A DNA stretch of 64,000 nucleotides, taken from a virus. Its lineage: Duplodnaviria > Caudoviricetes. How positions within the stretch are numbered: position 1 is the stretch's first letter; every line of letters starts with the position of its first letter. The stretch lies in IMG/VR virus record IMGVR_UViG_3300042561_002102, one strand, 5' to 3'. A program made the position numbers and the translations under genes. Shown here in pieces: positions 1 to 64,000 of this stretch. The notes beneath the pieces are model-generated. The model ran no database searches and had not been told where the DNA came from. It saw only the letters and a list, made by a program, of their open reading frames with translations.

Positions 1-616
1 TTAAATATATCCATCAACAGACCAAAGGGCATCTATTCTCTCTAGTTCATCTTGGATTAGAATTTTGGTAAGCTCATCTTGTTTTTTTCTTAAAGGTGGT
101 GTGTTCCAGGGTCTACTTACATAATATAAGAAGTAGGAGTTTTTGTTTATTTGTTTTTTGATAACTTCAGGCGTGAAAAAGTGATGTGTAAGTATTAGTT
201 CAGCTTCTCCTGGTTTTTCTTTTTTTTTTTTTAAGTCTACTGGTAAATCCTCGAAGAGAGTATTCATTACGGGAATTATTGAACCAAAACATTCCATCTA
301 CCTTATCGGGTGCGCCTTCTAGAGATACGAGGTGATTATGATCACAACTAAAATACCAACCTACCTCTCTTGGAGATCCATCGAGTGTTCCCAGATTGTT
401 TCCTGAACAATCAAACCATCCACTCACCTTTCCAAACCCGATACCCAAGAAATCTTCAAGTCCTTCACCACCACAAAGAAAAAATCACTCGACATCAACA
501 AGTCCTTCACTATTCACCGACCAACTTCCATCAGTATAGTTATCTAAAAACTTTCTCTGCTCATCCGTTAAACCATCACGACTCTCAAATAACTTGTAAT
601 CTCTAAGATATCTCAT
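1..616 (-). pseudogene. Divergent LRR-array paralogue A0, disrupted
   Basis: Starts MRYLRDYKLFES at 616. Has an in-frame TGA at 485-487 where paralogues have GGA, and an A13 tract (230-242) that shifts the frame; A12 would restore it. Ends DALWSVDGYI-stop at 1-3. Confidence 0.8.
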
Positions 617-627
617 AACACTATATA

Positions 628-1299
628 TTAAAGATATCCACCAATAGACCACAAATCGTCTATCTTTACAAGTATATTCTCGGGTAATATCTTTTTTAGC
701 TCTTCTTGTTTCTTCTTGAACTCTTCCGTATTCCAAACAAGACTTACGTAATACGGGAAATCAGGATTTTTAGTTATTTGTTCTTTTATAACTTCAGGTG
801 TAAAGAAATGATGGGTAAGAAGTAGTGATATTTCTTCTGGTTTGATATGGTCTATCTCGTCCAGGAAGGATTGTAAGTTATAGCTGAACAAGGTATTCTT
901 GAAGTAGAATTCATACTTTATCACTTCAGGAGCTCCCTTTAGGGATATCAAGGGATTTCTTTCACACCAAAAACTCCCACGAACCACTCTAGGTGATCCT
1001 TCAAGAGTTCTCAGTTGGTTACCATGACACAAAAAACCTTCACCAACCTCTCTAGGTGATCCCTCAAGAGTTCTCAGTTGATTATCAAAACACCAAAAAT
1101 CACCACTCACCTTTCCAAACCTGATACCTAAGAAATCTTCAAGTCCTTGACTATAACAATAAAAACTTCCCCTAACATCAACAAGTCCTTCTCTATTCAC
1201 CGACCAACTTCCATAAGTATAGTTATCTAAAAACTTACTCTGCTCATCCGTTAAACCATCACGACTCTCAAATAACTTGTAATCTCTAAGATATCTCAT
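628..1299 (-). CDS. LRR-array paralogue A1 (223 aa)
   Basis: MRYLRDYKLFES start after TAATATATA; 21-aa VxGxFxCxxNQLRTLEGSP repeats; constant C-terminus DDLWSIGGYL. Confidence 0.92.
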   Translation of the reverse strand: MRYLRDYKLFESRDGLTDEQSKFLDNYTYGSWSVNREGLVDVRGSFYCYSQGLEDFLGIRFGKVSGDFWCFDNQLRTLEGSPREVGEGFLCHGNQLRTLEGSPRVVRGSFWCERNPLISLKGAPEVIKYEFYFKNTLFSYNLQSFLDEIDHIKPEEISLLLTHHFFTPEVIKEQITKNPDFPYYVSLVWNTEEFKKKQEELKKILPENILVKIDDLWSIGGYL

Positions 1300-1315
1300 A
1301 ACACTATATATTATA

Positions 1316-1987
1316 TTAAAGGTATCCACCAATAGACCATAAATCGTCTATCTTTACAAGTATATTCTCGGGTAAAATCTTTTTTAGCTCTTCTTGTGTT
1401 TTTTTGAACCCTTCAGTATTCCAGGCAAGACTTACGTAATACGGAAAATCAGGATTTTTAGTTATTTGTTTTTTTATGATCCCAGGTGTGAAGAAATGAT
1501 GTGTGAGAAGTAGTGATATTTCATCAGGTTCGATATGGTCTATTTTTTCAAGGAAGGATTGTAAGTTATATTCGAACCAGGTTTCCTTGAAACGGAATTG
1601 ACCCTTTATCACTTCAGGTGCTCCCTGTAGAGATATCAGGGGATTTCCATCACAAGAAAAATCTCCACCAACCTTCCTCGGTGCCCCTTCAAGAGTTTTT
1701 AGTTGATTACCATCACAATCAAAATTTCCAACAACCTCACGAGGTGATCCCTCAAGAGTTCTCAGTTGATTCCAATAACACCAAAAATAACCACTCACCC
1801 GTCCAAACCTAATACCCAAGAAATCTTCAAGTCCTTGATTTTCACACCAAAAACTTCCCTCGACATCAACAAGTCCTTCACTATTCACTGACCAACTTCC
1901 ATCAGTATATTTATCTAAAAACTTCCTCTGCTCATCCGTTAAACCATCACGACTTTCAAACAATCTATAATCTCTAAGATATCTCAT
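1316..1987 (-). CDS. LRR-array paralogue A2 (223 aa)
   Basis: Same architecture; start trimmed to the MRYLRD ATG. Confidence 0.92.
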   Translation of the reverse strand: MRYLRDYRLFESRDGLTDEQRKFLDKYTDGSWSVNSEGLVDVEGSFWCENQGLEDFLGIRFGRVSGYFWCYWNQLRTLEGSPREVVGNFDCDGNQLKTLEGAPRKVGGDFSCDGNPLISLQGAPEVIKGQFRFKETWFEYNLQSFLEKIDHIEPDEISLLLTHHFFTPGIIKKQITKNPDFPYYVSLAWNTEGFKKTQEELKKILPENILVKIDDLWSIGGYL

Positions 1988-1998
1988 AACACTATATA

Positions 1999-2670
1999 TT
2001 AAAGGTATCCACCAATAGACCATAAGTCGTCTATCTTCAGGAGTATATTCTCGGGTAATGTCTTTTTCAGTTCCTCTTGTGTTTTTTTGAAGCCTTCGGT
2101 ATTCCAAGCAAGACTTACGTAATACGGGAAATCAGGATTTTTAGTTATTTGTTTTTTTATGACTTCAGGTGTAAAGAAACGATGGGTAAGTAGTAGTGAT
2201 ATTTCTTCCGGTTTGATATGGTCTATCTTGTTTAGGAATGATTGTAAGTTATAGCTGGACTCGGTATTCTTGAAACAGAACGAATCTTTTATCACTTCAG
2301 GTGCACCCTCTAGAGATATCAGGGGATTTCCAGAACACCAAAAACCTCCACCAACCTTTCTAGGTGATCCTTCAAGAGTCCTTAGTTGGTTATCGCAACA
2401 CCAAAAATTTCCACCGACTACCCTAGGTGATCCTTCAAGAGTTCTCAGTTGGTTTCTACGACAAAAAAAATAACCAGTAACCTTTCCAAACCTGATACCC
2501 AAGAAGTCACCAAGTTCTTGATCTTCACACCAAAAACTTCCCCTAACATTAACAAGTCCTTCACTATTCACCGACCAAGTTCCAATAGTATTCTTATCTA
2601 AAAACTTCCTCTGCTCGTTAGTTAGACTATTCATGTTCTCAAATAACTTGTAATCTCTTAGATATCTCAT
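1999..2670 (-). CDS. LRR-array paralogue A3 (223 aa)
   Basis: Same architecture. Confidence 0.92.
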   Translation of the reverse strand: MRYLRDYKLFENMNSLTNEQRKFLDKNTIGTWSVNSEGLVNVRGSFWCEDQELGDFLGIRFGKVTGYFFCRRNQLRTLEGSPRVVGGNFWCCDNQLRTLEGSPRKVGGGFWCSGNPLISLEGAPEVIKDSFCFKNTESSYNLQSFLNKIDHIKPEEISLLLTHRFFTPEVIKKQITKNPDFPYYVSLAWNTEGFKKTQEELKKTLPENILLKIDDLWSIGGYL

Positions 2671-2680
2671 ACTCTATATA

Positions 2681-3352
2681 TTAAAGATATCCACCAATAG
2701 ACCACAAATCGTCTATCTTCACGAGTATATTCTCGGGTAAGATCTTTTTTAGTTCATCTTGTTTCTTCTTGAACGGTTCAGTATTCCAAGCGAGACTTAC
2801 GTAGTATGGAAAATCAGGATTTTTACTGATTTGTTTTTTTATAACCTCGGGTGTAAAGAAATGATGGGTAAGTAGGAGTGATATTACATCCGGTTCGGAG
2901 TCGTCTATATTTCCAAGGAATGATCGTAAGTTATAGCTGAACCAGGTATTCTTGAATTGGAACTCACAATTTATCACTTCAGGTGCTCCCTCTAGAGATA
3001 TCAGAGGATTTGCAGAACAACAAAAATCTTCACCAACCTTTCTGGGTGATCCTTCAAGAGTTCTCAGTTGGTTATCGAAACAACTAAAATCTATACCAAC
3101 CTCTCTAGGTGATCCTTCAAGCGTTCTCAGTTGGTTACCATTACAAAAAAAACCCAACCTCACCTTTCCAAACCTAATACCTAAGAAATCTTCAAGTTCT
3201 TGACCTTGACACCAAAAACTTCCGTCGACATCAACAAGTCCTTCACTATTCACCGACCACCTTCCATGAGTATTCTTATCTAAAAACTTCCTCTGCTCAT
3301 CCGTTAAACCATCACGACTCTCGAATAGCTTATAATCTCTAAGATATCTCAT
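2681..3352 (-). CDS. LRR-array paralogue A4 (223 aa)
   Basis: Same architecture. Confidence 0.92.
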   Translation of the reverse strand: MRYLRDYKLFESRDGLTDEQRKFLDKNTHGRWSVNSEGLVDVDGSFWCQGQELEDFLGIRFGKVRLGFFCNGNQLRTLEGSPREVGIDFSCFDNQLRTLEGSPRKVGEDFCCSANPLISLEGAPEVINCEFQFKNTWFSYNLRSFLGNIDDSEPDVISLLLTHHFFTPEVIKKQISKNPDFPYYVSLAWNTEPFKKKQDELKKILPENILVKIDDLWSIGGYL

Positions 3353-3362
3353 ACTCTATATA

Positions 3363-4034
3363 TTAAAGATATCCACCAATAGACCACAAATCGTCTATCT
3401 TCACGAGTATATTCTCGGGTAACATCTTTTTTAGTTCTTCTTGTTTCTTCTTGAACCCTTCAGTATTCCAGGCAAGACTTACGTAGTATGGAAAGTTTGG
3501 ATTTTGGTCGATTTGTTCTTCGATAACTTGAGGTGTAAAGAAACGATGCGTAAGTAGTAGTGATATCTGATCCGGGTTGATTTGGTCTATACTGAATAGG
3601 AATGATTGTAAGTTATAGCTGAACCGGGTATTCTTGAAACAGAAGTTACTTCCTATCACTTCAGGTGCTCCCTCTAGGGATATAAGTGGATTTCCATAAC
3701 AATAAAAATCTCCACGAACCACTCTAGGTGATCCTTCAAGAGTTCTCAGTTGGTTCCCAGAACAACTAAAATCTTTACCAACCTCGATGGGTGCCCCTTC
3801 AGGAGTTCTCAGTTGATTATCAAAACACCAAAAATATCCACTCACCTTTCCAAACCTGATACCTAAGAAATCTTCAAGTCCTTGATTATTACACCAAAAA
3901 TTTCCCCTAACATCAACAAGTCCTTCACTATTCACCGACCAAGTGCCACGAGTATTCTTATCTAAAAACTTTCTCTGCTCATCCGTCAAACCATCACTAC
4001 TCTCGAATAGCTTATAATCTCTAAGATATCTCAT
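3363..4034 (-). CDS. LRR-array paralogue A5 (223 aa)
   Basis: Same architecture; start trimmed. Confidence 0.92.
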   Translation of the reverse strand: MRYLRDYKLFESSDGLTDEQRKFLDKNTRGTWSVNSEGLVDVRGNFWCNNQGLEDFLGIRFGKVSGYFWCFDNQLRTPEGAPIEVGKDFSCSGNQLRTLEGSPRVVRGDFYCYGNPLISLEGAPEVIGSNFCFKNTRFSYNLQSFLFSIDQINPDQISLLLTHRFFTPQVIEEQIDQNPNFPYYVSLAWNTEGFKKKQEELKKMLPENILVKIDDLWSIGGYL

Positions 4035-4045
4035 AACACTATATA

Positions 4046-4717
4046 TTAAAGATATCCACCGATAGACCACAAGTCGTCTATCTTCAGGAGTATATTCTCG
4101 GGTAATGTCTTTTTTAGCTCTTCTTGTGTTTTTTTAAATCCTTCGGTATTCCAGGCAAGACTTACGTAATATGGGAAATCAGGATCTTGGTCGATTTGTT
4201 CTTTTATAACTTCAGGTGTGAAGAAATGATGTGTAAGAAGGAGTGATATTTCATCTGGTTTGATTTGGTCTATCCTGTTTAGGAATGATGGTAAGTTATA
4301 TTTGAATCGGGTATTCTTGAAAAGGAAGTTACCCTCTATCACTTCAGGTGCTCCTTCTAGAGATATCAGTGGATTTTTATAACACCTAAAATCTCCACCA
4401 ACCACTCTAGGTGCTCCTTCAAGAGTTCTCAGTTGGTTACTGAAACAACTAAAATGTTCACCAACCTCCCTAGGTGATCCTTCAAGAGTTCTCAGTTGGT
4501 TACCCCAACAATAAAAACCTCCACTCACCTTTCCAAACCTAATACCTAAGAAATCTTCAAGTCCTTGTTCATGGCCCCAAAAACTTCCCTTGACATCAAC
4601 AAGTCCTTCACTATTCACCCACCACTTTCCACAAGCAATCCTATCTAAAAACTTACTTTGCTCATCCGTTAAACCATCATTACTCTCGAATAGCTTATAA
4701 TCTCTTAGATATCTCAT
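4046..4717 (-). CDS. LRR-array paralogue A6 (223 aa)
   Basis: Same architecture. Confidence 0.92.
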   Translation of the reverse strand: MRYLRDYKLFESNDGLTDEQSKFLDRIACGKWWVNSEGLVDVKGSFWGHEQGLEDFLGIRFGKVSGGFYCWGNQLRTLEGSPREVGEHFSCFSNQLRTLEGAPRVVGGDFRCYKNPLISLEGAPEVIEGNFLFKNTRFKYNLPSFLNRIDQIKPDEISLLLTHHFFTPEVIKEQIDQDPDFPYYVSLAWNTEGFKKTQEELKKTLPENILLKIDDLWSIGGYL

Positions 4718-4727
4718 ACTCTATATA

Positions 4728-5399
4728 TTAAAGATATCCACCGATAGACCACAAGTCGTCTATCTTCAGGAGTATATTCTCGGGTAATATCTTTTTTAGT
4801 TCATCTTGTGTTTTTTTAAATCCTTCGGTATTCCAGGCAAGACTTATGTAATATGGGAAATCAGGATTTTTAGTTATTTGTTCCTTAATAACCTCGGGTG
4901 TAAAGAAATGATGAGTAAGAAGGAGTGTTATTACATCTGGTTTTACATGGGCTATCCTGTTTAGGAATGATTGTAAGTTATATCTGAAAACGGTTCTCTT
5001 GAACAAGAATTGACCCTCTATCACTTCAGGTGCTCCCTCTAGAGATATCAAGGGATTTCCATGACAATGAAAATCTCCATCAACCTTTCTAGGTGCCCCT
5101 TCAAGAGTTCTCAGTTGATTAGCCCAACAATAAAAACCTTCACCAACCTCCACGGGTGATCCTTCAAGAGTTCTCAGTTGGTTACTACGACAACTAAAAT
5201 CTCCACTCACCTTTCCAAACCTAATACCCGAGAAATCTTCAAGTCCTTGACTATGACAATAAAAATCTCCCTCGACATCAACAAGTCCTTCACTATTCAC
5301 CGACCAAGTTCCACGAGTATACTCATCTAAGAACTTCCTCTGCTCATCCGTCAAACCATCACGACTCTCGAATAACTTATAATCTCTAAGATATCTCAT
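4728..5399 (-). CDS. LRR-array paralogue A7 (223 aa)
   Basis: Same architecture; start trimmed. Confidence 0.92.
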   Translation of the reverse strand: MRYLRDYKLFESRDGLTDEQRKFLDEYTRGTWSVNSEGLVDVEGDFYCHSQGLEDFSGIRFGKVSGDFSCRSNQLRTLEGSPVEVGEGFYCWANQLRTLEGAPRKVDGDFHCHGNPLISLEGAPEVIEGQFLFKRTVFRYNLQSFLNRIAHVKPDVITLLLTHHFFTPEVIKEQITKNPDFPYYISLAWNTEGFKKTQDELKKILPENILLKIDDLWSIGGYL

Positions 5400-5410
5400 A
5401 ACACTATATA

Positions 5411-6082
5411 TTAAAGATATCCACCAATAGACCATAAGTCGTCTATCTTCAGGAGTATATTCTCAGGTAATATCTTTTTTAGTTCATCTTGTTTCTTCTT
5501 GAACGGTTCTGTATTCCAAACAAGACTTACGTAGTATGGAAAGTTCGGATTTTTAGTTATTTGTTCTTCGATAACTTTAGGTGTAAAGAAATGATGGGTA
5601 AGAAGTAGTGATATTTCATCTGGGTTGATTTGGTCTATTTTTCTAAGGAATGATTGTAAGTCATAGTCGAAAAAGGTATCGTTGAAACAAAAGTCATTCT
5701 TTATCACATCAGGAGCTCCCTCTAGGGATATCAGGGGATTTAGATAACAATAAAAACTTCCATCAACCTCTGTAGGTGATCCTTCAAGAGTTCTTAGTTG
5801 GTTACCATGACACAAAAAATCTCCACCAACCTCGCTGGGTGCCCCTTCAAGAATCCTTAGTTGGTTACTAGAACAATTAAAACTTCCTCTCACCTTTCCA
5901 AACCTGATACCCAAGAAATCTTCAAGTCCTTGATCTTCACAAAGAAAACTTTCCTTGACATCAACAAGTCCTTCATTATTCACCGACCAAGTTCCATAAG
6001 TATTCCTATCTAAAAACTTCCTCTGCTCATCCGTTAAACCATCACGACTCTCAAATAACCTATAACCCTGGATATACTTCAT
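5411..6082 (-). CDS. LRR-array paralogue A8 (223 aa)
   Basis: Same architecture; starts MKYIQGY. Confidence 0.92.
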   Translation of the reverse strand: MKYIQGYRLFESRDGLTDEQRKFLDRNTYGTWSVNNEGLVDVKESFLCEDQGLEDFLGIRFGKVRGSFNCSSNQLRILEGAPSEVGGDFLCHGNQLRTLEGSPTEVDGSFYCYLNPLISLEGAPDVIKNDFCFNDTFFDYDLQSFLRKIDQINPDEISLLLTHHFFTPKVIEEQITKNPNFPYYVSLVWNTEPFKKKQDELKKILPENILLKIDDLWSIGGYL

Positions 6083-6093
6083 AACACTATATA

Positions 6094-6765
6094 TTAAAGA
6101 TATCCACCAATAGACCACAAATCATCTATCTTCAGGAGTATATTCTCGGGTAAGATCTTTTTTAGATCCTCTTGTTTCTTCTTGAACGGTTCTGTATTCC
6201 AAACAAGACTTACGTAATATGGGAAATCAGTATTTTGAGTTATTTGTTCCCGAATAACCTCGGGTGTAAAGAAATGATGGGTAAGTAGGAGTGATATTAA
6301 TTCTGGTTTCATACGGTCTATCTCGTTTAGGAATGATTGTAAGTTATATCTGAAATAGGTTTTCTTGAAACTGAATTGACCCTCTATCACTTCAGGTGCT
6401 CCCTCTAGAGATATAAGTGGATTTTCATAACAATAAAAACTTCCACCAACCACTCTAGGTGATCCTTCAAGAGTTCTCAGTTGGTTACCCCAACACCCAA
6501 AATCTCCACCAACCTAGCTGGGTGCCCCATCAAGAGTTCTTAGTTGGTTACTACTACAATAAAAACTTCCGCTCACCTTTCCAAACCTGATACCTAAGAA
6601 ATCTTCAAGTCCTTGACCTTGACAATAAAAACCTCCCTTGATATCAACAAGTCCTTCACTATTCACCGACCAAATTCCACTAATACACTTAGCTAAAAAC
6701 TTCCTCTGCTCATCCGTTAAACCATCACGACTCTCGAATAGCTTATACTTTCTAATATACTTCAT
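6094..6765 (-). pseudogene. LRR-array paralogue A9 with internal nonsense codon
   Basis: Full-length 672-bp frame with an in-frame TAG at 6514-6516 where paralogues have GAG (APS-E-V). Confidence 0.85.
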
Positions 6766-6866
6766 ACTACTATATATTAAAGATATCCACCGATAAACTA
6801 CCCTTCATCTACTCCCTCTAGATCCTCTTGAGATAGGATTCTACGAAGCTCATTTTTTTGAAGGTG

Positions 6867-6988
6867 AGATACATTTAGGTTTTCTTTTTTAATATATACA
6901 CTAAAATAATAAACGAAGATGAAAGATAAAAGACACATAAAAAGTTTTAATGAAGCAACAGAAAACTTGAACATATCTGGTCTTAGTG
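6867..6988 (+). repeat. Degenerate leader-type attC-like element (left core lost)
   Basis: AGATACATTT..AACATATCTG arms; homologous to 10140-10273 and 12582-12716; contains TAATATATA and the ATG of the 6919 ORF. Confidence 0.6.
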
Positions 6989-7173
6989 ATAGTAGTTTTA
7001 ATTTTAATGATGAAAAGTTAAGAACTATGATGAAAGATTTAGTTGATTATACAAGAGGTAAGATCAGAGAGGTTCCAAAAGATACAGAGTCGAAAAAATT
7101 CGTTGATAATTTCATCAAAGAATATGAAGACTGGTATAAATTAAGTGATGAAGAACAGAGGTCTGCTATTTAA
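6919..7173 (+). CDS. Hypothetical protein with shared MKxxxHIKSFNE..ENLNIS leader
   Basis: ORF; first ~21 aa homologous to the ORFs at 10204 and 12647, remainder unrelated. Confidence 0.75.
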   Translation: MKDKRHIKSFNEATENLNISGLSDSSFNFNDEKLRTMMKDLVDYTRGKIREVPKDTESKKFVDNFIKEYEDWYKLSDEEQRSAI

Positions 7174-7186
7174 TTAAAACTATTAT

Positions 7187-7321
7187 CACTAACTCGTTTA
7201 CCTGTCCAGTTTTCCTTCACCTATAGAACACAACCATGATGTATTTGTGCCTTTAAGATTTGGAAATCTGAAAATTATTTTGTATATTTGTAAAAAAACT
7301 TACCCATACACCTTGTTATAA
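7187..7321 (+). repeat. Promoter-type cassette boundary element (CACTAAC...GTTATAA)
   Basis: Homologous to 8967-9080 and 12467-12579; carries TTTG (7259) and TATATTTG (7283-7290), matching the Bacteroidota sigma70 -33/-7 consensus. Confidence 0.65.
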
Positions 7322-7334
7322 AACGGTTTTTATT

Positions 7335-7535
7335 ATGAAAAATTCAGAAAATCAAAAAGATTTAGTAAAGGCATGGACCAAGATGGAATTAAATTCTTCT
7401 TACGGATTCCCACCAGTTCCAATCATACCAATGGAATATGATGAAAATAAAGCACTTCAAATTACCGAAGAAGGTAAGAAGAATTTAATGGTGATGCAGG
7501 AAGCGTTGAAAAATGTTCAAACTGAGAACGGGTAA
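7335..7535 (+). CDS. Hypothetical protein
   Basis: ORF beginning 14 nt after GTTATAA. Confidence 0.6.
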   Translation: MKNSENQKDLVKAWTKMELNSSYGFPPVPIIPMEYDENKALQITEEGKKNLMVMQEALKNVQTENG

Positions 7536-7586
7536 AAAGAAAATAAAAATTTTAGAGAGGCAATTAATAAATTTAAACATTAAACT

Positions 7587-8009
7587 ATGTTAGTAAAATT
7601 AAATATTATTCAAGAAACAGAGAAAGCATATAAACTAGAAGGTAATGGTTGGATACCAAAATCTGTATTAGACAACAGAGGACTAAAACATCCTTACTAT
7701 CAAATTAAAGGATGGTGGCTTCAAAATTTAGTTGGGAAACTACATGATAACGAAGCAACTATACAAGAAAAAGAAACTCTAACAAGTTTGAGTAAATGTA
7801 GGATCAAATTAACAGACTTATCAAAAGATGATTTGAATTTTTGGCAAAAATATTGGGATGATGCTTATAATTCATTACCGCCATCGAGAAGTGAAAGGGC
7901 AACACCAAAACACAAATCAAAAAAGAATAATAATCTTGAACATTGGAATGATATAGGTGCTATGAATGATTTATCTTTTCAAGATTTGTATGGAGATTTT
8001 GGTTATTAA
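7587..8009 (+). CDS. Hypothetical protein
   Basis: 140-aa ORF. Confidence 0.7.
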   Translation: MLVKLNIIQETEKAYKLEGNGWIPKSVLDNRGLKHPYYQIKGWWLQNLVGKLHDNEATIQEKETLTSLSKCRIKLTDLSKDDLNFWQKYWDDAYNSLPPSRSERATPKHKSKKNNNLEHWNDIGAMNDLSFQDLYGDFGY

Positions 8010-8068
8010 ATAATTAGTAGAAACCTTAAGAGGTATTTCACATATATCTTGTTATAAAACGTTATTTT

Positions 8069-8245
8069 ATGAAAAAGATTAATAAGAAATACCCAGTTAA
8101 TCATAAAGATGTGTTATTGAGTGGAATTAACACACTTACAAACGAAAATATAAAAGTTATTGGTTATAGGATAAAGGGGGAAAACAGGTTTATAACTTCA
8201 CCAAAAGGATGGTGTGTTAATTTCACACATTATGAAGAACTATAA
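8069..8245 (+). CDS. Hypothetical protein (58 aa, not in ORF track)
   Basis: MKKINKKYPV...HYEEL; bounded by GTTATAAAACG (8051) and TATAAC (8251). Confidence 0.55.
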   Translation: MKKINKKYPVNHKDVLLSGINTLTNENIKVIGYRIKGENRFITSPKGWCVNFTHYEEL

Positions 8246-8250
8246 TGTTT

Positions 8251-8303
8251 TATAACGACCGATAATAAACAATCGTTTTGGTGTTGTTTATCATTTGTTA
8301 TAA
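8251..8303 (+). repeat. Short attC-like hairpin
   Basis: TATAAC-gaccg-ataataaacaa..ttgtttatcat-tt-GTTATAA; near copy of 13190-13243. Confidence 0.75.
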
Positions 8304-8350
8304 GTATGTAAAACAAAAATTATAAAAATTAATATAAAAAACAAAAAAAT

Positions 8351-8584
8351 ATGAGTTGGAAATTAAATACAGAAGATGAAAATCCATTATGGAGACAATA
8401 TATGGATGAACTTGAAAAAATGAATCCTGAAGAACAAAGAAAATGGGAAGTTGTGAGAGAACTACCAGTTGAATTACCATTTAAGACAACAACAACTTCA
8501 AACTATTCAGAGGATGAATTTTTGGAAAAACTTAAAACAGATGAAGAATTTAACAAAAGGTGGGGGAAACTGAAAAACTCATAA
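8351..8584 (+). CDS. Hypothetical protein
   Basis: 77-aa ORF, followed by a left half-site TATAAC..ataaacaa at 8599-8620. Confidence 0.65.
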   Translation: MSWKLNTEDENPLWRQYMDELEKMNPEEQRKWEVVRELPVELPFKTTTTSNYSEDEFLEKLKTDEEFNKRWGKLKNS

Positions 8585-8630
8585 TTTTTTTTATTAGATA
8601 TAACGGTCGAGTATAAACAAATGCAAAATT

Positions 8631-8954
8631 ATGAAAGAAATTAAAGTAAGAAGTAAAGACAATAAACAGTTTATTTTGAAAAAAGATGGAACTTATGCAA
8701 AAGTCAATAATTTTAAAGTTGGTGATATTTTTAAATTCATAAAAGAGTGGAAAACAAGTGAAGGTGATGTTCAAGTTGGCGATGTTTTTATTATTGACTC
8801 AGTATGGGAAAACGATAAAAAATCACAAGGTGTTTATTGGATTAGATGTATTAATAGGAAACGTGATGGTAGAAAAGATAGGGATTGGGTTATGGGAACA
8901 TCTTTAATGGATTTCAATGATAGTTATGGTGATATTTTTATTATTAACCAATAA
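8631..8954 (+). CDS. Hypothetical protein
   Basis: 107-aa ORF. Confidence 0.7.
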   Translation: MKEIKVRSKDNKQFILKKDGTYAKVNNFKVGDIFKFIKEWKTSEGDVQVGDVFIIDSVWENDKKSQGVYWIRCINRKRDGRKDRDWVMGTSLMDFNDSYGDIFIINQ

Positions 8955-8966
8955 AATTTTTGATAT

Positions 8967-9080
8967 TGAATATATTTCGTTTATTTGTCCAGTTCCCCTT
9001 CACCCATACACCAGGAATATGATGTATTTTTGTAGGTAAGATTTGGAAATCTCGAAATTTATACTTACATTTGTAAAAAA
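8967..9080 (+). repeat. Promoter-type boundary element, degenerate left core
   Basis: tgaatatatttcgtttatt..taagatttggaaatctcgaaa..TACATTTG (9066-9073); homologous to the 7187 and 12467 copies. Confidence 0.6.
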
Positions 9081-9233
9081 TTAAAAATAAGTAAAATAAA
9101 ACTATATGGTAATTTTAATTTGGTTAGTAATGGGTGCGTCAGGTGTATTAATTTCTAACGCCATACACAGTATTTTTTGGGCTGGATTTCAATAATTTTT
9201 TATCTTTAGATATTTATATATAAACATAAAACT

Positions 9234-9476
9234 ATGAGTAAAGAAATGGGAAAATACATCGACACTTTCAAACAAAGAATTTTGAAAGAAAATGAAGAAT
9301 TTAATGAAGATGACACAACGAAATATCTTGATTGTTTGGATTCACTTAAAAAAGTTGATGATGGAATACATAGAGAGGAAGTATTTGATTGGTTTAAGGA
9401 GAATAATATAGATTTCTTTAATATGAGTGAATTACGTATGTATATTCTCTATATTGAGAGAAATGCGGTTAGGTAA
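9234..9476 (+). CDS. Hypothetical protein
   Basis: 80-aa ORF after a TATATA motif. Confidence 0.65.
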   Translation: MSKEMGKYIDTFKQRILKENEEFNEDDTTKYLDCLDSLKKVDDGIHREEVFDWFKENNIDFFNMSELRMYILYIERNAVR

Positions 9477-9514
9477 AAATATTGTGTAGATGAGGATTAT
9501 ATATCTTTATATTT

Positions 9515-10021
9515 ATGGATAAAGAGATTATGAAACAAAGAATAAAACATATTAGAAAAACCATTAGAGATTTCATTAGTGAAAATCTACAAAATGAAAA
9601 ATTAATTCAACCCATCAAAGAGTCATCGGTTATGGATAAATTAGTTGATGAGCAGCGTTACTCAGATATGAATTATAATAATATTGTTATTGATTTTTTT
9701 ACAGGTATGAGAGGAATTGATGATTTATTTGAATCCATATACGAAGGATTATATGGTGGAGTTCAACGATATAGAGTAGAACCTAATGAAGGTAATTTTG
9801 ATAAAGATTTCTTAATTAAGTTTATTAAAATAAATCAGGGTGATAATGATTTTGATTATGAACTTGGAAGGATCGGTTATAGATTTCTAACTTCGGATGA
9901 AGGGTTAAAAGAATTATCAAAATTCTACCTAGACGAATTAAAAACATACAAAGATGAATATGTCTCAAATGAAGTTATTGAAAATTGTAAGAAATCGTTA
10001 ATTAATATAATCGGCACATAA
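9515..10021 (+). CDS. Hypothetical protein
   Basis: 168-aa ORF. Confidence 0.7.
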   Translation: MDKEIMKQRIKHIRKTIRDFISENLQNEKLIQPIKESSVMDKLVDEQRYSDMNYNNIVIDFFTGMRGIDDLFESIYEGLYGGVQRYRVEPNEGNFDKDFLIKFIKINQGDNDFDYELGRIGYRFLTSDEGLKELSKFYLDELKTYKDEYVSNEVIENCKKSLINIIGT

Positions 10022-10069
10022 TTTTAATTTTTCTCAAGAAGGGTGGAAAATTTTCATTGTATATAACTT

Positions 10070-10108
10070 ATGAACTACACATCAGCTAAAGACTGATGTG
10101 TAGTTCAT
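10070..10108. mobile_element. Solo IS200/IS605-end-like palindrome (MITE/PATE-like)
   Basis: Perfect 16-bp arms ATGAACTACACATCAG/CTGATGTGTAGTTCAT. The loop reads TCTTTAG on the minus strand, the same as the tnpB left-end loop; the terminus GTGTAGTTCAT equals the tnpB right end. Confidence 0.65.
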
Positions 10109-10139
10109 TTGTAGATTTTTAAAAAAAAATTACATCCGG

Positions 10140-10273
10140 ACATAACGGCTACAGATATATTTAGGTTTTCTTTTTATATATATACTAAAAATAATAAACG
10201 AGTATGAAAGATTTAAAACACTTAAAGAGATTTAACGAGTCAGATGAAAACTCGAATATATCTGATGTTAGAA
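10140..10273 (+). repeat. Leader-type attC-like element
   Basis: ACATAAC-ggcta-cagatatatt ... aatatatctg-at-GTTAGAA; the loop holds TATATA, an ATG and the leader codons. Confidence 0.75.
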
Positions 10274-10446
10274 GTGATAAATCACACATTGATTTCTTGG
10301 ATGAATTTGTTGAAAAAATAAACCAGTTAAGAGATGATGTTAAAAAGAAGGGTTATGTTGATAATGAAAATGTGGATTTTATAGAGGAGCTTTACTCTGT
10401 TTATTCATTTTATTATGATACAGAGGAGAGGTTTGTTAAAAATTGA
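10204..10446 (+). CDS. Hypothetical protein with shared leader
   Basis: MKDLKHLKRFNESDENSNISDV, then unique sequence. Confidence 0.75.
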   Translation: MKDLKHLKRFNESDENSNISDVRSDKSHIDFLDEFVEKINQLRDDVKKKGYVDNENVDFIEELYSVYSFYYDTEERFVKN

Positions 10447-10454
10447 TTTATATG

Positions 10455-11794
10455 TCAAGTCAAAGAAAACACAGAAGTCTTTAGCTTCTGTGATGAATTT
10501 GTAAATATTTTACTAAAAATAGTAAAAAAGTTTAAGAAAATACAAAAAGGAACTTTGAAACTTTAATATATACTAATATGTTAAAGTCGTATAAATATAA
10601 GATTAAACCAACAGAAGATCAAAAAGTCTTGTTAAACAAGCATTTTGGATCTATAAGGTTTGCTTATAATTACTTCTTGAATGAGCGTAAATTTGAATAC
10701 GAAACCAATAAACAAACCTTAAATTATAATGATAATTCTGCGACTTTGACAAAGCTTAAAAAACAAGAAGAATTCAAGTGGTTAAAGGAAATCAATAGCC
10801 AATCACTTCAACATTCACTCAAAAGTTTAGATGATTCTTATAATTCCTTTTTTAAGAAAAGAACTGGATTTCCTAAATTTAAATCTAAACATAGTAAAAA
10901 TTCATTTAAAGTTCCTCAATTTGTTAGGGTAAATGATGGATGTTTAATAATACCAAAGTTTAAAGATCCTATCAAGATGATCCAAGATAGAAAGTTTAAA
11001 GGTGATATTAGACAAGCTACATTATCAAAAACACCTACAAATGAGTATTTTGTAAGTATTTTAGTTGAAACAGATCACAAGAAGTTTGATAAGACCGGTA
11101 AAGAAGTTGGGATTGATCTAGGAATTAAAGATTTCGTTATAACTAGTGATGGACATAAGTATAAGAATAATAAATTTACAAAAACTTACGAAAATAAACT
11201 TACAGAAAATCAAAGACATTTGGCTAAAAAAGTTAGGGGAAGTAGTAAATATAACAAACAAAAACTTAAAGTAGCTAAACTACACAAGAAGATAACCAAT
11301 TCTCGTTTAGATAATCTACATAAAGTATCCACAGAGTTAGTCAGGAAGTATGATGTAATCTATCTTGAAGATCTAAACATCAAAGGAATGATTAAAAATC
11401 ATAAATTGGCTAAACACATTTCAGACGCTTCGTGGGGTAAATTCATTACCCTACTGGAATATAAAGCTATTTGGAATGACAAGCAGATAGTTAAAATCGA
11501 TAGATTTTTTCCATCCAGTAAGCAATGTAATAATTGTGGATTCATAAATCAAAATTTAAAATTGGATTGTAGGGAATGGACTTGTCCTTCCTGTAATACG
11601 GAGTTAGATAGAGATTTAAATGCTAGTAAAAATATCCTTAAAGAAGGAATTAAAACATTATCGTTTGGAACAGACGATTACAGACATGGAGCTCAAATAA
11701 GACCAGTTTTAACTGGCACAGGCGATGAAGTGTTTAAAAAGAAGGAGCTAATGTCTCCCGAAACACAACGAACTTTAGTCGTTGTGTAGTTCAT
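10455..11794 (+). mobile_element. Non-autonomous IS200/IS605-family (IS1341-like) element
   Basis: tnpB without tnpA; left hairpin cacagaag-tctttag-cttctgtg (10470-10492); right hairpin acacaacga-actttag-tcgttgtgt-agttcat (11763-11794). The exact left boundary is uncertain. Confidence 0.75.
10578..11789 (+). CDS. tnpB: RNA-guided endonuclease TnpB
   Basis: N-terminal HTH_OrfB-type sequence (YKYKIKPT..LLNKHFG..RFAYN); RuvC motifs GIDLG, EDL and DRDLNAS; CxxC..CxxC zinc ribbon. Confidence 0.95.
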   Translation: MLKSYKYKIKPTEDQKVLLNKHFGSIRFAYNYFLNERKFEYETNKQTLNYNDNSATLTKLKKQEEFKWLKEINSQSLQHSLKSLDDSYNSFFKKRTGFPKFKSKHSKNSFKVPQFVRVNDGCLIIPKFKDPIKMIQDRKFKGDIRQATLSKTPTNEYFVSILVETDHKKFDKTGKEVGIDLGIKDFVITSDGHKYKNNKFTKTYENKLTENQRHLAKKVRGSSKYNKQKLKVAKLHKKITNSRLDNLHKVSTELVRKYDVIYLEDLNIKGMIKNHKLAKHISDASWGKFITLLEYKAIWNDKQIVKIDRFFPSSKQCNNCGFINQNLKLDCREWTCPSCNTELDRDLNASKNILKEGIKTLSFGTDDYRHGAQIRPVLTGTGDEVFKKKELMSPETQRTLVVV

Positions 11795-11966
11795 AAAGAC
11801 GGCACAATAAAAGAAATTTATAGAGATAAAAAACAATAGAAGTGATGGCAAAAAAAATAGAAGTGATATTGAAACTAATAATCGCAATATTAACAGGTGT
11901 TGTGGTTTGGGAGTGGTTTCAAATCATTTCTATTTTGACCATCGAATCCGGTAAATTTTCATAGAT

Positions 11967-12272
11967 ATGACAGAAGAACAAATGAAAGAATATGTAGTAA
12001 ATGGTGGAAAACTTTTTACTATCAAAACGATTGAAATTATTAGAGATGGTGGGACTGTTGTATTAGACACAACTGGTGGTGTTTTTTTCATACATAAGGA
12101 TAGTAAAAAGTTTCACTATCGTTATTCACCAAGTAATGAAAATTTGGTAACAGATTTACTTTTGGTAGAATATTTGATTGAACGAATTGAGGTATACATT
12201 AAAAGATGTGAGGAAGATGTCCAGAGAAATAAAAATCTTTTAATTGAAATTCAAAAACAAAAAACATTCTGA
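11967..12272 (+). CDS. Hypothetical protein
   Basis: 101-aa ORF. Confidence 0.7.
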   Translation: MTEEQMKEYVVNGGKLFTIKTIEIIRDGGTVVLDTTGGVFFIHKDSKKFHYRYSPSNENLVTDLLLVEYLIERIEVYIKRCEEDVQRNKNLLIEIQKQKTF

Positions 12273-12286
12273 TAATATAGATTTAT

Positions 12287-12466
12287 ATGGAAAAAGAAAG
12301 GGAAAAAACAACAATCTTCTGTGGTGTTTATCACGAAATGACCGAAGAGGAGAAGAACAATTTTATCAATATGATGTCAGAAAATGGAAAGTATGATGTT
12401 GTTTTTGATGATGGTAATACTATACCTAAATTAGTGGAAATGTCTCTACCATTTTTAAAAACTTGA
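12287..12466 (+). CDS. Hypothetical protein (59 aa, not in ORF track)
   Basis: MEKEREKT...PFLKT; stop lies 3 nt before TAAC at 12470. Confidence 0.55.
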   Translation: MEKEREKTTIFCGVYHEMTEEEKNNFINMMSENGKYDVVFDDGNTIPKLVEMSLPFLKT

Positions 12467-12579
12467 ATATAACTCGTTTATTCGTGAAGTTTTACCAACC
12501 CTATACACCCGAATGATGTTGTATTTGTGTTGGTAAGATTTGGAAATCTCGAAACTTATTTGTATATTTGTAAAAAAAT
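12467..12579 (+). repeat. Promoter-type boundary element
   Basis: TATAACTCGTTTAT...TTTG (12539)...TATATTTG (12563-12570). Confidence 0.65.
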
Positions 12580-12581
12580 TA

Positions 12582-12716
12582 CACATAACGTCTCTTAGAT
12601 ATATTTAGGTTTTTTTTTTAATATATACTAAAAACAATTTACGAAGATGAAAGGTAATAAACACATAAAAAGTTTCAACGAGCATCAAGAAAACTTGAAT
12701 ATATCTGATGCTGGCG
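12582..12716 (+). repeat. Leader-type attC-like element with mutated right core
   Basis: CACATAAC..agatatattt ... aatatatctg-at-GCTGGCG. Confidence 0.65.
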
Positions 12717-13183
12717 AAGGCTTTGGATTGAAAACTGGTAAATATGTATTATATAACCATCAGACCATTCCATTACCAATTGAAATTACTGAGATAGGTA
12801 TGGATGGCTGGATAGAATTTGAAACTGACTATTCAGTTGGTAATAAACAATATTGGGTAAAGGAATTCATTGGAACAGAAATGGAGGGACTTGTATACGA
12901 TCCGATCAGGGGTTGGTTTAAATTTAGTGAGATAGAAAAAGTAGAAGGAAAAAAAATATACTTGCTTGTTGGTGATATTTTCAAAATTAAAGCACAGAGA
13001 TTAATAGATGATACTAAAAAACTAAAAGACGAATACTCCCAAAGCCAATATAAAAAGATAATAGATTTAGAAAAACTAATACATGGAACAGAAGATGATA
13101 GGAAAAAGTTTGTTAAATCTATTATGAGACTTTTAGGAATGACAAAGTGGGACTTACCAGATGAGTTGTATAGGTATTTGTAA
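12647..13183 (+). CDS. Hypothetical protein with shared leader
   Basis: MKGNKHIKSFNEHQENLNISDA, then unique sequence. Confidence 0.8.
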   Translation: MKGNKHIKSFNEHQENLNISDAGEGFGLKTGKYVLYNHQTIPLPIEITEIGMDGWIEFETDYSVGNKQYWVKEFIGTEMEGLVYDPIRGWFKFSEIEKVEGKKIYLLVGDIFKIKAQRLIDDTKKLKDEYSQSQYKKIIDLEKLIHGTEDDRKKFVKSIMRLLGMTKWDLPDELYRYL

Positions 13184-13189
13184 AATTAT

Positions 13190-13243
13190 CACTAACGTAT
13201 GATGATAAACAATCGTTTTAATGTTGTTTATCATTTGTTATGT
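13190..13243 (+). repeat. Short attC-like hairpin
   Basis: CACTAAC-gtatg-atgataaacaa..ttgtttatcat-tt-GTTATGT; perfect 11-bp inner stem. Confidence 0.8.
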
Positions 13244-13272
13244 GTAGTCTATTTCATAAATATATAATTAAT

Positions 13273-13725
13273 ATGAAGCTAAAAAAATACAACGAATACA
13301 ATTCACATAAAGATACATTAATAGTATCAGCTTTTCCAGGATGTGGAAAATCACACTATTTCAGAGAAAATAGGGACAAAATCGTACTTGACTCTGATTC
13401 AAGTAAGTTTGATAAATCAGATTTTCCAAGAAACTATATTCAACATATCAAAGAAAATAGGGGTAAAGTCGATGTTATAATGGTTTCTTCTCATAAAGAG
13501 GTAAGGGATGCGTTGGTAGAAAATGGAATAGAATTTACATTAGTATATCCTGATAAATCTATAAAAGATGAGTATATTCAAAGATATATTGATAGAGGTA
13601 GTCCAGATTCATTTATCAACTTACTTACGAAAAATTGGGAATTGTGGATTGATGAACTCGATAATCAAATTGGTTGTGATAAAATAAAACTAAAAGAAGG
13701 TGAATATCTTTCGGATGTTTTATAA
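13273..13725 (+). CDS. Small P-loop NTPase / kinase-like protein
   Basis: IVSAFPGCGKS Walker A; VLDSDSS; start trimmed to MKLKKYNE. Confidence 0.7.
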   Translation: MKLKKYNEYNSHKDTLIVSAFPGCGKSHYFRENRDKIVLDSDSSKFDKSDFPRNYIQHIKENRGKVDVIMVSSHKEVRDALVENGIEFTLVYPDKSIKDEYIQRYIDRGSPDSFINLLTKNWELWIDELDNQIGCDKIKLKEGEYLSDVL

Positions 13726-13734
13726 AATAGATTA

Positions 13735-13867
13735 CACATAACGATACTCAGATATACTCAGTTCCCAGATTTAATATATAAACTTAAATTGAAACACGAA
13801 ACAATTGAAAAGAACAGAATTAAAAGATTTAACGAAAACTCAGAATTGAATATATCTGATGTTAGCA
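13735..13867 (+). repeat. Leader-type attC-like element (divergent loop)
   Basis: CACATAAC..cagatatactca ... tgaatatatctg-at-GTTAGCA. Confidence 0.7.
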
Positions 13868-13974
13868 GTTCGTTGTATCCTACCGATGAACAAATTTTAG
13901 AAATGGTAGAAGATTTTACAAAAGACTTGAATGTGAGCAACACAGTTAAAAAAGCGACGATTTGTGGTCTATAG
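13789..13974 (+). pseudogene. Truncated leader-fused ORF joined to array B upstream remnant
   Basis: RIKRFNENSELNISDV leader; at ~13955 it runs into array sequence GACGATTTGTGGTCTATAGG. Confidence 0.5.
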
Positions 13975-13999
13975 GGGGGTATCTTTAATATATAGTCAT

Positions 14000-14671
14000 A
14001 TGAAGTATATTAGAAAGTATAAGTTATTTGAGAGTAGTGATGGTTTGACGGATGAGCAAAGGAAGTTTTTAGATAGGAATACTGAAGGAACTTGGTCGGT
14101 GAATAAAGAAGGACTTGTTGATGTTAGGGGAAGTTTTTGGTGTCAAGGTCAAGAACTTGGAGATTTCTTAGGTATCAAGTTTGGAAAGGTGAGTGGAAGT
14201 TTTTTTTGTTGGGGTAACCAACTGAGAACTCTTGAAGGATCACCTAGAGAGGTTGGTGGAAATTTTGGGTGTAATGGTAACCAACTGAGAACTCTTGAAG
14301 GATCCCCTATGATGGTTGGTGAAAGTTTTTGGTGTGGAGAAAATCCTTTAATATCTTTAGAAGGAGCTCCTGAAGTGATAGAGGAAGAGTTCAAATTCAA
14401 GAATACCTGGTTCGACTATAACTTACAATCATTCCTAGACGAGATAGACCGTATCAAGCCGGATGAAATATCACTGCTACTTACCCATCACTTCTTCACA
14501 CCACAAGTTATAAAAGAACAAATAACTAAAAATCCTGATTTCCCGTATTATGTAAGTCTTGCCTGGAATACAGAAGGATTCAAAAAAACACAAGATGAAC
14601 TTAAAAAGATCTTACCCGAGAATATACTCGTGAAGATAGACGACTTGTGGTCTATTGGTGGATATTTATAA
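14000..14671 (+). CDS. LRR-array paralogue B1 (223 aa)
   Basis: MKYIRKYKLFES; same architecture as array A. Confidence 0.92.
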   Translation: MKYIRKYKLFESSDGLTDEQRKFLDRNTEGTWSVNKEGLVDVRGSFWCQGQELGDFLGIKFGKVSGSFFCWGNQLRTLEGSPREVGGNFGCNGNQLRTLEGSPMMVGESFWCGENPLISLEGAPEVIEEEFKFKNTWFDYNLQSFLDEIDRIKPDEISLLLTHHFFTPQVIKEQITKNPDFPYYVSLAWNTEGFKKTQDELKKILPENILVKIDDLWSIGGYL

Positions 14672-14682
14672 TATATAGTAGT

Positions 14683-15354
14683 ATGAAGTATATCCAGGGT
14701 TATAAGTTATTCGAGAGTCGTGATGGTTTGACGGATGAGCAGAGAGAGTTTTTAGATAGGATTGCTCGTGGAAGGTGGTCGGTGAATAGTGAAGGACTTG
14801 TTGATATCAAGGGAATTTTTATTTGTAGTGGTGAAGGACTTGAAGATTTCTTAGGTATCAGGTTTGGAAAGGTGAGTGGAAATTTTTCTTGTAGAGATAA
14901 CCAACTGAGAACTCTTAAAGGATCACCTAGAGAGGTTGGTGGAGATTTTAGTTGTCGTGGTAACCAACTTAGAACTCTTGAAGGATCACCTAGAAAGGTT
15001 GATGGATGTTTTTATTGTTATAGAAATCCACTGGTATCCCTAGAGGGAGCTCCTGAAGTGATAGAGGGTAGCTTCTATTTCAAGAATACCTGGTTCAGAT
15101 ATAACTTACCATCATTCCTGAACTGGATAGACCGTATCAAACCGAGTGAAATATCACTACTACTTACCCATCATTTCTTTACGATTGAGGTTATTCAGGA
15201 ACAAATCGACCAAAATCCTGATTTCCCATATTATGTAAGTTGCGCCTGGAATACTGAAGGATTCAAGAAGAAACAAGAAGAGCTAAAAAAGATATTACCC
15301 CAGAATATACTCGTTAAGATAGATGATTTGTGGTCTATTGGTGGATATCTTTAA
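14683..15354 (+). CDS. LRR-array paralogue B2 (223 aa)
   Basis: Same architecture. Confidence 0.92.
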   Translation: MKYIQGYKLFESRDGLTDEQREFLDRIARGRWSVNSEGLVDIKGIFICSGEGLEDFLGIRFGKVSGNFSCRDNQLRTLKGSPREVGGDFSCRGNQLRTLEGSPRKVDGCFYCYRNPLVSLEGAPEVIEGSFYFKNTWFRYNLPSFLNWIDRIKPSEISLLLTHHFFTIEVIQEQIDQNPDFPYYVSCAWNTEGFKKKQEELKKILPQNILVKIDDLWSIGGYL

Positions 15355-15366
15355 TATATACAGAGT

Positions 15367-16038
15367 ATGAAGTATATCCAGGGTTATAGGTTATTTGGGA
15401 AAGTAGATAGTCTCACTGACGAGCAGAGGAAGTTTTTAGATAAGTATATTTCAGGAAGATGGTCAGTGAATGGTGGAGGACTTGTTGATATCGAGGGAAG
15501 TTTTATTCCTGGTGGTGGAGGACTTGAAGATTTCTTAGGTATCAGGTTTGGAAAGGTGAGTGTAAGTTTTAATTGTTGGGGTAACCAACTGAGAACTCTT
15601 GAAGGGGCACCTAGGGTGGTTGATGGAAATTTTAGTTGTTCTAAGAACCAACTGAGAACTCTTGAAGGATCACCTAGAGTGGTTCGTGGAAGTTTTTGGT
15701 GTGAAGGAAATCCCTTGATATCCCTAAAGGGAGCCCCTGAAGTGATAGAGGGTTCCTTCTGTTTCAAGAATACTTATTTCGGATATAACTTACAATCATT
15801 CCTTGAAAAAATAGACGACGACCAACCTGATGAAATATCACTCCTACTTACCCATCACTTCTTCACACCTCAAGTTATCGAAGAACAAATAACTAAAAAT
15901 CCTGATTTCCCATACTACGTAAGTCTTGTTTGGAATACAGAACCGTTCAAGAAGAAACAAGATGAACTAAAAAAGATCCTACCCGAGAATATACTCGTGA
16001 AGATAGATGATCTGTGGTCTATTGGTGGATACCTTTAA
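15367..16038 (+). CDS. LRR-array paralogue B3 (223 aa)
   Basis: Same architecture. Confidence 0.92.
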   Translation: MKYIQGYRLFGKVDSLTDEQRKFLDKYISGRWSVNGGGLVDIEGSFIPGGGGLEDFLGIRFGKVSVSFNCWGNQLRTLEGAPRVVDGNFSCSKNQLRTLEGSPRVVRGSFWCEGNPLISLKGAPEVIEGSFCFKNTYFGYNLQSFLEKIDDDQPDEISLLLTHHFFTPQVIEEQITKNPDFPYYVSLVWNTEPFKKKQDELKKILPENILVKIDDLWSIGGYL

Positions 16039-16048
16039 TATATAGAGT

Positions 16049-16783
16049 ATGAAGTATATTCGAGATTATAAGCTATTTGAGAGTCGTGATGGTTTGACGG
16101 ATGAGCAGAGGAAGTTTTTAGATAAGAATACTCGTGGAACTTGGTCGGTGAATAGTGAAGGACTTGTTGATGTCGACGGAAGTTTTTGGTGTGAAGATCA
16201 AGAACTTGGTGACTTCTTGGGTATCAGGTTTGGAGAGGTAATTGGAAGTTTTCGGTGTTATGCTAACCAACTGAGAACTCTTGAAGGATCACCCAGAAAG
16301 GTTGGTGGAAATTTTAGTTGTTTCAGTAACCAACTGAGAACTCTTGAAGGATCACCTAGGGAGGTTGTTGGGGGTTTTTATTGTTTTCGTAACCAGCTGA
16401 GAACTCTTGAAGGATCACCTAGAGTGGTTGGTGGACATTTTAATTGTTCGGAAAATCTACTGATATCTCTAGAAGGAGCACCTGAAGTGATAGAGGGTCA
16501 TTTCTGTTTCAAGAATACCTGGTTCAGCTATGACTTACGATCATTCCTGAACGAGATAGACCGTATAAAACCAGATGAAATATCACTGATACTTATCCAT
16601 CACTTCTTTACACCCGAGGTTATTCGGGAACAAATAACTCGAAATCCTGATTTTCCATATTACGTAAGTCTTGTTTGGAATACAGAAGGGTTCAAAAAAA
16701 CACAAGAAGTCCTAAAAAAGATCTTACCCCAGAATATACTCGTTAAGATAGATGATTTGTGGTCTATTGGTGGATATTTATAA
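16049..16783 (+). CDS. LRR-array paralogue B4 (244 aa, one extra repeat)
   Basis: 223+21 aa. Confidence 0.92.
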   Translation: MKYIRDYKLFESRDGLTDEQRKFLDKNTRGTWSVNSEGLVDVDGSFWCEDQELGDFLGIRFGEVIGSFRCYANQLRTLEGSPRKVGGNFSCFSNQLRTLEGSPREVVGGFYCFRNQLRTLEGSPRVVGGHFNCSENLLISLEGAPEVIEGHFCFKNTWFSYDLRSFLNEIDRIKPDEISLILIHHFFTPEVIREQITRNPDFPYYVSLVWNTEGFKKTQEVLKKILPQNILVKIDDLWSIGGYL

Positions 16784-16794
16784 TATATAGTATT

Positions 16795-17403
16795 ATGAGA
16801 TATCTTAGAGATTATAGATTGTTTGAGAATGTAGATAGTCTTACTGACGAGCAGAGGAAGTTTTTAGATAACTTTACTCGTGGAACTTGGTCGGTGAATA
16901 ATGAAGGACTTGTTGATATCAAGGGGAGTTTTCTTTGTGGTAATGAAGGACTTGAAGATTTCTTAGGTATCAGGTTTGGAAAGGTGAGTGGACATTTTTA
17001 TTGTTGGGGTAACCAACTGAGAACTCTTGAAGGATCACCTAGAAAGGTTGGTGAAGATTTTAATTGTGCTGATAATCCACTGATATCCCTAGAGGGAGCA
17101 CCTGAAGTTATAAAGTGTGATTTCCGTTTCAAGAATACCTGGTTCAGATATAACCTACAATCATTCCTTAAAAAAATGCTCCAAATCAAACCAGATGAAA
17201 TATCACTCCTACTTACCCATCATTTCTTTACACCACAAGTCATAAAAGAACAAATAACTAAAAATCCTGATTTTCCATATTACGTAAGTCTTGCCTGGAA
17301 TACCGAAGGGTTCAAGAAGAAACAAGAGGAGCTAAAAAAGATATTACCCCAGAATATAGTTGTCAAGATAGACGACTTATGGTCTATTGGTGGATATCTT
17401 TAA
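16795..17403 (+). CDS. LRR-array paralogue B5 (202 aa, one repeat fewer)
   Basis: 223-21 aa. Confidence 0.92.
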   Translation: MRYLRDYRLFENVDSLTDEQRKFLDNFTRGTWSVNNEGLVDIKGSFLCGNEGLEDFLGIRFGKVSGHFYCWGNQLRTLEGSPRKVGEDFNCADNPLISLEGAPEVIKCDFRFKNTWFRYNLQSFLKKMLQIKPDEISLLLTHHFFTPQVIKEQITKNPDFPYYVSLAWNTEGFKKKQEELKKILPQNIVVKIDDLWSIGGYL

Positions 17404-17414
17404 TATATAGTGTT

Positions 17415-18086
17415 ATGAGATATCTAAGGGATTATAGATTGTTTGAGAATGTAGATAGTCTAACTGACGAGCAGAGGAAGTTTTTAGATAAGTATTCTTC
17501 TGGAAAGTGGTCAATGAATGGTGAAGGACTTGTTGATATCAAGGGAAGTTTTTTTTGTGGTAGTCAAGGACTTGAAGATTTCTTAGGTATCAGGTTTGGA
17601 AAGGTGAGTGGAAATTTTTATTGTGATGATAACCAACTAAGGACTCTTGATGGGGTACCTAGCGAGGTTGGTGCAGATTTTGGGTGTTGGGGTAACCAAC
17701 TGAGAACTCTTGAAGGATCACCTAGAAAGGTTGGTGATGGTTTTTATTGTGGTACAAATCCACTTATATCTCTAGAGGGAGCTCCTGAAGTGATAGGGTA
17801 TTACTTCATTTTCAAGAATACCTTGTTAAGATATAACTTACAATCATTCCTAAACGAGATAGACCGTATCGAACCTGATGTAATATCAGTCCTACTTACC
17901 CATTATTTCTTTACACCCGAGGTTATTAAGGAACAAATAACTAAAAATCCTGATTTCCCTTACTACGTAAGTCTTGCGTGGAACACGGAAGGATTCAAAA
18001 AAACACAAAATGAACTAAAAAAGATATTACCCGAGAATACACTCCTAAAGATAGACGACTTATGGTCTATCGGTGGATATCTTTAA
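17415..18086 (+). CDS. LRR-array paralogue B6 (223 aa)
   Basis: Same architecture. Confidence 0.92.
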   Translation: MRYLRDYRLFENVDSLTDEQRKFLDKYSSGKWSMNGEGLVDIKGSFFCGSQGLEDFLGIRFGKVSGNFYCDDNQLRTLDGVPSEVGADFGCWGNQLRTLEGSPRKVGDGFYCGTNPLISLEGAPEVIGYYFIFKNTLLRYNLQSFLNEIDRIEPDVISVLLTHYFFTPEVIKEQITKNPDFPYYVSLAWNTEGFKKTQNELKKILPENTLLKIDDLWSIGGYL

Positions 18087-18098
18087 TATATACAGAGT

Positions 18099-18770
18099 AT
18101 GAAGTATATCCAGGATTATAAGTTATTTGAGAGTCGTGATGGTTTAACGGATGAGCAGAGGAAGTTCTTAGATAAGAATACTGAAGGAACTTGGTCGGTG
18201 AATAGTGAAGGACTTGTTGATATCAAGGGAAGTTTTTGGTGTCAAGATCAAGGACTTGAAGATTTCTTAGGTATTAGGTTTGGAAAGGTGAGTGGAGGTT
18301 TTTATTGTTATTATAACCAACTGAGAACTCTTGAAGGGGCACCCAGAGAGGTTGGTGGAAATTTTGATTGTGATGGTAACCAACTAAGAACTCTTGAAGG
18401 ATCACCTAGGGAGGTTGATGGAAATTTTTATTGTTATGAAAATCCCCTGGTATCCCTAGAGGGAGCTCCTGAAGTGATAAAGATTGACTTCCGTTTCAAT
18501 AATACCGTTTTCAGATATAACTTACAATCATTCCTAAGAGTGTTAGACCAAATCAAACCTGATGTAATATCAGTCCTACTTACCCATTATTTCTTTACAC
18601 CCGAGGTTATTAAGGAACAAATAACTAAAAATCCTGATTTCCCTTACTACGTAAGTCTTGCGTGGAACACGGAAGGATTCAAAAAAACACAAAATGAACT
18701 AAAAAAGATATTACCCGAGAATACACTCCTAAAGATAGACGACTTATGGTCTATCGGTGGATATCTTTAA
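18099..18770 (+). CDS. LRR-array paralogue B7 (223 aa)
   Basis: Same architecture. Confidence 0.92.
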   Translation: MKYIQDYKLFESRDGLTDEQRKFLDKNTEGTWSVNSEGLVDIKGSFWCQDQGLEDFLGIRFGKVSGGFYCYYNQLRTLEGAPREVGGNFDCDGNQLRTLEGSPREVDGNFYCYENPLVSLEGAPEVIKIDFRFNNTVFRYNLQSFLRVLDQIKPDVISVLLTHYFFTPEVIKEQITKNPDFPYYVSLAWNTEGFKKTQNELKKILPENTLLKIDDLWSIGGYL

Positions 18771-18782
18771 TATATACAGAGT

Positions 18783-19391
18783 ATGAAGTATATCCAGGAT
18801 TATAAGTTATTTGAGAGTCGTGATGGTTTAACGGATGAGCAGAGGAAGTTTTTAGATAGGATTGCTCCTGGTAGGTGGTCGGTGAATAGTGAAGGACTTG
18901 TTGATATCAAGGGAAGTTTTTATTGTTATAGACAAAGACTTGAAGATTTCTTAGGTATTAGGTTTGGAAAGGTGAGTGGAGGTTTTTATTGTTGGGGTAA
19001 CCAACTGAGAACTCTTGAAGGATCACCTAGGGAGGTTGGTGAAGATTTTAATTGTGCTAATAATCTACTGATATCCCTAGAGGGAGCACCTGAAGTTATA
19101 AAGCATGAATTCTGGTTCATGAATAGCAGTTTCAGATATAACTTACGATCATTCCTTAGAAAAATGCCCCAAATCAAACCAGATGAAATATCACTCCTAC
19201 TTACCCATCATTTCTTCACACCTGAAGTCATAAAAAAACAAATCGACCAAAATCCTGATTTTCCATATTACGTAAGTCTTGCCTGGAATACCGAGGGGTT
19301 CAAAAAAACACAAGAGGAGCTAAAAAAGATTTTACCCCAGAATATAGTTGTAAAGATAGACGACTTATGGTCTATTGGTGGATATCTTTAG
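18783..19391 (+). CDS. LRR-array paralogue B8 (202 aa)
   Basis: Last copy; ends in TAG and is not followed by TAATATATA. Confidence 0.92.
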   Translation: MKYIQDYKLFESRDGLTDEQRKFLDRIAPGRWSVNSEGLVDIKGSFYCYRQRLEDFLGIRFGKVSGGFYCWGNQLRTLEGSPREVGEDFNCANNLLISLEGAPEVIKHEFWFMNSSFRYNLRSFLRKMPQIKPDEISLLLTHHFFTPEVIKKQIDQNPDFPYYVSLAWNTEGFKKTQEELKKILPQNIVVKIDDLWSIGGYL

Positions 19392-19516
19392 CAGATATCA
19401 CAGATTTCAAAGGTTTTATTTTTTTGAGCAATCAGATACAAATACGAACCGGGTAAAATCGATACACTGGCCTAGAAAAAAAACCTCTTTATTTTCCAAA
19501 ATGAGTAATTATTCCG

Positions 19517-19684
19517 TATCTTTGCTACGTAGTTAAAATCTACGGGCGGGGTATAGAGGTTATACCGGGAGAGTAGACTCCAACCTGCTCTATATTTTAT
19601 CAAAAACATCCCAGGTTGGAGTCTACTCTCCCGCTACTCCCAAGAGTAGTCAGCCCCCTACCAGGTCATCTAACCTGAAATAGT
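19517..19684 (+). ncRNA. Structured repeat copy 1 (candidate ncRNA)
   Basis: Begins at TATCTTTG promoter motif; five hairpins including a perfect 21-bp stem; no ORF. Confidence 0.55.
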
Positions 19685-19708
19685 GGTGTAAATATACAAA
19701 TAATTATT

Positions 19709-21757
19709 TCATTTTTCATCTCTAAAACTAGAAAATCTTTTTATCTTATGTCCTATAGATTTTAGTAAAGAAGATTTATATCTTTTATTTTCAATTCCCC
19801 ATTTATCTGCTTCATTATTTAGTATATGTGAGGGGTATCCCTTTTGGTTTAATTTATCAAATAACTCCACAATTTGATCACGACTCAAAATCGATACCAA
19901 GGATACTCTAACAGTATTGTTTTCTATCAACTCCTCTGTCGATAATCTCTGTGCTAAATTATCTATAAATTGGGGTAGAACTTTAGATGCCCATTCTTTT
20001 ATCCCCGTCGTTCTTGAGTATAAAATATCTAAGAAATTTAAAAATTCTATTCTTCCACTAGATTTTATTATCCAATTAATTTTTTTTCCTATACCTGAAT
20101 CCATATCAAACCTGCACATATATTCACAAAGAACTCCCAACTTATTTTTGAAATAAAACTCGAACGAATTATCAAAATATAGTCTATGGTTTTTTTTCAA
20201 TCCCTGTAATGGTATTTCTAAATTAAACGACCACACAGACTCATCCAGTTTTCTTTCAATAGTCCACCCACCGGATGGGTTAAAATATTCATCCGATAGA
20301 CTCCACTGTAAAGCTTTATCAAATAAAATAAAAGTATCTATTGATAAACCCTCATCAAGGGATAAAGCCATAGACTCTATTATATCTTTTGAATCTGTTT
20401 CACCGCGGAAAATTCCTTCGAGTAAATACCACAAATCCCATAAACCAAAAAATTTTTTGAATTTTTGTAAAATTTTTACATAATATTTTTTATCTGAAAA
20501 TAAGATATAACTAGACAATCTCGGGCTCATTATTCCTTCGCCATTTTCTACCTTAATTTGGACATGTTTAGATAAAATTTGAAAAATAATTTCATCTCTA
20601 TCAAAATTTTTGTAATCTCTTGTTTTTTTATCGAAAATACTATTTACTCTGGTAAAAAGTTTTTCGGCTGTATCATAGTCTAGAGTTTTTGTTTTTTTCA
20701 AAAAATACAAAATATCTGATATATCTGCATTACCTAAATAATGGTAAATACCCACCTTTTCATCTACTATCTTACAATTAAATGGTTCTCTTGATCCTTT
20801 TACATGGTCATAGAGTCTAAAACACAAATATTCCGGATATCTTTGCCATTCCTCTCTATTAGATAAAAATCCACCAGAGGTATTTAATTTCACGCTGAAT
20901 TTTCCCATATCCCAATTTTCATATGGAAAGTATAAATAACTAAAGGTATCCACAAATGGGTAAAGAGTAAAGTCTAGGTATCTGAGTTTTAGTTTTATAT
21001 CTACATTAGAGATCCAATTCTCATTGTTTTGTTTTATAACATATTTTTTACCAGGAAATTTACTCTCTATAAACTTTTCTATACCGCCAATTTTTTTTAT
21101 GGGTTCATCATTAGAATAAATTCTATCTACAAAATAATCTACACCACCCTGACCATCAAGTTTCCAGACCAGAGCTCTTGTGGATGCCTTACCCTCGTCT
21201 AAACGGACCAAAAGAGATATAACATCTGAATTTTTTGTATAAAGATTAAAGGTATTTGGATCTTTATCTCTCATGCAACTTTTGTAGAGTGTTGTTCCCT
21301 CAACTATATTTGTGTTGTTGATATCATAATATTTTGCAATGTCATCACCACTTACTAATTGATATTCATCTTGGTGGGAATCTTTCAATTTACCCCCAAT
21401 AAAATTTACAAAATCACCAAACTCACCCTGATCTATAATAATTTCGGGCTCGATAGATACTAAAATTTTTTGAAGAGCTTTTCCTAGTTTTATCTCTTGC
21501 TGTTTACCTCTATATTCTTGGAATATTTTTCCAGAATCATAATATAAATATTCTATCTCATTATTTGGATAATCAACCTCTGACCTGGCCGCTGATAGAA
21601 TTAAGTTTGCCCATTTTACCCACTCTTCTCTAGAAGAGGAACTTATCAAATTTTTTAATACATCTAAAATAGTAGAAGAAATATCAATTTTACTCTCATT
21701 TAAAAACTCTTTGCTAGATTCATGAACAAATGTTCTAAATAATTTAATCAATTTCAT
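19709..21757 (-). CDS. Large phage protein, SCM..RALVW..DRIY family
   Basis: Motifs shared with 42903-44192; TAATATATA upstream; MKLIKLFRTFVHE start. Confidence 0.75.
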   Translation of the reverse strand: MKLIKLFRTFVHESSKEFLNESKIDISSTILDVLKNLISSSSREEWVKWANLILSAARSEVDYPNNEIEYLYYDSGKIFQEYRGKQQEIKLGKALQKILVSIEPEIIIDQGEFGDFVNFIGGKLKDSHQDEYQLVSGDDIAKYYDINNTNIVEGTTLYKSCMRDKDPNTFNLYTKNSDVISLLVRLDEGKASTRALVWKLDGQGGVDYFVDRIYSNDEPIKKIGGIEKFIESKFPGKKYVIKQNNENWISNVDIKLKLRYLDFTLYPFVDTFSYLYFPYENWDMGKFSVKLNTSGGFLSNREEWQRYPEYLCFRLYDHVKGSREPFNCKIVDEKVGIYHYLGNADISDILYFLKKTKTLDYDTAEKLFTRVNSIFDKKTRDYKNFDRDEIIFQILSKHVQIKVENGEGIMSPRLSSYILFSDKKYYVKILQKFKKFFGLWDLWYLLEGIFRGETDSKDIIESMALSLDEGLSIDTFILFDKALQWSLSDEYFNPSGGWTIERKLDESVWSFNLEIPLQGLKKNHRLYFDNSFEFYFKNKLGVLCEYMCRFDMDSGIGKKINWIIKSSGRIEFLNFLDILYSRTTGIKEWASKVLPQFIDNLAQRLSTEELIENNTVRVSLVSILSRDQIVELFDKLNQKGYPSHILNNEADKWGIENKRYKSSLLKSIGHKIKRFSSFRDEK

Positions 21758-21814
21758 AAAGTTATATATTAAAAAAAGTAACTTTTTTACACATTCCAAA
21801 ATAACTTACTAAAA

Positions 21815-21823
21815 TGTGGATAA
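21815..21823 (-). promoter_or_regulatory. DnaA-box consensus (TGTGGATAA on plus strand)
   Basis: Perfect match to TTATCCACA; an inverted partner lies at 22062-22070. Confidence 0.45.
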
Positions 21824-21852
21824 TTTAGTTTGTAAAAATAGAATATAGTTCG

Positions 21853-22032
21853 TATCTTTGCTACGTAGTTAAAATCTACGGGCGGGGTATAGAGGTTATA
21901 CCGGGAGAGTATACTCCAACCTGCTCTGAATTTTATATAAAATGGTGTAGGTTGGAGTATACTCTCCCGCCACATCAGAATGTAGTCAACCCACTATCAA
22001 GGAATACGCCTTGAAATAGTTATACAAAGATA
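21853..22032 (+). ncRNA. Structured repeat copy 2 (candidate ncRNA)
   Basis: Homologous to copy 1 with compensatory stem changes; convergent TATCTTTG at 22025-22032 on the minus strand. Confidence 0.55.
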
Positions 22033-22061
22033 CAAAGTAATCTCGAATGGAAAAAATAAAC

Positions 22062-22070
22062 TTATCCACA
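22062..22070 (+). promoter_or_regulatory. DnaA-box consensus TTATCCACA
   Basis: Perfect 9-mer. Confidence 0.45.
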
Positions 22071-22276
22071 TTTTACCTCTTTCAAATATTCCTGAATCAA
22101 GTATTGAATCAATCGAGATTTATTAAGATTCATTCTTTGAATGTGATCTAGAAATTCTTTTCTTACTTCTTTTTCAATTGTAAAATACTCTTTTTCTCTA
22201 GAGGGTCTCATAGGTATGATATTTATTTTTACAGAAAAACAAACCTTCTCTTTTTATTTATAAAGAAAAAACAAGT

Positions 22277-23143
22277 ATGAAATTAGATCCTCTTTACAAA
22301 TGGACAGGTGGAAAAAGAAAAGAAATTAAAACATTTTCTCCCTGGTACCCCGACTTTGTATCTGGTGGTGATTATACATATGTAGAACCTTTTTTCGGTG
22401 GTGGTGCGGTTTATTGGTCCTTGAATGCACCAAGAAATATAATTAACGATGTAGATTTAGAACTCATTAATTTTTTAGAGCAAATGAAGTGTAATCCCGA
22501 CACTATTGTGAAAGGGGTAAATGAACTCGGTGAAAAATTATCTCAAATCTCAAAAAGGGAAAAGAAAAAGGAAATATCTATATCCTTGGCAAAAGAGCTC
22601 AGAGGAGAATTCTATTATCCACTCAGAAACTTAGATAGAAAAGATGGTCTTTCAAGTCTATCTCCCAGTGATAGAGCTTTTCGTTTTTATGTTGTAAATC
22701 AACTAGCATTTAACGGGATGAGAAGATTTAATTCTCGTGGTGAGTTTAATGTTCCCTATGGTAATTATAGAACAATTTCACTTAATTTTACGCAAGAACA
22801 TTTTGATCTCTTACAGAGAACTCGTATTTCTAGTGGTAATTATCTTGAAGTGGTACAAAGAGAAGATAAAAAAAATACCTTTATCTATCTCGATCCACCC
22901 TATACTAGAGAATTCAATGAATATTCACATGGACATGAATTTGGTCCGAAAGAGCAGATAGAGTTAAGAGATGCTATTGTAGGTATAAAAAACGCCAAGG
23001 TCATGCTCATAATCAACTCAGATGATTTTACGAGGTCTCTCTACCAAGATATGATAGTTCATAAATACGGACTGAAGTATTCTACCAATATCAAAAATAG
23101 ATTTGATAATGGAGTAGAGCATCTTGTTGTTTGTAATTATTAA
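22277..23143 (+). CDS. dam: Dam-family N6-adenine DNA methyltransferase
   Basis: KWTGGK, EPFFGGGAV, FNVPYG and YLDPPY motifs; the target sequence cannot be determined from motifs. Confidence 0.9.
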   Translation: MKLDPLYKWTGGKRKEIKTFSPWYPDFVSGGDYTYVEPFFGGGAVYWSLNAPRNIINDVDLELINFLEQMKCNPDTIVKGVNELGEKLSQISKREKKKEISISLAKELRGEFYYPLRNLDRKDGLSSLSPSDRAFRFYVVNQLAFNGMRRFNSRGEFNVPYGNYRTISLNFTQEHFDLLQRTRISSGNYLEVVQREDKKNTFIYLDPPYTREFNEYSHGHEFGPKEQIELRDAIVGIKNAKVMLIINSDDFTRSLYQDMIVHKYGLKYSTNIKNRFDNGVEHLVVCNY

Positions 23144-23252
23144 CTCTGAACCAGGGTTCTTCCGAAATCTTTCATTAGTGTGTATAATCATATGGTGTAT
23201 ATTGATTTTTGGTGCCTAAAATACAATTTTCAGATATTCATATATATGGAAT

Positions 23253-23807
23253 ATGAAAGATTTTAGAAGAAGGTTCATATTAACTACGTTAGGGGAATAT
23301 CTTTATGAAAATATTGAGTTTTTGTTAGATAAAGAAAGTGACGAATATAACCATATCTCTAATGATTATGGGATTCAGGACATAACTAAAGTTCATTCCC
23401 ATATTCTTGAGTTTTCTAAAGAGGCGATCGAAACTTTTAGAGATAAAGTTGATTTATTCAAGGATATTAGAATAGTATTCGTTGATAATATTGGTCGTGG
23501 TGCCCTGGGTAGATTTAGGAGTGGTACAAGTTCATCCACACCAATAGTTCTCCTATCAGAAAAAGACATACAAGACGGTTCAAAAAAATACAATGTCCCA
23601 CTACGGGTTGCTGTTGAAACAACAATATTTCACGAACTTGGACATGCTATATGTGAATTAGAATATGATGTTTTTGATCACAAATATCTCGAATATAGTG
23701 ATGAAGAGGAATGGGTTGAAAATTTTGCTTATGATTTAAGTAACTACGGCTATATACCACAAGATTTAGAAAACTTTATTGAGAAGTTTAAAAAGCAAAT
23801 ACCCTAA
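23253..23807 (+). CDS. HExxH zinc metallopeptidase-like protein
   Basis: TIFHELGHA...EEWVE motif. Confidence 0.65.
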   Translation: MKDFRRRFILTTLGEYLYENIEFLLDKESDEYNHISNDYGIQDITKVHSHILEFSKEAIETFRDKVDLFKDIRIVFVDNIGRGALGRFRSGTSSSTPIVLLSEKDIQDGSKKYNVPLRVAVETTIFHELGHAICELEYDVFDHKYLEYSDEEEWVENFAYDLSNYGYIPQDLENFIEKFKKQIP

Positions 23808-24171
23808 AGAAAAAGTGGATAACTTCGTTTGTTGGTGTGGTAATTATTTCATATCTTTGCTACGTAGTTAAAATCTACGGGCGGGGTATAGAGGTTATAC
23901 CGGGAGAGTATACTCCAGCCTGCTCTGGATTTTATATAAAATGGTGTAGGTTGGAGTCTACTCTCCCGCTACATCCGGATGTAGTCAGCCCCCTACCAAG
24001 GAATACGCCCTGAAATAGTTATACAAAGATACGAAGTAATCTCAAATAAAAAAGGTAAAGTTATCCACACACATATCAAGAATAAAAAACAATTACCAGG
24101 TTCAATTTTTATCGGGGTTAGATCTATTGAAATATTCAAATACCACAAGATTTAGAAAACTTTATTGAGAA
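23754..24171. repeat. 32-bp direct repeat pair flanking structured repeat copy 3
   Basis: ATACCACAAGATTTAGAAAACTTTATTGAGAA at 23754-23785 and 24140-24171. Confidence 0.9.
23852..24031 (+). ncRNA. Structured repeat copy 3 (mosaic of copies 1 and 2)
   Basis: Same layout; convergent CAAAGATA; TTATCCACA at 24061-24069. Confidence 0.55.
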
Positions 24172-24255
24172 AATATCCGAAAGAAAGGGGTGATAAAATA
24201 GATCCGTGAAATTTTTTCAAGATTTCATGTGGGTGTGGATATATAGATTTCGTCG

Positions 24256-25764
24256 TTATTTGTTCAATCCTGTCAAGACATAATATTCCGTTAATCCCTT
24301 TCTGTTAAACAAATCTTCTTGTTTTCTTGAAGAGACTAAAAGGCTATCTATTTCACCTTCGGGTTCATCCCATAGAGGATGATTGAATAATCGTGTTAGG
24401 CAGCACCTGATTCTATCTTTTTGATCCTGGTTCATTGTATCACGATAAAGTAATTTGTTTCTGTCTTCACTTGTGATGAAGTTGAATGCCGTTCCTAAAA
24501 TACTTTTCAAATATGGTGTCCAGGTTAAAACAGCCCCTTTATGCCAAATACGTCTTGCTTTCAGCTCTGGTGGAGTTAAAGATTTTCCACGAATCTTTTG
24601 AACCCAATTATTCAGATGTCCACATTCTACTAATAAAGATGCGATCTCTTTGAAGTTTTCAAGTTCAGAGTCTCTATAGTCGCCTTGTGATTTAAAATTT
24701 GCTGTTGATGGTTCAAGGAATAATGTATTCGGAAATACTGCTGTTTTCAAAAGATCAATTGATAAAGCATAACCCGCATCTTTTGATGCTATAGCTGTAA
24801 AGGGTTTCAAATCAGAAAGCTCTACAGCATTTGTAATTATAAGACTCTTGAGCATTTCTTTTGCATTAGCACGATTTTGCCCCTTTTCAGCAACCAGGAA
24901 ACTTATGAAATTTTCTTCAGAATGCTTATCAACTGGTTTTTTTTCTGTAAATTCCTGGAGCATTTCCTTGTAAATAACAGATAATCGGTCTAGTAATGTT
25001 GAAGTGTAAAAAGGTATTTGTTTGTGTTTCGAATGAGCATCAAGGTTTGTAATCATTAAGTCATCAAATAGTTTCTTTGCTCTATCTGATTGGAATGGAG
25101 ATAAGTATGCCTTAATATCAACTTCTGTCGTGTTATTTAATACTTGTCCTGCAAGTTTGTGTTGACCATCAAAAAGTTTGAGTTTGCTGTCAATAATTCT
25201 TGCAATACAAGGTGCTAATTGTGGATGATCTTTTAAATGATCACGAAGCGATATTAATCTTTTATAATCAATTACTCTCGGTTGTAATCCTTCTTGGTCG
25301 TCATTTTCCAACCATTTCACAGGAATTCGTCCATAAAAATAATTAACACCCAAAATTTCATCAAATAGCATTGTGAAAGTTCTACTTTCTGCCCCATCGT
25401 CTATTGTAATTGTATCGTTCCCAACTGAAATATGAAAAGCTTTTTGTGAAATATCTTTAAGTTCAAAAATGTCTTGAAGTTTTATTTTGTTCTTCTTTTC
25501 GTTGAATAGTTTTTCAAGTTTAAGATTGTCCCTTACTTCATAGAGCGATTGGTCCGATTTACGTCTGTTGTAATCTTTTTTAACAATACGAATGTTCGAA
25601 ATCTCACTATCACCATGTTTAGAAAATGGTAAAATGTGGTCATATTCTATAACGTCTGTATCACCAATTACTTCTCCTGAAATAAAACATCTTAAAGATC
25701 CGTCTTTTTCGAGTTGTTGCTCTCTTACTTTTTCTTTTTCTGTATCTGAAATTTGTCTTTTCAT
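24256..25764 (-). CDS. HNH endonuclease fused to DGQH(R)/ParB-like domain
   Basis: N-terminal C..SG..EYDHILPFSKHG..NIRIV..YNRRKS; central LFDGQHKL; host-type promoter TATATTTG upstream. Confidence 0.75.
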   Translation of the reverse strand: MKRQISDTEKEKVREQQLEKDGSLRCFISGEVIGDTDVIEYDHILPFSKHGDSEISNIRIVKKDYNRRKSDQSLYEVRDNLKLEKLFNEKKNKIKLQDIFELKDISQKAFHISVGNDTITIDDGAESRTFTMLFDEILGVNYFYGRIPVKWLENDDQEGLQPRVIDYKRLISLRDHLKDHPQLAPCIARIIDSKLKLFDGQHKLAGQVLNNTTEVDIKAYLSPFQSDRAKKLFDDLMITNLDAHSKHKQIPFYTSTLLDRLSVIYKEMLQEFTEKKPVDKHSEENFISFLVAEKGQNRANAKEMLKSLIITNAVELSDLKPFTAIASKDAGYALSIDLLKTAVFPNTLFLEPSTANFKSQGDYRDSELENFKEIASLLVECGHLNNWVQKIRGKSLTPPELKARRIWHKGAVLTWTPYLKSILGTAFNFITSEDRNKLLYRDTMNQDQKDRIRCCLTRLFNHPLWDEPEGEIDSLLVSSRKQEDLFNRKGLTEYYVLTGLNK

Positions 25765-25858
25765 ATTATTTTTTTGGTATGCAAATATAACCCATGTTCC
25801 AAATATTTTGAGAAAAATATATCCACTTAGTTTTTGTGGATAACTTCCTCTTTTTTAA

Positions 25859-26605
25859 TCACCACGTCCAAATACCAGACAAGCTATAATACCCACGCCA
25901 TCCGAACTCTCTCATATTTAAAAATAACTCCTTACTTCTAACTAGTTTGTAGAGTTTGTTCTTTTTAGTCTTTACTACCGTTGTATCCATCATACCTTGA
26001 ATAAATAAAGCTTTACAACTATGTGGTATCTCGGGGAAAGAAAAAAACTTACTCTCACGTCTAAAACCCAAATCAACCAATCTATCGACTAAATGTTTTG
26101 AACTAGGTCTGATTTCCCAGTGAGGGTTTTTTCGCTTGATAGGATATTCAGAAGAAAGAGCTGAAGAAATCATTTCTATGATGATTTTATCTTTGTGTCT
26201 AAATAATATCTTATTTTCACATGCGTTGAGCATCTGTCCTACAGAAAAAATAACTCCAAGTATATAAGCGTTGTCAGATGTGATTTCATCAAAGTAGTGT
26301 TCATTTATCTTAAACTTTCTTCGATAACACGTTTTTGAGCACCATATTTGATTTGGATAATAAGTAGAGAAATGTTTTTGACAGCTCGGACAAAGTTTAG
26401 TTCTTTTAGTTCTTTTCTTACCAAACTTCTGAGCAAACTTATCTCTACACTTAATAGAACAAAACTTAGGATTTTCAGTTTTTTTTCTACAAACAGGACA
26501 GGTAGTTCTTTTCAGTTCTGATTTTTTGAAAAGACCATAGCATAAGATAGAGCAATATATTTTGTTATTGGTAAGTTCACCACAAACTTTACAAGGCTGT
26601 TTCAA
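25859..26605 (-). CDS. Zinc-finger repeat + degenerate LAGLIDADG-like protein
   Basis: Three CxxC..CSxxC repeats; AYILGVIFSVG and FIQGMMD resemble LAGLIDADG helices but lack a clean catalytic motif. Confidence 0.55.
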   Translation of the reverse strand: MKQPCKVCGELTNNKIYCSILCYGLFKKSELKRTTCPVCRKKTENPKFCSIKCRDKFAQKFGKKRTKRTKLCPSCQKHFSTYYPNQIWCSKTCYRRKFKINEHYFDEITSDNAYILGVIFSVGQMLNACENKILFRHKDKIIIEMISSALSSEYPIKRKNPHWEIRPSSKHLVDRLVDLGFRRESKFFSFPEIPHSCKALFIQGMMDTTVVKTKKNKLYKLVRSKELFLNMREFGWRGYYSLSGIWTW

Positions 26606-26900
26606 GATAGAATATAAGTTTCTACTATAAATCCACCATCATAATACCTCAATATTTCCCAGATAATGGATTTTCCATATATATGAAAATCTTCCCCTTC
26701 ATATCAGCCCCCAATATAAATCATTACCATTTCCAAAAAAAATAACACCACTCATATCTCTTGACCCTACAGGATAACTCATTATTTAGCTGATCCAAAG
26801 TAGTGAAATTTCTTAAAAAGATATAAAGGGATAAAATCTTTCCTAGGTAAAACAGGTGTTGATATAAAAATAATAACATTTATTTCCATATATACTCTAT

Positions 26901-28280
26901 ATGAAATACTTGAAAACATACGAGAGTTTTAGAATCCTTAATGAGGAAATATTTGGTCTTTTCGGGTCTAATAATGGTCAGAAGAGATATAAAAAATTAG
27001 AAGATAAAGATCTAATTAGTTTTATCCAAGACAACTCTAAGGAATTGGAGGGTAAATTTTCGGTCCCTTGGAAGACAAACTTAATACAAAATATTTCTAA
27101 TAAAGACGAAATTATAAAAATATTAAATGATATAAAAAATGAGAGTAGCTTAGATGGATTTATAAGTGACCTAGAGCTTAGTAAAAACATCAAATTAAAA
27201 TCAGTAGAAAAAGATCCATCACAGGAAAAAAAAGATGAACCTCAACCCTCTAAAGAAAAAGAAAATACTAATTTACAAGATACAGAATTAAGAACTTTTT
27301 TAGAAAAATGGAAGGTAGAGTGGGAAAATATAATAGGGGAAGGAATTAATGAAAAATATATTAATGGGTTATATAATTTCTTAAAATGGGAACCAGAGTT
27401 TCAAAATGGTTTACTTAAAGGTGAAAGTATGGGGCCGGATGAAACAGATAGATCAATAAATTTCTTAAAATTAATACAAAAATATAACCCACAATCATTA
27501 AAAGAAAAATTAGATATAATTAATAAAAAAAGGGAAGAACTTTTTAAAGAAATAAAAAAATATTTACCTAATTTTAATATCGATGATCCCAAAACTCACG
27601 AAAAATTTTTTAAAGCCAGCAATGATAAACCCTATATGAGATTAGAAGATTTTTTAGAAAATCTTAACCTTTTTACTAAAAATGAATATTCCTCCCCAAT
27701 AAATAAAAAATTAGAATTCATTTCAGAAAAATTAGAAAAATTTTCATTTGGCACGGATGTTAAAAAATTAGGGATTGATATTTTAAGAGATAAAAAACTT
27801 ATAGTTGATAGAAATGGTTTTGTTACCTATCACGGATCTGATAGGGATAACTATGGCGATGATAAATTTGCTTCTACAATTAACTTTAAAAAAAGAAAAG
27901 GATTAGGGTTATTTACATCAGATTTAAAAACAGCAATACAATATGCTATAGCTCAAACTAAAGGGGGGATGGCAGGATCTAAAGCTGAAGAAGGTGATAA
28001 AGTTACGATTTATCGTATTGTATTAAATAGTAAACCATTTCTATTGGGTAATGAAAATGAAGTCTCTTTCAGTGAGATGAAGGTATTATTAGATTTTGGT
28101 TTTGGTGGTTTAGATGGTATAGGTCAAACCGATAATGAAAGAGAAATTATTATAGTAACTCCTGATGCTATCGAAGGGGCCGAACTGATAAGTCAAGGTG
28201 ATGACGAATTTGGTAAGATTCTCAAGATGGCCGAACAAAAAGGGGGAGGACATCGGGTTTCTGGGAAAAAAATGGACTAG
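26901..28280 (+). CDS. Protein with C-terminal ADP-ribosyltransferase-like domain
   Basis: TYHGS..GLGLFTSDLKTAIQYA..EREIII pattern; MKYLKTYESF start after TATATA. Confidence 0.55.
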   Translation: MKYLKTYESFRILNEEIFGLFGSNNGQKRYKKLEDKDLISFIQDNSKELEGKFSVPWKTNLIQNISNKDEIIKILNDIKNESSLDGFISDLELSKNIKLKSVEKDPSQEKKDEPQPSKEKENTNLQDTELRTFLEKWKVEWENIIGEGINEKYINGLYNFLKWEPEFQNGLLKGESMGPDETDRSINFLKLIQKYNPQSLKEKLDIINKKREELFKEIKKYLPNFNIDDPKTHEKFFKASNDKPYMRLEDFLENLNLFTKNEYSSPINKKLEFISEKLEKFSFGTDVKKLGIDILRDKKLIVDRNGFVTYHGSDRDNYGDDKFASTINFKKRKGLGLFTSDLKTAIQYAIAQTKGGMAGSKAEEGDKVTIYRIVLNSKPFLLGNENEVSFSEMKVLLDFGFGGLDGIGQTDNEREIIIVTPDAIEGAELISQGDDEFGKILKMAEQKGGGHRVSGKKMD

Positions 28281-28458
28281 TAGCGTAGGTAAAAAAATTT
28301 CCAAAAAGTTCTTACATGGAAGTCTTGGCCGGAAAATTTTCTAAAAAAAGGGGGTCAAAAAAAATTTCTTAAAAAAGATGCGAAGGGATAAAATCCTTTT
28401 TTGGGTAGGAAGTGGTGTAATGAAAAAATGATTTAATCTTTTTCAATATATATACTAT

Positions 28459-28929
28459 ATGAAAAAGATTAAATCATTTGTAGAGCACATCAAGGAAGAT
28501 TTAGATGTATCTACTAGGCAAAGAGCTTTTCAAGAGCTCGAGAATAGAGTAAAAAGCTTAAAAAATTTCGAGCTCGATCGTAAGCTCCGGCAGCTTAGTA
28601 ATATCTACCGTAGTCTTTCTGGCAGCTCAAATGCTCTTAAAGACGAGTTACAAAATTATATACGGGAAGTTTTAGGAGTTCCTAGAGCTGAAATACTCTC
28701 ACGTAATCTTAGTATTAGAGGCGTAGGTAATCATACTGTTGAGTTTATTGTAAGGGATGGTGAAAGATCTATTCTATTACACCTGATTGTAAAGCCTAAC
28801 GGATATCGCGTAGGTGGTACATCTAGTAAAGATTTCTTAGATAGATGTGAGAATGATATACAATTTTGGGAGTTAGTAGATAATCTAGCCCAGGGTATTC
28901 AGGAGAATGATATTTATTTGGAAAAATAA
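28459..28929 (+). CDS. Hypothetical protein
   Basis: MKKIKSFVEHIKE start after TATATA. Confidence 0.75.
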   Translation: MKKIKSFVEHIKEDLDVSTRQRAFQELENRVKSLKNFELDRKLRQLSNIYRSLSGSSNALKDELQNYIREVLGVPRAEILSRNLSIRGVGNHTVEFIVRDGERSILLHLIVKPNGYRVGGTSSKDFLDRCENDIQFWELVDNLAQGIQENDIYLEK

Positions 28930-29012
28930 TTTCAAAAAAACCATATAAAACACTTAAAGACATTTAGGCAACTGGACAAAGAGACCTCTATTGAAGTAAA
29001 TATTATCAGGTT

Positions 29013-29279
29013 TTATATGCCTAATATTTGATCGATTTTTTCATCTCTTACCTTTGAGAACTTCTTGAAGTTCTTCATTTCACGGGTAATTACAAATAAT
29101 GAAAGGGGAAATCTTCTACCGCTCTTGTTATATAACACTACCATACCAAATGCTATAGGATCATTTTGGTAGCCAGTATATTCTTTGAATTGGACCAAAT
29201 CACCCCTCTTCAATGGTCCGACCAGCATATCTCTTCCTTGGTAGATGAGAGTTTCACCGGGTATAAATTTATTTTCCAT
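29013..29279 (-). CDS. Small protein with RDEKIDQIL tail
   Basis: ORF. Confidence 0.7.
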   Translation of the reverse strand: MENKFIPGETLIYQGRDMLVGPLKRGDLVQFKEYTGYQNDPIAFGMVVLYNKSGRRFPLSLFVITREMKNFKKFSKVRDEKIDQILGI

Positions 29280-29517
29280 GTTCCAATATATCGTTTATTT
29301 TGCTATCTCTTACTTTCCAATCCCTTATGAAATAACAAACATCTTGACTAGGTATATAACTTACATTTTTACTCTGTGTATATCTTGATACATACATACC
29401 TCCACTTTGAAAGTATTGGATAAACTCTACACGTTCCCCTTTTTTAAGTGTAGTATAAGGTCCTAGTGTCTCTCCTATGAAAATGAGGATTTCTCCAGTT
29501 ATGAACTGATGTGACAT
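29269..29517 (-). CDS. Small protein with RDSKINDIL tail
   Basis: ORF; CAAATATA (minus-strand TATATTTG) upstream. Confidence 0.7.
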   Translation of the reverse strand: MSHQFITGEILIFIGETLGPYTTLKKGERVEFIQYFQSGGMYVSRYTQSKNVSYIPSQDVCYFIRDWKVRDSKINDILEHGK

Positions 29518-29544
29518 ATCTAAATTTTTTACAAATATAGTTAT

Positions 29545-29799
29545 TTATTTTTGGATTTCTTCAGGGGGTAGTTCTAATATTTGCGAGATTTTTTCATCTC
29601 TTAACTCTTGAATAGTTTTCAAAAAGCAGTCGTCGATAGTGTATAGTTGGTTGGGTTCCCCAATGAGTTCAACCAAAAGCCTTTTTCCCCGACCGAGGGT
29701 ATGAAAAAGAACTTCTCTTAATATCACTCGCCGACCTGGTGGAAACCCATTTAATCTTGCTGTTTTGTCTCTCAGTATCAATATATCACCTGTTTTCAT
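29545..29799 (-). CDS. Small protein with RDEKISQIL tail
   Basis: ORF. Confidence 0.7.
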   Translation of the reverse strand: MKTGDILILRDKTARLNGFPPGRRVILREVLFHTLGRGKRLLVELIGEPNQLYTIDDCFLKTIQELRDEKISQILELPPEEIQK

Positions 29800-30067
29800 T
29801 ATCTAATAGAATATTTATTTTTTTTGATCTCCATTCAGATAAGCTGATAAACAATTCAGGTGTAAAAAACTCATCTAAAAGTTCAAATCCTTGAGGATGA
29901 ACTTCCCGTCCTACCTGATACACCATTAAATATTGTTTTGCGCTGTGAGTTTTGAGCCTCATCCACTTTCCGAAAAAAATAACCTTATCACCGTATTTAA
30001 GGTAGGGTGGCTCGTTGATATCTTGACCGATATAAACGATAACATCTCCTCTAAGGGGGGAGTTCAC
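29786..30067 (-). CDS. Small protein with RSKKINILL tail
   Basis: ORF. Confidence 0.65.
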   Translation of the reverse strand: MNSPLRGDVIVYIGQDINEPPYLKYGDKVIFFGKWMRLKTHSAKQYLMVYQVGREVHPQGFELLDEFFTPELFISLSEWRSKKINILLDNENR

Positions 30068-30091
30068 TACTGCTAGTAGGAAGAATATAGC

Positions 30092-30457
30092 TCATAGTTC
30101 TTCCCTGTTTTGGTCGGTTTGGTTACCATCATCCCCTTCATCGGATAGAAGATCTCTTAGCTTACACTCTCTAATGGCTTGAGTTACTATTTCATCAGAA
30201 GCAAATTTAACGTCGTGACCACGGGAATCACAACTATAGACTAATTTACCATCACTAGAATAGTATTCTCTACTCCAAAATCCATTAGAATCTCTGAGTA
30301 GGTAATTTCTTCCGAGATGATCCCAAAACCATCTAGTGCAAGTACCATCTTCTTCTTCTCTGTAAATAAGTTGGTGGTGCTCGTTTTGGATATCAAGATT
30401 ACCATTCACCGAGAAATCCCAATCGAGTAGTTCAGATATTTTAGGCCACGGATTCAT
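30092..30457 (-). CDS. Small protein with RECKLRDLL motif
   Basis: ORF. Confidence 0.65.
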   Translation of the reverse strand: MNPWPKISELLDWDFSVNGNLDIQNEHHQLIYREEEDGTCTRWFWDHLGRNYLLRDSNGFWSREYYSSDGKLVYSCDSRGHDVKFASDEIVTQAIRECKLRDLLSDEGDDGNQTDQNREEL

Positions 30458-30882
30458 TTTTGTGGAATTGTAATTATAGTGCCGCTTTTAAGGCCAAGCT
30501 CCCTAGCTAAGTGCCAACAAGAATCTGCCTGGGTCAGGTCACCTTGAACATGGTGGATACTTCCAAGCAGTAGCAAGGCCTCTGGTGTTGGATACCAAAT
30601 AAGTGTTTGCTCGACAAGAGCTCTAGCTTCGGTGTATCTACGTTCATAAACCATTTTTTGAGCTCTTACTAAATTTTGAATGATTAAATCTGTGGTGAAG
30701 TTAAATTTTTCATAAGTAAGTTGACGGGCCAGTGGAGGTATCGTATCCTTGGGTTTTTGTAGAGATGTTGAATCTTCACGTTTCTCGCGACCCCGCTCGG
30801 TATAGATACGAAATCTCGAACCTTGATAGCAAGAGACAAGTAGTAAAAATGAATAGAACAGAAGTGGTAAGAATTTTTTCAT
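30454..30882 (-). CDS. Putative lipoprotein with TPR-like helices
   Basis: Signal peptide ending LLLVSC; EALLLLGSIHHVQGDLTQA. Confidence 0.6.
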   Translation of the reverse strand: MKKFLPLLFYSFLLLVSCYQGSRFRIYTERGREKREDSTSLQKPKDTIPPLARQLTYEKFNFTTDLIIQNLVRAQKMVYERRYTEARALVEQTLIWYPTPEALLLLGSIHHVQGDLTQADSCWHLARELGLKSGTIITIPQK

Positions 30883-31538
30883 GATGGGTCTTGGGATAAT
30901 ATTCTATTTATTCTAGTTTCTCTTCTAAGTTGTAGAGGCATTACTTTTTCTATCATTCGCATAAAAGCTGCTCTTCTAGCCTCTTCATAACTTTGGAATC
31001 TAGGTATTCCATTGAAAAGTTCCGATTTTCTTTGATCCAGAAATTCACGGACTGAACTTTTCATATTCGTCACATGAAAAGTAAAAAGTTGAATATTAGG
31101 CATCCAATCAACTGAATATTTTAGGTAGTGAACTTCTCTGAACCACCAATCGGCAAGTGCGTAAGTGGGGTAATATTCAGAGTTACCCAAAAAACCAACT
31201 TCTTTGAGCTGTTCAAGTAGATCGCTCTCGATCATATCGACTGGTTTGAGTGGCATGTTGTAATTAGAGAGAGAGAGGAGATGGTGAGTAAAATGAGATA
31301 AGAGGTAGTAAGAACTACCTAAACCTAATAGAGTTGCTAGATTGAAATTTTTCTGGGGATCCTCGTAGCAGGTTATTCCCAGCATGATGATGGTGATTAG
31401 AAGGCTCAAGAGGTCAAAAGCGGGGATATCCCTACCGAATCTTCCGAAAAAAAGATATTCCACGAGTCCAAAAACAAAAACAAGTAGGTAAAGTGCTCGT
31501 AAATTGGTGAAATGCTCCCGTGATAGAAATCTTTTCAT
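30879..31538 (-). CDS. Membrane protein with RETRINRIL tail
   Basis: Three hydrophobic segments. Confidence 0.65.
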   Translation of the reverse strand: MKRFLSREHFTNLRALYLLVFVFGLVEYLFFGRFGRDIPAFDLLSLLITIIMLGITCYEDPQKNFNLATLLGLGSSYYLLSHFTHHLLSLSNYNMPLKPVDMIESDLLEQLKEVGFLGNSEYYPTYALADWWFREVHYLKYSVDWMPNIQLFTFHVTNMKSSVREFLDQRKSELFNGIPRFQSYEEARRAAFMRMIEKVMPLQLRRETRINRILSQDPS

Positions 31539-31621
31539 AGATATTTTTTTACAAAGATAATAAGATTTTCCGGTTTTAGATAGTCTTTAGGTAATTTTTT
31601 TGTATATTTGAAAAAAAACTT

Positions 31622-31852
31622 ATGACATTTGTAGAAATAATTGGCTGGCTCTCAACTCTGGTGGTTTTCATTTCATTTTCTCAAAAATCCATGAAACGAC
31701 TTAGAGTAGTTTCGATTGCTGCTTGCCTGTTATGGTCTTGGTATGGATATTTAAAATCTGATATGCCCGTTATAGTTACGAATATTTCAATTATTTTCAT
31801 ACATATCTCGGCTCTTTATCGTGAAAAAGGTTCAGACGTAACGAGTTCCTGA
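31622..31852 (+). CDS. Small 3-TM YgjV/PQ-loop-like membrane protein
   Basis: EIIGWLSTLVVFISF..KSMKRLRVV..LWSWYG pattern. Confidence 0.6.
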   Translation: MTFVEIIGWLSTLVVFISFSQKSMKRLRVVSIAACLLWSWYGYLKSDMPVIVTNISIIFIHISALYREKGSDVTSS

Positions 31853-32233
31853 AATAACTCTAGGTGAAGGTCTTTTTTCTATAGCTAAAAAATCTTCATA
31901 TTGGTGTATGAAACCGGTTTGATTTATGAAATCTAAAAGTTTATCTCTTTGTGTGAGAGTTGTATAATCAAGTAGGGGATCTAAGTTCTTTATAAAAGGT
32001 ATATAAAGACCCAAGGCAGAAACATTCCAGAAATTTTCTGTAAATCCTTGAAAATCTAGAGTAATATTTGGTCTTACACCAGATTCAGACCTAAAAATTA
32101 TCCGAGTATCTCTACCTAGAAAATCTGAAATATCGCCTGGAAGCTCGTGTGAGTAATCTCCTGATATTAGAACAGTAGCGGATGTTCCAATGAAGGGCTC
32201 AAGATGATGTCTGTAAATTTCAAAGTTTTTCAT
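31832..32233 (-). CDS. Hypothetical protein
   Basis: 133-aa ORF. Confidence 0.65.
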   Translation of the reverse strand: MKNFEIYRHHLEPFIGTSATVLISGDYSHELPGDISDFLGRDTRIIFRSESGVRPNITLDFQGFTENFWNVSALGLYIPFIKNLDPLLDYTTLTQRDKLLDFINQTGFIHQYEDFLAIEKRPSPRVISGTRYV

Positions 32234-32320
32234 ATCTAAATATATTAAATATTTCCTGTTTTGTTCGAGTAGTAATCAAACTTCTTTTTCTGAGCGTCTA
32301 TAAATAAGAAAAAAACATTT

Positions 32321-33895
32321 ATGAAACAAAAATTATTACTACTTCTCTTTCTACTAGTAAGTAGTCTGTCGGAAGCTCAAAATCTAGTAGATACCGTAAG
32401 AACGAATATCACTACCAACACAACCTGGAGACGGGATAGAATTTATCTTATCGAAGGCTATCGGTTTGTAAAAGATGGAGCTACTCTAACAATCGAGCCA
32501 GGCACTACTATTAGAGGTGATAAAGCTTCGAAAGGCACACTTATTATTACAAAGACCGGAAAGATCCTAGCCAACGGAAATGATACAATGCCTATTGTAT
32601 TTACCTCGAATCAACCACAAGGAACTAGAACTTATGGTGACTGGGGAGGTATCGTAATCCTGGGAAACGCACCTATCAATGTTCCTGGTGGCATAGGTAT
32701 TATCGAAGGTGGTCTTCTTGGGCAAGATGCTACTTATGGGGGAAATAACCAAGATGATAGTTCAGGAGTTTTTAGGTATGTTCGTATTGAATACCCAGGC
32801 ATCGCCTATCAGCCAAACTCTGAAATAAACGGATTAACTCTCGGTGGTGTAGGTCGTAAAACACAAATCGATCACATACAAGTTAGCTATTCTGGTGATG
32901 ATGCCTTTGAGTGGTTCGGTGGAAATGTAAATTGTAAATACCTAGTAGCACACAGAGGTTGGGATGACGATTTTGATACTGATTTTGGATATTCTGGAAA
33001 GGTTCAATTCGCCTTATCAATGAGAGACCCAAATATTTCAGACCAATCCCAATCCAATGGACTTGAGTCTGATAACGATGGAACCGGAACTTTTAATACA
33101 CCCTTTACTTCACCTCTATTTTCTAATGTAACTATTATTGGACCTAGAGAGGGTGGTAACCCGGCTTCACTCTACCGTAGAGCTATGCATCTTCGTAGAA
33201 ATACCAGAACTTCTATCTATAACTCTCTTTTTACTGGTTATACAACTGGTCTTCATATTGATGGACAAGCATCTCAAGCAGCAGCTACTCTCGATAGCCT
33301 TCAGCTAGAACGTGTTATACTCTGTAATATGCTAAATAACTTCGAGCAAACATCTGGTCAAAATACCTGGCAAGGTATGAACTCCTATTTTTTAGATTCA
33401 ACTCGTCAGAACCAAATTATTGATAGCACATTTCGATTGGGTCTTCGCCCGGGTTACGCAAACTTGGGTAGTCCAGACCTCGTGCCAGATTCAGGAAGTT
33501 TATTGTTGAGTGGTGCTAATTTTACAAATCCCCGATTGAGTGATGGATTTTTTGATACCGTGAGTTTCATTGGCGCTTTTGGCCTAGTAGATTGGACTAG
33601 GGGCTGGTCAAATTTCAATCCAGATACCGTTCATACCTCTGTAGAAGTCGTAAATCGAACCGTAACAAGGGTTTATCCGAACCCAGTTACACAAGGTCTA
33701 TTTACTATTCAGTTAGATGAACTTCCACAAGATGTGCGTGTATTCGATATTCGTGGTAGGGAGGTTCAATCTTCATGGAGTCAGATCTCTGAAGATGCCA
33801 TCCGAGTATCTCTGGATACAAATAAAGTTGGTCTAATGACCGTTCTTATTCAAGATAAACTTTCCTTAAAGATATCCAGAATAGTAGTTCGGTAA
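32321..33895 (+). CDS. Secreted beta-helix protein with T9SS type A C-terminal domain
   Basis: Sec signal peptide; GDDAFEWFGG/DDDFDTD repeats; C-terminal VYPNP..VRVFDIRGREV. Confidence 0.85.
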   Translation: MKQKLLLLLFLLVSSLSEAQNLVDTVRTNITTNTTWRRDRIYLIEGYRFVKDGATLTIEPGTTIRGDKASKGTLIITKTGKILANGNDTMPIVFTSNQPQGTRTYGDWGGIVILGNAPINVPGGIGIIEGGLLGQDATYGGNNQDDSSGVFRYVRIEYPGIAYQPNSEINGLTLGGVGRKTQIDHIQVSYSGDDAFEWFGGNVNCKYLVAHRGWDDDFDTDFGYSGKVQFALSMRDPNISDQSQSNGLESDNDGTGTFNTPFTSPLFSNVTIIGPREGGNPASLYRRAMHLRRNTRTSIYNSLFTGYTTGLHIDGQASQAAATLDSLQLERVILCNMLNNFEQTSGQNTWQGMNSYFLDSTRQNQIIDSTFRLGLRPGYANLGSPDLVPDSGSLLLSGANFTNPRLSDGFFDTVSFIGAFGLVDWTRGWSNFNPDTVHTSVEVVNRTVTRVYPNPVTQGLFTIQLDELPQDVRVFDIRGREVQSSWSQISEDAIRVSLDTNKVGLMTVLIQDKLSLKISRIVVR

Positions 33896-33915
33896 TTTTT
33901 TATCCGGTTTTTTCT

Positions 33916-33952
33916 AGAGGCGTAGGAAATATTTCCTATGCCTCTTTTTTTT
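33916..33952 (+). terminator. Intrinsic terminator
   Basis: agaggcgtaggaaat/atttcctatgcctct hairpin followed by a T-run. Confidence 0.8.
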
Positions 33953-34004
33953 GTTCTAGAGAGTAAACTTCTAAATATATAAATTTATAATCCTGTCATC
34001 TTCG

Positions 34005-34187
34005 GTGAAAGAAAAAATCTTCTCAACTATTGTTTTTACACTAATCTGGTTACTTGTAATCTGGGTATTAAGATTTTATACAAATTTAGTTTTTGGAAAT
34101 CCAGGATTTATAACTAGCTCAATAATAATATTCGTAGGATTTTTACTTGCTCACCTTTTTACGCCTTTACTTACAAAAAACGAATAA
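34005..34187 (+). CDS. Small 2-TM protein
   Basis: Hydrophobic 60-aa ORF. Confidence 0.55.
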   Translation: MKEKIFSTIVFTLIWLLVIWVLRFYTNLVFGNPGFITSSIIIFVGFLLAHLFTPLLTKNE

Positions 34188-34194
34188 CCAAAAA

Positions 34195-34728
34195 ATGCTA
34201 CTTCGCTCTATTTTTCTTCTGATTTTACTACTTCTTTCTGCCAGAGGCCATTCTCAAATCTATCTTAATGGTGATACAATAAACGATCAAACTTGTAGAA
34301 GAGTTGGTCTTATTCAACTTGATTGGACAGAGACTATCGATACGTCATCTTCGAATGTTATACTCTATTATACGGTTCATATTGATAAAATAATCGATGA
34401 GAAAAAACAAGAAGAGTTGGATAAGTTTTTAGATAAAAATTTAGTAGGGGGCAGAGGTGATACCCTTGTTTATTATTTTTATTACTATAGATATGATCTA
34501 GAAACACTTTCATCACTTCTATCTCATTATAGTTTAAAAACTTCACTAGAGGTTAGAAAAATGATGTTTGTAAAAATTGGCGCTTGGGGTCTGGGCGCTG
34601 GAGTTGCCTTTATAAATCCCGTAGCAGGACTTTTAGTTATCTCAGCTGGAGAGATTTGGAGTTTGAAATGTCTAAGGAATATTTCTAGAGATAGTATCGA
34701 GATGAGTGTCGATGTTCAAGGAAAATGA
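34195..34728 (+). CDS. Exported/membrane hypothetical protein
   Basis: Signal peptide MLLRSIFLLILLLLSARGHS. Confidence 0.65.
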   Translation: MLLRSIFLLILLLLSARGHSQIYLNGDTINDQTCRRVGLIQLDWTETIDTSSSNVILYYTVHIDKIIDEKKQEELDKFLDKNLVGGRGDTLVYYFYYYRYDLETLSSLLSHYSLKTSLEVRKMMFVKIGAWGLGAGVAFINPVAGLLVISAGEIWSLKCLRNISRDSIEMSVDVQGK

Positions 34729-34883
34729 AAAAGGAGTCAAATCTAGTTAAAGGCCACTTAGTTTCAAGAAGTTTGGGACTACTTACAAAACTCACCTCTA
34801 CTGTTGATTGACTCCTTTGAATATATAGTAGAAAAAATATAAGTTGATATCAAAGATATAAAAATTTTGATATATAAATATGT

Positions 34884-35891
34884 ATGGCTTTAATTACCAT
34901 TTCAGCAATCACTAGTTCAACTATACCCAGAGATGGACTTAATTTTTGGTTTGATGCGCAAAATCATCCAAATCTACCAAACAACAACACCGCCACAGAT
35001 AGATCTGGTAATTATGGGGATTTTACCCTGGTGAATAACTCAACAAAAGTAAGTTATAGTGATGATTTTAGTGGTAGCTTTAATTTCAGTGGCGCAACCG
35101 ATAATTACATAAAAACTCCTGTTAACAGAACTAGCACATCTAATACTGTTACCTGGATTGTATGGTTCAGAAGAAATGCAGAACAGGTCGAATACGCTGG
35201 TCTTTTCTATAACAGAACCAACGGAGCAACAGCTGGCTTACATTTTGGTAATTCCGGTAATACTTCTAAATTGAGGTATACTTGGAATAATTCACATTTT
35301 GATGTTGAAACTAATCTTTTGACTTCTATCAATGTATGGACTTTCTGTTCTGTTGCAGTTAGATCGAATGGGGCAACTTTCACAATGATAAGTGCGACAG
35401 GTTCAAAATCTGTTTACTCCCATACTTCTGTAACTAACGCAGCACTTAGTCTAACATCTTCTTTTCTTGGTTGGGATGGGTTTTCTACAAGATATTTTAA
35501 TGGTAGAATATCACAAGCCTTTTTTTATACCAGAGATCTTTCAGATAGTGAAGTTCAGGCTATTTATAATCACACACTTTATAGGAATTATCCGTTAGGA
35601 TATTCCCTACCTCCAGCCACAACAACTACCTCTACTACTACTGCGTTCTCTGGATATTATGTATATACAGATCTCAACCAAGGTGATTGTTCGAGTGGTG
35701 GTGGAATTGAAGCTTATGGAATTAGGTCGACATTTGCAGGACTACAGGACGGAGATTATCTTTATACTGACTTAGGTATAAATCCCCTTCAAGGTTACTC
35801 AGTAATAGGTGATACATTTTTGTATTTTACAATAGATCCAGAAACGGGCAGAATATCAGGTTCTGGAACTCTATGTGAACAGCCCCAATAA
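34884..35891 (+). CDS. LamG/concanavalin-A-like jellyroll protein, probably structural
   Basis: GL.FWFDA, WTFCSV and FNGRISQAFFY.R.LS..EVQAIY motifs. Confidence 0.75.
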   Translation: MALITISAITSSTIPRDGLNFWFDAQNHPNLPNNNTATDRSGNYGDFTLVNNSTKVSYSDDFSGSFNFSGATDNYIKTPVNRTSTSNTVTWIVWFRRNAEQVEYAGLFYNRTNGATAGLHFGNSGNTSKLRYTWNNSHFDVETNLLTSINVWTFCSVAVRSNGATFTMISATGSKSVYSHTSVTNAALSLTSSFLGWDGFSTRYFNGRISQAFFYTRDLSDSEVQAIYNHTLYRNYPLGYSLPPATTTTSTTTAFSGYYVYTDLNQGDCSSGGGIEAYGIRSTFAGLQDGDYLYTDLGINPLQGYSVIGDTFLYFTIDPETGRISGSGTLCEQPQ

Positions 35892-35935
35892 AAATTATTA
35901 GGTATTCTTTTTAAAAAATAAAAAAAAATAAAAAT

Positions 35936-36196
35936 ATGTACGAAAACAGAAAATTTGTAATCTTCTCAGTTACTGAACTTGATTTGGTGGATTTCTCTCA
36001 AGTTTTAGAAACTTCAGCCGAAACAGTAAGAAAATCAGTAGATGGTACTCTTACCTTTGTGAAATACGACGGTGATATGCCTCTATCGGTTCAATCCTTA
36101 ACTACTAGATCAACTGAGCATGGATACACAGAAATGCTGAATATTCTTCAAGGTCCAGATTGGACAAATCCTATACAAGACCAGACCATGGCTTAA
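35936..36196 (+). CDS. Hypothetical protein
   Basis: 86-aa ORF. Confidence 0.7.
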   Translation: MYENRKFVIFSVTELDLVDFSQVLETSAETVRKSVDGTLTFVKYDGDMPLSVQSLTTRSTEHGYTEMLNILQGPDWTNPIQDQTMA

Positions 36197-36207
36197 GAGT
36201 TTATTAT

Positions 36208-36828
36208 ATGAATATAGAAGAGCAAAGGTTATGGAATAATCCATTCATAGATGGTGGACATGAGTGGTCAAGAAATGGGTCGACTCAACTATTATGGGAG
36301 ACCGAGATCGAGAGACATGCCAAAAAATGGTTTTTTGGCGAGGGTCTTGAAATAGCGCCAGGTGAGGGTAGAATGACAGAATACCTCTTAAACTTCTCTG
36401 AAAAGCTATACCTAGTAGATCTCAACGAGCACCCCCTTTCTGTTTGTATGAAAAAATTTGGAAATAAATGTTCTGGTTATTTTGTGAACGATGGTAAATC
36501 GCTACCGGAACATTTTCAAAATAACCTTGATTTTATTTTTTCTTGGGATTCATTTGTACATATTCACTGGGATATTTTCAAAATCTATCTGAAAGAGATA
36601 TCAAGAGCTCTCAAGGTGGATGGTATTTTTTTTATACATCACGCTCACTTTTGGGGTGGTTCGGATTTTTCATTCAATAACTATTGTGGAAGAGCAAATC
36701 TCGATTTGAGCGTATTAAACGATGAGCTTGATGTTTTAGGTTTTGAGGTATTGGAGCAGTATTGGGTGAAGATTTCTTGGCAAGATCCAAATTTTGTGGA
36801 TTGTGTAACTCTAGCTAGAAAGAGGTAG
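36208..36828 (+). CDS. Class I SAM-dependent methyltransferase
   Basis: LEIAPGEGR; DFIFSWDSFVH; LKVDGIFFIH. Confidence 0.85.
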   Translation: MNIEEQRLWNNPFIDGGHEWSRNGSTQLLWETEIERHAKKWFFGEGLEIAPGEGRMTEYLLNFSEKLYLVDLNEHPLSVCMKKFGNKCSGYFVNDGKSLPEHFQNNLDFIFSWDSFVHIHWDIFKIYLKEISRALKVDGIFFIHHAHFWGGSDFSFNNYCGRANLDLSVLNDELDVLGFEVLEQYWVKISWQDPNFVDCVTLARKR

Positions 36829-36837
36829 CACACATTA

Positions 36838-38121
36838 CTACCAATCCTGAACTAGAGTCATCAGTGATTTACGAGAAGAAATTTCCAGATAGGCTTGTGA
36901 AAGTTCATCATCAGGATTTTCTAAATATTCATCTATTAGAGAAAAAGAACAACTATCAAAAATCTTACCGATAATATTCCAAACAGAGGATGATTTCATC
37001 TTTTTGACCTGTTCAATACTTTTTGTAAGGCCTTTTTTTCTAAAATAATTGAAACTTCTAGGTGAAGCCGAAGTAATCTTAGAAATCCACTCGATCCACT
37101 CCTTCTGTGCTACTACAAGGTTATAATCCATATCAACCCAACCAGAAAAGGCAAGATATTCAAGATTTTGTAAAAAATCTTCATTTTTAAACACATCAAA
37201 GTGACCTCCGACCGCACGATAAAGATTTAAGACGTGAATGTAAGTTCTAAAGTATCGAATTTGCAACAACTCATCCACCTCGGTCTTCTCGGTCACCCCG
37301 GTGGGAACTACAAACTCTTTTACTTGCTCTAAAGACCAGAGCTTGAAATGTTTTTCACCAAGATAACTGTTACTTTTATGGAAAAGATAATCTTCAATAT
37401 CTTCCCTGCGAACAAGTTTCAGAGATTGGAGTAGCTGTGAAGTTTTCGGATTTTTTTGTAGGTAGAGAAAATCTTCTGCTAGTTTATCAGAAAAAGTTTT
37501 TCTATGAAGACCCGGAAGTTCAGTGATGATATAATAAAGAAAATCGAAATCATTCTTGGAAAAAGTAAGATCAAGTTGAATAGATTTTTTAAGAGCTCTA
37601 ATAAGTGTTTTGTCGGGAGAATTGAGGTTTTGTAGAGAAAATTCTCGCTTTTGAGGTAGCTGGTCAAAAAACTTCTCAAAGGCCGGGGTATAGATAACTT
37701 CTCGAGTAGATAGATCGCACCCAATAGCACACAGATCGAGATCGAAGTTCTCAAGAATACTTCTATATCCAGATCCCGGTGAAACTTCAACAGAAATGTA
37801 GTTTACTAGACCTTCTCGTTTACAGGTAAGTATTTTATACCAATTCTCGAAAGAAAGCTTCATAATATAGTTATAACCCGATTGAACGATTTCTGGGTTC
37901 CAACTAGTAAGTGAAGTTATCCAGGTGTTTTCAGTGGTTACGTTATCAATCGTAAAAACATCTAGATCATTGATAATAGGTGACGAGGTTCGTAATGTTC
38001 GGTGAATGATCCAGTTCGATAGAGCGCCACCTGCTAAAAAACCCGATGTAGGTAGTTTTTTAGAGATATCGGAATCTAGAAACTCAAGAACCAAGGAGTT
38101 AATCTTTTCTTTTGTAGTCAT
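36838..38121 (-). CDS. Nucleotidyltransferase (CCA/poly(A)-polymerase-head-like)
   Basis: GFLAGGAL..INDLDVF..ILENFDLDLCAIG. Confidence 0.6.
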   Translation of the reverse strand: MTTKEKINSLVLEFLDSDISKKLPTSGFLAGGALSNWIIHRTLRTSSPIINDLDVFTIDNVTTENTWITSLTSWNPEIVQSGYNYIMKLSFENWYKILTCKREGLVNYISVEVSPGSGYRSILENFDLDLCAIGCDLSTREVIYTPAFEKFFDQLPQKREFSLQNLNSPDKTLIRALKKSIQLDLTFSKNDFDFLYYIITELPGLHRKTFSDKLAEDFLYLQKNPKTSQLLQSLKLVRREDIEDYLFHKSNSYLGEKHFKLWSLEQVKEFVVPTGVTEKTEVDELLQIRYFRTYIHVLNLYRAVGGHFDVFKNEDFLQNLEYLAFSGWVDMDYNLVVAQKEWIEWISKITSASPRSFNYFRKKGLTKSIEQVKKMKSSSVWNIIGKIFDSCSFSLIDEYLENPDDELSQAYLEISSRKSLMTLVQDW

Positions 38122-38264
38122 ACAGATTTTTATTTCAACTACAAAGATAGAAAAAAAAATCAGTAGTTGCACATCTTTATGAAAAAAAATCTTTTATGTC
38201 ATTTTGTCATATAAGTTTCTTTGGCACAATATATGTATGATAAAAAGAAAAAAAATATAAATCT

Positions 38265-38603
38265 ATGTTCTTACACTCAAGTAACCTAACCAGATCATTA
38301 GTAGATCACTACCACAAAACAAAGTTTTCTCACAAGTTCGTTCAAAAAGATGATGGGACTATTTCACTTCGTATGGAAGTTCCTGGCTTCACAAAGGATA
38401 CTCTCTGGGTTCAACTCATGGATGGCGTTCTTAATGTATCAGGTAAATATAAAAGTGATGGGGTAACCTATAAGGTAAACACTACTCTGGAAGTTCCAAA
38501 AAATGCCGATCAAGAAACAGCCACCGCTCAGGTTGAAAACGGTATCTTAACAGTCACTATGAACACTAAAACCACCAAGTGCTATAACTTACTCAAAAAA
38601 TAA
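38265..38603 (+). CDS. Small heat-shock protein (Hsp20)
   Basis: MEVPGF.KD.L.V...GVL.VSG..A.VENGILTV. Confidence 0.85.
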   Translation: MFLHSSNLTRSLVDHYHKTKFSHKFVQKDDGTISLRMEVPGFTKDTLWVQLMDGVLNVSGKYKSDGVTYKVNTTLEVPKNADQETATAQVENGILTVTMNTKTTKCYNLLKK

Positions 38604-38631
38604 AATATAAAAAAAATAAACCACTAAAACT

Positions 38632-40509
38632 ATGAAAAAAGACGTAATCATCGGTATTGACCTAGGAACAACTAACTCAGCGGTAGCTATTGTTGAGGCG
38701 GGAGATTCAGTGATCATTCCAAACTCTGAAGGCCGCAGAACAACACCATCGGTCGTTGCCTTCACCGATAAAGACCGAAGAATCGGAGATCCTGCTAAAA
38801 GACAAGCAGTGACCAATCCCCAAAAAACCATCTACTCTATTAAGAGATTTATTGGTAAGAGCTGGGCAGCATCGAAAGACGAAGCTGGCAAAGTTCCCTA
38901 CACGGTGAAATCAAGCTCAAACTCTACACCCGTCGTATCGATTGATGATAGAGATTATACCCCTCAAGAAATCTCAGCGATGATCCTTCAGAAAATGAAA
39001 AAAACCGCCGAAGATTATCTAGGTTACGAAGTTACACGAGCTGTTATTACCGTTCCTGCTTACTTCGGAGATGCCGAAAGAGGCGCAACGATGGAAGCCG
39101 GTCAAATCGCTGGGCTTAAAGTCGAGAGGATTATCAACGAACCTACAGCAGCTGCCCTGGCCTATGGTTTAGATAAAAAAGGTCAAGACTCAAAAATCTT
39201 GGTTTTCGACTGCGGAGGTGGAACCCACGACGTATCAGTTCTTGAAATTGGTGATGGTGTATTCGAGGTAAAATCAACCGATGGTGATACCCATCTAGGT
39301 GGTGATGACTTTGATAATGCGATCATTGCCTGGATGACCGGTGAGTTCAAAAGTGACACTGGTATCGATCTAACGAAAGATCCAATGGCATTACAACGAC
39401 TGAAAGACGCAGCTGAAAAAGCAAAGATCGAACTTTCTTCTTCACTTTCAACCGAGGTCAATCTTCCCTATATTACGGTGAAGGATAACGTTCCTCAACA
39501 CTTTGTGAAATCTCTTACCCGTGCTAAGTTCGATCAACTTACCAAATCACTCGTTGATAGAGCAGTGGCCTGTGCGAAAAGTGCTCTAAAATCTGCTGGT
39601 CTTAAGCCAAGTGAGATTGATGAAGTAGTTTTAGTAGGTGGTTCTACTCGCATTCCAGCTATTCAAGATGCTGTCGAGAGTTTTATTGGTAAAAAAGCCA
39701 ATAAATCTGTAAATCCAGATGAAGTCGTAGCAATGGGAGCAGCTATTCAAGGTGCTGTTCTTACCGGTGATGTTAATGATGTTCTTCTACTAGACGTTAT
39801 TCCACTCTCGTTCGGTATTGAAACCATGGGTGGTGTAATGACCAAACTTATCGAGGCCAACACAACTATTCCAGTAAGAAAGCAGCAAACTTTCTCAACA
39901 GCTGCTGATAATCAAAACTCAGTTGAAATCCACGTTCTTCAAGGTGAAAGGCCGATGGCATCAGATAACCGTTCGATAGGCAGGTTCCATCTTGATGGTA
40001 TTATGCCAGCTCCGAGGGGTGTTCCACAAATCGAGGTTAGTATTGATATCGACGCTAATGGTATCCTAAGTGTTAAAGCTCAAGATAAAGCTACTGGTAA
40101 AGAAAACAAAATTCGTATCGAAGGTGGTTCTTCTCTAACACCAGAGGAAATCCAACGTATGAAAGACGAGGCTATTCAGAACGAGGCTGAGGATAAACGT
40201 AAGATGGAAACTGCCGAGCTTGTCAATAAGTGTGATACTCAAGTATTCACTACTAAAAAATCACTCGAAGAGTGGAAGGACAAGTTTACACCCGAGCAGC
40301 TAGAAGAGCTTCAAAAACTGGTCGGCCAGCTCGAAGAGGCTCTCTCTCAACGAGACGAGACTAGGATGAAAGAAGCTTCGTCTTCTCTTGAGTCGACTTT
40401 CTCCAAAATTTCTACCGAGATTTATTCTAAAATCAGTAGTGAAGAAGGTTCTAGTTCAAGTGGTGTAGAAGATGTAGAATATACAACGGTTGAAGATCAA
40501 GACAAGTAA
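38632..40509 (+). CDS. dnaK: Hsp70 chaperone DnaK
   Basis: [27 protein letters not shown] and GGGTHDVS motifs. Confidence 0.98.
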
Positions 40510-40530
40510 AACCATTAGTTCGTCTATCAA

Positions 40531-40566
40531 ATAGTAGTAGGTCCTAAGATCTACTACTATTTTTTT
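40531..40566 (+). terminator. Intrinsic terminator after dnaK
   Basis: atagtagtag/ctactactat hairpin followed by a T-run. Confidence 0.75.
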
Positions 40567-40595
40567 ACTAAACTAGAAAAATAATATATAATACC

Positions 40596-40859
40596 ATGTC
40601 AATATCCTTAAAAGAATCCGCAATCAATAACTACATTGGTAACCTCAACCTTCGCGAAGAAGATCTCAACTTAAACCAAATCGAACAAGATCTCATCAAA
40701 CTTCTTGGTGAAAGGCCTTCGGTTCAACCTAAATGGGTTAAAGATGCTATGCTCTTAGAAGATAGAAAATCAGCTCGTGAAGTGAAGCGACTTGATAGTA
40801 TTTCTATTATCTTTACCGATCTAGACGATAAAATAAAAAAAATAGAAATCAAAATATGA
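40596..40859 (+). CDS. Hypothetical protein
   Basis: ORF after TAATATATA. Confidence 0.7.
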   Translation: MSISLKESAINNYIGNLNLREEDLNLNQIEQDLIKLLGERPSVQPKWVKDAMLLEDRKSAREVKRLDSISIIFTDLDDKIKKIEIKI

Positions 40860-41077
40860 CACTCGAAAAAGAAACTTGGACACTTGACTGGGATAAACTC
40901 CTAGCAACCAAAAATGAAGAGCACATCGAAATTATTTCTAAAATGTGGAGAGAATATCTTTCTTACTCTTCGATGTCTACCAGCTTCTCTGGAAACCTAG
41001 CACTTAATCAATCGATGAGAGATACCCTTCTTGAAAATCTAAAATCCAAGGGTCATCTTAAAAAAGTATCCTTGTAA
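40856..41077 (+). CDS. Hypothetical protein
   Basis: Translationally coupled ORF. Confidence 0.65.
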   Translation: MTLEKETWTLDWDKLLATKNEEHIEIISKMWREYLSYSSMSTSFSGNLALNQSMRDTLLENLKSKGHLKKVSL

Positions 41078-41078
41078 A

Positions 41079-41432
41079 ATGAAAGAAGTTATACCTTCTG
41101 TATTGGATTATCTTGGTAGTGTTGAGTCGGATGTTCTTTGCCTACTAACCTTGATGATTGAAGGTGAGTATTTTGAAGCTTGTTATTTCTACGGACCTAT
41201 CGATGGGTTGGTAATACTCTCAAACGAACTAGAAAGTAAGATAGAAGAACTTTCTTGGCAAATTGATATGGAGATACTAGAGAAAAAAATAAGTTCACTG
41301 GTCGTTCCCTATGAGCAAATAATCAATATGGTTAGTGAGTATGTGCCACCTACCGAAGAAGAAATCTTAAAAGCTATCGAGATTAAACCAGCAAGTGAAA
41401 TCGATCGAAAAGATGTTCAGGAGTTAGATTGA
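41079..41432 (+). CDS. Hypothetical acidic protein
   Basis: ORF. Confidence 0.7.
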   Translation: MKEVIPSVLDYLGSVESDVLCLLTLMIEGEYFEACYFYGPIDGLVILSNELESKIEELSWQIDMEILEKKISSLVVPYEQIINMVSEYVPPTEEEILKAIEIKPASEIDRKDVQELD

Positions 41433-42799
41433 TCTTTTAGGCTAAATAATCTAAGTAACTTTCTTTCCATATCTCTACCAGCCTGGTTTATTCTTCTCTC
41501 GAATAACTTCATTAGTGATGGAACATCTTGAATAGTTTCAATATCTTTGTAAAGTTTAGTATTGGTTTCTTTTGTTTCGAGTTGTTTATAATCTTTTACA
41601 AACCAATTTTTAAGTCTAGTTAGTATAGAATCTTTGAGGTGTGGTGAAACTTCATCAATAGCGTCTAGGATTGTTCTATAATGTGCTTCCCAAGAAAAGT
41701 TTTTCATTTTCTGTGTGCCTTCCCAAATAGTAGTTCTCTTGAACTCGTCCAAGCTCATAGATTTCACATATTCGTATGCTTCTTGAACTACCGCGTTTTG
41801 TTCGTAAGGTTCAGATATATAGACTAAGTAATGAAATCTATACCAAAATTTCCAGATAGTTTTTGGAATATTATAGTTTTTTGCTCCTGCCCAAGATAGA
41901 CTGAAGGTTTGGCCACCACGACCTTTGATATGTCTTTGATAAAACTCGTGAAGATGAGCAAGTTCATGAGATATAGTAGCTCGAAGTTCTCTGTATAGAT
42001 TATCTACAACGGGTCCTTCGAATACATTAGAAACTCTAATAGAAAACTCAAGTCTTCCAGTAATAGTTTTTTCAATCTCTCCTGGTAAATCTCGAACAGC
42101 ATCGGGATTAGCTAGAGCTAAGAAACTTTCATCAGGTGAATCTTCTTTCTGGGAAATGTTTTGAGCTAATCCAGTTACAGTGTATTTACCCCTGAAATCC
42201 AACTTTTTTACACGCCTAAGTGTAACCTTCATATCTACTTTTTCAAGAGGAAATTTGATGAAATCTTCCGCTTTACCCTGAAAGGCGATCTTGAAACTAG
42301 CCCACGGTATAGAGATTTTAACTAAATCACTTGATAGATTACTCTCTAAAAATCTAGAAGTTATTGGTAGAAGAGCCTTATAGATAGTCTCAACAGCTGG
42401 TTCTATTTGTGTTGCTACACCTAACTTTTCATCGATCTTTTGAGGTGATGAGAATACATCAGAAAAAGCTCTATAATCAAATAGTTTTTGTTTTTTCCGG
42501 GCAAGTATCGATTGTACCTCTCGAATAACACTTTCCCAATCAGTGAAAAGTTGATAGGTGTTTTCGGATACTGAAGAAAAATCTGCATAGGTAACGATCC
42601 ATTCATTGGTAAATTTTTCTATAGTAAGTAGATAGGAGTAGGCCAAAAAACAATATACAGCTGTCTCATCGTGATTTTTCTTAACGTAGTTCGATGGGGT
42701 GCTGAAGATCTTTTTCAATCTTTGAATCTCGTTCTCATTGAAAACCTGAGAACGATTTTCTAGTAAATATTTTTCGTATTGAAGTTCATCTAAAATCAT
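41417..42799 (-). CDS. Protein with HExxH metallopeptidase motif
   Basis: TISHELAHLHE..EPYEQNA; start trimmed. Confidence 0.65.
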   Translation of the reverse strand: MILDELQYEKYLLENRSQVFNENEIQRLKKIFSTPSNYVKKNHDETAVYCFLAYSYLLTIEKFTNEWIVTYADFSSVSENTYQLFTDWESVIREVQSILARKKQKLFDYRAFSDVFSSPQKIDEKLGVATQIEPAVETIYKALLPITSRFLESNLSSDLVKISIPWASFKIAFQGKAEDFIKFPLEKVDMKVTLRRVKKLDFRGKYTVTGLAQNISQKEDSPDESFLALANPDAVRDLPGEIEKTITGRLEFSIRVSNVFEGPVVDNLYRELRATISHELAHLHEFYQRHIKGRGGQTFSLSWAGAKNYNIPKTIWKFWYRFHYLVYISEPYEQNAVVQEAYEYVKSMSLDEFKRTTIWEGTQKMKNFSWEAHYRTILDAIDEVSPHLKDSILTRLKNWFVKDYKQLETKETNTKLYKDIETIQDVPSLMKLFERRINQAGRDMERKLLRLFSLKDQSNS

Positions 42800-42902
42800 A
42801 TTTGTATATATAAAATCTATACTATGGAACTTCACTCAAAACTTCATCTTATTAAGTTCCTAAGAAAAGTGAAAAGTTTCTTAAAAACTAAATAGAGTTC
42901 AA

Positions 42903-44192
42903 TTAGTCATCGACTTCATACCAATCACCAGAAGTAGAAACAAGTTGTCTTTCAGATGAGTCGATAGCTATGTTAGTAAGACATTTCTCAGTGAGACTCA
43001 AATATTTCATACTATCAACATAAGGATATCTATCAAAATATACTTTTTTAAGATTACATATATAAGTATCTTCTGTTTTTCTGGTTTTACCGTCCGTCAT
43101 CATAAGATTAGAACTTGAATCTTGATGGGTTTTGTAAAACCAACCTTTAGATTGAGCAAATTGCTTGAAAAGTTCAATATCTGAATCGTTGTTTGTGTAA
43201 ATCCTATCTACAAAGATAGTTCCGTCATTAAGTGTCCAAACAATAGCTCTACCACGAATCTTATTGGATAGATATTTACCATCGGATATTCTTCCATTGT
43301 TATCATAAAGTATAACCATTTGGCAAACTTCTGGATTTTCGGTGTATATCTTGAAATACTCAGGCCCCTTTTCTTTCATACAAGAGTTTCCGAGCTGGCC
43401 TAGTTGAGATTCATAATTCTGACTTTTATACCAAAATGCTATTTGATCACCTTTGACAACATCAAATTTAGCGAAAGCTTGGTTGAAAATATCCCAGGCT
43501 GCTTTATACCGGTTGGTAAAAACTTCGATTTCTTGTTCAGTGTGATTGATATTAAGAACTTTGAGAACAGATTTAGCAAATTTTCCTACTTTAAAAGTAG
43601 CTCTTTGCTCAGTCCAAAGCCTGTCGTATCGATTATCAAAAGGAATAAGACTGTTAATGTTGATAACTTTCTGAACACCATTCGAAACAAACTCTTTACC
43701 TTGAACTTCACCAATATCAATCAAGGCATATTCTTTTTTACTTGGATTAATACATCGAGCCTTTATTTGGCATTTCATTCCAGATGAAATTGATGTTGAA
43801 ACATCACCATCGGTAGGTGTGTAGTTCAATCTTCTGAAAGTAGAAATGTTTTTGTATTCACCATTCTCGTCTTTATTAAAAGTTAGTAATCCAGACGTGT
43901 TGTTGATTATCCAGATCTCTTTTGTTTCAGATAAAATTCTTTCAGCTTTGTTTTGTGGAATATACTCAACATAATCTTTTCTATCTTTTGTAAGATCAAT
44001 GTAGTTAGCTGCGTATTCAGCGTCTTTTCCTGATTGAAAAGCTGATAGTATTTCTCTAGCTACTCTATCATCATCTTTGAGAGAGTTCAAGAGAGAAGTA
44101 AAATTTGGTGAAAAATTGAGAGTAGATTCCATGATAAGGTTTTCTAGGAGAATTTCTTCGTTTAAGAACTGGTTGAACTTTTTGTGTATCAT
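42903..44192 (-). CDS. SCM..RAIVW..DRIY family protein, paralogue of 19709-21757
   Basis: Shared motif order; TAATATATA upstream. Confidence 0.75.
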   Translation of the reverse strand: MIHKKFNQFLNEEILLENLIMESTLNFSPNFTSLLNSLKDDDRVAREILSAFQSGKDAEYAANYIDLTKDRKDYVEYIPQNKAERILSETKEIWIINNTSGLLTFNKDENGEYKNISTFRRLNYTPTDGDVSTSISSGMKCQIKARCINPSKKEYALIDIGEVQGKEFVSNGVQKVININSLIPFDNRYDRLWTEQRATFKVGKFAKSVLKVLNINHTEQEIEVFTNRYKAAWDIFNQAFAKFDVVKGDQIAFWYKSQNYESQLGQLGNSCMKEKGPEYFKIYTENPEVCQMVILYDNNGRISDGKYLSNKIRGRAIVWTLNDGTIFVDRIYTNNDSDIELFKQFAQSKGWFYKTHQDSSSNLMMTDGKTRKTEDTYICNLKKVYFDRYPYVDSMKYLSLTEKCLTNIAIDSSERQLVSTSGDWYEVDD

Positions 44193-44271
44193 ATTTGTAT
44201 ATATATTATTTGAGGAATGTTTTTTTATATATAAACTTTATCAAAAAAAAAATAATCAAAAGAGAAAGAGA

Positions 44272-44484
44272 ATGTTTTCAATAGAAGATCTAAATATTTG
44301 TATTATTTCTCATAACATATTTATTAAAGACATAAATCTCGGACATAACTTCGATCAAATACACCGGATATCTGTAAAAAGGGGCAAACCTTCGAAGGAA
44401 ATCCTAGATGAAATTTGGAAAAAAAAGTTAGCTAAATCAGTTCAACTAAAAAGGGATAGAAGGTTGAAAAAAATACTGAATTAA
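44272..44484 (+). CDS. Small protein with RDRRLKKIL tail
   Basis: Start trimmed to the ATG after TATATA. Confidence 0.55.
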   Translation: MFSIEDLNICIISHNIFIKDINLGHNFDQIHRISVKRGKPSKEILDEIWKKKLAKSVQLKRDRRLKKILN

Positions 44485-44999
44485 ATCTTCTGCCTTTTCG
44501 TGGTTAGATATTCTTTCAAATCTTCGTATCGAACTTGACCAGGATTGGTGAAAAGTTTAGATCTATCACCTTTATTTTTGACTGGATTTGGAATATCTGT
44601 AGATAACTCACTCGATACATCATTTAGCTGTTCAATCTTAGTATCAACTTCTTTCATCATTTTGCCTATCCAGGCATCGGTTCCAAATTCTCTAACATAT
44701 TGATTATCATAATTTAACTCAAATTCCTCAAAATCTTTATAGATGAGTATTTTGTTTGGGGATATTGTATGATCAGTGTAGAAATGCATATTTCCAACTT
44801 CGCCGGCACTTAGACAAATTGAACCTTTATATTTTCTATAAGCAAAGGCAAATCTATCTTTATCATTATCTAATCTATCTTCTCCTTTTGTATCTTCAAG
44901 AGTTAGTGAAACACCTAAATTAACTCTGAAGTATTTGGAACTTGATTTAATAGAACTTATAATAGCATGTGATGTTACTACAAAATACTTACCATCCAT
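44481..44999 (-). CDS. Hypothetical protein
   Basis: 172-aa ORF. Confidence 0.7.
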   Translation of the reverse strand: MDGKYFVVTSHAIISSIKSSSKYFRVNLGVSLTLEDTKGEDRLDNDKDRFAFAYRKYKGSICLSAGEVGNMHFYTDHTISPNKILIYKDFEEFELNYDNQYVREFGTDAWIGKMMKEVDTKIEQLNDVSSELSTDIPNPVKNKGDRSKLFTNPGQVRYEDLKEYLTTKRQKI

Positions 45000-45007
45000 A
45001 CTAACTT

Positions 45008-45550
45008 TTACTGAGTTTCTATAGAAAAGTTTTCTTCCGAAGAATCTTTACTACCACCATCAAGCTCTAACTTGAGTTCTATTAGAAGATCTTCATCGAT
45101 ATCTTCTATCTTGATATTTTTAGATATTTCGCCTAAAAGATCGAAGCTGTCGATGTTGTATTTCTTAAACTTTACAAAACAATCTTTAATATCATCTGCC
45201 GAGAAATCTTTAGATCCATCAGCCGGAACAGCATCCTTCAAATCGAGTATAACAGTAAAATCATAAAGGTTTTCATCATCCGAGAATCTACACTTGATAC
45301 TATCTTGAACTTTCGAGTATTTTGATTTTTGTATAGAATCTAGCTGAATACCAAGTTCGTTGAACCTCATTTTACCACCACCTTTAAGATCTTTTTGTTC
45401 TTTTGCCGAAAAAGTATCTACTTCTTCACCAGATTCTTCAAAAAGAGATTTTATAGTTCTCTCTATAGTATCAAGCCTAGTAGAAATATACCCCTCTGGA
45501 GTATCGTAAAGCCTCTCAAGAATAAACTCGTCAAAATATCTAACCCTCAT
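45008..45550 (-). CDS. Hypothetical acidic protein
   Basis: MRVRYFDEFILE start after TAATATATA. Confidence 0.7.
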   Translation of the reverse strand: MRVRYFDEFILERLYDTPEGYISTRLDTIERTIKSLFEESGEEVDTFSAKEQKDLKGGGKMRFNELGIQLDSIQKSKYSKVQDSIKCRFSDDENLYDFTVILDLKDAVPADGSKDFSADDIKDCFVKFKKYNIDSFDLLGEISKNIKIEDIDEDLLIELKLELDGGSKDSSEENFSIETQ

Positions 45551-45581
45551 ATAAAATTTTATTTAAGGGTATATATTATTT

Positions 45582-46502
45582 TCAAGAGGCCATAAACTCA
45601 CTTCTGAACTTTAGAAGTGCTAAATCTTTTGCTTTACATTCTAGCTCAACATCGATATCGTAACCATAATCATCAAAGTTCTCAAAAAGATAGTCGGCGT
45701 GTGCTTCGAGTTTAGATGATTGATCTTCATGAATTTTTCTAGAAGATGAATGATGACATAGTTGCTTTTCTTGCCAGGTCTGACGAGCCAACTCGAAAGC
45801 TGACCTCTGATCGAGATCATCAGAAAAACAAGCGTGATGAAAAAAATCAAATACAATAGGCGTTCCTATCTTATCCCAAATCATGGACTTTAGCATTTGG
45901 GTTGAGAACTGATTTTTTGAGTCGTCGTTTTCTACTGTTAGTCGTTTTTTGGTAGTTGCTGATAACCTCTCAAAATTTTGACAAAATCTCTCGGCTGCTT
46001 CTTCTCTGCTGGGTTTGGTTACACCAACATGAACATTGATTGAATAGTAGGTCGATGCCTCGAGACCCATGAGATCCATTAGCTGTGAATGTTTATCGAG
46101 TTCGTCGATTGTTTTTTCTACTACATCTGGATTTTGACTAGCTAATACACAAAACGGTGGTGCGTGAAACGATAATCTCATACCGTGTAGCTTGGCAAAA
46201 TCACCAGCAGATTTTAGAAGAGCTTTTATCCTATCAAATCTAGGTAATGTCGTTACATCGTAATGTGTAAGCCAAGGGAACATCTCTGAGGACATTCTAT
46301 ATACAAAGATGTTGTTTTGTAAATTATACTCAAGGATTTTGATTAAATCTTCTAAATTTTTGGTAGCTAGTTCGCTAACACCTTCAAGACCTTTCGTGTC
46401 AAAAGTTTTTTTGACCATACCACGATTCACTGATACTTGATCTACTTTTTTGACACCTTCGTTGATACCAAGGCAGATACAGCAATATCCTATTTTTGAC
46501 AT
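45582..46502 (-). CDS. uvsE: UV-damage endonuclease (UvsE/UVDE)
   Basis: IGYCCI, YRMSSEMFP, RLSFH, LTVENDD, PIVFDFFHH and MLE-like VELECKAKD motifs. Confidence 0.92.
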   Translation of the reverse strand: MSKIGYCCICLGINEGVKKVDQVSVNRGMVKKTFDTKGLEGVSELATKNLEDLIKILEYNLQNNIFVYRMSSEMFPWLTHYDVTTLPRFDRIKALLKSAGDFAKLHGMRLSFHAPPFCVLASQNPDVVEKTIDELDKHSQLMDLMGLEASTYYSINVHVGVTKPSREEAAERFCQNFERLSATTKKRLTVENDDSKNQFSTQMLKSMIWDKIGTPIVFDFFHHACFSDDLDQRSAFELARQTWQEKQLCHHSSSRKIHEDQSSKLEAHADYLFENFDDYGYDIDVELECKAKDLALLKFRSEFMAS

Positions 46503-46535
46503 TCTTTATTTTTTTACAAAGATATGAAAAAATAT

Positions 46536-47117
46536 TTAATTATTTACTCTTTCGACATCATCAAGTGGTATTTCTATAAAGTTTTCTCTACCAAAAATTT
46601 TCACAGAAACTTTAACTGAATTCTTTTGTCGGTTCATTTCTTTCACATCACCTTCAAATCCAGAAAATGGACCACCTAAAATACGAACTCTTTCACCTGA
46701 TGAGTATTCCAAAGCCGTAGCTGTATCTGTTTCGTCAATTTTAGCTCTCATTTTCTCAAGTTCATACTGCTTAACCCAGATAGGGTTTCCAGCGGCATCT
46801 TTAAGAAGACCAGCAGCTCCGGGCGTAGATTTTACCCAGTATTCAAGCTCACCTACATATTTAGTTTCTACGAAGATATAGCCAGGAAAAAGAACTTTTT
46901 CTCTCATGATTCTTTGGCCATTTCTATTGGTGATTGTTTTTTCTGTAGGATAAAAAGCTTCTATAATCGGTAGATCACCTCTGTCTTTATCTCGGTTCAT
47001 TCTTTCGAGTAGGGTTCTTTCTCTGCCAGATTGAACTCTGAGCGTATACCAATTGGTTTTTTTCGGATCAATTTCTGATGTATCTACACCGTCTATTCTG
47101 GATTTTGTATTTGACAT
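46536..47117 (-). CDS. nusG: Transcription factor NusG
   Basis: WYTLRVQSGRE, LFPGYIFV, KOW motif GERVRILGGPFSGFEG and VSVKIFGR. Confidence 0.92.
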   Translation of the reverse strand: MSNTKSRIDGVDTSEIDPKKTNWYTLRVQSGRERTLLERMNRDKDRGDLPIIEAFYPTEKTITNRNGQRIMREKVLFPGYIFVETKYVGELEYWVKSTPGAAGLLKDAAGNPIWVKQYELEKMRAKIDETDTATALEYSSGERVRILGGPFSGFEGDVKEMNRQKNSVKVSVKIFGRENFIEIPLDDVERVNN

Positions 47118-47141
47118 ATATTTTTTGTTTTTATTTTTTTT

Positions 47142-47951
47142 TTAATTTGAATATCTTTCACGATAAAAACTGTAGATTGGATCAATTTCTTTCGGGTAGT
47201 TATATGGTTCACTAAAGAGTATATTCGTTACGCCCCAAGCTTGGTTGAAACAACCATCATCTTTGAAATAATGTAATCTAGATGGTAGTTGTCTAAGAGT
47301 TATCTTAAACTGCATCAGGTGTGTTTTTAGTATATTCTCGGGTGGAAACATGTAGGCACCTTCTTTAAGGTATCTAGAAAGATAAATGAATAAAGAGCTA
47401 TAATAATTCATATTTTTCTGAGAGCCATAAGCAAACTGATCTGGGGGACCGCCATTATTTAACCATTTATCGTTGAATGTACAACCCCAAACTAGATTCA
47501 AATAACCATTGATTTCCAGATCAGGGAATGGCTCGAAGTAAATATCAGTTCTTGTTCTAATTACTATATCATAGTTTTTGTCTTGACACAATGAATTACA
47601 TTTCATAACTTTATACCAAAGATAAAAAAATCGACATTCTCTGGTCGACTCTAGTAAATCAGGAGTCAAAGGCCACATATCATTTATGCTAAATTTTTCT
47701 ATGATTTCTTCACGAAATACACTTACAACCGAACTTTCAAAATTATGTGGATTTTCCCATTCACATTTTATTGGATTTAATTTGTAGAATAGTTCTTCTT
47801 GTGTGATATCTTCTGAAAGTTTTTCCTCTTCGGTTCTCTCCCAAAAACTACCATAAACATCCAAATTGTATTCTTCGGTAATTTTTTTCCAGTAATCAAA
47901 ACTTTTGTGCATTTCTCTGATTTGACCAGAAAAACAAATAGCAATTTTCAT
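47142..47951 (-). CDS. Putative glycosyltransferase-like protein
   Basis: MKIAICFSGQIR..YDIVIRTRTDI..DQFAYG. Confidence 0.55.
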   Translation of the reverse strand: MKIAICFSGQIREMHKSFDYWKKITEEYNLDVYGSFWERTEEEKLSEDITQEELFYKLNPIKCEWENPHNFESSVVSVFREEIIEKFSINDMWPLTPDLLESTRECRFFYLWYKVMKCNSLCQDKNYDIVIRTRTDIYFEPFPDLEINGYLNLVWGCTFNDKWLNNGGPPDQFAYGSQKNMNYYSSLFIYLSRYLKEGAYMFPPENILKTHLMQFKITLRQLPSRLHYFKDDGCFNQAWGVTNILFSEPYNYPKEIDPIYSFYRERYSN

Positions 47952-48355
47952 AATAATTTTTCCATTTCTGTTTTTTTTACTCTTTTGAACTCCTTAATTA
48001 TAATATCAAAACTTTCTGGATAAAGTTGCTTAATACAATCCAATTCTGATTTCGTTAAATCATGTTTTAACATAATTTCATCATCAAATTGCTCAGTTTT
48101 TTTATGTGAAGAATTTGGATTTTTTTTCCAAAACCAGGCCTCGTAACCACGACCTCTAACTAAGTGATGCCAAGTATCCATAGCTGAAGATTTATCTACG
48201 TTGTCTTGGGACAAAATTGAAGACCACTCTGGATATTTCTTTGCGAACATTCTATTTATTATAAAATAGTGAGCTTCTTTGTCTTCACGTGTTATATTAC
48301 TCCACATCTGTGAGCTCCCAAAAAGCGCTTTTGTGAAATCTAAAAGGTTAGTCAT
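47948..48355 (-). CDS. Possible T4 gp62-like clamp-loader small subunit
   Basis: YFIINR motif and similar size; weak. Confidence 0.35.
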   Translation of the reverse strand: MTNLLDFTKALFGSSQMWSNITREDKEAHYFIINRMFAKKYPEWSSILSQDNVDKSSAMDTWHHLVRGRGYEAWFWKKNPNSSHKKTEQFDDEIMLKHDLTKSELDCIKQLYPESFDIIIKEFKRVKKTEMEKLL

Positions 48356-48722
48356 TTTCTAAAATTTTTTCTATTAAAACATCTCTTAAAAGACGGGGAT
48401 TATTTATTCTTAGATAAATCTTTCCGAGTGGAGTCCCAAAAAAACTTTTATTACTCCCGAAAACACCATCACCAACTTGGTGAACTACATCTGAAAATTC
48501 ATTCATAGATTTTTCGATTGATTTAATATTTGCTATAGTAAAATCAGACCAAAGTTCCCAAAAATAAACACAATCTTGAACATCGTTGTATCTATCTGGA
48601 TGTTTGGATTCAGGCCACTGATTTAAGGTCTGTGACCAAACAAAAATAGAATAATAATTTTTAATACGCGCTTTATTTTGGGTGTAATGGTAAAAAAGTT
48701 GGCATCTTTCTGATGTAATCAT
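48348..48722 (-). CDS. Small protein with RDVLIEKIL tail
   Basis: ORF. Confidence 0.65.
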   Translation of the reverse strand: MITSERCQLFYHYTQNKARIKNYYSIFVWSQTLNQWPESKHPDRYNDVQDCVYFWELWSDFTIANIKSIEKSMNEFSDVVHQVGDGVFGSNKSFFGTPLGKIYLRINNPRLLRDVLIEKILEND

Positions 48723-49220
48723 CTAGTTTAATATTTTATTGATTTGTTCTTCTCTAAATAAATCTGGATTCACAATTCGGTGGAAGATAGATGAAAAAGT
48801 GGTATCAACTAGATCAGGTGCTAAAAAGTTACCGGAGGATTTTTTATCTGAAATGATTAAATTTCCATCTTCTAGTTCATATTCGAATGTTCCTGTTTCG
48901 TAGTTGAACCATTCATTTACGACTTTAGAACGAGATTGGTTTTGATTGGTGATATTTTTATTCAGATTTTCTAAAATAGTTGTGATATTTGGGACATTTT
49001 TTTTCTCAGCTTTTGAAAGTGTATCTATCCATCTTTCATAAAATTCAACAAAAACACAGAGGTATTGGTAGTTACTCATTTTTTTCTTGTTCATGTTTGG
49101 CACTCTATCTGAGATAAAACCATACCATTTGAAGAGTGATTCTTTAACTATTTTATCTCCTATGAAGGAGGTAAGGTTTTGCAACTTTAACCAATTGATA
49201 AATCTCTCATCTATAATCAT
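48723..49220 (-). CDS. Protein with REEQINKIL tail
   Basis: ORF. Confidence 0.65.
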   Translation of the reverse strand: MIIDERFINWLKLQNLTSFIGDKIVKESLFKWYGFISDRVPNMNKKKMSNYQYLCVFVEFYERWIDTLSKAEKKNVPNITTILENLNKNITNQNQSRSKVVNEWFNYETGTFEYELEDGNLIISDKKSSGNFLAPDLVDTTFSSIFHRIVNPDLFREEQINKILN

Positions 49221-50178
49221 GGACTTGGTTCATTTTTTCTACGATTTGTCTTGGAAGTGTATCTAGATCGAGATGAATCAGTTTCCAGTTCTCCCGTATA
49301 TTATGTGAAATCTGAGGTATAGTTGATTTTGATAATCTTTTTTTCTCACAAATAATATCGGCTAAGTTCTCGAATAAATCAGGATCACTAATAGAAATTT
49401 GACCAAAAGATTGCTCGTATCTTTTGTAGATATCTTTTGCGCCTTTTGGTCCAATACCACGGATCTTACCGAACTTCTCGACTTGCCAAACCGATTTAAT
49501 GTTATCAGAGTTATCACCGGATAGTATTTTTGTGATCAGAGATTCAACTGGATCAGCTACTGACGTTTGGTATTTGTCGGTAAAGTTTTTGAGTAGTTTT
49601 ATAAAATCTTCAGAATAATCCTGATCGAAGATAGTTTGCTCTTCGGCTTTTTGTGTAACACGATTCAAGAATACTTGAAAGTTTTTTGGTAGGAATATTT
49701 TTTGTTTATTGATAATCTCGTTACTCATTACGTTGATGTAAGGTGGATCAAGACCATACCTGATAAGCTGCTTTATATCGTGATCGTTCGAGATAATAAC
49801 ATTCGAGATATTTTTCTCGTTTGATTTGTTGATAATATAGCAGATCCAATCATCACCCTCTATTGAAGGATACTCGAGAACGTGCACACCTTGTAGGTTT
49901 TCCTTGAAGTTTTTGTAAGTTTCATGAACAAAACTCCAGTCTATATCATTATTCTTTTTTCTGGTTGCTTTGTATTCTTGGTTTAATTTCTTTCTCCAAG
50001 ATTTTTCTTTTGAATCTGATACAAGATAAATCTTAGTGAAAGGATACCATCTTTTGTAAGATTGGAGTGATTTCTCAAGAGCTCTTTGAAGCTCACCGAA
50101 AAGAAGATTATTTTTATGAAGTGTAAAAACACATTTGTTTAAAAGGTAGTTCCCATCAATCAATAAATTGACTAGCAT
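49207..50178 (-). CDS. 5'-3' exonuclease / flap endonuclease (T4 RNase H-like)
   Basis: LLIDGN, EGDD, SNDHD and GDNSDNI..GIGPK motifs. Confidence 0.85.
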   Translation of the reverse strand: MLVNLLIDGNYLLNKCVFTLHKNNLLFGELQRALEKSLQSYKRWYPFTKIYLVSDSKEKSWRKKLNQEYKATRKKNNDIDWSFVHETYKNFKENLQGVHVLEYPSIEGDDWICYIINKSNEKNISNVIISNDHDIKQLIRYGLDPPYINVMSNEIINKQKIFLPKNFQVFLNRVTQKAEEQTIFDQDYSEDFIKLLKNFTDKYQTSVADPVESLITKILSGDNSDNIKSVWQVEKFGKIRGIGPKGAKDIYKRYEQSFGQISISDPDLFENLADIICEKKRLSKSTIPQISHNIRENWKLIHLDLDTLPRQIVEKMNQVHDYR

Positions 50179-50381
50179 AGTCTTTTGATTATTTTTTTTA
50201 GACTAGCTATTTTCCAAACCTTGAACGATTATACTCGTCTCAAGTAGTCACTACCTCTTATTACCCAACAAGGAGTATTATTTATTGAACCGAGAATGTA
50301 AAGTTGCACTTGACCAAAAAGATAGGATATTGATTTCTTACTTCGTGGATTTGGCATAATAACTAATTTGATATTATATAC

Positions 50382-50750
50382 CTAAATATGAACTTTGTTT
50401 TTATCCGATAATATCTGCTCAATCTTTTTATCTCTGTTTACAATCCTTTTCATATCTTTAAGATAATCAGAAAAACTTCTATCTAGGAACTCTAAATAAA
50501 TTGGATTCTCTTCTATGAATTCTAACATCCTCTCTAAGCCATATTTTTTTATAAACCAAACGCACATGTTGTTTTGCCAATCGTCATTCACTAAAATATC
50601 CGTTCCTGGTATCGTAATTTTTGATCCGAAGACAGGAGATCCTAAAGATATATTATTGTTGGATACACCTCCAGTAGTAATAGTAGTTGAAATACCAGGA
50701 TATGTAACTGTGTAAGTGTTGTTGGAAGACGATGAGATTATGTTGAACAT
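50382..50750 (-). CDS. Protein with RDKKIEQIL tail
   Basis: ORF. Confidence 0.6.
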   Translation of the reverse strand: MFNIISSSSNNTYTVTYPGISTTITTGGVSNNNISLGSPVFGSKITIPGTDILVNDDWQNNMCVWFIKKYGLERMLEFIEENPIYLEFLDRSFSDYLKDMKRIVNRDKKIEQILSDKNKVHI

Positions 50751-50756
50751 AGTTTT

Positions 50757-50951
50757 TTATGAAATTTTCGGAAGGTTATTATCTAGGCTTAAGGAGTTTT
50801 GTGAAGATTTCAGTTCTTCTATAATTTCGTTACCTATTTTGATATTCTCTTCTAACATCCAATAGGGCCAGTTATCCATTGATACTTCTTGAGTGCCGTA
50901 TTGTTTTTGTAGAAGTAGTTTATTTTTTAATATACCGGTCAAAGGCATCAC
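50757..50951 (-). CDS. Possible T4 gp51-like baseplate hub assembly protein
   Basis: LLLQKQYG..MDNWPYWMLE pattern immediately after the hub-like gene. Confidence 0.5.
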   Translation of the reverse strand: MMPLTGILKNKLLLQKQYGTQEVSMDNWPYWMLEENIKIGNEIIEELKSSQNSLSLDNNLPKIS

Positions 50952-51888
50952 GAATAACGAAAAGAGATGATGCTCCTCGAGGAAAGATACTCTCGCTGCG
51001 GACCTCCTGACCGCAGCTACAAGTTGATTTTACACATTTGATGCCAAACTTCATAAGATCCACCGTGTTATTAAGGAATTGAAAAGATATATCGTCCATT
51101 TTTTCTTCGTCCGAGAAATCTTTCTCAAGTTCTAACAATCTTTGGCTATCCAGACTATTCTGACCGTTGGCAAGAAAAGGCATAATTTTCAAGAATGAAG
51201 GATTAACTTTCTTACCTTCTGCGTTTCTCTGTTGAATCCACTCATACAAGCTTTTCTGAACACCAACCGTGGGCGGAGATAGATTGAAAACATAATCGTT
51301 GACGGTTTCGAAGCTAAAGCAACTTAGGTTTTGATTGTAAAAAGGCTTGATTTTATCACCTGGTGTATGAAACTCGAAGTTAGCTCTTTTAAGCTCTATA
51401 TTACATTCAGTGTTATCTACCGGACAAATAGCCTTTGTGGTCAGGTAGTTACCTTTTTGGAAAGTAAGTTCTCTTATTAAAAATATCACAAAAAATTTGT
51501 CAGGATCTTTAAGATCAAGATAGGTCTTTGTTTCACCAGTTGGATATTTCAATTTTAAGCAACTAGATAAGATATAGTTTATTTTTTCTAGTATATCATA
51601 GATATTGTTATCATCAACCATCGAGAAATATTGAATCTCAATTACTTTAGCAGCTCTTATTTGTATGTAGGAACCTTTTGGATAAAATACTCCACAAGGT
51701 AGTTCTCTAGTATCTATACTGAAGTATTGAAGTTCACCAACTCTAGCTGAATCCGGTGCCATACCAAAACTTTGATCTACCTCAGGTACGACCGCCTCTT
51801 TTTGTGAGGTGAATTGTTTTTCTCGTTCTACACTTTCAATATGTCTTCTTAAATATTCTTCTTCTGATAATTGTTCTTCTTGACTCAT
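50920..51888 (-). CDS. T4 gp26-like baseplate hub / tail assembly protein
   Basis: ELPCGVFYP, DKFFVIFLIRELT and CP..C/CxCG motifs. Confidence 0.6.
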   Translation of the reverse strand: MSQEEQLSEEEYLRRHIESVEREKQFTSQKEAVVPEVDQSFGMAPDSARVGELQYFSIDTRELPCGVFYPKGSYIQIRAAKVIEIQYFSMVDDNNIYDILEKINYILSSCLKLKYPTGETKTYLDLKDPDKFFVIFLIRELTFQKGNYLTTKAICPVDNTECNIELKRANFEFHTPGDKIKPFYNQNLSCFSFETVNDYVFNLSPPTVGVQKSLYEWIQQRNAEGKKVNPSFLKIMPFLANGQNSLDSQRLLELEKDFSDEEKMDDISFQFLNNTVDLMKFGIKCVKSTCSCGQEVRSESIFPRGASSLFVIRDAFDRYIKK

Positions 51889-51948
51889 GTTTGGGTTATT
51901 TTTATATAATTTCGCCTGGTTTATATTGTGGTCGTAAGAAAAAGTTGA

Positions 51949-53754
51949 TTACTTGAACGATAGATTAGTATCTTCGTCTAAGTAACTAAGTTTTGTTGAG
52001 ATTTCTCTAACTACTGATGTAAGAGCGGCTATTTGAGATGATAAACCACCGAGCATTTGGTTACCCAAATTTTGCTCTTGATCTTTATTTTCAGATAAAA
52101 TTGGAACCGGTGGCTGTTCGGTATTTATTGGTAATCCCACCGATGACACCGTAGTTGGTGATTCTGTTCTAGTGACGGGCTGATCGACTTCAAAATTTGT
52201 TTTGGATATTGGTGTGACCATCGATTCTGATATCAGTTGAGGTGTCTGTTTCACAAAATTAGTTTGTAAAGTTGCCATGGGTATTATGTCAGAACGATTT
52301 GTTCTAATTTCATTTTCGGAATTTGAATAGGTGTTCATCTTTGGTATATTATTCATTCCAATAAATCTATTGTTTTCTGGCCTCACCATTTCAGAGTTAT
52401 TCATCGAAGCTATCTGCATAGAGATAGGTGTTATGAATCTATTTTCTCCTGTTGATCTCGAAGAACCTCTATCGAGTGTATTTACCGGGAGATTATTTTC
52501 AGAAAATTGTGTTGACCTATTGTAAAAATTATTCGTGAAGTTATCTGAATTGAAAACCGAATCTAATCCTCGATTTATTAAATTATTTGAATAGAGATCA
52601 GAATAGTTCAATAAATTATTAATCGTTCTTGTCGATAAGAAGTTATCCGATCTGTTGGGATTTGATATTTTATTAAAAATAGGATTTGAGATGTTGGAAT
52701 TGTTATTTGGTGCTAGAGATGATGATATATTACCAGAATTTAAAAAATTGGATAAGTTGTTTGTAATAATACCTTTTTCAGTTGAGAAATTCTCCAGATT
52801 CATAAACGATGAAATCATCATAGGCAAGTAATTTGATTCAAATAAATTAGTTGCTGAGTTTCTAGATCTAGTATCATATATTTGTCTTGAATTATTCAAA
52901 ATAGAGCTGATGTTATTCAAATTTTGATCTGTAAAATTGTTTTTGCCAAAAGATAAATTTGTAATATCTCTATAGGATAAAAATCTGGAATTAGTTGAAA
53001 AATTATTATTATTTTGATCTAAGTTAGTAGAAGACGATATATCTTGAATATTGGTAAATAACTTTGTTAAATTATTTATCAGTGGTTGTGTAGATGTCTG
53101 AAAATCAATAATAGGTCTAGTTTCGGTTGAATCATTCGACTTTATTTGAAAATAAAAATTTTTATTATTCACAACATTATCACCCATGTTTGTAATAGTG
53201 TTTGTGATATTTTTAATCTCATTACCTACCTCTTGATTTGTATTTGTGAATGTCAAATTCTCTCGAGTAATAGGTCTGTTTTCATTTAATTTTATAATTT
53301 CTAATCCTGTTAAATCATTTGTGAGTCTTGATCCTGTTAAATCATTTGTGAGTCTTGTTCCTGTTAAATCATTTGTGAGTCTCGATCCTGTTAAATCATT
53401 TGTGATCCCAGGTCTTGTAAAATCATTTTCAATTTGTTTTCCTTGTTCCTTTTTTGAAAAATTACTTACAAATTCTTCTACCGGTGTTAAAAAAACATTC
53501 AGTAAAGGAGGTGTAACACCAATCATTCCTAGATTAGATAATCTATTTTCACTTTGTTGTTCTGTATTTCCTACTACTAAATTAGAAAAATCATTTATTT
53601 TTTGTGGAATTTCTAATTTTTTTCCAGTAATAGACTTTGTAACTCGATCTAGTGAAAAATCATTTATATTTTCGAAGGCGAATTGATCGGATACATTTCT
53701 TACATTCTGAAAATCACCAGAGAGTAACATTTCATATGTATTCAGTAGATTCAT
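51949..53754 (-). CDS. Asn/Ser/Thr-rich low-complexity protein
   Basis: Long ORF with TNDLTGSRL repeats. Confidence 0.65.
   Translation of the reverse strand: MNLLNTYEMLLSGDFQNVRNVSDQFAFENINDFSLDRVTKSITGKKLEIPQKINDFSNLVVGNTEQQSENRLSNLGMIGVTPPLLNVFLTPVEEFVSNFSKKEQGKQIENDFTRPGITNDLTGSRLTNDLTGTRLTNDLTGSRLTNDLTGLEIIKLNENRPITRENLTFTNTNQEVGNEIKNITNTITNMGDNVVNNKNFYFQIKSNDSTETRPIIDFQTSTQPLINNLTKLFTNIQDISSSTNLDQNNNNFSTNSRFLSYRDITNLSFGKNNFTDQNLNNISSILNNSRQIYDTRSRNSATNLFESNYLPMMISSFMNLENFSTEKGIITNNLSNFLNSGNISSSLAPNNNSNISNPIFNKISNPNRSDNFLSTRTINNLLNYSDLYSNNLINRGLDSVFNSDNFTNNFYNRSTQFSENNLPVNTLDRGSSRSTGENRFITPISMQIASMNNSEMVRPENNRFIGMNNIPKMNTYSNSENEIRTNRSDIIPMATLQTNFVKQTPQLISESMVTPISKTNFEVDQPVTRTESPTTVSSVGLPINTEQPPVPILSENKDQEQNLGNQMLGGLSSQIAALTSVVREISTKLSYLDEDTNLSFK
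53304..53404. repeat. 27-bp tandem repeat, ~3.7 copies
   Basis: Unit ATCCTGTTAAATCATTTGTGAGTCTTG. Confidence 0.9.
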
Positions 53755-53774
53755 ATTTTTATATATAAAAGGGT

Positions 53775-54068
53775 ATGAACTACAGATCAAAGATCAAAAA
53801 CTTCACTCAGTTCGTTAAAGAGGCAATATCTGGAACTTATGATATATCACCACTTGGACCGAATATGCCAAGACAAGAGTTGAAACTTCCAGCAGGAACT
53901 CTCAAAGATGAAATAGTTTGGCTAGATGGATATGATAAATTTTATACTAGAGATGATTTTGAAGAAATCTATAACGAGTATTTGAAAGCTGGTGGAAGTC
54001 CTCTTTTTGAATTCACAAAACAAAATTTGCAAATTATTCTTCAGTTTTTAGAAGAAAAAAATAGTTAA
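53775..54068 (+). CDS. Hypothetical protein
   Basis: KIKNFTQFVKE start after TATATA. Confidence 0.7.
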   Translation: MNYRSKIKNFTQFVKEAISGTYDISPLGPNMPRQELKLPAGTLKDEIVWLDGYDKFYTRDDFEEIYNEYLKAGGSPLFEFTKQNLQIILQFLEEKNS

Positions 54069-54622
54069 ATGCCTCGTAGCCATTTATCTGAAAACCCTTT
54101 ATTTCCAGTGCAGTATCGAGCATATTCATTTACGGTTGGAGTTCCAGTATTATAAAAACCAAGTGCTAAAGACCAAGTTCCAAACTCATCGTGTAAATAT
54201 TTAAGATATTTAAGCGATATATTCACGTTCATATCTATATTTGTTAGAAGCTCTTTACGAGAAATTCTTCTTCTTTCAACAAAATTTGCAGTTTTTGGCA
54301 TTACTTGCATTGGACCAACTGCTCCTTGACCAGAAACTTGTCTAGGTGAGTAGGCAAAATGTAGAGGGCCTCGGTATCCAGTTTCTAAATAAGCTACATT
54401 GAAAGCGATATGTTCAGGTATTTCGTATTTTTGAGCGTATTTTCTAATGGATTCATACATATGAATTGAGGCAATCATAGAAGTTTCTGAATATTCTCGA
54501 TCCTCTTGAGATACAACCTCTTTAGCTGAAAAAAGTTTCCAAGAAAGAAAAAAAGTTAATAATATTGAACAAACGTAGAATAATATTAGTTTATTTCCTA
54601 GTTTTATAAATTGATTACTCAT
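54065..54622 (-). CDS. Lytic transglycosylase (SLT) with N-terminal TM segment
   Basis: AYLETG..GAVGPMQVMPKTA..ALGFYNTG. Confidence 0.85.
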   Translation of the reverse strand: MSNQFIKLGNKLILFYVCSILLTFFLSWKLFSAKEVVSQEDREYSETSMIASIHMYESIRKYAQKYEIPEHIAFNVAYLETGYRGPLHFAYSPRQVSGQGAVGPMQVMPKTANFVERRRISRKELLTNIDMNVNISLKYLKYLHDEFGTWSLALGFYNTGTPTVNEYARYCTGNKGFSDKWLRGI

Positions 54623-54932
54623 GTCTTACCATATTTTTAGCGTATATATGAAAAATACCATATCCTATTGAGTCCTCATAAAACTTGATCTCACCGGTTT
54701 CTTTATCGATAAGAAGAAGATTATCATACTGATCTATTGCTAGATTTACTCTATCTTTTAGTATTATCGAGTGTTTTGGCTTGGTTTTTTGGTTGTAAAG
54801 AAGATCGAAGTTCATACCGGCTAGAAATCCAGCACCTAGTGAGAAAACGACTAATACATAGTAAAAAAACTTATTTAAGAAAGTTTTTACTTTTTGAATG
54901 TTTATAAAATCAAGATTAAATTTTTTGTTCAT
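54615..54932 (-). CDS. Single-TM protein next to the lysin
   Basis: One hydrophobic segment. Confidence 0.6.
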   Translation of the reverse strand: MNKKFNLDFINIQKVKTFLNKFFYYVLVVFSLGAGFLAGMNFDLLYNQKTKPKHSIILKDRVNLAIDQYDNLLLIDKETGEIKFYEDSIGYGIFHIYAKNMVRHE

Positions 54933-55855
54933 AATTTATTTTGTTTAAGAAATTCGAGTGCTATTTGAGATTCGTTTTGATTTTTGAATCCATGATAGAA
55001 TAATACTTCACTTGAGTTTCGACAATACGTATATCCATCTTCTTCAAGGTAGGTATCTAAAATATTCGGATCCATTTCAACTTTTTTAAGTATTTCACTT
55101 TTATGAGTATTTACAAAAATTGTTTCATAATTTTTTTCAACACTTCTTCTCCAAAGAATGATATTTATTGCTGTTTCCTCGTGAAAAGGTAGATATTCTT
55201 TACCTCTTCTTCGTATCCAGGGATTTTCTATGAGTGATTTCCATTCTAAAATAAAATCTTCACACTTTTCACCAAAACTAATTACACAGGTTCCAACATA
55301 TCTCATCGATCTTTTTTTAACACCGAAAAGACACATAAGTGCTGCTTCGTTGTAGATAATTGTCCCAGGTGTTCCGGTAACCCTACCATCAATATCGACT
55401 TCAACAGCTAGTCTTTCTTGACCATCAGATCCAATGTATTTCAATGTAGGATTCCATATTTTAGCTTTGGAGTAATGTGGTCCAAAAATTATTGGAAAAG
55501 AATGGGATATTGTCGTGAGGAGAGGATAGTCCTCATCATTTTCAAAATAGTCGATATTAAATCTTTTACCGACAAGAATATCACAATCCATGAACAAAAA
55601 ATCACCACCAAAATGATTTAATGCGTGAAATAAAATAGCTGGTTTATAAAAATAAAAATCAGTGCCGTATTCTTTTACTGGTTCAAAATATTGACATATA
55701 AGATTTGGATAGTCAAGTTGTGATTCAAATCCAATTGTATAATATATTATAGGTATAGTATAATTGGTTCTTATTATTATAGACTCAACGAGATTTTTAG
55801 CTTGAAATTCATAATTTTTATCGGAAAGAATAATAATTTTTCTTGAATTTTTCAT
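54929..55855 (-). CDS. GT-A-type glycosyltransferase-like protein
   Basis: FYKPAIL..FLFMDCDILV (DxD motif). Confidence 0.65.
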   Translation of the reverse strand: MKNSRKIIILSDKNYEFQAKNLVESIIIRTNYTIPIIYYTIGFESQLDYPNLICQYFEPVKEYGTDFYFYKPAILFHALNHFGGDFLFMDCDILVGKRFNIDYFENDEDYPLLTTISHSFPIIFGPHYSKAKIWNPTLKYIGSDGQERLAVEVDIDGRVTGTPGTIIYNEAALMCLFGVKKRSMRYVGTCVISFGEKCEDFILEWKSLIENPWIRRRGKEYLPFHEETAINIILWRRSVEKNYETIFVNTHKSEILKKVEMDPNILDTYLEEDGYTYCRNSSEVLFYHGFKNQNESQIALEFLKQNKL

Positions 55856-58170
55856 ATCAATCCATTTTGTTTTAGTTTTTCAAAAATAAATTCTGGTTCA
55901 ATTGTTCTAGTACATTCAAACCATTTTGTTGAACCTTTATGTTCCGGACACCAAGTCCAGTCACCTGGATCGAATTTCCAGTCAGTTGTTTTAGTGAAAC
56001 AAGAATTACATACTTGTTGGTTTTGTATTCTTATAATGTCTTGTGTAAATTCGTTGTCAGCAGAGGTAACTCCTGATATCATAACTACTTCTTTCCCAAG
56101 TGCGTGAGCAACCCAAGAAAGACCAGAAGAAACTCCAATAAAAAATGCAGAATGTTGTATAATATTCACTACTTCATCGAAACTTAGTCCTGTTTTACGA
56201 ACCGAGGAATGAGGTAAAGAATTCCACCAACCTTCAATTCCAAAAACTTCGTGAAGATCCACCGCAACTGGTATTAAATCGATTTTTCTCAACATTTTTG
56301 ATAAAATTTCCCATCCGTTGGGATAGTTCCAATATTTACACTGGGAGGTAGATTGAACCCCTAGGCAAACATATTTGTCCCTAATAGGTCTTGGTAATTT
56401 AGATCTTTTGATGAGTGGTCTGAGTTCTTTATATTCAAGTTCAAGTTGATCTGAAAAACCTTTCATGACCGGTCTATCAAATTTGTAATCAAGATAAATT
56501 ATATTAGTAAAGTTTTCATCAAAATGTTCTTTTTTCTCTAATAAATTCAGGTTTGGAAAATCCGAAGGATCGAAAATATCTACACCTTTCACGTAAAGAT
56601 CACACACTATATTTTTCATCAGTGCGAATTCTTGAGCATACCTTACTGAAACTATTTTATCACCAAGAGCATCACTATTAGAGACAATAATAGTTTTTTG
56701 AGAAATTTTTTCTTTTTGATTAAAATAATCTAGAAGTTGTCGTTCGTTCAAGGAGTAATAAAACCCGTTTTCGTCGGCTTGAGAATCAATTTGAACACCA
56801 TCAATGTAGTAATTTTTTCTAGTTTTTATGGTAAGATAACATCTAGTTTTTTCAACAAAAGATTTTACAGTATCTGGTTCTAGATCGAAACTCTCGATAA
56901 CAAGCAAAATACGCTTATTTTCAAGAGAAAGTTCTTCTTTATGTAAAATTTTGGATCCCTCTTTTACCTCAACAACCCATTCTATAAATTCTCCATCTCT
57001 AAATGCTGAAGACCATATGTTTGTTGATTTTTTCGTAAGACTATGGTATATGACTCTTCCTGTTTTCTTATCACTAAAAACAACAGTCCCATCAAAAGAA
57101 AAACCTACTTTACAAAAAGCTCTTCTAGATGAAAAATTTATAATGATTCCCTTGGTGTCGGGAGTAGACCTAGATGTCTTTTTAATTTTGTTGTAATTAT
57201 ATAAAAGTTGATCTCTTTCACTCACTTGGTAGAATTTTTTATAATTTTGGATCATTCTACCAACTACCAAATCCCAAGAAAAACTTAGACGATTATCAAT
57301 AATTTGGTTGGTCAAGCTATCGTATTTCTTGAAAGCATTCCCAATCGCCTTCTCTAAAGAATCTATCTCTGGGGAGCAATTTATTAGTCCAGGTAAAGAT
57401 TCATTGCAAACCCCAACAACTGGCATACCCACAGATAAAGCTTCTAGAATTGTTAAATTTGGATGACCAGCTTCTAAATTAGAAGGATGCAAAAATAACT
57501 GGTAATTTTTCATTCTATCAATAGATTCTTTGTAATCTAAATCATATAGAATAGTTAAATTTTTGTAATCTGGTTTCCAGAAATCAAAGAAAGTTTGATT
57601 ACTGGATGGGCACATGATATGAATTTCGAAGCCGAACTTTTTAGCACATTCGATACCTAACAAAAAACCCTTTCTATCTATGGTTCTGTCGCCACCCATA
57701 CCATTATTTGCCATCATCAATAATTTTGGGTTATCTATACGAACTTTCTCGGATCTATCAATTAAGGGATAGTCTTCTAAATTTACACCGTGTGGGAGAT
57801 ATACTATTTGTTCGAGTTCGTCGAAATATTTTATCAAATGTTTTGAGTGCACAAATGTAAGCTTCGAATTTTTAATAGCCCTGTAATTTTCTTTATAAAC
57901 CGCTGAATCTTTTCCGAAATACTCTACGTGATGATCATGTAGGGAAAAAACATAAGGGATCCCCTTTTGATATAAAATATTTGCCAAATTGGCCATGTGA
58001 ACATGTATAATTTGACCATGCCTATATTGTATATCATCAAGATAAAGAATTTCTACCTCATACCCGAGTTTCTCTAGTGAGAGTTTATATTCCCAGATTA
58101 TTTTTTCAACCGCACCCCATCCATTTGGTGGTATGGGTATATTACCAGGTGTTACTTGAATTATCTTCAT
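55852..58170 (-). CDS. GT4 + GT9/autotransporter heptosyltransferase (TibC/Aah-like) fusion
   Basis: GWGAVEK..LEALSVGMPVV; DALGD; FFIGVSSGLSWVAHALGK; C-terminal Cys cluster CNSC..WCPEHK..FECT. Confidence 0.8.
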   Translation of the reverse strand: MKIIQVTPGNIPIPPNGWGAVEKIIWEYKLSLEKLGYEVEILYLDDIQYRHGQIIHVHMANLANILYQKGIPYVFSLHDHHVEYFGKDSAVYKENYRAIKNSKLTFVHSKHLIKYFDELEQIVYLPHGVNLEDYPLIDRSEKVRIDNPKLLMMANNGMGGDRTIDRKGFLLGIECAKKFGFEIHIMCPSSNQTFFDFWKPDYKNLTILYDLDYKESIDRMKNYQLFLHPSNLEAGHPNLTILEALSVGMPVVGVCNESLPGLINCSPEIDSLEKAIGNAFKKYDSLTNQIIDNRLSFSWDLVVGRMIQNYKKFYQVSERDQLLYNYNKIKKTSRSTPDTKGIIINFSSRRAFCKVGFSFDGTVVFSDKKTGRVIYHSLTKKSTNIWSSAFRDGEFIEWVVEVKEGSKILHKEELSLENKRILLVIESFDLEPDTVKSFVEKTRCYLTIKTRKNYYIDGVQIDSQADENGFYYSLNERQLLDYFNQKEKISQKTIIVSNSDALGDKIVSVRYAQEFALMKNIVCDLYVKGVDIFDPSDFPNLNLLEKKEHFDENFTNIIYLDYKFDRPVMKGFSDQLELEYKELRPLIKRSKLPRPIRDKYVCLGVQSTSQCKYWNYPNGWEILSKMLRKIDLIPVAVDLHEVFGIEGWWNSLPHSSVRKTGLSFDEVVNIIQHSAFFIGVSSGLSWVAHALGKEVVMISGVTSADNEFTQDIIRIQNQQVCNSCFTKTTDWKFDPGDWTWCPEHKGSTKWFECTRTIEPEFIFEKLKQNGLI

Positions 58171-58178
58171 AAAGGAAA

Positions 58179-61100
58179 TTATTTATTCGGAATCTGAACA
58201 GTATCTCGTAAATCTTTGGATTTTCCGCTAAAAACTACTCTGTTTTGATATACAACTTCCCACGACAATAGAGAACCATCTACTATATTCCAGGACCAAG
58301 AGGATTCATAATTTGCTAATTCTTGTTCTAAAATTTCTTCTCGACCATCATCATATACTAATATAAATTTTATTCCAATATTATTGTTCGTAAGATTTCT
58401 AGAGAAGAACATAAAGTTATCTGAATTTTCAACTCTGTAAACACCCGTGAAGAAATCCTTGAAATTATTAGAAAAATTAGAGATAGAGGCCTCTGTATTC
58501 CAAATAGTATCTGTTAAAATACTATCCATAATTCTACCATTATGTATTTTCAATTCTTTCGGGTTTGTTTTTTCAAGAAGTCTTCTAAATAACACTTCTA
58601 CAGTTACAAAATCTCTACTATGCCACTTTTTTTGTATAAAATCTAAGTAATCACTCTCTTTACTAAATTTTGGTATTGTATCTAAAAAATAATCAATATT
58701 CCAGAACTGAAGATGAAAAGATATGTTATTTTCTTCAGTTTCTGTGGATTCATCGTAGTCGTTAAAAAATAACACCGCTTTTTGGTCATTACTCTCCATT
58801 TCAAGTGCGATATCATAGATTTTATCTAGTGAACGATTACCATATAGATCGTCACATTCAATTCTCACCACATTTGTGTATCCGAGTGATTTTGCTAAGC
58901 TCATTGCGTTATGAAAATTTACCATTACAGATAAACCGTGTTTTTGAACACCTTTTGTAAAATTTTTCAGAGTGAAAATCCATTTACTTTCAAGAGAGAC
59001 ATAATCATTTATAATTATTTCTTTAACATTTGAATATTCTTCACGAAATAATTGATTTCTACGATCATAGTAAAAAAAATCAACCATTTGTTGTATTTCT
59101 CTATCAATTGTTGTATTAGATACTAACATCAAATCAAATCCTCTAATTTTGAACCTTTCGATCTGCTGAATTAGTCTTTCTTTCACTCTTCTACTTGATA
59201 CATAACTATCTAAAATTACTAGAGTTTTTTCTAGACCTTTTATTTGGATATCAGTTTTTGTTAATTCTTTATCCCCATGAATATTTTTTGATATGAAAAC
59301 CACACCTTTTTCCTGTGAAGTGCCGTTTATCAGAGTTTTACAATCTTCTTCAAAAATTTGATACTGGTATCCAAGCTTAATGATTCTCAAAATTATTTGA
59401 TTTCTAAGTATATCTTCAAAGTTATCGTGGAACTCTAATATAATATTCTCTATCTTGAGTAAATTCTGATCAGAAAGACCCTCGAAGGCTTTATATTCAC
59501 TACCTTCGATGTCCATTTTCATGAGAGAGACTTTCTCAATACCAGAATCAGCAAAAAAGCTATCTAAGTCTATTGATGAAATTTCGAAATGTTTATCGGT
59601 GATATTGATGGCAGAGCTAATAATTGAATTGTTTTGATCTTCATAGATTTTTATCTTTTCTTTTTTATCCCAAACAGCGTTTTTTACAAGACTAACTCGT
59701 GAATCCTCACCGTGTAAATTATTAAATACCTTGACTGCTTTATCAGAAACCTCAAAAGCTATTACTTTTTTTGCTCCTTTATCTTTTGCTAATTCCGTGA
59801 ATAGTCCAATAGAACTACCAACATCTAAAATCAGATCAAGTGAGTTTATACTAGAAAGAAATTGATCATAAATTCTATCTGTAAAAAATTGTTCGAAATT
59901 TACAAAAATAGGTTCATAAGTATCGATTCTAAACTTTTTTTTCTGAACATTAATCATCTTTATCTGATATGATTGAGAATATAGTAAATTTCCACCATGA
60001 TCGTAGAAATCAATAAGAAATCCTGAGAAATTTGGATTTTCTGAAAAATCATAATAGGATTTTGGTAGTGGTATTGCCCAATAATTATTTTTATTTTCGA
60101 ATTTTGCATCAAATGAAAAAATAGGAATTTGAGTATCCATATCTCTAATACAAACCATCATATCGAAAGGAAGGTCATGTAAATAATTTAGAGTCAATTT
60201 ATTATCTGAACTATCAAAGTCAATATCAAATAATTTTTGGTTGAAAAATTCTGGTTTGATTAGTGTGTAGTTGTTTAATAAGTCTAGCATAGAGTATAAT
60301 ATTTTTGAATTTTCTTCTAAATCTTGGACCATCCATTTCAATTTCGAAGATTCTGTGTAGGTGTTCATATAGACGGGTATATTTCTGAGAAAAAGTGGTA
60401 TTTCCCAAGCGATGGCTTCTTTTATAGCAAGTGGGTTCGTTTCAGTATCACCATATCTACCTTCTGATGGGAAAATTACGGCATCCATACAAGAGTAAAA
60501 AGTATGAACATCGCTTCTTTCCCTCCAAATTTGACAATTTGGTGGTTTATTATCAATCAAATCTTGCCAATGACCCCTATAATTATCAGGAAGAGCTCCA
60601 ACAAAATGAAACTGAACATCAGGCATTATTTTTGCTAGGGAGAAGGTAAATCGTTGATTTTTTCTATTAGAGAAAAGTCCTACTTGAAGAACATGCCTTT
60701 TTGTAGGATCGAGTCCTAATGTTTTCATACCTAATTCCCTATTTCTCTCACCGGTCGTAATTTCATGCTCGATAATTTCGATGGGAATCCCAAGAGGTAG
60801 GAAATTTTTGACTTGCCACAGACTCACAACAAGCATCTTATCTGGTAGATACTTTTTCTCACGATGATCGATCGACGAGTCATGAAGTGTTTCAAATATT
60901 TTCCAAGTTCTTGATGGTGAATATATTTTATCTAGTAATGGATGTGGCAGAAAATGGTCTGAAGTTTCTTCGAAATGAACCACATCAGGTGAAATTTTCT
61001 GTAATAAGGTAAAAAGTTTTTTATAATTTTGATCGAGTGAAACCAATCTCGAACCAATCATCCCCTCTATTTTTTCTCGAATCGTCGTATATTGTTTTTC

Positions 61101-61217
61101 ATATACTAATTCGAAAACCCATACTTCGTTGTCTGTGTGTAATAGTTCTACTTTTTTTCTTAAATACTCTGGCATTCCACCAGTAGAAAGATGTGGTGTA
61201 ATATAAACTATTTTCAT
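58179..61217 (-). CDS. GT4 + FkbM methyltransferase multidomain protein
   Basis: PHLSTGG..PLAIKEAIAW; ILDVGSSIG..FE..MKMDIEGSE. Confidence 0.85.
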   Translation of the reverse strand: MKIVYITPHLSTGGMPEYLRKKVELLHTDNEVWVFELVYEKQYTTIREKIEGMIGSRLVSLDQNYKKLFTLLQKISPDVVHFEETSDHFLPHPLLDKIYSPSRTWKIFETLHDSSIDHREKKYLPDKMLVVSLWQVKNFLPLGIPIEIIEHEITTGERNRELGMKTLGLDPTKRHVLQVGLFSNRKNQRFTFSLAKIMPDVQFHFVGALPDNYRGHWQDLIDNKPPNCQIWRERSDVHTFYSCMDAVIFPSEGRYGDTETNPLAIKEAIAWEIPLFLRNIPVYMNTYTESSKLKWMVQDLEENSKILYSMLDLLNNYTLIKPEFFNQKLFDIDFDSSDNKLTLNYLHDLPFDMMVCIRDMDTQIPIFSFDAKFENKNNYWAIPLPKSYYDFSENPNFSGFLIDFYDHGGNLLYSQSYQIKMINVQKKKFRIDTYEPIFVNFEQFFTDRIYDQFLSSINSLDLILDVGSSIGLFTELAKDKGAKKVIAFEVSDKAVKVFNNLHGEDSRVSLVKNAVWDKKEKIKIYEDQNNSIISSAINITDKHFEISSIDLDSFFADSGIEKVSLMKMDIEGSEYKAFEGLSDQNLLKIENIILEFHDNFEDILRNQIILRIIKLGYQYQIFEEDCKTLINGTSQEKGVVFISKNIHGDKELTKTDIQIKGLEKTLVILDSYVSSRRVKERLIQQIERFKIRGFDLMLVSNTTIDREIQQMVDFFYYDRRNQLFREEYSNVKEIIINDYVSLESKWIFTLKNFTKGVQKHGLSVMVNFHNAMSLAKSLGYTNVVRIECDDLYGNRSLDKIYDIALEMESNDQKAVLFFNDYDESTETEENNISFHLQFWNIDYFLDTIPKFSKESDYLDFIQKKWHSRDFVTVEVLFRRLLEKTNPKELKIHNGRIMDSILTDTIWNTEASISNFSNNFKDFFTGVYRVENSDNFMFFSRNLTNNNIGIKFILVYDDGREEILEQELANYESSWSWNIVDGSLLSWEVVYQNRVVFSGKSKDLRDTVQIPNK

Positions 61218-61290
61218 GTTATTTTTATATCCCATATCCTGTAATAGTTTTTGTAAACAAATAACAAATTAAATATATACTATAGTGTAT

Positions 61291-61626
61291 ATGGAAAAAG
61301 TATTCAATTTTTTTAGTAGTTTCTTAACTAGTAATTTTTTTAATTTTCCCCAACTGAATTTCTATACACTCGAATGCATCGTATGGACTTTTATGATCTC
61401 TTGGCTTATTTCAAGATTCGAACCACTTCAGTGGTTTATTAAAATATTCCCGAATAACAAGCTAAGATTTCTGATAGAAACACTCACAACTTGTATAAAA
61501 TGTGTATCTTTGTATATGGGTTTAATTATTTCAGGAAATATATTTCTTCCTGCCTTTAGTTCTTTTATCGCTATGATTTACGATAAAACTGTTGGTCAGT
61601 GGGAAACAAAAATAAAATTTAAATAA
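61291..61626 (+). CDS. Membrane protein with CxxC
   Basis: Hydrophobic; TTCIKCVS. Confidence 0.6.
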   Translation: MEKVFNFFSSFLTSNFFNFPQLNFYTLECIVWTFMISWLISRFEPLQWFIKIFPNNKLRFLIETLTTCIKCVSLYMGLIISGNIFLPAFSSFIAMIYDKTVGQWETKIKFK

Positions 61627-61627
61627 A

Positions 61628-61846
61628 ATGTTTACTATAGAAGATAGAAATGAACTAAATCGCCTTCAAGCGACCGAAACTCCAAATCAACAAGATATGG
61701 ATAAAATCTTTGAGCTTTACAAAAAGTATATCAATCCTGATGTTCAGGGATATACTACAGGTTGTAGCTGCGGTAACTCAATCACCAAACTTTATCAAGG
61801 ATTGATGGGTTGGTTTTTGATGAACGAGAATCAATTCGTTAATTAA
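61628..61846 (+). CDS. Hypothetical protein (GCSCG)
   Basis: ORF. Confidence 0.65.
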   Translation: MFTIEDRNELNRLQATETPNQQDMDKIFELYKKYINPDVQGYTTGCSCGNSITKLYQGLMGWFLMNENQFVN

Positions 61847-61850
61847 TTTT

Positions 61851-62096
61851 TCAATATTGTATCAATTCGAAAATCAATACTTGACTTCCACTTACCCAAC
61901 ACGGAAGATCTTCTCTTTGGCAAAAATCTTCATACCATTGCCAAAGATAGCTCTTGCCCTGAAGTTTATCAACATCTTCTTCTCTAACCTTGATGGGTTT
62001 AAGAAGTTCAATCGGTATATCTTGAACCAAGTCAGTTATATTTTCAAGTATAACTTGCTTGTTATTTGTTATTTTAACAAAAATACCACTTTCCAT
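61851..62096 (-). CDS. Hypothetical protein
   Basis: ORF after TATATA. Confidence 0.55.
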   Translation of the reverse strand: MESGIFVKITNNKQVILENITDLVQDIPIELLKPIKVREEDVDKLQGKSYLWQWYEDFCQREDLPCWVSGSQVLIFELIQY

Positions 62097-62134
62097 AATC
62101 GGTATATATAGTTTTTTTTTCTAAAAAATATGAA

Positions 62135-62491
62135 ATGGTGAATATAAACAACTTTTTATCGAAAATCTCTTTCAAAACTATTAAATGGGACTATTCTTTT
62201 AGTCTTTTCAATATTTATATAAGAGATAAAAACACTTTTTGGGGATTCAGTATTCTTTCCTTTACTGGTTCTAGACAAAAATATTCGTTTTTAGAACTTA
62301 TTGTTGTCTTACCCAATTTCACAAACTACAAAACATTGGTTTGGTGGTCATTTGATCTTTTTTTCTTGAAAAACTACCTTAGTGATCAATGGGAAAAAGA
62401 AAGAGAAAGACTTATTTGGTCAGAAGAGTATAGAGACAAGACCATTTTTGCCAGGTTTGCTCAAAAATTAAATGATTTTATAAAAAAATGA
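62135..62491 (+). CDS. Hypothetical protein
   Basis: ORF. Confidence 0.6.
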   Translation: MVNINNFLSKISFKTIKWDYSFSLFNIYIRDKNTFWGFSILSFTGSRQKYSFLELIVVLPNFTNYKTLVWWSFDLFFLKNYLSDQWEKERERLIWSEEYRDKTIFARFAQKLNDFIKK

Positions 62492-63018
62492 TAAAAAGAA
62501 CAATTAAAGAAAGAAAACACCGCCTCAACTCAGAAGTTAGATATGATAAAGTTCGACTTATCGAAGAGAGTGGTAGTAGAATCATGAGTTCACTTGAAGC
62601 TTCGATTCTAGCAAAAAACGCTGGTTTGGATCTTATCTTAATTAACGATAAATCCGATCCACCCATAGTAAGAATAGAAGAATATTCTAAGTTTCTTTAC
62701 AACATAGAAAAACAAGAAAAGTTAAATAAGAAAAAACAAAAAGCTTCCGAATTAAAAGAAATACAACTATCACCTGATATTGCCGACAATGATTTATCAA
62801 CAAAGTCTGCGAAAGCCAGGGAGTTTTTAGAGAAGGGAAATAAAGTTAAAGTTTTAGTTATTCTCAAAGGTCGCCAAAAGGCACACCCACAACGAGGAGA
62901 ATTAACTCTACTTAAGTTTATTAATAGTTTGGAGGAGTTCGGAGATGCCGAGACATTTCCCAAATATGAGAATTTTAGATACAATGTTATCTTAAAACCT
63001 CGTAAAAAAATAAACTAA
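62488..63018 (+). CDS. infC: Translation initiation factor IF-3
   Basis: LNSEVRYDKVRLI..A.N.GLDLILI..PPIVRIEEYSKFLY..KEIQL..D..TK...AREFLEKGNKVKV. Confidence 0.93.
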   Translation: MIKRTIKERKHRLNSEVRYDKVRLIEESGSRIMSSLEASILAKNAGLDLILINDKSDPPIVRIEEYSKFLYNIEKQEKLNKKKQKASELKEIQLSPDIADNDLSTKSAKAREFLEKGNKVKVLVILKGRQKAHPQRGELTLLKFINSLEEFGDAETFPKYENFRYNVILKPRKKIN

Positions 63019-63045
63019 GAAAAAAAATAGATTATAAATTAAGTT

Positions 63046-63534
63046 ATGAGAATATTGGTTAAACCGTCGGATTTAGTAAAAAGATGTATCTGGGATTATT
63101 ATGTGTATTATATTTTGGGAAGTGAAAAAGAAGCACAAAGACTTCTTGAACTAGATGAAGAGTTTGAGATCTCAGAAAGAGATGCTCTTATATCTGGACT
63201 TCTTAAAGTAGTAGAAACTGACAATCTCATCCATCGTTTTAATGATTATATGGTTCATTTCTTAACAACTAAAAGTGTTAAAGAAAGAGATGTTCTTTTT
63301 ATAAAAAAGAAAAATCTAGATATGTATATCAATAAATTTTTAGATAAATTTCCTGATTACTGGCAAGCGCCGATTAACTATCTTAACGCGTTGTCAGATC
63401 TAGTATCCTATATCAATACACTCAGAGCAGATATCGAAGAACTGGATCTGCATAAAGTTGTTGTTCAAAACACGACTCACGAAGTTTATGCATCAAATAG
63501 TGTAAAAAAACTTCTTTCATTTAACTATTATTAG
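63046..63534 (+). CDS. Hypothetical protein
   Basis: 162-aa ORF. Confidence 0.7.
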   Translation: MRILVKPSDLVKRCIWDYYVYYILGSEKEAQRLLELDEEFEISERDALISGLLKVVETDNLIHRFNDYMVHFLTTKSVKERDVLFIKKKNLDMYINKFLDKFPDYWQAPINYLNALSDLVSYINTLRADIEELDLHKVVVQNTTHEVYASNSVKKLLSFNYY

Positions 63535-63536
63535 TA

Positions 63537-63701
63537 GTGAATAATCTCGGATATCTTCAAGATTTAGTATCAACCTATCCGAATGATGAGGATTTAGGTA
63601 GAAACTTGAGAAAACATATTTGGAACATTTTCGAGTTGAGGAGCAAAAGAATTCACAAAGTAGAAAAACTTTTGAAACTTTTATCTAAAAAAACTAAATA
63701 A
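63537..63701 (+). CDS. Small protein (YPNDEDLGR motif), not in ORF track
   Basis: 54-codon ORF from GTG. Confidence 0.45.
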   Translation: MNNLGYLQDLVSTYPNDEDLGRNLRKHIWNIFELRSKRIHKVEKLLKLLSKKTK

Positions 63702-63721
63702 TCTATCTAAAAAATATTTTT

Positions 63722-64000
63722 ATGAAAATAAAACTAAGAGGAATAACAATTGATCCCCAGAAGGAGCCAGTAAAACTAATCTTCGAAACCCGACAAGAGA
63801 TTGAAAATATCTCTAGTTCAGAGGAATCTTTTACATCAGAAGATGAAGGTTCTACAGGTAGTGTAGAACATCTTTTGTTCAGTGAAAATTTCGGCGAAAC
63901 ATCTGAAAATGAAGATACAGCTGATATAGAAGATTTATCATGGAAAGATAGATGGATAAGATCGGTTGCTGAGTTTGAGAACTATAAAAAAAGAATCGAT
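63722..64000 (+). CDS. grpE: GrpE nucleotide exchange factor, 5' partial (runs off window)
   Basis: Acidic N-terminus, then WKDRWIRSVAEFENYKKR matching the GrpE LRxxAEFENYRKR motif. Confidence 0.75.
   Translation, partial: MKIKLRGITIDPQKEPVKLIFETRQEIENISSSEESFTSEDEGSTGSVEHLLFSENFGETSENEDTADIEDLSWKDRWIRSVAEFENYKKRID

What the first reader, a model, noticed from the sequence alone, without database searches (positions are those of the whole stretch)
6867..13867. Integron-like cassette array with attC-like hairpins and no integrase in view
Seen: about 14 small unrelated ORFs, all on plus. Stops are repeatedly followed within 3-20 nt by TAAC (7190, 8253, 8601, 12470, 13193, 13739; degenerate at 8973), and ORFs begin shortly after GTTA (7315, 8051, 8297, 13237). 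Complete sites share the geometry TAAC-N5/6-stem-loop-stem-N2-GTTA despite unrelated stems (48-bp type at 8253 and 13193; ~127-bp type at 10143 and 13739). Established: integron attC sites are RYYYAAC..GTTRRRY imperfect palindromes recombined as ssDNA hairpins with extrahelical bases. Inference: this is a phage-borne gene-cassette capture and shuffling locus with a non-canonical attC class.
Basis: partly seen in the sequence, partly recalled or inferred. Interest (0 to 1): 0.88.

Follow-up and report, generated by a model that had tools for sequence, protein, structure and literature searches.

The report
Orphan integron-like cassette array in phage
A giant lake-water phage of Bacteroidota carries a row of small single-gene units separated by folded DNA hairpins with a fixed TAAC...GTTA core; it is a recombinase-less, partly decayed member of a large, barely described integron-like gene-shuffling system that related phages run with a small Xer-like recombinase.

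Summary
Window 6867-13975 holds about 17 small plus-strand ORFs. They are separated by four intact hairpin sites (8253-8300, 10143-10270, 13193-13240, 13739-13864) and about seven truncated or degenerate ones.

The same site class occurs in well over 150 IMG/VR phage contigs. Stems are unrelated and co-vary, while the geometry is fixed: ATTR-N4-TAAC, short spacer, stem, loop, stem, GTTA-N4-YAGT. In 301 unique neighbouring site pairs, the five bases after GTTA pair perfectly with the five bases before the next TAAC in 60%, against 1.5% of random pairs. This is the integron cassette signature.

Homology between phages breaks inside TAAC, and two window cassettes recur in other phages with exactly these borders.

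In all 27 loci with a full-length copy of a 266-aa Xer-like tyrosine recombinase, every site lies upstream on the same strand, and the array ends in TAAC plus an attI-like sequence. That enzyme lacks the IntI-specific insertion, and cassette genes face the opposite way to classical integrons.

The window holds no recombinase, and the whole genome could not be checked. About half of comparable arrays are also orphans.

This scan has already found the same system on other DNA in at least 25 genomes. The published literature I could search reports only a few phage attC clusters.

The parts
6867..6993 (+). Long-class site B1. The TAAC side is missing where it meets the remnant of the flanking repeat-gene array. 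Arms are 6867-6886 and 6959-6978. The loop holds TTAATATATA (6889-6898) and ATG 6919. The right core is degenerate (CTTA, 6982-6985). The right outer box is GTGATAGT (6986-6993).
6919..7173 (+). Cassette ORF of 84 aa that starts inside B1. Its end box GTGATAGT pairs with ATTATCAC (7182-7189) before the next TAAC.
   Evidence: no Pfam or PHROG match
7182..7326 (+). Variant site A1. It comprises outer box ATTATCAC, TAAC 7190, the Bacteroidota-type promoter TTTG-N20-TATATTTG (7259-7290), a 3' arm, GTTA 7315 and outer box TAAAACGG. It does not fold into the canonical hairpin.
7335..8009 (+). Two ORFs of 66 aa and 140 aa with no family match.
8010..8062 (+). 3' half of an 87-nt-class site (loop end, 3' arm, GTTA 8051, outer box TAAAACGT). 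The 5' half is lost.
   Evidence: same 3' half as the complete sites in L066, L078 and L113
8069..8245 (+). Cassette ORF of 58 aa. Its start box TAAAACGT pairs with ATGTTTTA (8245-8252) before TAAC 8253, with one T.G pair.
8245..8308 (+). Complete short site C1. It comprises the outer box, TAAC 8253, a 4-nt spacer, a 12-bp stem, an 11-nt loop, GTTA 8297 and outer box TAAGTATG.
8351..8584 (+). Cassette ORF of 77 aa. The unit 8251-8605 is 88% identical to L103:1375-1727. Homology begins at TAACG and ends at the next TAACG.
8593..8623 (+). Truncated short site with outer box ATTAGATA, TAAC 8601 and the 5' arm only. The box carries two changes compared with the L103 copy (ATTACTTA), which still pairs with the cassette start.
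8631..8954 (+). ORF of 107 aa with no family match.
8966..9080 (+). Variant element A2. The core is mutated (TATT in place of TAAC) and it holds a promoter-like TTTG-N20-TACATTTG at 9042-9073.
9106..10067 (+). ORFs of 29, 80 and 168 aa, closed by outer box ATTGTATA plus TAAC (10056-10067). The stretch 9666-10067 is 89% identical to L098 and L067. Homology stops exactly at TAAC, and a different hairpin follows in each of the three genomes.
10068..10108 (+). Perfect 14-bp hairpin directly after TAAC 10064. It shares GTGTAGTTCAT with the right end of the TnpB element and is probably an insertion-sequence end rather than a cassette site.
10129..10278 (+). Complete long site B2. It has TAAC 10143, arms of 18 bp and GTTA 10267. 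The loop holds a TATATATA motif, ATG 10204 and 21 codons.
10204..10446 (+). ORF of 80 aa that starts inside B2.
10450..11800 (+). TnpB-only IS605-family element inserted in the array. The ORF is 10578-11789 (403 aa), with hairpins at 10471-10493 and 11765-11787.
   Evidence: OrfB_IS605, Cas12f1-like_TNB, HTH_OrfB_IS605
11842..12466 (+). Three ORFs of 40, 101 and 59 aa with no family match.
12462..12577 (+). Variant element A3 with outer box CTTGAATA, TAAC 12470 and promoter TTTG-N20-TATATTTG at 12539-12570. It has no GTTA end and runs straight into B3.
12578..12713 (+). Long site B3 with outer box ATTACACA, TAAC 12586, conserved arms, TTAATATATA at 12618 and ATG 12647. The right core is mutated to GCTG (12710-12713) and it no longer folds canonically.
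12647..13183 (+). ORF of 178 aa that starts inside B3. It is closed by ATTATCAC plus TAAC 13193.
   Evidence: no relatives in IMG/VR
13185..13248 (+). Complete short site C2 with TAAC 13193, GTTA 13237 and outer box TGTGTAGT. Its 35-nt core is identical in more than 120 IMG/VR contigs.
   Evidence: DNA fold -10 kcal/mol, z -3.6
13273..13725 (+). Cassette ORF of 150 aa, P-loop-like, phrog_4182. The start box TGTGTAGT pairs with ATTACACA (13731-13738). The same family is a cassette in L002 and L003 but an ordinary gene in 24 other phage loci.
13731..13872 (+). Complete long site B4 with TAAC 13739, GTTA 13861 and TTAATATATA at 13771. Its arms are shortened on both sides compared with B1-B3.
13789..13974 (+). 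Last ORF of 61 aa (TTG start) that starts inside B4. The array ends at a remnant of the flanking repeat-gene unit (about 13941-13976). No attI-like sequence or recombinase gene follows.

Best explanation
Window 6867-13975 is an orphan array of an integron-like cassette system found in phages of Bacteroidota and in some Bacteroidota chromosomes.

The unit is a hairpin site plus the gene or genes behind it.

On the sense strand each site can fold. TAAC pairs with GTTA. Next comes an asymmetric unpaired spacer of 3-5 nt on one side against 0-1 nt on the other. Then comes a 12-25 bp stem of free but co-varying sequence, and a loop of 11 to about 90 nt.

Outside the core, ATTR-N4 before each TAAC pairs with N4-YAGT after the previous GTTA. 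In an excised circle the two ends of a unit would therefore close into one long hairpin.

In relatives a 266-aa Xer-like tyrosine recombinase gene follows the array on the same strand, behind a hairpin-less TAAC-TAtTATATAT site. I infer that this enzyme cuts and exchanges the folded strand within TAAC, excising and inserting units as IntI does at attC and attI.

Viewed from the folding strand the layout is the same as in an integron: array, simple site, recombinase. The cargo genes, however, lie on the folding strand and point towards the recombinase. No common promoter can then drive them, which would explain why the sites carry their own expression signals. The medium class carries host-type TTTG/TAnnTTTG promoters. 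The long class carries a TTAATATATA motif plus the start codon and about 20 codons.

What is shown: site anatomy, co-variation, cassette-specific ends, exchange points at TAAC, recombinase adjacency, and absence of the IntI insertion.

What is inferred: that the recombinase acts on these sites, that single-stranded DNA rather than RNA is the active form, and that circles form.

In this window the array has no recombinase in view. It is interrupted by a TnpB element and has lost about two thirds of its intact junctions. It is probably a passive remnant that could move only with an enzyme supplied in trans.
For: 1. Site class. A scan for TAAC-spacer-stem-GTTA finds 789 sites in the window plus 204 phage loci, against 126 in shuffled DNA. 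Stems are unrelated between families. In 56 sites of the 87-nt class, 18 of 25 pairs show two-sided compensatory changes, while TAAC/GTTA and two G.T pairs stay invariant or nearly so.

2. Cassette ends. In 301 unique neighbouring pairs, 60% have five perfectly complementary variable bases. Random pairs give 1.5% and the two flanks of a single site give 1.8%. There are 67 different 5-mers, and Fisher p is about 1e-226 (first seen). Window examples are 6986/7182, 8055/8245 and 13241/13731.

3. Exchange point. Where the upstream gene is shared and the rest differs, identity ends 4-8 letters into TAAC plus spacer in 17 of 18 junction pairs. Where the hairpin and downstream gene are shared and the upstream differs, identity ends 4-6 letters back in all 16 pairs. 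Non-C hairpins never stay with the upstream gene (0 of 29). They stay, wholly or partly, with the downstream gene in 26 of 47 pairs.

4. Window cassettes elsewhere. 8251-8605 matches L103 from TAACG to TAACG. 9666-10067 matches L098 and L067 up to TAAC, then three different hairpins follow.

5. Strand. Non-Watson-Crick stem pairs are G.T or T.G 786 times and A.C or C.A 123 times on the sense strand.

6. Recombinase. In all 27 loci with the full-length enzyme, the 2-12 sites lie upstream on the same strand and none lie downstream. The gap is 154-976 nt. A conserved TAAC-TAtTATATAT sits 60-75 nt before the ATG. In the 281-kb record G003, all 8 real sites form one array next to the gene. Orthologues of 52-63% identity in Bacteroidota genome records show the same layout.

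7. Expression signals. 63% of 101-140-nt sites hold an ATG whose frame reads out of the site, against 3% of 60-100-nt sites. Promoter motifs were found.
Against: - No recombinase gene lies in the 64-kb window (tblastn E > 2). The rest of the genome is not held.
- Only 4 of about 11 junctions are intact, and only 3 window units keep complementary ends.
- Contigs of four lake metagenome runs tile the array without change, so no shuffling of this copy is seen. In all, 20 runs from 2020-2025 hold at least 96% of its sampled words.
- The hairpins are AT-rich and weak as DNA: -6 to -14 kcal/mol, z -1.5 to -3.6. Two of the window's elements do not fold canonically.
- G.T pairs on the sense strand fit an RNA structure equally well.
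- In 21 of 47 non-C pairs the hairpin differs although the downstream gene is shared. This implies a second exchange point at GTTA, which a single cleavage site does not explain.
- 29 of 55 arrays lack the recombinase. Two large records, one of them rated 100% complete, have no PF00589 match at all.
- No experiment links this enzyme to these sites.
Confidence: 0.7

Rival explanations
1. The elements are regulatory cassettes like the promoter-early stem-loops (PeSLs) of T4-type phages. In that case they would be terminator hairpins plus promoters, and their sequence identity would let the phage's general homologous recombination shuffle the genes between them. No dedicated recombinase would be involved.
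For: - The short element is identical over 35-49 nt in more than 120 contigs, enough for T4-style recombination (PMC2839356).
- Host-type promoters sit in or beside the sites.
- Each hairpin is followed by a T-rich run.
- Half of the arrays have no recombinase.
Against: - Exchange occurs between hairpins with no sequence similarity, and it maps to the 4-nt core.
- Cassette-specific complementary ends have no role in homologous recombination.
- Stems co-vary while the cores stay invariant.
- The recombinase gene has a fixed position and strand in 27 of 27 loci.
Confidence: 0.12
2. The structures act only in RNA. The hairpins would be processing or termination signals in polycistronic transcripts, and the complementary gene ends would form 5'-3' stems that stabilise each processed mRNA. 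The modular mosaic would then be a side effect.
For: - G.U-compatible pairs are six times commoner on the sense strand than on the other strand.
- An invariant G.U lies in the stem.
- All sites are co-oriented with the genes.
- Sites lie exactly between stop and start codons.
Against: - This reading does not explain why homology between genomes breaks inside TAAC.
- It does not explain why arrays end at a recombinase gene with a hairpin-less TAAC site.
- Pairing across 150-1500 nt of translated mRNA is unusual.
- In the long class, the TTAATATATA promoter-like motif lies inside the loop. If it is a real promoter, transcripts starting there would lack the 5' arm.
Confidence: 0.08
3. The hairpins are substrates of a single-strand HUH (Y1) transposase of the IS200/IS605 or REP/RAYT type, and the TnpB gene in the array belongs to that system.
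For: - The geometry is a conserved tetranucleotide a few bases 5' of a hairpin.
- A TnpB element lies at 10450-11800.
- An insertion-sequence-like hairpin sits directly 3' of TAAC 10064.
Against: - No Y1_Tnp match was found in five large records that carry the sites.
- TnpB is absent from the arrays of relatives. Its only matches outside are unrelated phages.
- There is one hairpin per junction, not a left end plus a right end per element.
- The IS hairpins (CACA..CTTTAG..TGTG) differ from the site class.
Confidence: 0.03

Closest known systems
Integrons: IntI, attI, attC-bounded cassettes, and CALINs (attC clusters lacking an integrase)
   Same: - Arrays consist of mostly single promoterless-size ORFs separated by imperfect palindromes.
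- The conserved part of each palindrome is AAC...GTT. It has an unpaired spacer between outer and inner helices and a terminal part of variable length.
- Structure is conserved while sequence is free.
- Cassette ends are complementary across the gene.
- One strand is favoured for folding.
- Seen from the folding strand, the order is array, simple site, tyrosine recombinase gene.
- Orphan arrays are frequent.
   Different: - The enzyme in relatives is 266 aa. It scores below the cut-off of the integron-integrase models and lacks about 48 residues where VchIntIA carries its extra helix.
- Cargo genes lie on the folding strand, so the hairpin precedes its gene and the genes point towards the recombinase.
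- I saw no extrahelical bases. Conserved G.T pairs appear instead.
- The sites carry promoters and, in the long class, the start codon.
- The hosts are phages of Bacteroidota.
- This window has no enzyme.
attC clusters reported in phage genomes (Qi et al. 2023, PMC9892861), including Polaribacter phage P12002L
   Same: These are attC-like sites between small ORFs in virulent phages without an integrase. One Bacteroidota phage is among them, and one of its sites was recombined by IntI1 in E. coli.
   Different: That study found 17 clusters in 10,705 genomes using classical attC models. In the passages I read, it does not mention an associated Xer-like enzyme, inverted gene orientation, cassette-specific ends or the size of the family. 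I did not test whether the P12002L sites belong to this class.
PeSL promoter/stem-loop cassettes of T4-type phages (PMC2839356, PMC4122927)
   Same: Both lie in hyperplastic regions of ORFans in large phages. Both are intergenic modules that combine a promoter with a stem-loop and sit at indel and replacement borders between related phages. PeSLs were themselves compared with integrons by their authors.
   Different: PeSLs are conserved sequences exchanged by homologous recombination at varying points within the module, and no recombinase is linked to them. Here the stems are unrelated, exchange maps to a 4-nt core, unit ends are complementary, and a recombinase gene is linked.
Xer/dif-type recombinases (XerA, XerC/D)
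   Same: The associated enzyme is closest to archaeal XerA and Pyrococcus XerC-like proteins in sequence and length.
   Different: Xer enzymes act on a double-stranded dif site, one per replicon. They do not act on arrays of folded sites beside their own gene.

Membership tests
Integron (sensu stricto) | An IntI integrase with the extra domain (I2 helix) between patches II and III | tested here: not met
   There is no tyrosine recombinase in the window. The enzyme beside related arrays scores 163.7 bits on TIGR02249, whose cut-off is 265. It aligns to VchIntIA in two pieces, with 36 residues where IntI4 has 84.
Integron (sensu stricto) | attC sites: R''/R' boxes with AAC/GTT, an unpaired central spacer, L boxes, and a variable terminal structure | tested here: met
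   TAAC/GTTA are invariant. The spacer is 3-5 nt against 0-1 nt. Stems co-vary. Loops run from 11 to about 90 nt. Site lengths are 48, 78-90 and 113-130 nt. The full RYYYAAC/GTTRRRY consensus is only partly matched (the position after GTTA is T or G). IntegronFinder and HattCI were not available.
Integron (sensu stricto) | Extrahelical bases that mark the recombined (bottom) strand | tested here: inconclusive
   No conserved bulged bases were seen. Strand asymmetry comes instead from G.T pairs (786 against 123) and from invariant G.T positions.
Integron (sensu stricto) | Cassette = ORF followed by its attC; the first bases of the cassette are complementary to the R'' box of its own attC | tested here: met
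   Complementarity across the gene holds in 60% of 301 pairs. However, the hairpin is linked to the downstream gene. On the folding strand this is the same topology, with the cargo orientation inverted.
Integron (sensu stricto) | attI next to intI, and a common Pc promoter reading into the array | tested here: not met
   Relatives have a hairpin-less TAAC-TAtTATATAT site before the recombinase gene. The genes read towards it, so no Pc arrangement is possible. The window has neither feature.
CALIN (cluster of attC sites lacking an integrase) | Two or more attC sites close together with no integron integrase nearby | tested here: met
   Four intact sites lie within 5.6 kb and there is no recombinase in 64 kb. 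This holds only if the site class is accepted as attC-like.
PeSL regulatory cassettes | A conserved promoter plus terminator stem-loop module, with exchange by homologous recombination inside the module | tested here: not met
   Promoters and hairpins are present. However, exchange joins unrelated hairpins at the TAAC core.
IS200/IS605 or REP/RAYT elements | A linked Y1 HUH transposase, with left-end and right-end hairpins for each element | tested here: not met
   PF01797 is absent from five large site-bearing records. There is one hairpin per junction.

The most novel reading that the evidence does not exclude
Phages of Bacteroidota may run a working 'inverse integron'. A short Xer-like tyrosine recombinase without the IntI extra domain would recombine folded sense-strand hairpins at TAAC, moving units that carry their own promoter. 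In the long class the units also carry their own start codon and N-terminal peptide inside the recombination site. This would be either an independent origin of integron chemistry or a relative of its ancestor. The orphan array in this window would be mobilisable in trans during co-infection.
Probability: 0.5. Interest if true: 0.9.

Novelty: new variant of a known kind. Interest (0 to 1): 0.8.

Why it matters
Integrons are the textbook device by which bacteria collect and reshuffle genes. They are defined by one enzyme family whose extra domain is thought to be necessary for recombining folded single strands.

A widespread phage system with the same site logic but a plain Xer-like enzyme would have three consequences:
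- It would make testable how integron recombination arose and what it minimally needs.
- It would give a mechanism for the ORFan-rich variable regions of large phages, which is probably where accessory and anti-defence genes are traded.
- It would offer a sequence signature (TAAC/GTTA hairpins with paired unit ends) for delimiting mobile phage genes in metagenomes.

The long sites, which embed a promoter and a start codon in a recombination site, are also of interest for how new genes become expressed on arrival.

Tried and rejected
- **Rfam.** A scan of 6000-15000 at E up to 1 gave only two chance-level hits and nothing attC-like.
- **Whole genome.** It is not held, so no genome-wide recombinase search was possible. 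First-stage notes on this genome mention no recombinase, which is a weak negative.
- **Relatives of window proteins.** None were found in IMG/VR for the 178-aa ORF or the flanking repeat protein.
- **Isolated phages, DNA.** A search of the array against GenBank phages matched only the TnpB gene. The short element matched one uncultured 462-kb record.
- **GTDB genomes.** The exact short-element pattern is absent from 185,579 species genomes. The system does occur in Bacteroidota records with other hairpins.
- **Cargo annotation.** Pfam and PHROGs gave nothing except phrog_4182 for the P-loop ORF.
- **Sequencing runs.** Only assembled contigs were available. They tile the array unchanged and break at the repeats. 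Several joints link a GTTA end to a distant TAAC (for example 13248 to 13738 and 8302 to 13193). These were laid at 85% likeness with short sides, so they probably come from other phages in the lake. I do not count them as excision of this copy.
- **Cultured phages with the nearest recombinases.** Polaribacter phage Freya_10 and Cellulophaga phage Ingeline_1 showed no canonical hairpins in my scan.
- **Folding energies.** On their own they are too weak to argue for or against structure.
- **Chance.** Rejected.
- **Literature.** Searches by element sequence and by keywords found no description of this family.

Full report
**What is in the window**

The stretch 6867-13975 is AT-rich (27-29% G+C, against 33-38% around it). 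It carries about 17 small plus-strand ORFs.

It lies exactly between two inverted tandem arrays of about 683-bp repeat genes. One array is on the minus strand (628-6811) and the other on the plus strand (13956-19391). They are 83% complementary over 1.4 kb.

The wider window encodes DnaK, UvdE, a 5'-3' exonuclease, a Dam methylase and many ORFans. Twelve of its ORFs have relatives of 26-59% identity in a 281-kb IMG/VR record, most of them in one roughly syntenic block. The genome is therefore most likely a giant phage of a Bacteroidota host. I identified no virion gene in this window myself.

The array sequence is held nearly unchanged by 20 lake-water metagenome runs from 2020-2025.

**Checking the observation**

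- TAAC follows the stop codon within 25 nt for 6 of 17 ORFs. Elsewhere in the window the figure is 1 of 51 (p = 0.0015).
- Four sites are complete: 8253-8300 and 13193-13240 (48 nt), and 10143-10270 and 13739-13864 (126-128 nt). They have the stated geometry and stems of 12-18 bp.
- Hits of that quality occur about once per 100 kb in shuffled DNA. They are almost absent from 0.5 Mb of phage DNA without arrays.
- The other junctions are truncated or mutated versions.
- Two variant elements (7190, 12470) carry a Bacteroidota-type promoter, TTTG-N20-TATATTTG.

**The sites are a large structured class, not a local repeat**

It is absent from 185,579 GTDB species genomes. A 17-nt arm of the long site led to about 45 further copies whose other arm, not used in the search, is equally conserved.

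A generic scan of the window plus 204 phage loci found 789 sites, against 126 in shuffled DNA. These fall into many families with unrelated stems and three size classes: 48, 78-90 and 113-130 nt.

Their common frame is ATTR-N4-TAAC, a 3-5-nt spacer that mostly begins with G, the stem, the loop, the stem, 0-1 nt, then GTTA-N4-YAGT.

In an alignment of 56 sites of the 87-nt class:

- TAAC and GTTA are invariant.
- 18 of 25 pairs show two-sided compensatory changes.
- One G.T pair in the stem is invariant (56 of 56), and the G.T pair next to the core is nearly so (54 of 56).

Because these sites were chosen for having stems, the fraction paired is biased. The diversity of compensated pairs is not.

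**Cassette signature**

The bases just after GTTA of one site are the reverse complement of the bases just before TAAC of the next site. The two ends of each gene unit therefore pair, while the two flanks of one site do not.

Among 301 unique neighbouring pairs, 60% match in all five variable positions. Random pairs give 1.5% and same-site flanks give 1.8%. There are 67 different 5-mers (first seen). A T.G pair at position 7 is conserved.

In the window this holds for three units: 6986-7189, 8055-8252 and 13241-13738. The unit 8301-8600 has lost it through two substitutions that its copy in L103 does not have.

**Exchange points**

Two window units recur in other phages.

- 8251-8605 is 88% identical to L103. 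Homology begins at TAACG and ends at the next TAACG, with unrelated flanks.
- 9666-10067 is 89% identical to L098 and L067. Homology ends exactly at TAAC, and a different hairpin follows in each genome.

Across all loci, non-C hairpins never stay with a shared upstream gene when the downstream gene differs (0 of 29). They stay, wholly or partly, with a shared downstream gene in 26 of 47 cases.

Walking along the junctions places the break within TAAC. Identity ends within 4-8 letters from one side in 17 of 18 junction pairs (one ran to 16), and within 4-6 letters from the other side in all 16.

The 21 cases with a different hairpin before the same gene imply a less frequent second break at GTTA. 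This could reflect occasional use of the other strand. It remains unexplained.

**Which strand**

Non-Watson-Crick pairs in stems are G.T or T.G 786 times on the sense strand. A.C or C.A, which would be G.T on the other strand, occur 123 times. The sense strand is therefore the one selected to fold, as DNA or as RNA.

**The enzyme in relatives**

A PF00589 search of five large records found a gene of about 266-278 aa in two of them, fragments in a third and none in two. One of the two without a match is rated 100% complete. No Y1 transposase was found.

In the 281-kb record all eight real sites form one array, and the gene lies directly behind it.

tblastn of that protein against all loci fetched by hairpin sequence alone found 27 full-length copies. 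In every one, the 2-12 sites lie upstream on the same strand and none lie downstream. The gap is 154-976 nt.

The last unit ends with the usual ATTR-N4-TAAC. Instead of a hairpin it is followed by a conserved TAtTATATAT-type sequence 60-75 nt before the ATG.

Of 55 arrays with enough downstream sequence, 22 have the full gene, 4 have a remnant and 29 have none.

Orthologues of 52-63% identity in Bacteroidota genome records show the same layout. These include Flavobacterium urumqiense and MAGs of Bacteroidales, Prolixibacteraceae and Roseivirgaceae.

The protein is closest to XerA-type recombinases. It stays below the cut-offs of all curated models, including both integron-integrase models. It has 36 residues where VchIntIA has 84, so the IntI-specific insertion is missing.

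**How it most likely works**

Read along the folding strand, the order is array, simple site, recombinase gene in sense. The hairpin sits at the 5' end of its unit and the break lies in the 5' AAC box. This matches a classical integron read along its bottom strand.

The one difference is that the cargo genes lie on the folding strand and point towards the recombinase. A common promoter cannot then serve them, and the sites themselves supply expression signals:

- Host-type promoters occur in about 10% of medium sites.
- The element at 7190 carries one.
- The long class carries a TTAATATATA motif, which also precedes the flanking repeat genes and tnpB (20 copies against 0.9 expected).
- In 63% of long sites, an ATG and about 20 codons read through the 3' arm and GTTA, which encodes Val-Ser or similar.

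That the recombinase acts on these sites, and that circles form, is inference from anatomy and linkage.

**This window's copy**

There is no recombinase in 64 kb and no attI-like site. A TnpB insertion sequence lies inside the array. Two thirds of the junctions are damaged, and no variation appears in the four metagenome assemblies laid on it. I read it as an orphan, decaying array, comparable to a CALIN.

The cargo is all ORFans except a P-loop protein (phrog_4182). That protein is a cassette here and in L002/L003, but an ordinary, translationally coupled gene in 24 other phage loci. This looks like recruitment of a resident phage gene into cassette form.

**Comparison with what is known**

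The closest known systems are:

- integrons and CALINs;
- the few phage CALINs of Qi et al. 2023 (PMC9892861);
- as a functional analogue, the PeSL cassettes of T4-type phages (PMC2839356 and PMC4122927).

Strict membership in the integron family fails on the enzyme and on the Pc/attI arrangement. The site logic is met.

I found no paper describing this family.

This scan has noted the same system before on other DNA: 33 findings in at least 25 genomes, and two with near-identical short elements. I reached the cassette-end signature, the exchange points and the recombinase before reading those notes. I re-tested their main claims here.

**Verdict**

The system is a new variant of a known kind. 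Interest is high for the system and moderate for this particular copy, which appears inactive.

Noticed in passing
window 628-6811 (-) and 13956-19391 (+): About 9 and 8 tandem copies of a 683-bp gene for a 223-235-aa protein with 21-residue leucine-rich-type repeats. They form inverted arrays (83% complementary over 1.4 kb) that bracket the cassette region exactly. A remnant of the gene's last codons (..WSIGGYL) sits at both borders. Recombination between the arms could invert the whole 7-kb array.
   Followed up: partly
window 10064-10108 and 10450-11800: A TnpB-only IS605-family element lies inside the array. A separate perfect 14-bp hairpin sits immediately 3' of a cassette TAAC and shares GTGTAGTTCAT with the element's right end. 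This raises the idea that such elements target TAAC. Metagenome contigs join 10505 to 11757, possibly a tnpB-less derivative.
   Followed up: no
L068:12507-12640: In one long-class site, the segment between the two arms (promoter motif, ATG, N-terminal codons) is inverted relative to its TAAC flank, and both arms are perfect complements. This could be an inversion between the arms.
   Followed up: no
window 9515-10021 versus L098 and L067: Homology of the 168-aa ORF with its relatives starts only about 150 nt into the gene. The N-terminal third is different in all three phages, so exchange also happens inside cassette genes.
   Followed up: no
L307 (Polaribacter phage Freya_10, MT732472.1) 1-4150: Ten Freya isolates differ by up to 4.9 kb, and the recombinase gene (40% identical to the array enzyme) shifts from position 83 to 4180. 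It is preceded by ATTGTTGC-TAAC. My scan found no canonical hairpins there.
   Followed up: partly
window 13066-13306, lake runs X18 and X19: Summed contig depth over the short hairpin is about 2300, against about 40 for neighbouring unique sequence. The element is therefore carried by many other genomes in the same lake.
   Followed up: no
window, 20 places (for example 622, 6771, 6889, 10563, 13985): TTAATATATA occurs 20 times (0.9 expected). In 19 of the 20 cases it lies just upstream of a gene start in the repeat-gene arrays, the long sites or tnpB; one copy lies at 21763. It is probably a phage-specific promoter or leader motif.
   Followed up: partly
alignment A6, columns 35/86 and 17/100: In the 87-nt class, a G.T pair in the middle of the stem is invariant (56 of 56), and the G.T pair closing the core helix is nearly so (54 of 56), while neighbouring pairs co-vary freely. 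These may be recognition or strand-choice marks.
   Followed up: no

What the first reader, a model, noticed from the sequence alone, without database searches (positions are those of the whole stretch)
10140..10273. Recombination site that carries a promoter and an in-frame N-terminal tag for whatever cassette follows
Seen: the long attC-like elements (6867, 10140, 12582, 13735) enclose TAATATATA, a start codon and codons for K(H/R)(I/L)K(S/R)FNE..EN(L/S)NISD(V/A). The V codon is the GTT core itself. Protein homology among the four ORFs stops exactly there, and the downstream parts are unrelated. Inference: recombination at GTT fuses new cargo to a late promoter and a capsid-targeting-like leader, turning arbitrary peptides into packaged effectors. 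I do not know a named system that does this.
Basis: partly seen in the sequence, partly recalled or inferred. Interest (0 to 1): 0.86.

Follow-up and report, generated by a model that had tools for sequence, protein, structure and literature searches.

The report
Phage gene-cassette hairpin holding a gene start
This 130-base repeat is the folded recombination site at the head of a small mobile gene cassette in a large freshwater phage, and its loop also holds that gene's promoter-like box, start codon and first 22 codons; it belongs to an integron-like gene-swapping system that I could not find described in the literature.

Summary
Four copies (6867, 10153, 12597, 13750) share a promoter-like TATATA box, a start codon and the codons MK..K.FNE..ENLNISDV. 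The proteins are unrelated after that point.

New here: the 18 bases before the box pair with the codons ENLNIS. This stem shows compensatory changes, so those codons are fixed as nucleotides, not as peptide.

The element is one subfamily of hundreds of TAACG-hairpin-GTTA sites that separate small genes in related phage contigs:
- The 6 bases after GTTA are the reverse complement of the 6 bases before the next TAAC, which is the integron cassette signature.
- A 266-aa Xer-type tyrosine recombinase lies at the array end: 261 sites upstream on its strand, 8 downstream, 1 on the other strand.
- Two natural cassette gain, loss or replacement events and one identical cassette in unrelated flanks have their junctions at or within 1-2 bases of TAACG, not at GTT. 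The hairpin therefore travels with the gene it starts.

Capsid targeting is untested.

This window holds no recombinase, and its copies are partly decayed.

The scan found the same system earlier on other DNA. I found no paper describing it.

The parts
10143..10147 (+). 5' core TAACG, the inferred crossover zone and start of the cassette
   Evidence: Direct repeat TAACGG bounds a 392-nt cassette indel. A 315-nt identical cassette runs from ATAACG to TAACG in unrelated flanks. A block replacement has both junctions 1-2 nt before TAACG. Coordinates.
10153..10170 (+). 5' arm of the long-range stem (AGATATATTTAGGTTTTC)
   Evidence: It is the reverse complement of 10246-10263 with G.T wobbles. RNAalifold on 47 copies gives an 18-pair stem, 5 pairs with compensatory double changes. 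Variant arm pairs are listed.
10171..10185 (+). T-run plus TATATA box, promoter-like and inside the loop
   Evidence: The box TTTAATATATA lies 5-25 nt before the ATG of about 35 genes of the window. A like box follows TAAC before the recombinase gene in relatives. Promoter activity is inferred, not shown.
10186..10203 (+). A-rich untranslated leader
   Evidence: Read directly from the sequence. It is conserved among class-A copies.
10204..10245 (+). Start codon and 13 loop-encoded codons (MKDLKHLKRFNESD)
   Evidence: In 34 distinct leaders the residues I7, F10, N11 and E12 are kept while their codons vary (TTC 16 / TTT 13; GAA 18 / GAG 15). This indicates selection on the peptide.
10246..10263 (+). 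3' arm of the stem, also codons 15-20 (ENSNIS here, ENLNIS in the consensus)
   Evidence: 62 of 71 hits to a fully degenerate back-translation are one single nucleotide string. There is no synonymous variation in 34 leaders. The peptide becomes KKLHIS when both arms change together.
10264..10270 (+). GAT + 3' core GTTA; GTT is Val22 in frame
   Evidence: GTT is read as a codon in 69 of 78 loop-start sites of the 109-139-nt class. Homology among copies ends here.
10271..10276 (+). Cassette-specific hexamer x (GAAGTG); its partner x'-TAAC is missing downstream
   Evidence: In intact arrays x is the reverse complement of the 6 nt before the next TAAC. No CACTTC-TAAC is found between 10270 and 13000. 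A TnpB gene follows.
10204..10446 (+). Cassette ORF, 80 aa: leader plus a two-helix cargo
   Evidence: ORF list. There are 11 full-length homologues in metagenome proteins, carrying different loop leaders, plus a 62-aa homologue without a leader. The AlphaFold model has residues 1-24 below pLDDT 50 and cargo helices 23-49 and 54-78.
6867..6985 (+). Copy 1, decayed: no TAACG, two adjacent stem mismatches, CTTA for GTTA; heads ORF 6919-7173
   Evidence: Its x (GTGATA) still matches x' (TATCAC-TAAC) at 7183-7194.
12586..12713 (+). Copy 3: TAACG, full stem, GCTG in place of GTTA; heads ORF 12647-13183
   Evidence: (RNA fold z -3.75).
13739..13864 (+). Copy 4: TAACG and GTTA kept, arms shortened by a matching 3-nt deletion, ATG lost
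8253..8300 (+). Short (48-nt) member of the same site family, without a gene start
   Evidence: (D13). This size class (48 nt) has 49 members in related contigs.
13193..13240 (+). Second 48-nt site. The cassette 13237-13743 behind it starts GTTATGTGTAGT and ends ATTACACATAAC
   Evidence: ssDNA fold z -3.97.

Best explanation
The element is the attC-like recombination site at the 5' end of a mobile gene cassette. It belongs to an integron-like system of large freshwater phages whose hosts are probably Bacteroidota.

Anatomy, on the strand that carries the genes: a 5' core TAACG, a 3-5 nt spacer, an 18-bp stem with two fixed G.T wobbles, a loop of about 70 nt, and a 3' core GTTA followed by six cassette-specific bases. 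Those six bases are complementary to the six bases before the TAAC that ends the same cassette.

Inferred mechanism: a compact Xer-type tyrosine recombinase is encoded at the end of such arrays in relatives, but not in this window. It is inferred to cut and join at or within 1-2 bases of TAACG on the folded gene-sense strand, as an integron integrase does on the folded bottom strand of attC.

Why the site carries a gene start: the genes run in the opposite direction to usual integron cassettes, so no common upstream promoter can serve them. Each cassette carries its own expression signals inside the loop of its site: a TATATA box, an A-rich leader, an ATG and about 14 codons. The 3' arm and GTT are then read as codons 15-22.

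Shown: the structure, the covariation, the cassette signature, the linkage to the recombinase, and junctions at TAACG. Inferred: the chemistry, promoter activity, and any role of the leader peptide.
For: - Stem: an 18-pair consensus stem with 5 pairs showing compensatory double changes. Variant arm pairs change three pairs together.
- Level of constraint: 62 of 71 hits to a degenerate ENLNISDV pattern are one DNA string. Arm codons show no synonymous change, while loop codons do.
- Strand: the + strand folds with z -2.1 to -3.75, the - strand with z -0.8. In 234 stems there are 467 G.T against 83 A.C.
- Family: 293 TAAC-hairpin-GTTA sites, in size classes of about 48, 80-90 and 125 nt.
- Cassette signature: x and x' of the same cassette match at 5-6 of 6 positions in 83 of 134 cassettes, and in 125 of 176 in the independent set. 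A site's own two brackets do so in 14 of 292 and 9 of 230.
- Recombinase linkage: one PF13495+PF00589 protein lies in or at the end of the array in 5 of 5 large records. In 74 loci found through the recombinase there are 261 sites upstream on its strand, 8 downstream and 1 on the other strand. 54 of 57 loci with upstream DNA have sites. The background is 4 sites in 1.03 Mb around distant Xer genes.
- Junctions: a 392-nt cassette indel bounded by TAACGG inside otherwise identical DNA; a block replacement with both junctions 1-2 bases before TAACG; a 315-nt identical cassette in unrelated flanks, bounded by TAACG.
- Gene start in the loop: 78 of 110 sites of 109-139 nt, with GTT in frame in 69 of 78.
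Against: - No recombinase gene lies in the 64-kb window (tblastn), and the whole genome could not be searched.
- The window's copies are partly decayed, and the given cassette lacks its 3' end.
- The recombinase lacks about 48 residues present in IntI4, including the extra domain held to be needed for folded attC.
- Nothing here shows recombination chemistry, single-stranded substrates or promoter activity.
- The stem and the x/x' pairing would also form in RNA, so an RNA-level role cannot be excluded.
- One cargo sits behind two different hairpins with the break at GATGTTA. TAACG is therefore not the only junction seen.
Confidence: 0.75

Rival explanations
1. First reader's model. The crossover is at G|TT on the 3' side, so the promoter, start codon and leader stay in place and are fused in frame to any incoming headless cargo. 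The leader directs the fusion into the capsid.
For: - Homology among copies ends at GTTA plus x.
- GTT is in frame in 69 of 78 sites.
- One cargo, 95% identical from GATGTTA to x'-TAACG, follows two different hairpin leaders.
- Homologues of this ORF's cargo carry four different loop leaders, and one has none.
- The leader is a low-confidence tail outside the folded cargo in the model.
- Loop residues are conserved as peptide.
Against: - All three clean recent events have their junctions at TAACG and carry the hairpin together with the downstream gene.
- The array end next to the recombinase is x'-TAAC followed by no hairpin.
- Re-assortment across an invariant 26-nt arm needs only homologous recombination.
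- There are no data on virions or processing.
Confidence: 0.12
2. The hairpin works mainly in RNA. Transcripts reading through from upstream contain both arms and are cleaved (RNase III-like) or kept untranslated. Transcripts started at the box inside the loop lack the 5' arm and are translated, as for T4 genes e, soc and 49 (from memory). Recombination would be a side effect of repeated sequence.
For: - Wobble pairs are strand-specific and lie on the mRNA-sense strand.
- The promoter-like box lies between the arms.
- An 18-20-bp stem is the size of an RNase III substrate (established knowledge).
- A host-type promoter lies just upstream of copy 3 (read by eye).
Against: - It does not explain the conserved TAACG/GTTA cores.
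- It does not explain the cassette-specific x/x' complementarity.
- It does not explain the strict one-sided, one-strand linkage to a tyrosine recombinase.
- It does not explain junctions exactly at TAACG.
- The start codon is in the open loop, not in the stem.
Confidence: 0.08
3. A PeSL-like passive cassette. The repeated regulatory sequence merely offers patches of homology for the phage's general recombination system, with no dedicated enzyme.
For: - Copies that kept the leader but lost the 5' arm have breaks inside the loop (L030, L040).
- L012 and L071 share an ORF, with the break in the untranslated stretch.
- The concept is established for T4-type phages (PMC2839356, PMC4122927).
Against: - Hairpins of unrelated sequence share only the cores, yet junctions fall at those 5 bases.
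- The recombinase linkage is nearly absolute.
- x/x' complementarity is not expected from homologous exchange.
Confidence: 0.04
4. An ordinary paralogous protein family that shares an N-terminal domain and upstream region by descent.
For: The copies share a peptide motif.
Against: - Non-coding parts and synonymous sites are conserved more strongly than the peptide.
- Compensatory changes alter the peptide.
- The cargos are unrelated.
Confidence: 0.01

Closest known systems
Integrons: IntI integrase, attI, attC-bounded cassettes, including attC clusters without integrase (CALINs) reported in phages (Qi et al. 2023, PMC9892861)
   Same: - Arrays of small single-gene units separated by imperfect palindromes closed by ..AAC / GTT.. 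cores.
- The ends of one cassette are complementary.
- The crossover lies in the core at the 5' side of the strand that folds.
- A tyrosine recombinase of the Xer/IntI clade sits at one end, next to a hairpin-less junction.
- This window, without the enzyme, corresponds to a CALIN.
   Different: - The recombinase has 266 aa and lacks the IntI extra domain.
- Genes lie on the folding strand, so the site is upstream of its gene.
- The site's loop holds a promoter-like box, the start codon and 14 codons, and its 3' arm is translated.
- Fixed G.T wobbles stand where attC has extrahelical bases.
- The host is a phage.
- The phage CALINs of Qi et al. were 2-3 canonical attC predictions, not this family.
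PeSL mobile regulatory cassettes of T4-type phages (Arbiol 2010, PMC2839356; Comeau 2014, PMC4122927)
   Same: - A conserved composite of promoter and stem-loop between small ORFan genes in hyperplastic regions.
- It marks the points of gene gain, loss and replacement.
- Cassettes are self-expressing.
   Different: - In a PeSL a terminator hairpin precedes a sigma-70 early promoter, and the ORF starts outside it.
- Exchange is attributed to homologous recombination, and no dedicated recombinase is known.
- Here the promoter box and the gene start are inside the hairpin, the cores are 5 bases, and a recombinase is linked.
T4 internal-protein locus with the capsid-targeting sequence (from memory: Repoila 1994; Comeau and Krisch 2005)
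   Same: A conserved upstream region plus a short N-terminal leader is shared by unrelated small proteins in a variable locus.
   Different: - The T4 leader is a proven packaging signal removed by the prohead protease. Nothing of that kind is shown here.
- T4 has no hairpin cores, no x/x' signature and no linked recombinase.
Xer/dif recombination (archaeal XerA, PDB 4a8e)
   Same: The recombinase aligns end to end with XerA (E 3e-40) and has the same two domains.
   Different: Xer acts on one double-stranded dif site for chromosome resolution. It is not linked to arrays of dozens of hairpin sites.

Membership tests
Integron | Tyrosine recombinase of the Xer/IntI clade next to the array | tested here: met
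   Met for the element family: 5 of 5 large records, and 54 of 57 loci found through the recombinase have sites upstream. Not met in this window.
Integron | IntI-specific additional domain in the integrase | tested here: not met
   Query residues 172-214 stand against residues 175-265 of IntI4 (2a3v), so about 48 residues are missing. TIGR02249 scores 146 bits against a cut-off of 265, in two stretches.
Integron | attC: imperfect palindrome closed by inverse cores ..AAC and GTT.. | tested here: met
   TAAC[GT]-stem-loop-stem-GTTA in 293 plus 261 sites, with stems of unrelated sequence.
Integron | Start and end of one cassette are complementary, and the crossover lies inside the core | tested here: met
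   x/x' match in 83 of 134 and 125 of 176 cassettes, against 5% or less for controls. Junctions at or within 1-2 bases of TAACG.
Integron | Extrahelical bases that select the recombined strand | tested here: inconclusive
   No bulged bases were scored. Instead, fixed mid-stem G.T wobbles occur on one strand (333 against about 10 A.C).
Integron | attI site beside the integrase gene | tested here: inconclusive
   A conserved junction ATT-x'-TAAC-TA(T/G)nATATAT lies before the recombinase ATG. Its function was not tested.
Integron | Mostly promoterless cassettes expressed from a common Pc | tested here: not met
   Genes run towards the recombinase, and each long site holds its own box and ATG.
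Integron | Recombination of folded single-stranded sites by the integrase | not testable with these tools
   Needs a conjugation-based or in vitro assay.
CALIN (attC cluster lacking integrase) | Two or more sites with no integrase nearby | tested here: met
   The window holds 4 long and 2 short sites and no recombinase in 64 kb. The sites are of the new type, not canonical attC.
PeSL | Terminator stem-loop followed by an early sigma-70 promoter, with the ORF outside the element | tested here: not met
   The box and ATG lie inside the loop and no T-run follows the stem. Sigma-70-like sites are not enriched.
T4 capsid-targeting leader | Leader directs the protein into the prohead and is cleaved by the prohead protease | not testable with these tools
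   Only the shared-leader pattern is seen.

The most novel reading that the evidence does not exclude
The loop-encoded leader (K.IK.FNE), which also heads many non-cassette proteins of these phages behind the same TATATA box, is a true sorting tag (virion packaging, injection or another compartment). On that reading the integron-like system is a plug-and-play device that gives any captured small protein both expression and delivery.
Probability: 0.15. Interest if true: 0.92.

Novelty: new variant of a known kind. Interest (0 to 1): 0.8.

Why it matters
Integrons are the textbook gene-capture system of bacteria. Their integrase is thought to need a special domain to handle folded attC sites.

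Here the same logic (hairpin sites, complementary cassette ends, crossover in an AAC core, enzyme at the array end) is found in large phages with three differences:
- The Xer-type enzyme is short and lacks that domain.
- The gene orientation is reversed.
- The recombination site itself is an expression module and encodes the N-terminus of the protein.

If confirmed, this shows how phages trade small accessory genes as ready-to-run units. It gives a second, independent model for single-strand hairpin recombination. It also explains a widespread 'conserved leader on unrelated ORFans' pattern in freshwater viromes.

Tried and rejected
- Rfam (E up to 1) gave nothing over 6000-14500.
- Pfam and PHROGs gave nothing for the four cargo proteins.
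- No whole genome is held for the window, so a recombinase elsewhere in this roughly 335-kb phage could not be sought. None of the 120 best recombinase relatives listed a 335,088-bp contig.
- Sequencing runs: 17 lake-water DNA runs hold the stretch, and no RNA holder is listed.
- Laying the contigs of 4 runs on 6000-14500 gave full cover by short contigs. The only joints had sides under 38 nt at repeats, so no usable cassette polymorphism was seen in this population.
- A Y1 HUH transposase (PF01797) was sought in 5 related records. None was found, so a REP/RAYT or IS200-type reading was dropped.
- The sigma-70 promoter and terminator scan around the element was not above shuffles.
- A protein search with the 80-aa ORF found full-length homologues but only two leader-only hits, a limit of the word index.
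- Covariation between the base before TAAC and the base after GTTA of the same site was looked for by eye and not found.
- The paralogous-protein-family reading was rejected on nucleotide-level conservation.

Full report
**What is in the window.**
The region 6.8-13.9 kb is AT-rich (27-29% G+C). It is packed with small plus-strand ORFs and lies between two inverted arrays of LRR-like paralogues.

Four elements align over about 130 nt. A degenerate pattern for FNE..ENLNISD hits three times against none in 100 shuffles. The given copy has these parts:
- TAACG at 10143-10147
- the block AGATATATTTAGGTTTTC at 10153-10170
- a TATATA box at 10174-10182
- ATG at 10204
- GAAAACTCGAATATATCT at 10246-10263
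- GAT-GTTA at 10264-10270, with GTT as Val22

Beyond residue 26 the four proteins are unrelated. Three of the four copies are damaged: 6867 has lost TAACG and reads CTTA, 12597 reads GCTG for GTTA, and 13750 has lost its ATG.

The block before the box is the reverse complement of the codons ENLNIS, with two G.T wobbles. It forms an 18-bp stem around the box, the untranslated leader, the ATG and 14 codons.

- The plus strand folds this way with z -2.1 to -3.75. The minus strand does not (z -0.8).
- An exact 23-nt search for the 5' arm found 24 stretches in IMG/VR, all with the same anatomy and unrelated flanks.
- A fully degenerate back-translation of ENLNISDV found 71 places, and 62 of them are one single DNA string. 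Conservation here is therefore at the nucleotide level.
- Variant copies change both arms together. For example AGATATATGTAGTTTTTT pairs with AAAAAATTACATATATCT, which is three compensatory pairs, and the peptide becomes KKLHIS.
- RNAalifold on 47 copies returns the 18-pair stem, with 5 pairs showing double compensatory changes.
- Among 34 distinct leaders the arm codons show no synonymous variation. The loop codons keep I7, F10, N11 and E12 while their codons vary.

The leader thus has two layers: a peptide-constrained loop part and a structure-constrained arm part.

**The element is one subfamily of a large family.**
A simple finder looked for TAAC[GT], a 6-11 nt offset, a stem of at least 13 pairs, and GTTA. 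It found 293 sites in the loci fetched.

- Stem sequences differ completely between members, but geometry is shared. Sizes cluster at 48, about 80-90 and about 125 nt.
- Sites follow one another every 300-600 bp between small ORFs.
- Under a symmetric rule, stems hold 467 G.T against 83 A.C. At mid-stem the count is 333 against about 10, so the gene-sense strand is the one selected to fold.
- In the 109-139-nt class, 78 of 110 sites have the ATG in the loop with the ORF running through the 3' arm. GTT is read as a codon in 69 of 78. Shorter sites have the gene start after GTTA.

**Cassette signature.**
The six variable bases after GTTA of one site are the reverse complement of the six bases before TAAC of the next site.

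| Comparison | Match at 5-6 of 6 |
|---|---|
| Same cassette, first set | 83 of 134 |
| A site's own two brackets, first set | 14 of 292 |
| One array (L070, minus strand) | ten in a row |

Three cassettes in the window keep the rule: 6982/7183, 7315/8247 and 13237/13733. This is the logic by which integron cassette boundaries were first defined (from memory: Hall, Brookes and Stokes 1991).

**A linked recombinase.**
Each of five large related records has exactly one PF00589 protein, and it lies in or at the end of the array on the same strand.

- It has 266 aa, with domains PF13495 plus PF00589.
- Its best family match is 'XerA / integron integrase', below the cut-off.
- Its best solved relatives are XerA (4a8e) and IntI4 (2a3v).
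- Against IntI4 about 48 residues are missing between residues 172 and 214, so the IntI extra domain is absent.

I then anchored on the recombinase alone. This gave 74 loci with at least 48% identity.

| Measure | Result |
|---|---|
| Sites upstream, on the recombinase strand (450 kb) | 261 |
| Sites downstream (623 kb) | 8 |
| Sites on the other strand | 1 |
| Loci with at least 1 kb upstream that have sites | 54 of 57 |
| x/x' rule, same cassette | 125 of 176 |
| x/x' rule, own site | 9 of 230 |

Around distant Xer genes in bacterial genomes the finder gives 4 sites in 1.03 Mb. Just before the recombinase ATG the last cassette ends ATT-x'-TAAC and is followed by TA(T/G)nATATAT with no hairpin. 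This is a candidate attI-like junction. No Y1 HUH enzyme was found.

**Where the crossover is.**
Three natural events answer this.

1. L005 differs from L006 and L022 by one 392-nt unit (hairpin, GTTA-x, own ORF, x'-TAAC) inside otherwise identical DNA. The unit is bounded by the direct repeat TAACGG.
2. In the same pair of phages four cassettes are replaced by one, with both junctions 1-2 bases before TAACG.
3. L096 and L113 have unrelated flanks (61-64% identity) but share a 315-nt unit at 100% identity. It runs from ATAACG to TAACG and holds one hairpin plus the ORF behind it.

So the hairpin moves with the gene it starts, and the crossover is at the 5' core. This matches an integron read on its bottom strand. 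There the folded strand begins ..AA|C, the integrase gene is co-directional with that strand, and it lies at the end of the array. The one real difference is that the cassette genes lie on the folding strand. That explains why each cassette needs its own promoter.

**Promoter and leader.**
TTTAATATATA lies 5-25 nt before the ATG of about 35 genes of the window. These include every LRR paralogue and the TnpB gene. A like box precedes the recombinase gene in relatives. I infer a phage promoter. Timing ('late') is unknown.

On the leader:
- Loop residues are under peptide-level selection.
- Related N-termini occur on non-cassette proteins.
- In an AlphaFold model of the 80-aa protein the first 24 residues are of low confidence and lie outside a two-helix cargo.

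This allows a tag function but does not show one. Other hairpin subfamilies encode quite different N-termini, some hydrophobic.

About 49 different proteins carry the standard leader. Only 8 of them have a cargo homologue in the set.

- L020 and L106 share one cargo at 95% identity, from GATGTTA-x to x'-TAACG, behind two different hairpin leaders.
- Homologues of the window's own cargo carry four different loop leaders, and one has none.

So leader and cargo are re-assorted across the invariant 3' arm. This could occur by homologous exchange or by a second site-specific event. It is rarer or older than the TAACG events.

**State of the window's own array.**
- No recombinase lies within the 64 kb.
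- A TnpB gene (10578-11789) follows the given cassette, which lacks its x'-TAAC end.
- A remnant of a second leader class lies at 9200-9300.

The array is best described as an orphan, partly decayed array.

**Literature and earlier notes.**
- PeSL cassettes of T4-type phages are the nearest regulatory-cassette concept.
- Qi et al. 2023 report canonical attC clusters in a few phages.
- Aquatic jumbo phages of Flavobacteriia with DnaK ('moraphages') are described without mention of a recombinase or such arrays.
- Four further searches found no description of this system.
- The scan's own notebook holds many earlier notes on the same system on other DNA, two of them on this very leader. I reached my reading from my own tests and list those notes separately.

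Noticed in passing
window 10578-11789: A TnpB (IS200/IS605 OrfB) gene stands alone, with no TnpA. The phage TTTAATATATAC box lies 5 nt before its ATG. It sits where the 3' end of the given cassette should be.
   Followed up: partly
window 7183-7297, 8966-9080, 12463-12577: A 115-nt repeat family (73-78% alike) carries a Bacteroidota-type promoter look (TTTG, about 20 nt, TATATTTG). Two copies start at TAACT, and the third ends right at the 5' core of leader copy 3.
   Followed up: partly
window 9195-9300: A remnant of a second leader class (MSKEMRKYIDTFKQ..) that in relatives sits between the same two arms. Here both arms are gone, and ORF 9234-9476 starts with it.
   Followed up: partly
window 616-19391 and elsewhere: The box TTTAATATATA lies only 5-7 nt before the ATG of every LRR-like paralogue, which suggests near-leaderless mRNAs. 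The proteins behind this box tend to start MK.I..(F/Y).LFE.
   Followed up: partly
window 11836-11869: TAGAAGTGAT occurs twice, 23 nt apart, just after TnpB. It is the same string as the cassette-specific bases after GTTA of the given element (10268-10277).
   Followed up: no
L143 about 9766-10489 (same contig as L024): A standard leader cassette is fused in frame to a recombinase gene lacking its first 103 codons. This is a broken platform.
   Followed up: no
L009 9766-9950: The 5' arm and half of the box are followed by an insert of about 110 nt with its own terminal inverted repeat. The rest of the box and CTTGTTA come after it. This looks like a small mobile insertion inside a site.
   Followed up: no
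window 8036-8062 and 7300-7330: Two copies of a lone 3' half-site (..CTTGTTATAAAACG) carry the same cassette-specific bases. Both precede an ORF start.
   Followed up: no
protein search: The compact recombinase has more than 7,400 cluster representatives at E 1e-20 or better in metagenome proteins. Where named at all, they are called XerD.
   Followed up: no
window 38632-40509: A full-length Hsp70/DnaK gene lies in the phage window. This fits the aquatic jumbo phages of Flavobacteriia described in PMC12619734.
   Followed up: partly

What the first reader, a model, noticed from the sequence alone, without database searches (positions are those of the whole stretch)
19517..24031. Three-copy ~170-nt structured element with compensatory changes: candidate new ncRNA or ssDNA site
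Seen, after TATCTTTG: hairpins GTAG/CTAC, GGTATA/TATACC, a 20-21-bp stem GGGAGAGTA(G/T)ACTCCAACCT/AGGTTGGAGT(C/A)TACTCTCCC in which G-C swaps to T-A between copies 1 and 2, CTACTC/GAGTAG versus CTACAT/ATGTAG, and CAGGT/ACCTG versus TCAAGG/CCTTGA. GGGCGGGG can pair with two alternative downstream C-tracts. Copy 3 is a mosaic of copies 1 and 2. There is no ORF. Inference: the fold is under selection. It could be a regulatory or decoy RNA, a replication primer RNA, or module-shuffling direct repeats around the Dam and HNH genes.
Basis: partly seen in the sequence, partly recalled or inferred. Interest (0 to 1): 0.8.

Follow-up and report, generated by a model that had tools for sequence, protein, structure and literature searches.

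The report
Structured linker repeats between phage gene cassettes
The three hairpin-rich repeats are copies of a ~260-bp intergenic "linker", carrying host-type promoters, that separates swappable accessory-gene cassettes in a lineage of huge freshwater phages; it is a larger, more elaborate analogue of the promoter/stem-loop cassettes (PeSLs) known from T4-type phages, and whether it also makes a functional RNA is not shown.

Summary
Three direct copies (cores 19517-19690, 21853-22026, 23852-24025) share a five-helix fold (z about -8 on either strand), match no Rfam family and hold no conserved ORF.

The unit is larger than reported, about 260 bp. The core lies between ~50-nt imperfect inverted arms. 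Each arm carries an inward-facing Bacteroidota-type promoter box, TTTG/TTTT-N20-TATCTTTG.

One metagenome scan found 26 lake contigs with about 40 more copies, up to four per contig. All lie between genes, and all copies on a contig point the same way.

Across 32 distinct copies, hairpins P2, P4 and P5 show compensatory changes. The 21-bp stem and the G/C tracts are sequence-invariant. Wobble pairs favour neither strand.

Cargo between copies is diverse: GmrSD, AIPR, type IIG R-M, Dam, HNH, and many proteins starting MKHIKLFExF. Homology between contigs breaks at the element's edges, and the copies themselves are heavily mosaic (Rm >= 20).

Best reading (about 0.6): a PeSL-like composite promoter/hairpin linker through which homologous recombination shuffles cassettes.

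A trans-acting ncRNA is not excluded, since no RNA data cover the element. Origin, MITE and attC-like readings are disfavoured.

Another first-reader note in this scan covered the same stretch.

The parts
19478..19700 (+). Copy 1 of the linker. The core is 19517-19690. The left arm is diverged (-33 reads TTTT) and the right arm is largely lost. It lies between the last LRR gene (+, ends 19391) and the stop of the 682/696-aa gene (-, ends 19709).
   Evidence: 199 bits with R2
21810..22075 (+). Copy 2, a complete unit. The left arm is 21810-21860, the core 21853-22026 and the right arm 22025-22075.
   Evidence: 51-nt inverted arms, 73% complementary
23815..24068 (+). Copy 3, a complete unit. GTGGATAACTT at 23815-23825 is mirrored by AAGTTATCCAC at 24058-24068. 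The core is 23852-24025. It is a mosaic of copy-1-like and copy-2-like blocks.
21829..21860 (+). Bacteroidota-type promoter on the + strand, TTTG-N20-TATCTTTG, reading into the core. Copy 3 has the same at 23828-23859.
   Evidence: 10 matches in the window against 2.5 expected. The boxes are conserved in 30 of 32 family copies.
22025..22032 (-). The same -7 box, TATCTTTG, on the minus strand. It also reads into the core, and has TTTT in place of the -33 TTTG at the same 20-nt spacing. Copy 3 has it at 24024-24031.
21902..21969 (.). Long palindrome P3. Two 21-nt arms, each containing the 10-bp palindrome GAGTATACTC, flank a ~26-nt variable AT-rich centre. The arms are almost invariant in all 32 copies. 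Copy 1 has it at about 19567-19633 and copy 3 at about 23901-23968.
   Evidence: I2, 100% complementary
21886..21902 (.). Hairpin P2 (GGTATA / TATACC). Its loop-closing pair is A-T in 29 copies and G-C in 3.
21969..21986 (.). Hairpin P4. It occurs in four haplotypes that all keep the stem. Pair 124-134 is C-G or T-A, and pair 126-132 is T-A or C-G.
21998..22013 (.). Hairpin P5. It occurs in about six haplotypes, and four of its six pairs show compensated double changes.
21880..21992 (.). G tract (GGGCGGGG, from 21880) and C tract (about 21989-21994). They could close a four-way junction (P1). Both are invariant, so there is no covariation for or against the pairing.
22062..22070 (+). TTATCCACA (the DnaA-box consensus) at the outer tip of the right arm. 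Mirror copies lie at 21815-21823 (-) and 24061-24069 (+), with one more at 25835-25843 (-). In copy 2 it overlaps the stop codon of the 49-aa ORF.
   Evidence: 4 matches against 0.78 expected. It is present in only part of the family.

Best explanation
The repeats are copies of a composite intergenic linker, about 260 bp long. The linker separates accessory-gene cassettes in a hypervariable region of a lineage of huge freshwater phages that probably infect Bacteroidota.

Each unit has two imperfect inverted arms. Each arm carries a host sigma-A-type promoter box that reads inward across a pseudo-symmetric core. The order is hairpin, G tract, hairpin, long palindrome, hairpin, C tract, hairpin.

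Shown by comparison:
- The linker is the shared joint between otherwise unrelated cassettes.
- Copies recombine with one another constantly.
- Copies are always in direct orientation. That is what integration and excision of 'linker + cargo' units by homologous recombination would produce.

Inferred:
- The hairpins insulate or terminate transcription, or stabilise transcript ends, in both directions.
- The two promoters give host-RNA-polymerase (early) transcription across the linker into whichever cassette lies beyond it.
- The invariant 21-bp arms (GAGTATACTC sites) and the G/C tracts are recognised by sequence, probably by a protein.

This is the working principle of the PeSL cassettes of T4-type phages and of the linkers around the T-even internal-protein loci.
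For: Family and position:
- A metagenome scan gave 26 contigs. The covariance model found about 40 forward copies, up to 4 per contig at about 1.2-2.4 kb spacing. Seven contigs break off inside a copy.
- Every copy is intergenic.
- In all 11 sources with two or more copies, the copies are direct. Chance is about 2^-17 by my calculation.

Cassette exchange:
- 87 homology end-points between contigs did not lie at contig ends. Of these, 13 fall 0-50 nt left of the core, 4 fall 175-225 nt from its start and 2 more at 225-275. Only 2 fall inside the core.
- Hudson-Kaplan Rm is at least 20 within 175 nt, and the variable blocks assort almost freely.
- Dam occurs in both orientations and with different neighbours. 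L008 lacks the 184-aa gene, with the junction at the base of P3.

Cargo:
- It is accessory and diverse: GmrSD, Eco57I-type, NucS_C, N6_N4 MTase, Dam, AIPR, ResIII, T5orf172, NUDIX, HNH and lectin.
- About 34 of 92 cargo proteins start with an MKHIKLFExF-type tag and follow a TAATATATA box.

Signals:
- Copies 2 and 3 carry a full Bacteroidota promoter consensus.
- The arms have identical spacing on both sides.
- Both strands fold strongly.
- 95.4% of cells are paired. Nine pairs have double changes against 5.5 +/- 1.3 in shuffles (6/500). Slid controls give 32-44% paired.

Precedent:
- PeSLs are host-type promoter plus stem-loop units, often GGGG...CCCC. They flank ORFans in hyperplastic regions and mediate modular shuffling. 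Analogous elements flank the T-even internal-protein loci (PMC2839356; PMC4122927).
Against: - No transcript, promoter or terminator activity was observed.
- No helix is followed by a U run on either strand, so classical intrinsic termination is not evident.
- The better promoter (full TTTG -33 box) usually points against the flow of the neighbouring genes. About four-fifths of right-hand neighbours converge on it. This is unlike PeSLs, whose promoter serves the next gene.
- The element is three to four times larger and far more elaborate than a PeSL. The compensatory changes and the invariant 21-bp arms suggest a function beyond providing homology.
- No circular or deletion products were seen. 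The raw-read runs did not contain the phage, and no contig has matching ends.
- The contigs come from related phage populations, so the copies are not independent.
Confidence: 0.6

Rival explanations
1. The element is a gene for a trans-acting structured RNA. Either it is a ~170-215-nt four-way-junction RNA made from the + strand promoter, or it is a pair of convergent, partly complementary RNAs made from both arms. The function would be regulatory or decoy, for example anti-defence. On this reading cassette shuffling is only a by-product of multi-copy homology.
For: - A consensus host promoter sits directly before the core in copies 2 and 3 and in nearly all family members.
- The fold is very stable.
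- Three hairpins show compensatory changes.
- Sequence is strongly conserved in segments that lie between freely varying blocks.
- No Rfam family matches, so it would be new.
Against: - The covarying helices are all short local hairpins, which would form equally in either RNA strand or in DNA.
- The junction-closing helix and the 21-bp stem do not covary.
- Variable G.U-type cells (about 21) are no more common than A.C-type cells (about 33) on the + strand.
- No terminator follows the core.
- One stem position is a T.C mismatch in 7 of 32 copies.
- A hybrid copy (L008:2139-2319) lacks the whole 5' half.
- Two metatranscriptome runs (X19, X20) hold pieces of the neighbouring genes but none of the element. 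This is weak evidence.
- Related phages and 80 other phage loci have no copy.
Confidence: 0.18
2. The element is a site-specific recombination site, like an integron attC. It would be recognised as a folded single strand or a cruciform by a dedicated phage recombinase or structure-specific nuclease, which inserts and excises cassettes.
For: - Cassette architecture with conserved, structured, imperfectly palindromic boundary elements.
- Strictly direct orientation.
- Invariant palindromic arms that look like protein-binding sites.
- HNH and EndoVII-like nucleases among the neighbours.
Against: - No integrase, resolvase or transposase was found among 61 cargo proteins or among 42 further window ORFs.
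- Crossovers are spread along the whole element rather than at one point (Rm >= 20).
- The edges of shared homology vary (-41, -30, -25; +217 to +271).
- Sequence identity between copies is high (about 89% mean column identity), unlike attC sites, and is ample for general recombination.
Confidence: 0.08
3. The element is a non-autonomous transposon (MITE-like, comparable to Neisseria Correia elements) that has spread through intergenic regions of the phage.
For: - About 50-nt imperfect terminal inverted arms, a size of about 260 bp, many copies and an intergenic position.
- A TnpB gene lies elsewhere in the window.
Against: - No target-site duplication is visible at the ends I inspected.
- The ends are heterogeneous: many copies lack the GTGGATAA tip.
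- All copies in every multi-copy contig share one orientation.
- The copies are confined to one hypervariable region. Only three lie in the 64-kb window, all within 4.5 kb.
Confidence: 0.04
4. The element is a replication origin or primer-RNA site. Convergent promoters would make G-rich primer RNAs, and DnaA boxes at the tips would recruit host DnaA.
For: - TTATCCACA boxes lie at the tips of copies 2 and 3.
- Inward promoters are each followed by a G tract on both strands.
- Another first-reader note raised the same idea.
Against: - Three to four copies sit 1-2.4 kb apart, and many more occur per population. That is not how origins are arranged.
- The DnaA-like box is missing or altered in roughly half of the copies on each side.
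- In copy 2 the box overlaps a stop codon.
- There is no AT-rich unwinding element beyond the 26-nt centre of P3.
- Base skew in the window simply follows gene orientation.
Confidence: 0.04

Closest known systems
PeSLs (promoter-early stem-loops) of T4-type phages (Arbiol et al. 2010, PMC2839356; Comeau et al. 2014, PMC4122927)
   Same: - Both are repeated intergenic composites of a host-consensus promoter plus a stable stem-loop, often built on G and C tracts.
- Both are concentrated in hyperplastic regions and flank non-essential ORFs.
- Both act as shared linkers at which related genomes differ by insertion, deletion or replacement of cassettes.
- No dedicated recombinase is known for either.
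   Different: - There is no sequence homology.
- The host promoter type is Bacteroidota (TTTG / TAnnTTTG), not sigma-70.
- The unit is about 260 bp with five conserved helices and ~50-nt inverted arms.
- Two promoters face each other across the hairpins, instead of one promoter serving the next gene.
- Compensatory changes occur in three hairpins.
- Promoter, terminator and mini-circle activities are untested here.
Linkers of the T-even internal-protein (IP) loci (Repoila et al. 1994, as described in PMC2839356)
   Same: Both are hypervariable loci. Unrelated proteins in them share a short N-terminal tag and an upstream promoter, and are bounded by promoter/stem-loop elements that confine shuffling to the locus.
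   Different: - The tag here (MKHIKLFExF-type) is only similar in style to the T4 capsid-targeting sequence. Packaging and cleavage are not shown.
- Many cargo genes here are untagged nucleases or methylases.
Integron attC sites
   Same: Both are structured, imperfectly palindromic elements at cassette boundaries, with all cassettes' sites in one orientation.
   Different: - attC sites conserve structure rather than sequence, and recombine at one point through IntI acting on a folded strand.
- Here the sequence is about 89% conserved, crossovers are spread along the element, cassettes have their own promoters, and no integrase was found.
Correia / NEMIS elements of Neisseria and other promoter-bearing MITEs
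   Same: Both are short intergenic repeats with inverted arms that carry promoter boxes, and whose transcripts fold into long hairpins.
   Different: - There is no target duplication.
- Orientation is uniform.
- The copies sit at cassette boundaries in a phage.
- The promoters face inward.
Repeat regions between modules of Campylobacter group II phages (PMC4546147)
   Same: Both are similar repeats that separate genome modules and are thought to drive module rearrangement.
   Different: Those are kilobase-scale arrays of short units between large modules. They are not single structured units between one- to four-gene cassettes.

Membership tests
PeSL-type composite regulatory/recombination cassette (functional class, not a homology family) | Contains a match to the host's vegetative promoter consensus | tested here: met
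   TTTG-N20-TATCTTTG lies before copies 2 and 3. It is conserved in 30 of 32 family copies. This is sequence evidence only.
PeSL-type composite regulatory/recombination cassette (functional class, not a homology family) | Adjacent stable stem-loop(s) | tested here: met
   Five helices, including a perfect 21-bp stem. z is -8.3 and -7.5 on the two strands.
PeSL-type composite regulatory/recombination cassette (functional class, not a homology family) | Repeated in intergenic positions of a hypervariable region, flanking accessory ORFs | tested here: met
PeSL-type composite regulatory/recombination cassette (functional class, not a homology family) | Differences between related genomes begin and end at the element | tested here: met
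   Breakpoints cluster at -41 to -25 and at +217 to +221 relative to the core start. The copies are mosaic.
PeSL-type composite regulatory/recombination cassette (functional class, not a homology family) | Promoter drives the downstream gene, and the stem-loop terminates upstream transcription (shown by reporters for PeSLs) | not testable with these tools
   The geometry differs. The promoters face inward, and the consensus one mostly opposes the neighbouring genes. No helix is followed by a U run.
PeSL-type composite regulatory/recombination cassette (functional class, not a homology family) | Excised circles of 'element + ORF' | tested here: inconclusive
   The raw-read runs did not contain the phage. 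No contig has matching ends.
Any Rfam RNA family | Covariance-model score at or above the gathering threshold | tested here: not met
   There were 0 matches at gathering score in the window. Only sub-threshold miRNA-hairpin look-alikes matched the long stem.
Integron attC | Neighbouring tyrosine-recombinase integrase | tested here: not met
   No recombinase family was found in 61 cargo proteins or in 42 further window ORFs. The rest of the genome could not be searched.
Integron attC | A single crossover point in a conserved core site | tested here: not met
   Rm is at least 20, with the intervals spread over the whole 175 nt.
MITE | Target-site duplication and insertion in either orientation | tested here: not met
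   No duplication was seen at the ends of copies 2 and 3 or of the relatives I inspected. Orientation is uniform in 11 of 11 multi-copy sources.
DnaA-dependent origin | A cluster of DnaA boxes next to an AT-rich unwinding element, at one or a few sites per genome | tested here: not met
   There are at most two boxes per unit, and they are absent or altered in about half of the copies. Many units lie 1-2.4 kb apart.

The most novel reading that the evidence does not exclude
The linker may be more than passive homology. On this reading its face-to-face host promoters make two structured, partly complementary RNAs, or one four-way-junction RNA. Its invariant palindromic arms would be bound by a phage factor. 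The unit would then actively control when cassettes are expressed, or would act in trans as a decoy or regulator. Together with the tagged cargo it would form a dedicated phage platform for acquiring and exchanging injected-protein and defence genes.
Probability: 0.2. Interest if true: 0.8.

Novelty: new variant of a known kind. Interest (0 to 1): 0.55.

Why it matters
Huge phages carry large sets of accessory genes, and how these are gained and exchanged is poorly understood.

This locus shows a clear, sequence-defined cassette system outside the T4 group. A conserved structured linker joins interchangeable cargo, which includes defence-type nucleases and methylases and proteins with a shared N-terminal tag.

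It extends the PeSL / modular-linker idea to Bacteroidota phages. It also offers an unusually information-rich linker whose parts can be tested one by one: two promoters, five helices and invariant palindromic sites.

For annotation, it explains why assemblies of these phages break at this repeat. Seven of the 26 contigs end inside a copy.

Tried and rejected
- Rfam at gathering and at permissive thresholds gave nothing meaningful.
- There are no tRNA or tmRNA genes in the window.
- blastn against the phage collection gave no match.
- Exact and gapped core patterns gave 0 matches in viral contigs and in genome contigs.
- No whole genome is held for the window.
- Related IMG/VR phages were found through the 184-aa protein (74% identity). 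Neither covariance model finds a copy in them, including one record that is 90% complete.
- Eighty phage loci with MKHIKLFE-tagged genes also have no copy. One such array has plain short intergenic spacers.
- The 682-aa protein and a tagged 279-aa cargo protein have no relatives in viral contigs.
- RNA evidence: two metatranscriptome runs hold only pieces of the Dam and 184-aa genes. Two raw-read DNA runs did not contain the phage. No conclusion on expression, circles or deletions follows.
- Strand assignment from wobble pairs showed no asymmetry.
- The conserved-ORF test found no frame open in all copies.
- The circular-contig test found no terminal overlaps.
- The DnaA-box/origin reading and the MITE reading were considered and set aside, for the reasons given under the rival explanations.

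Full report
**1. Observation**

The window holds three direct copies of a structured element, with cores at 19517-19690, 21853-22026 and 23852-24025 on the + strand.
- A 43-nt probe from the 5' part matches exactly three times, against 0 expected.
- The first 59 nt are identical in all copies.
- Copy 1 folds at -74 kcal/mol (z = -8.3). Its complement folds at -78 kcal/mol (z = -7.5).
Copy 3 has T.C at that position and is a mosaic of the other two.
- No Rfam family matches, there is no tRNA or tmRNA, and no reading frame stays open across the family.

**2. The unit is larger and pseudo-symmetric**

- Copies 2 and 3 have the full TTTG-N20-TATCTTTG. This pattern occurs 10 times in the window against 2.5 expected.
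- To the right of the core, the same -7 box lies on the minus strand, with TTTT in the -33 place at the same 20-nt spacing.
- Beyond both boxes lie mirrored GTGGATAA(C/T)TT tips.
- The repeat finder reports 51-nt arms at 21810-21860 and 22025-22075, 73% complementary.
- The order of parts is the same read from either end: promoter box, 4-6 variable nt, small hairpin, G tract, small hairpin, long palindrome. This explains why the covariance models also hit the reverse strand over their full length, at 50-76 bits.
- The tips contain the DnaA-box consensus TTATCCACA, which occurs 4 times in the window against 0.78 expected. In the wider family this tip is present in only part of the copies. In copy 2 it overlaps the stop codon of a 49-aa ORF.

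**3. Context**

No whole genome is held. Earlier notes of this scan describe the genome as a huge freshwater phage. Several of my own results fit a large phage of Bacteroidota:
- host-type promoters;
- a T9SS sorting domain, Hsp70 and TnpB;
- NusG, IF3, UvdE and Hsp20;
- phage nuclease and HNH families.

The genes around the copies are:
- an unknown 682/696-aa protein (-);
- a 49-aa ORF (-), which I read by eye as ribbon-helix-helix-like;
- Dam (+);
- an unknown 184-aa protein (+);
- an HNH protein (-).

**4. Relatives**

Exact and gapped patterns found nothing in the viral or genome collections.

One gapped pattern in the metagenome collection found 26 lake-water contigs from several projects. 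The model built from the three copies then found about 40 forward-strand copies, up to four per contig at about 1.2-2.4 kb spacing. Seven contigs end inside a copy, as expected for a repeat that breaks assemblies.

Phages related through the 184-aa protein (74% identity) have no copy. One of those records is 90% complete. Eighty other phage loci with similarly tagged genes have none either. As far as these collections show, the family belongs to a narrow lineage.

**5. Structure test**

I counted pairs on 32 distinct copies (alignment A4), using local hairpins plus the junction-closing helix as the structure.
- 95.4% of cells pair, against 32-44% when the partners are slid.
- Nine pairs carry changes on both sides, against 5.5 +/- 1.3 in shuffles (6 of 500 reach nine).

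The double changes are distributed as follows:
- Most lie in the three small hairpins:
 - P2: A-T to G-C in the loop-closing pair.
 - P4: two clear pairs (plus a third in a single copy), across four haplotypes.
 - P5: four pairs, across about six haplotypes.
- One further double change is the single G-C in P3 (window copy 1).
- The 21-bp stem P3 and helix P1 (GGGC/GCCC) are otherwise sequence-invariant, so they say nothing about pairing.
- One P3 position is a T.C mismatch in 7 of 32 copies.
- The centre of P3 varies freely, and its two sides assort independently.

Among variable cells, G.T-type cells (about 21) do not outnumber A.C-type cells (about 33) on the + strand. Neither the strand nor the RNA-versus-DNA question can therefore be decided.

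The near-invariant arms each contain the 10-bp palindrome GAGTATACTC, next to blocks that vary freely. I infer that the arms are constrained by sequence, which suggests recognition by a protein.

**6. What the copies do in genomes**

- Every copy is intergenic.
- In all 11 sources with two or more copies, the copies point the same way. My estimate for this arising by chance is about 2^-17.
- Neighbouring genes run mostly opposite to the element's + strand, about four-fifths by my count, but not always.

Cargo between copies is diverse and accessory. It includes:
- GmrSD, Eco57I-type and N6_N4 methylases, Dam;
- NucS_C, AIPR, ResIII, T5orf172;
- NUDIX, HNH, lectin-like proteins, and many unknowns.

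About 34 of 92 complete cargo proteins begin with an MKHIKLFExF-type tag. They are preceded by TAATATATA close to the start codon.

The same cargo occurs with different neighbours and in both orientations, Dam for example.

Of 87 ends of long inter-contig alignments that are not at contig ends:
- 13 fall 0-50 nt left of the core;
- 4 fall 175-225 nt from the core start and 2 more at 225-275, which is the right edge of the unit;
- only 2 fall inside the core.

This is the pattern expected if the unit is the shared joint between exchangeable cassettes.

Inside the unit, at least 20 recombination events are needed to explain 32 copies, and the intervals are spread along its length. That fits general homologous recombination or gene conversion rather than a single crossover site.

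No recombinase family was found among the cargo or in the window.

**7. Expression**

Two metatranscriptome runs hold short contigs of the Dam and 184-aa genes only. Two raw-read DNA runs did not contain the phage. A second run search with the element alone gave only small word shares. Nothing can be said about transcripts, circles or deletions.

**8. Interpretation**

The best-supported reading is a composite linker of the PeSL kind. PeSLs are host-consensus promoters joined to stem-loops, often GGGG...CCCC. They crowd the hyperplastic regions of T4-type phages, flank ORFans, terminate and start transcription, and mediate modular shuffling. Analogous elements bound the T-even internal-protein loci (PMC2839356; PMC4122927).

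The present element shares the logic but not the sequence, and it differs in several ways:
- its size, about 260 bp;
- five conserved helices;
- inverted arms with two promoters facing each other;
- compensated hairpins;
- invariant palindromic sites.

The recombination role is shown by comparison. The transcriptional roles are inferred. Those roles are insulation or termination in both directions, and host-polymerase transcription across the linker into the cassette beyond.

I put this reading at about 0.6. The rivals are:
- a trans-acting RNA, at about 0.18, which remains open;
- attC-like site-specific recombination, at about 0.08;
- a MITE, at about 0.04;
- a replication origin, at about 0.04.

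The last three are disfavoured by specific tests (see the membership table).

**9. Novelty**

This is a new variant of a known kind. It matters as a well-defined cassette-exchange system in huge Bacteroidota phages, with a linker rich enough in features to dissect experimentally.

Noticed in passing
L005:11878 (-), L013, L023, L025 and others; window 21757 (-): Many unrelated cargo proteins start with nearly the same ~10 residues (MKHIKLFE[T/S/N]F; the window's 682-aa protein starts MKLIKLFRTF). They follow a TAATATATA box. In style it resembles the T4 capsid-targeting sequence, but nothing was tested.
   Followed up: partly
window 23754-23785 and 24140-24171: An exact 32-nt duplicate of the 3' end of the 184-aa gene lies to the right of copy 3, followed by a different short C-terminal coding remnant. 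It looks like a scar of an earlier cassette exchange across the linker.
   Followed up: partly
L008:2139-2319: This is a hybrid copy in which the Dam gene runs straight into the base of the long stem. The 184-aa gene and the left half of the linker (promoter, H1, G tract) are missing relative to the window.
   Followed up: partly
window 22062-22211 (-): A 49-aa ORF lies divergent from Dam. By eye it looks like a ribbon-helix-helix DNA-binding protein; the only database hit is a weak Pox_VLTF3 match (E 0.005). Its stop codon lies inside the TTATCCACA tip of copy 2.
   Followed up: no
window 46536-47114 (-), 45582-46499 (-), 38632-40509 (+): The phage encodes a NusG/KOW homologue, a UvdE UV-endonuclease and Hsp70; IF3 and Hsp20 domains also occur elsewhere in the window. 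A phage NusG paralogue could bear on read-through of the hairpin-rich linkers, but no link was tested.
   Followed up: no
window 10578-11789 (+): A TnpB (IS605 OrfB / Cas12f-like) gene lies in the cassette-like region upstream. It is unrelated to the linker by sequence.
   Followed up: no
L006:323-556, L007:339-572, L012:238-471, L017:240-473: A conserved 77-aa ORF (starting MGKINNMNRDNK...) sits immediately right of the linker in four contigs with different neighbours. It has no family assignment.
   Followed up: no
L001:7543-7794 and 9880-9960: The related IMG/VR phage carries tRNA-like tandem repeats near its homologue of the 184-aa gene, in place of the linker.
   Followed up: no
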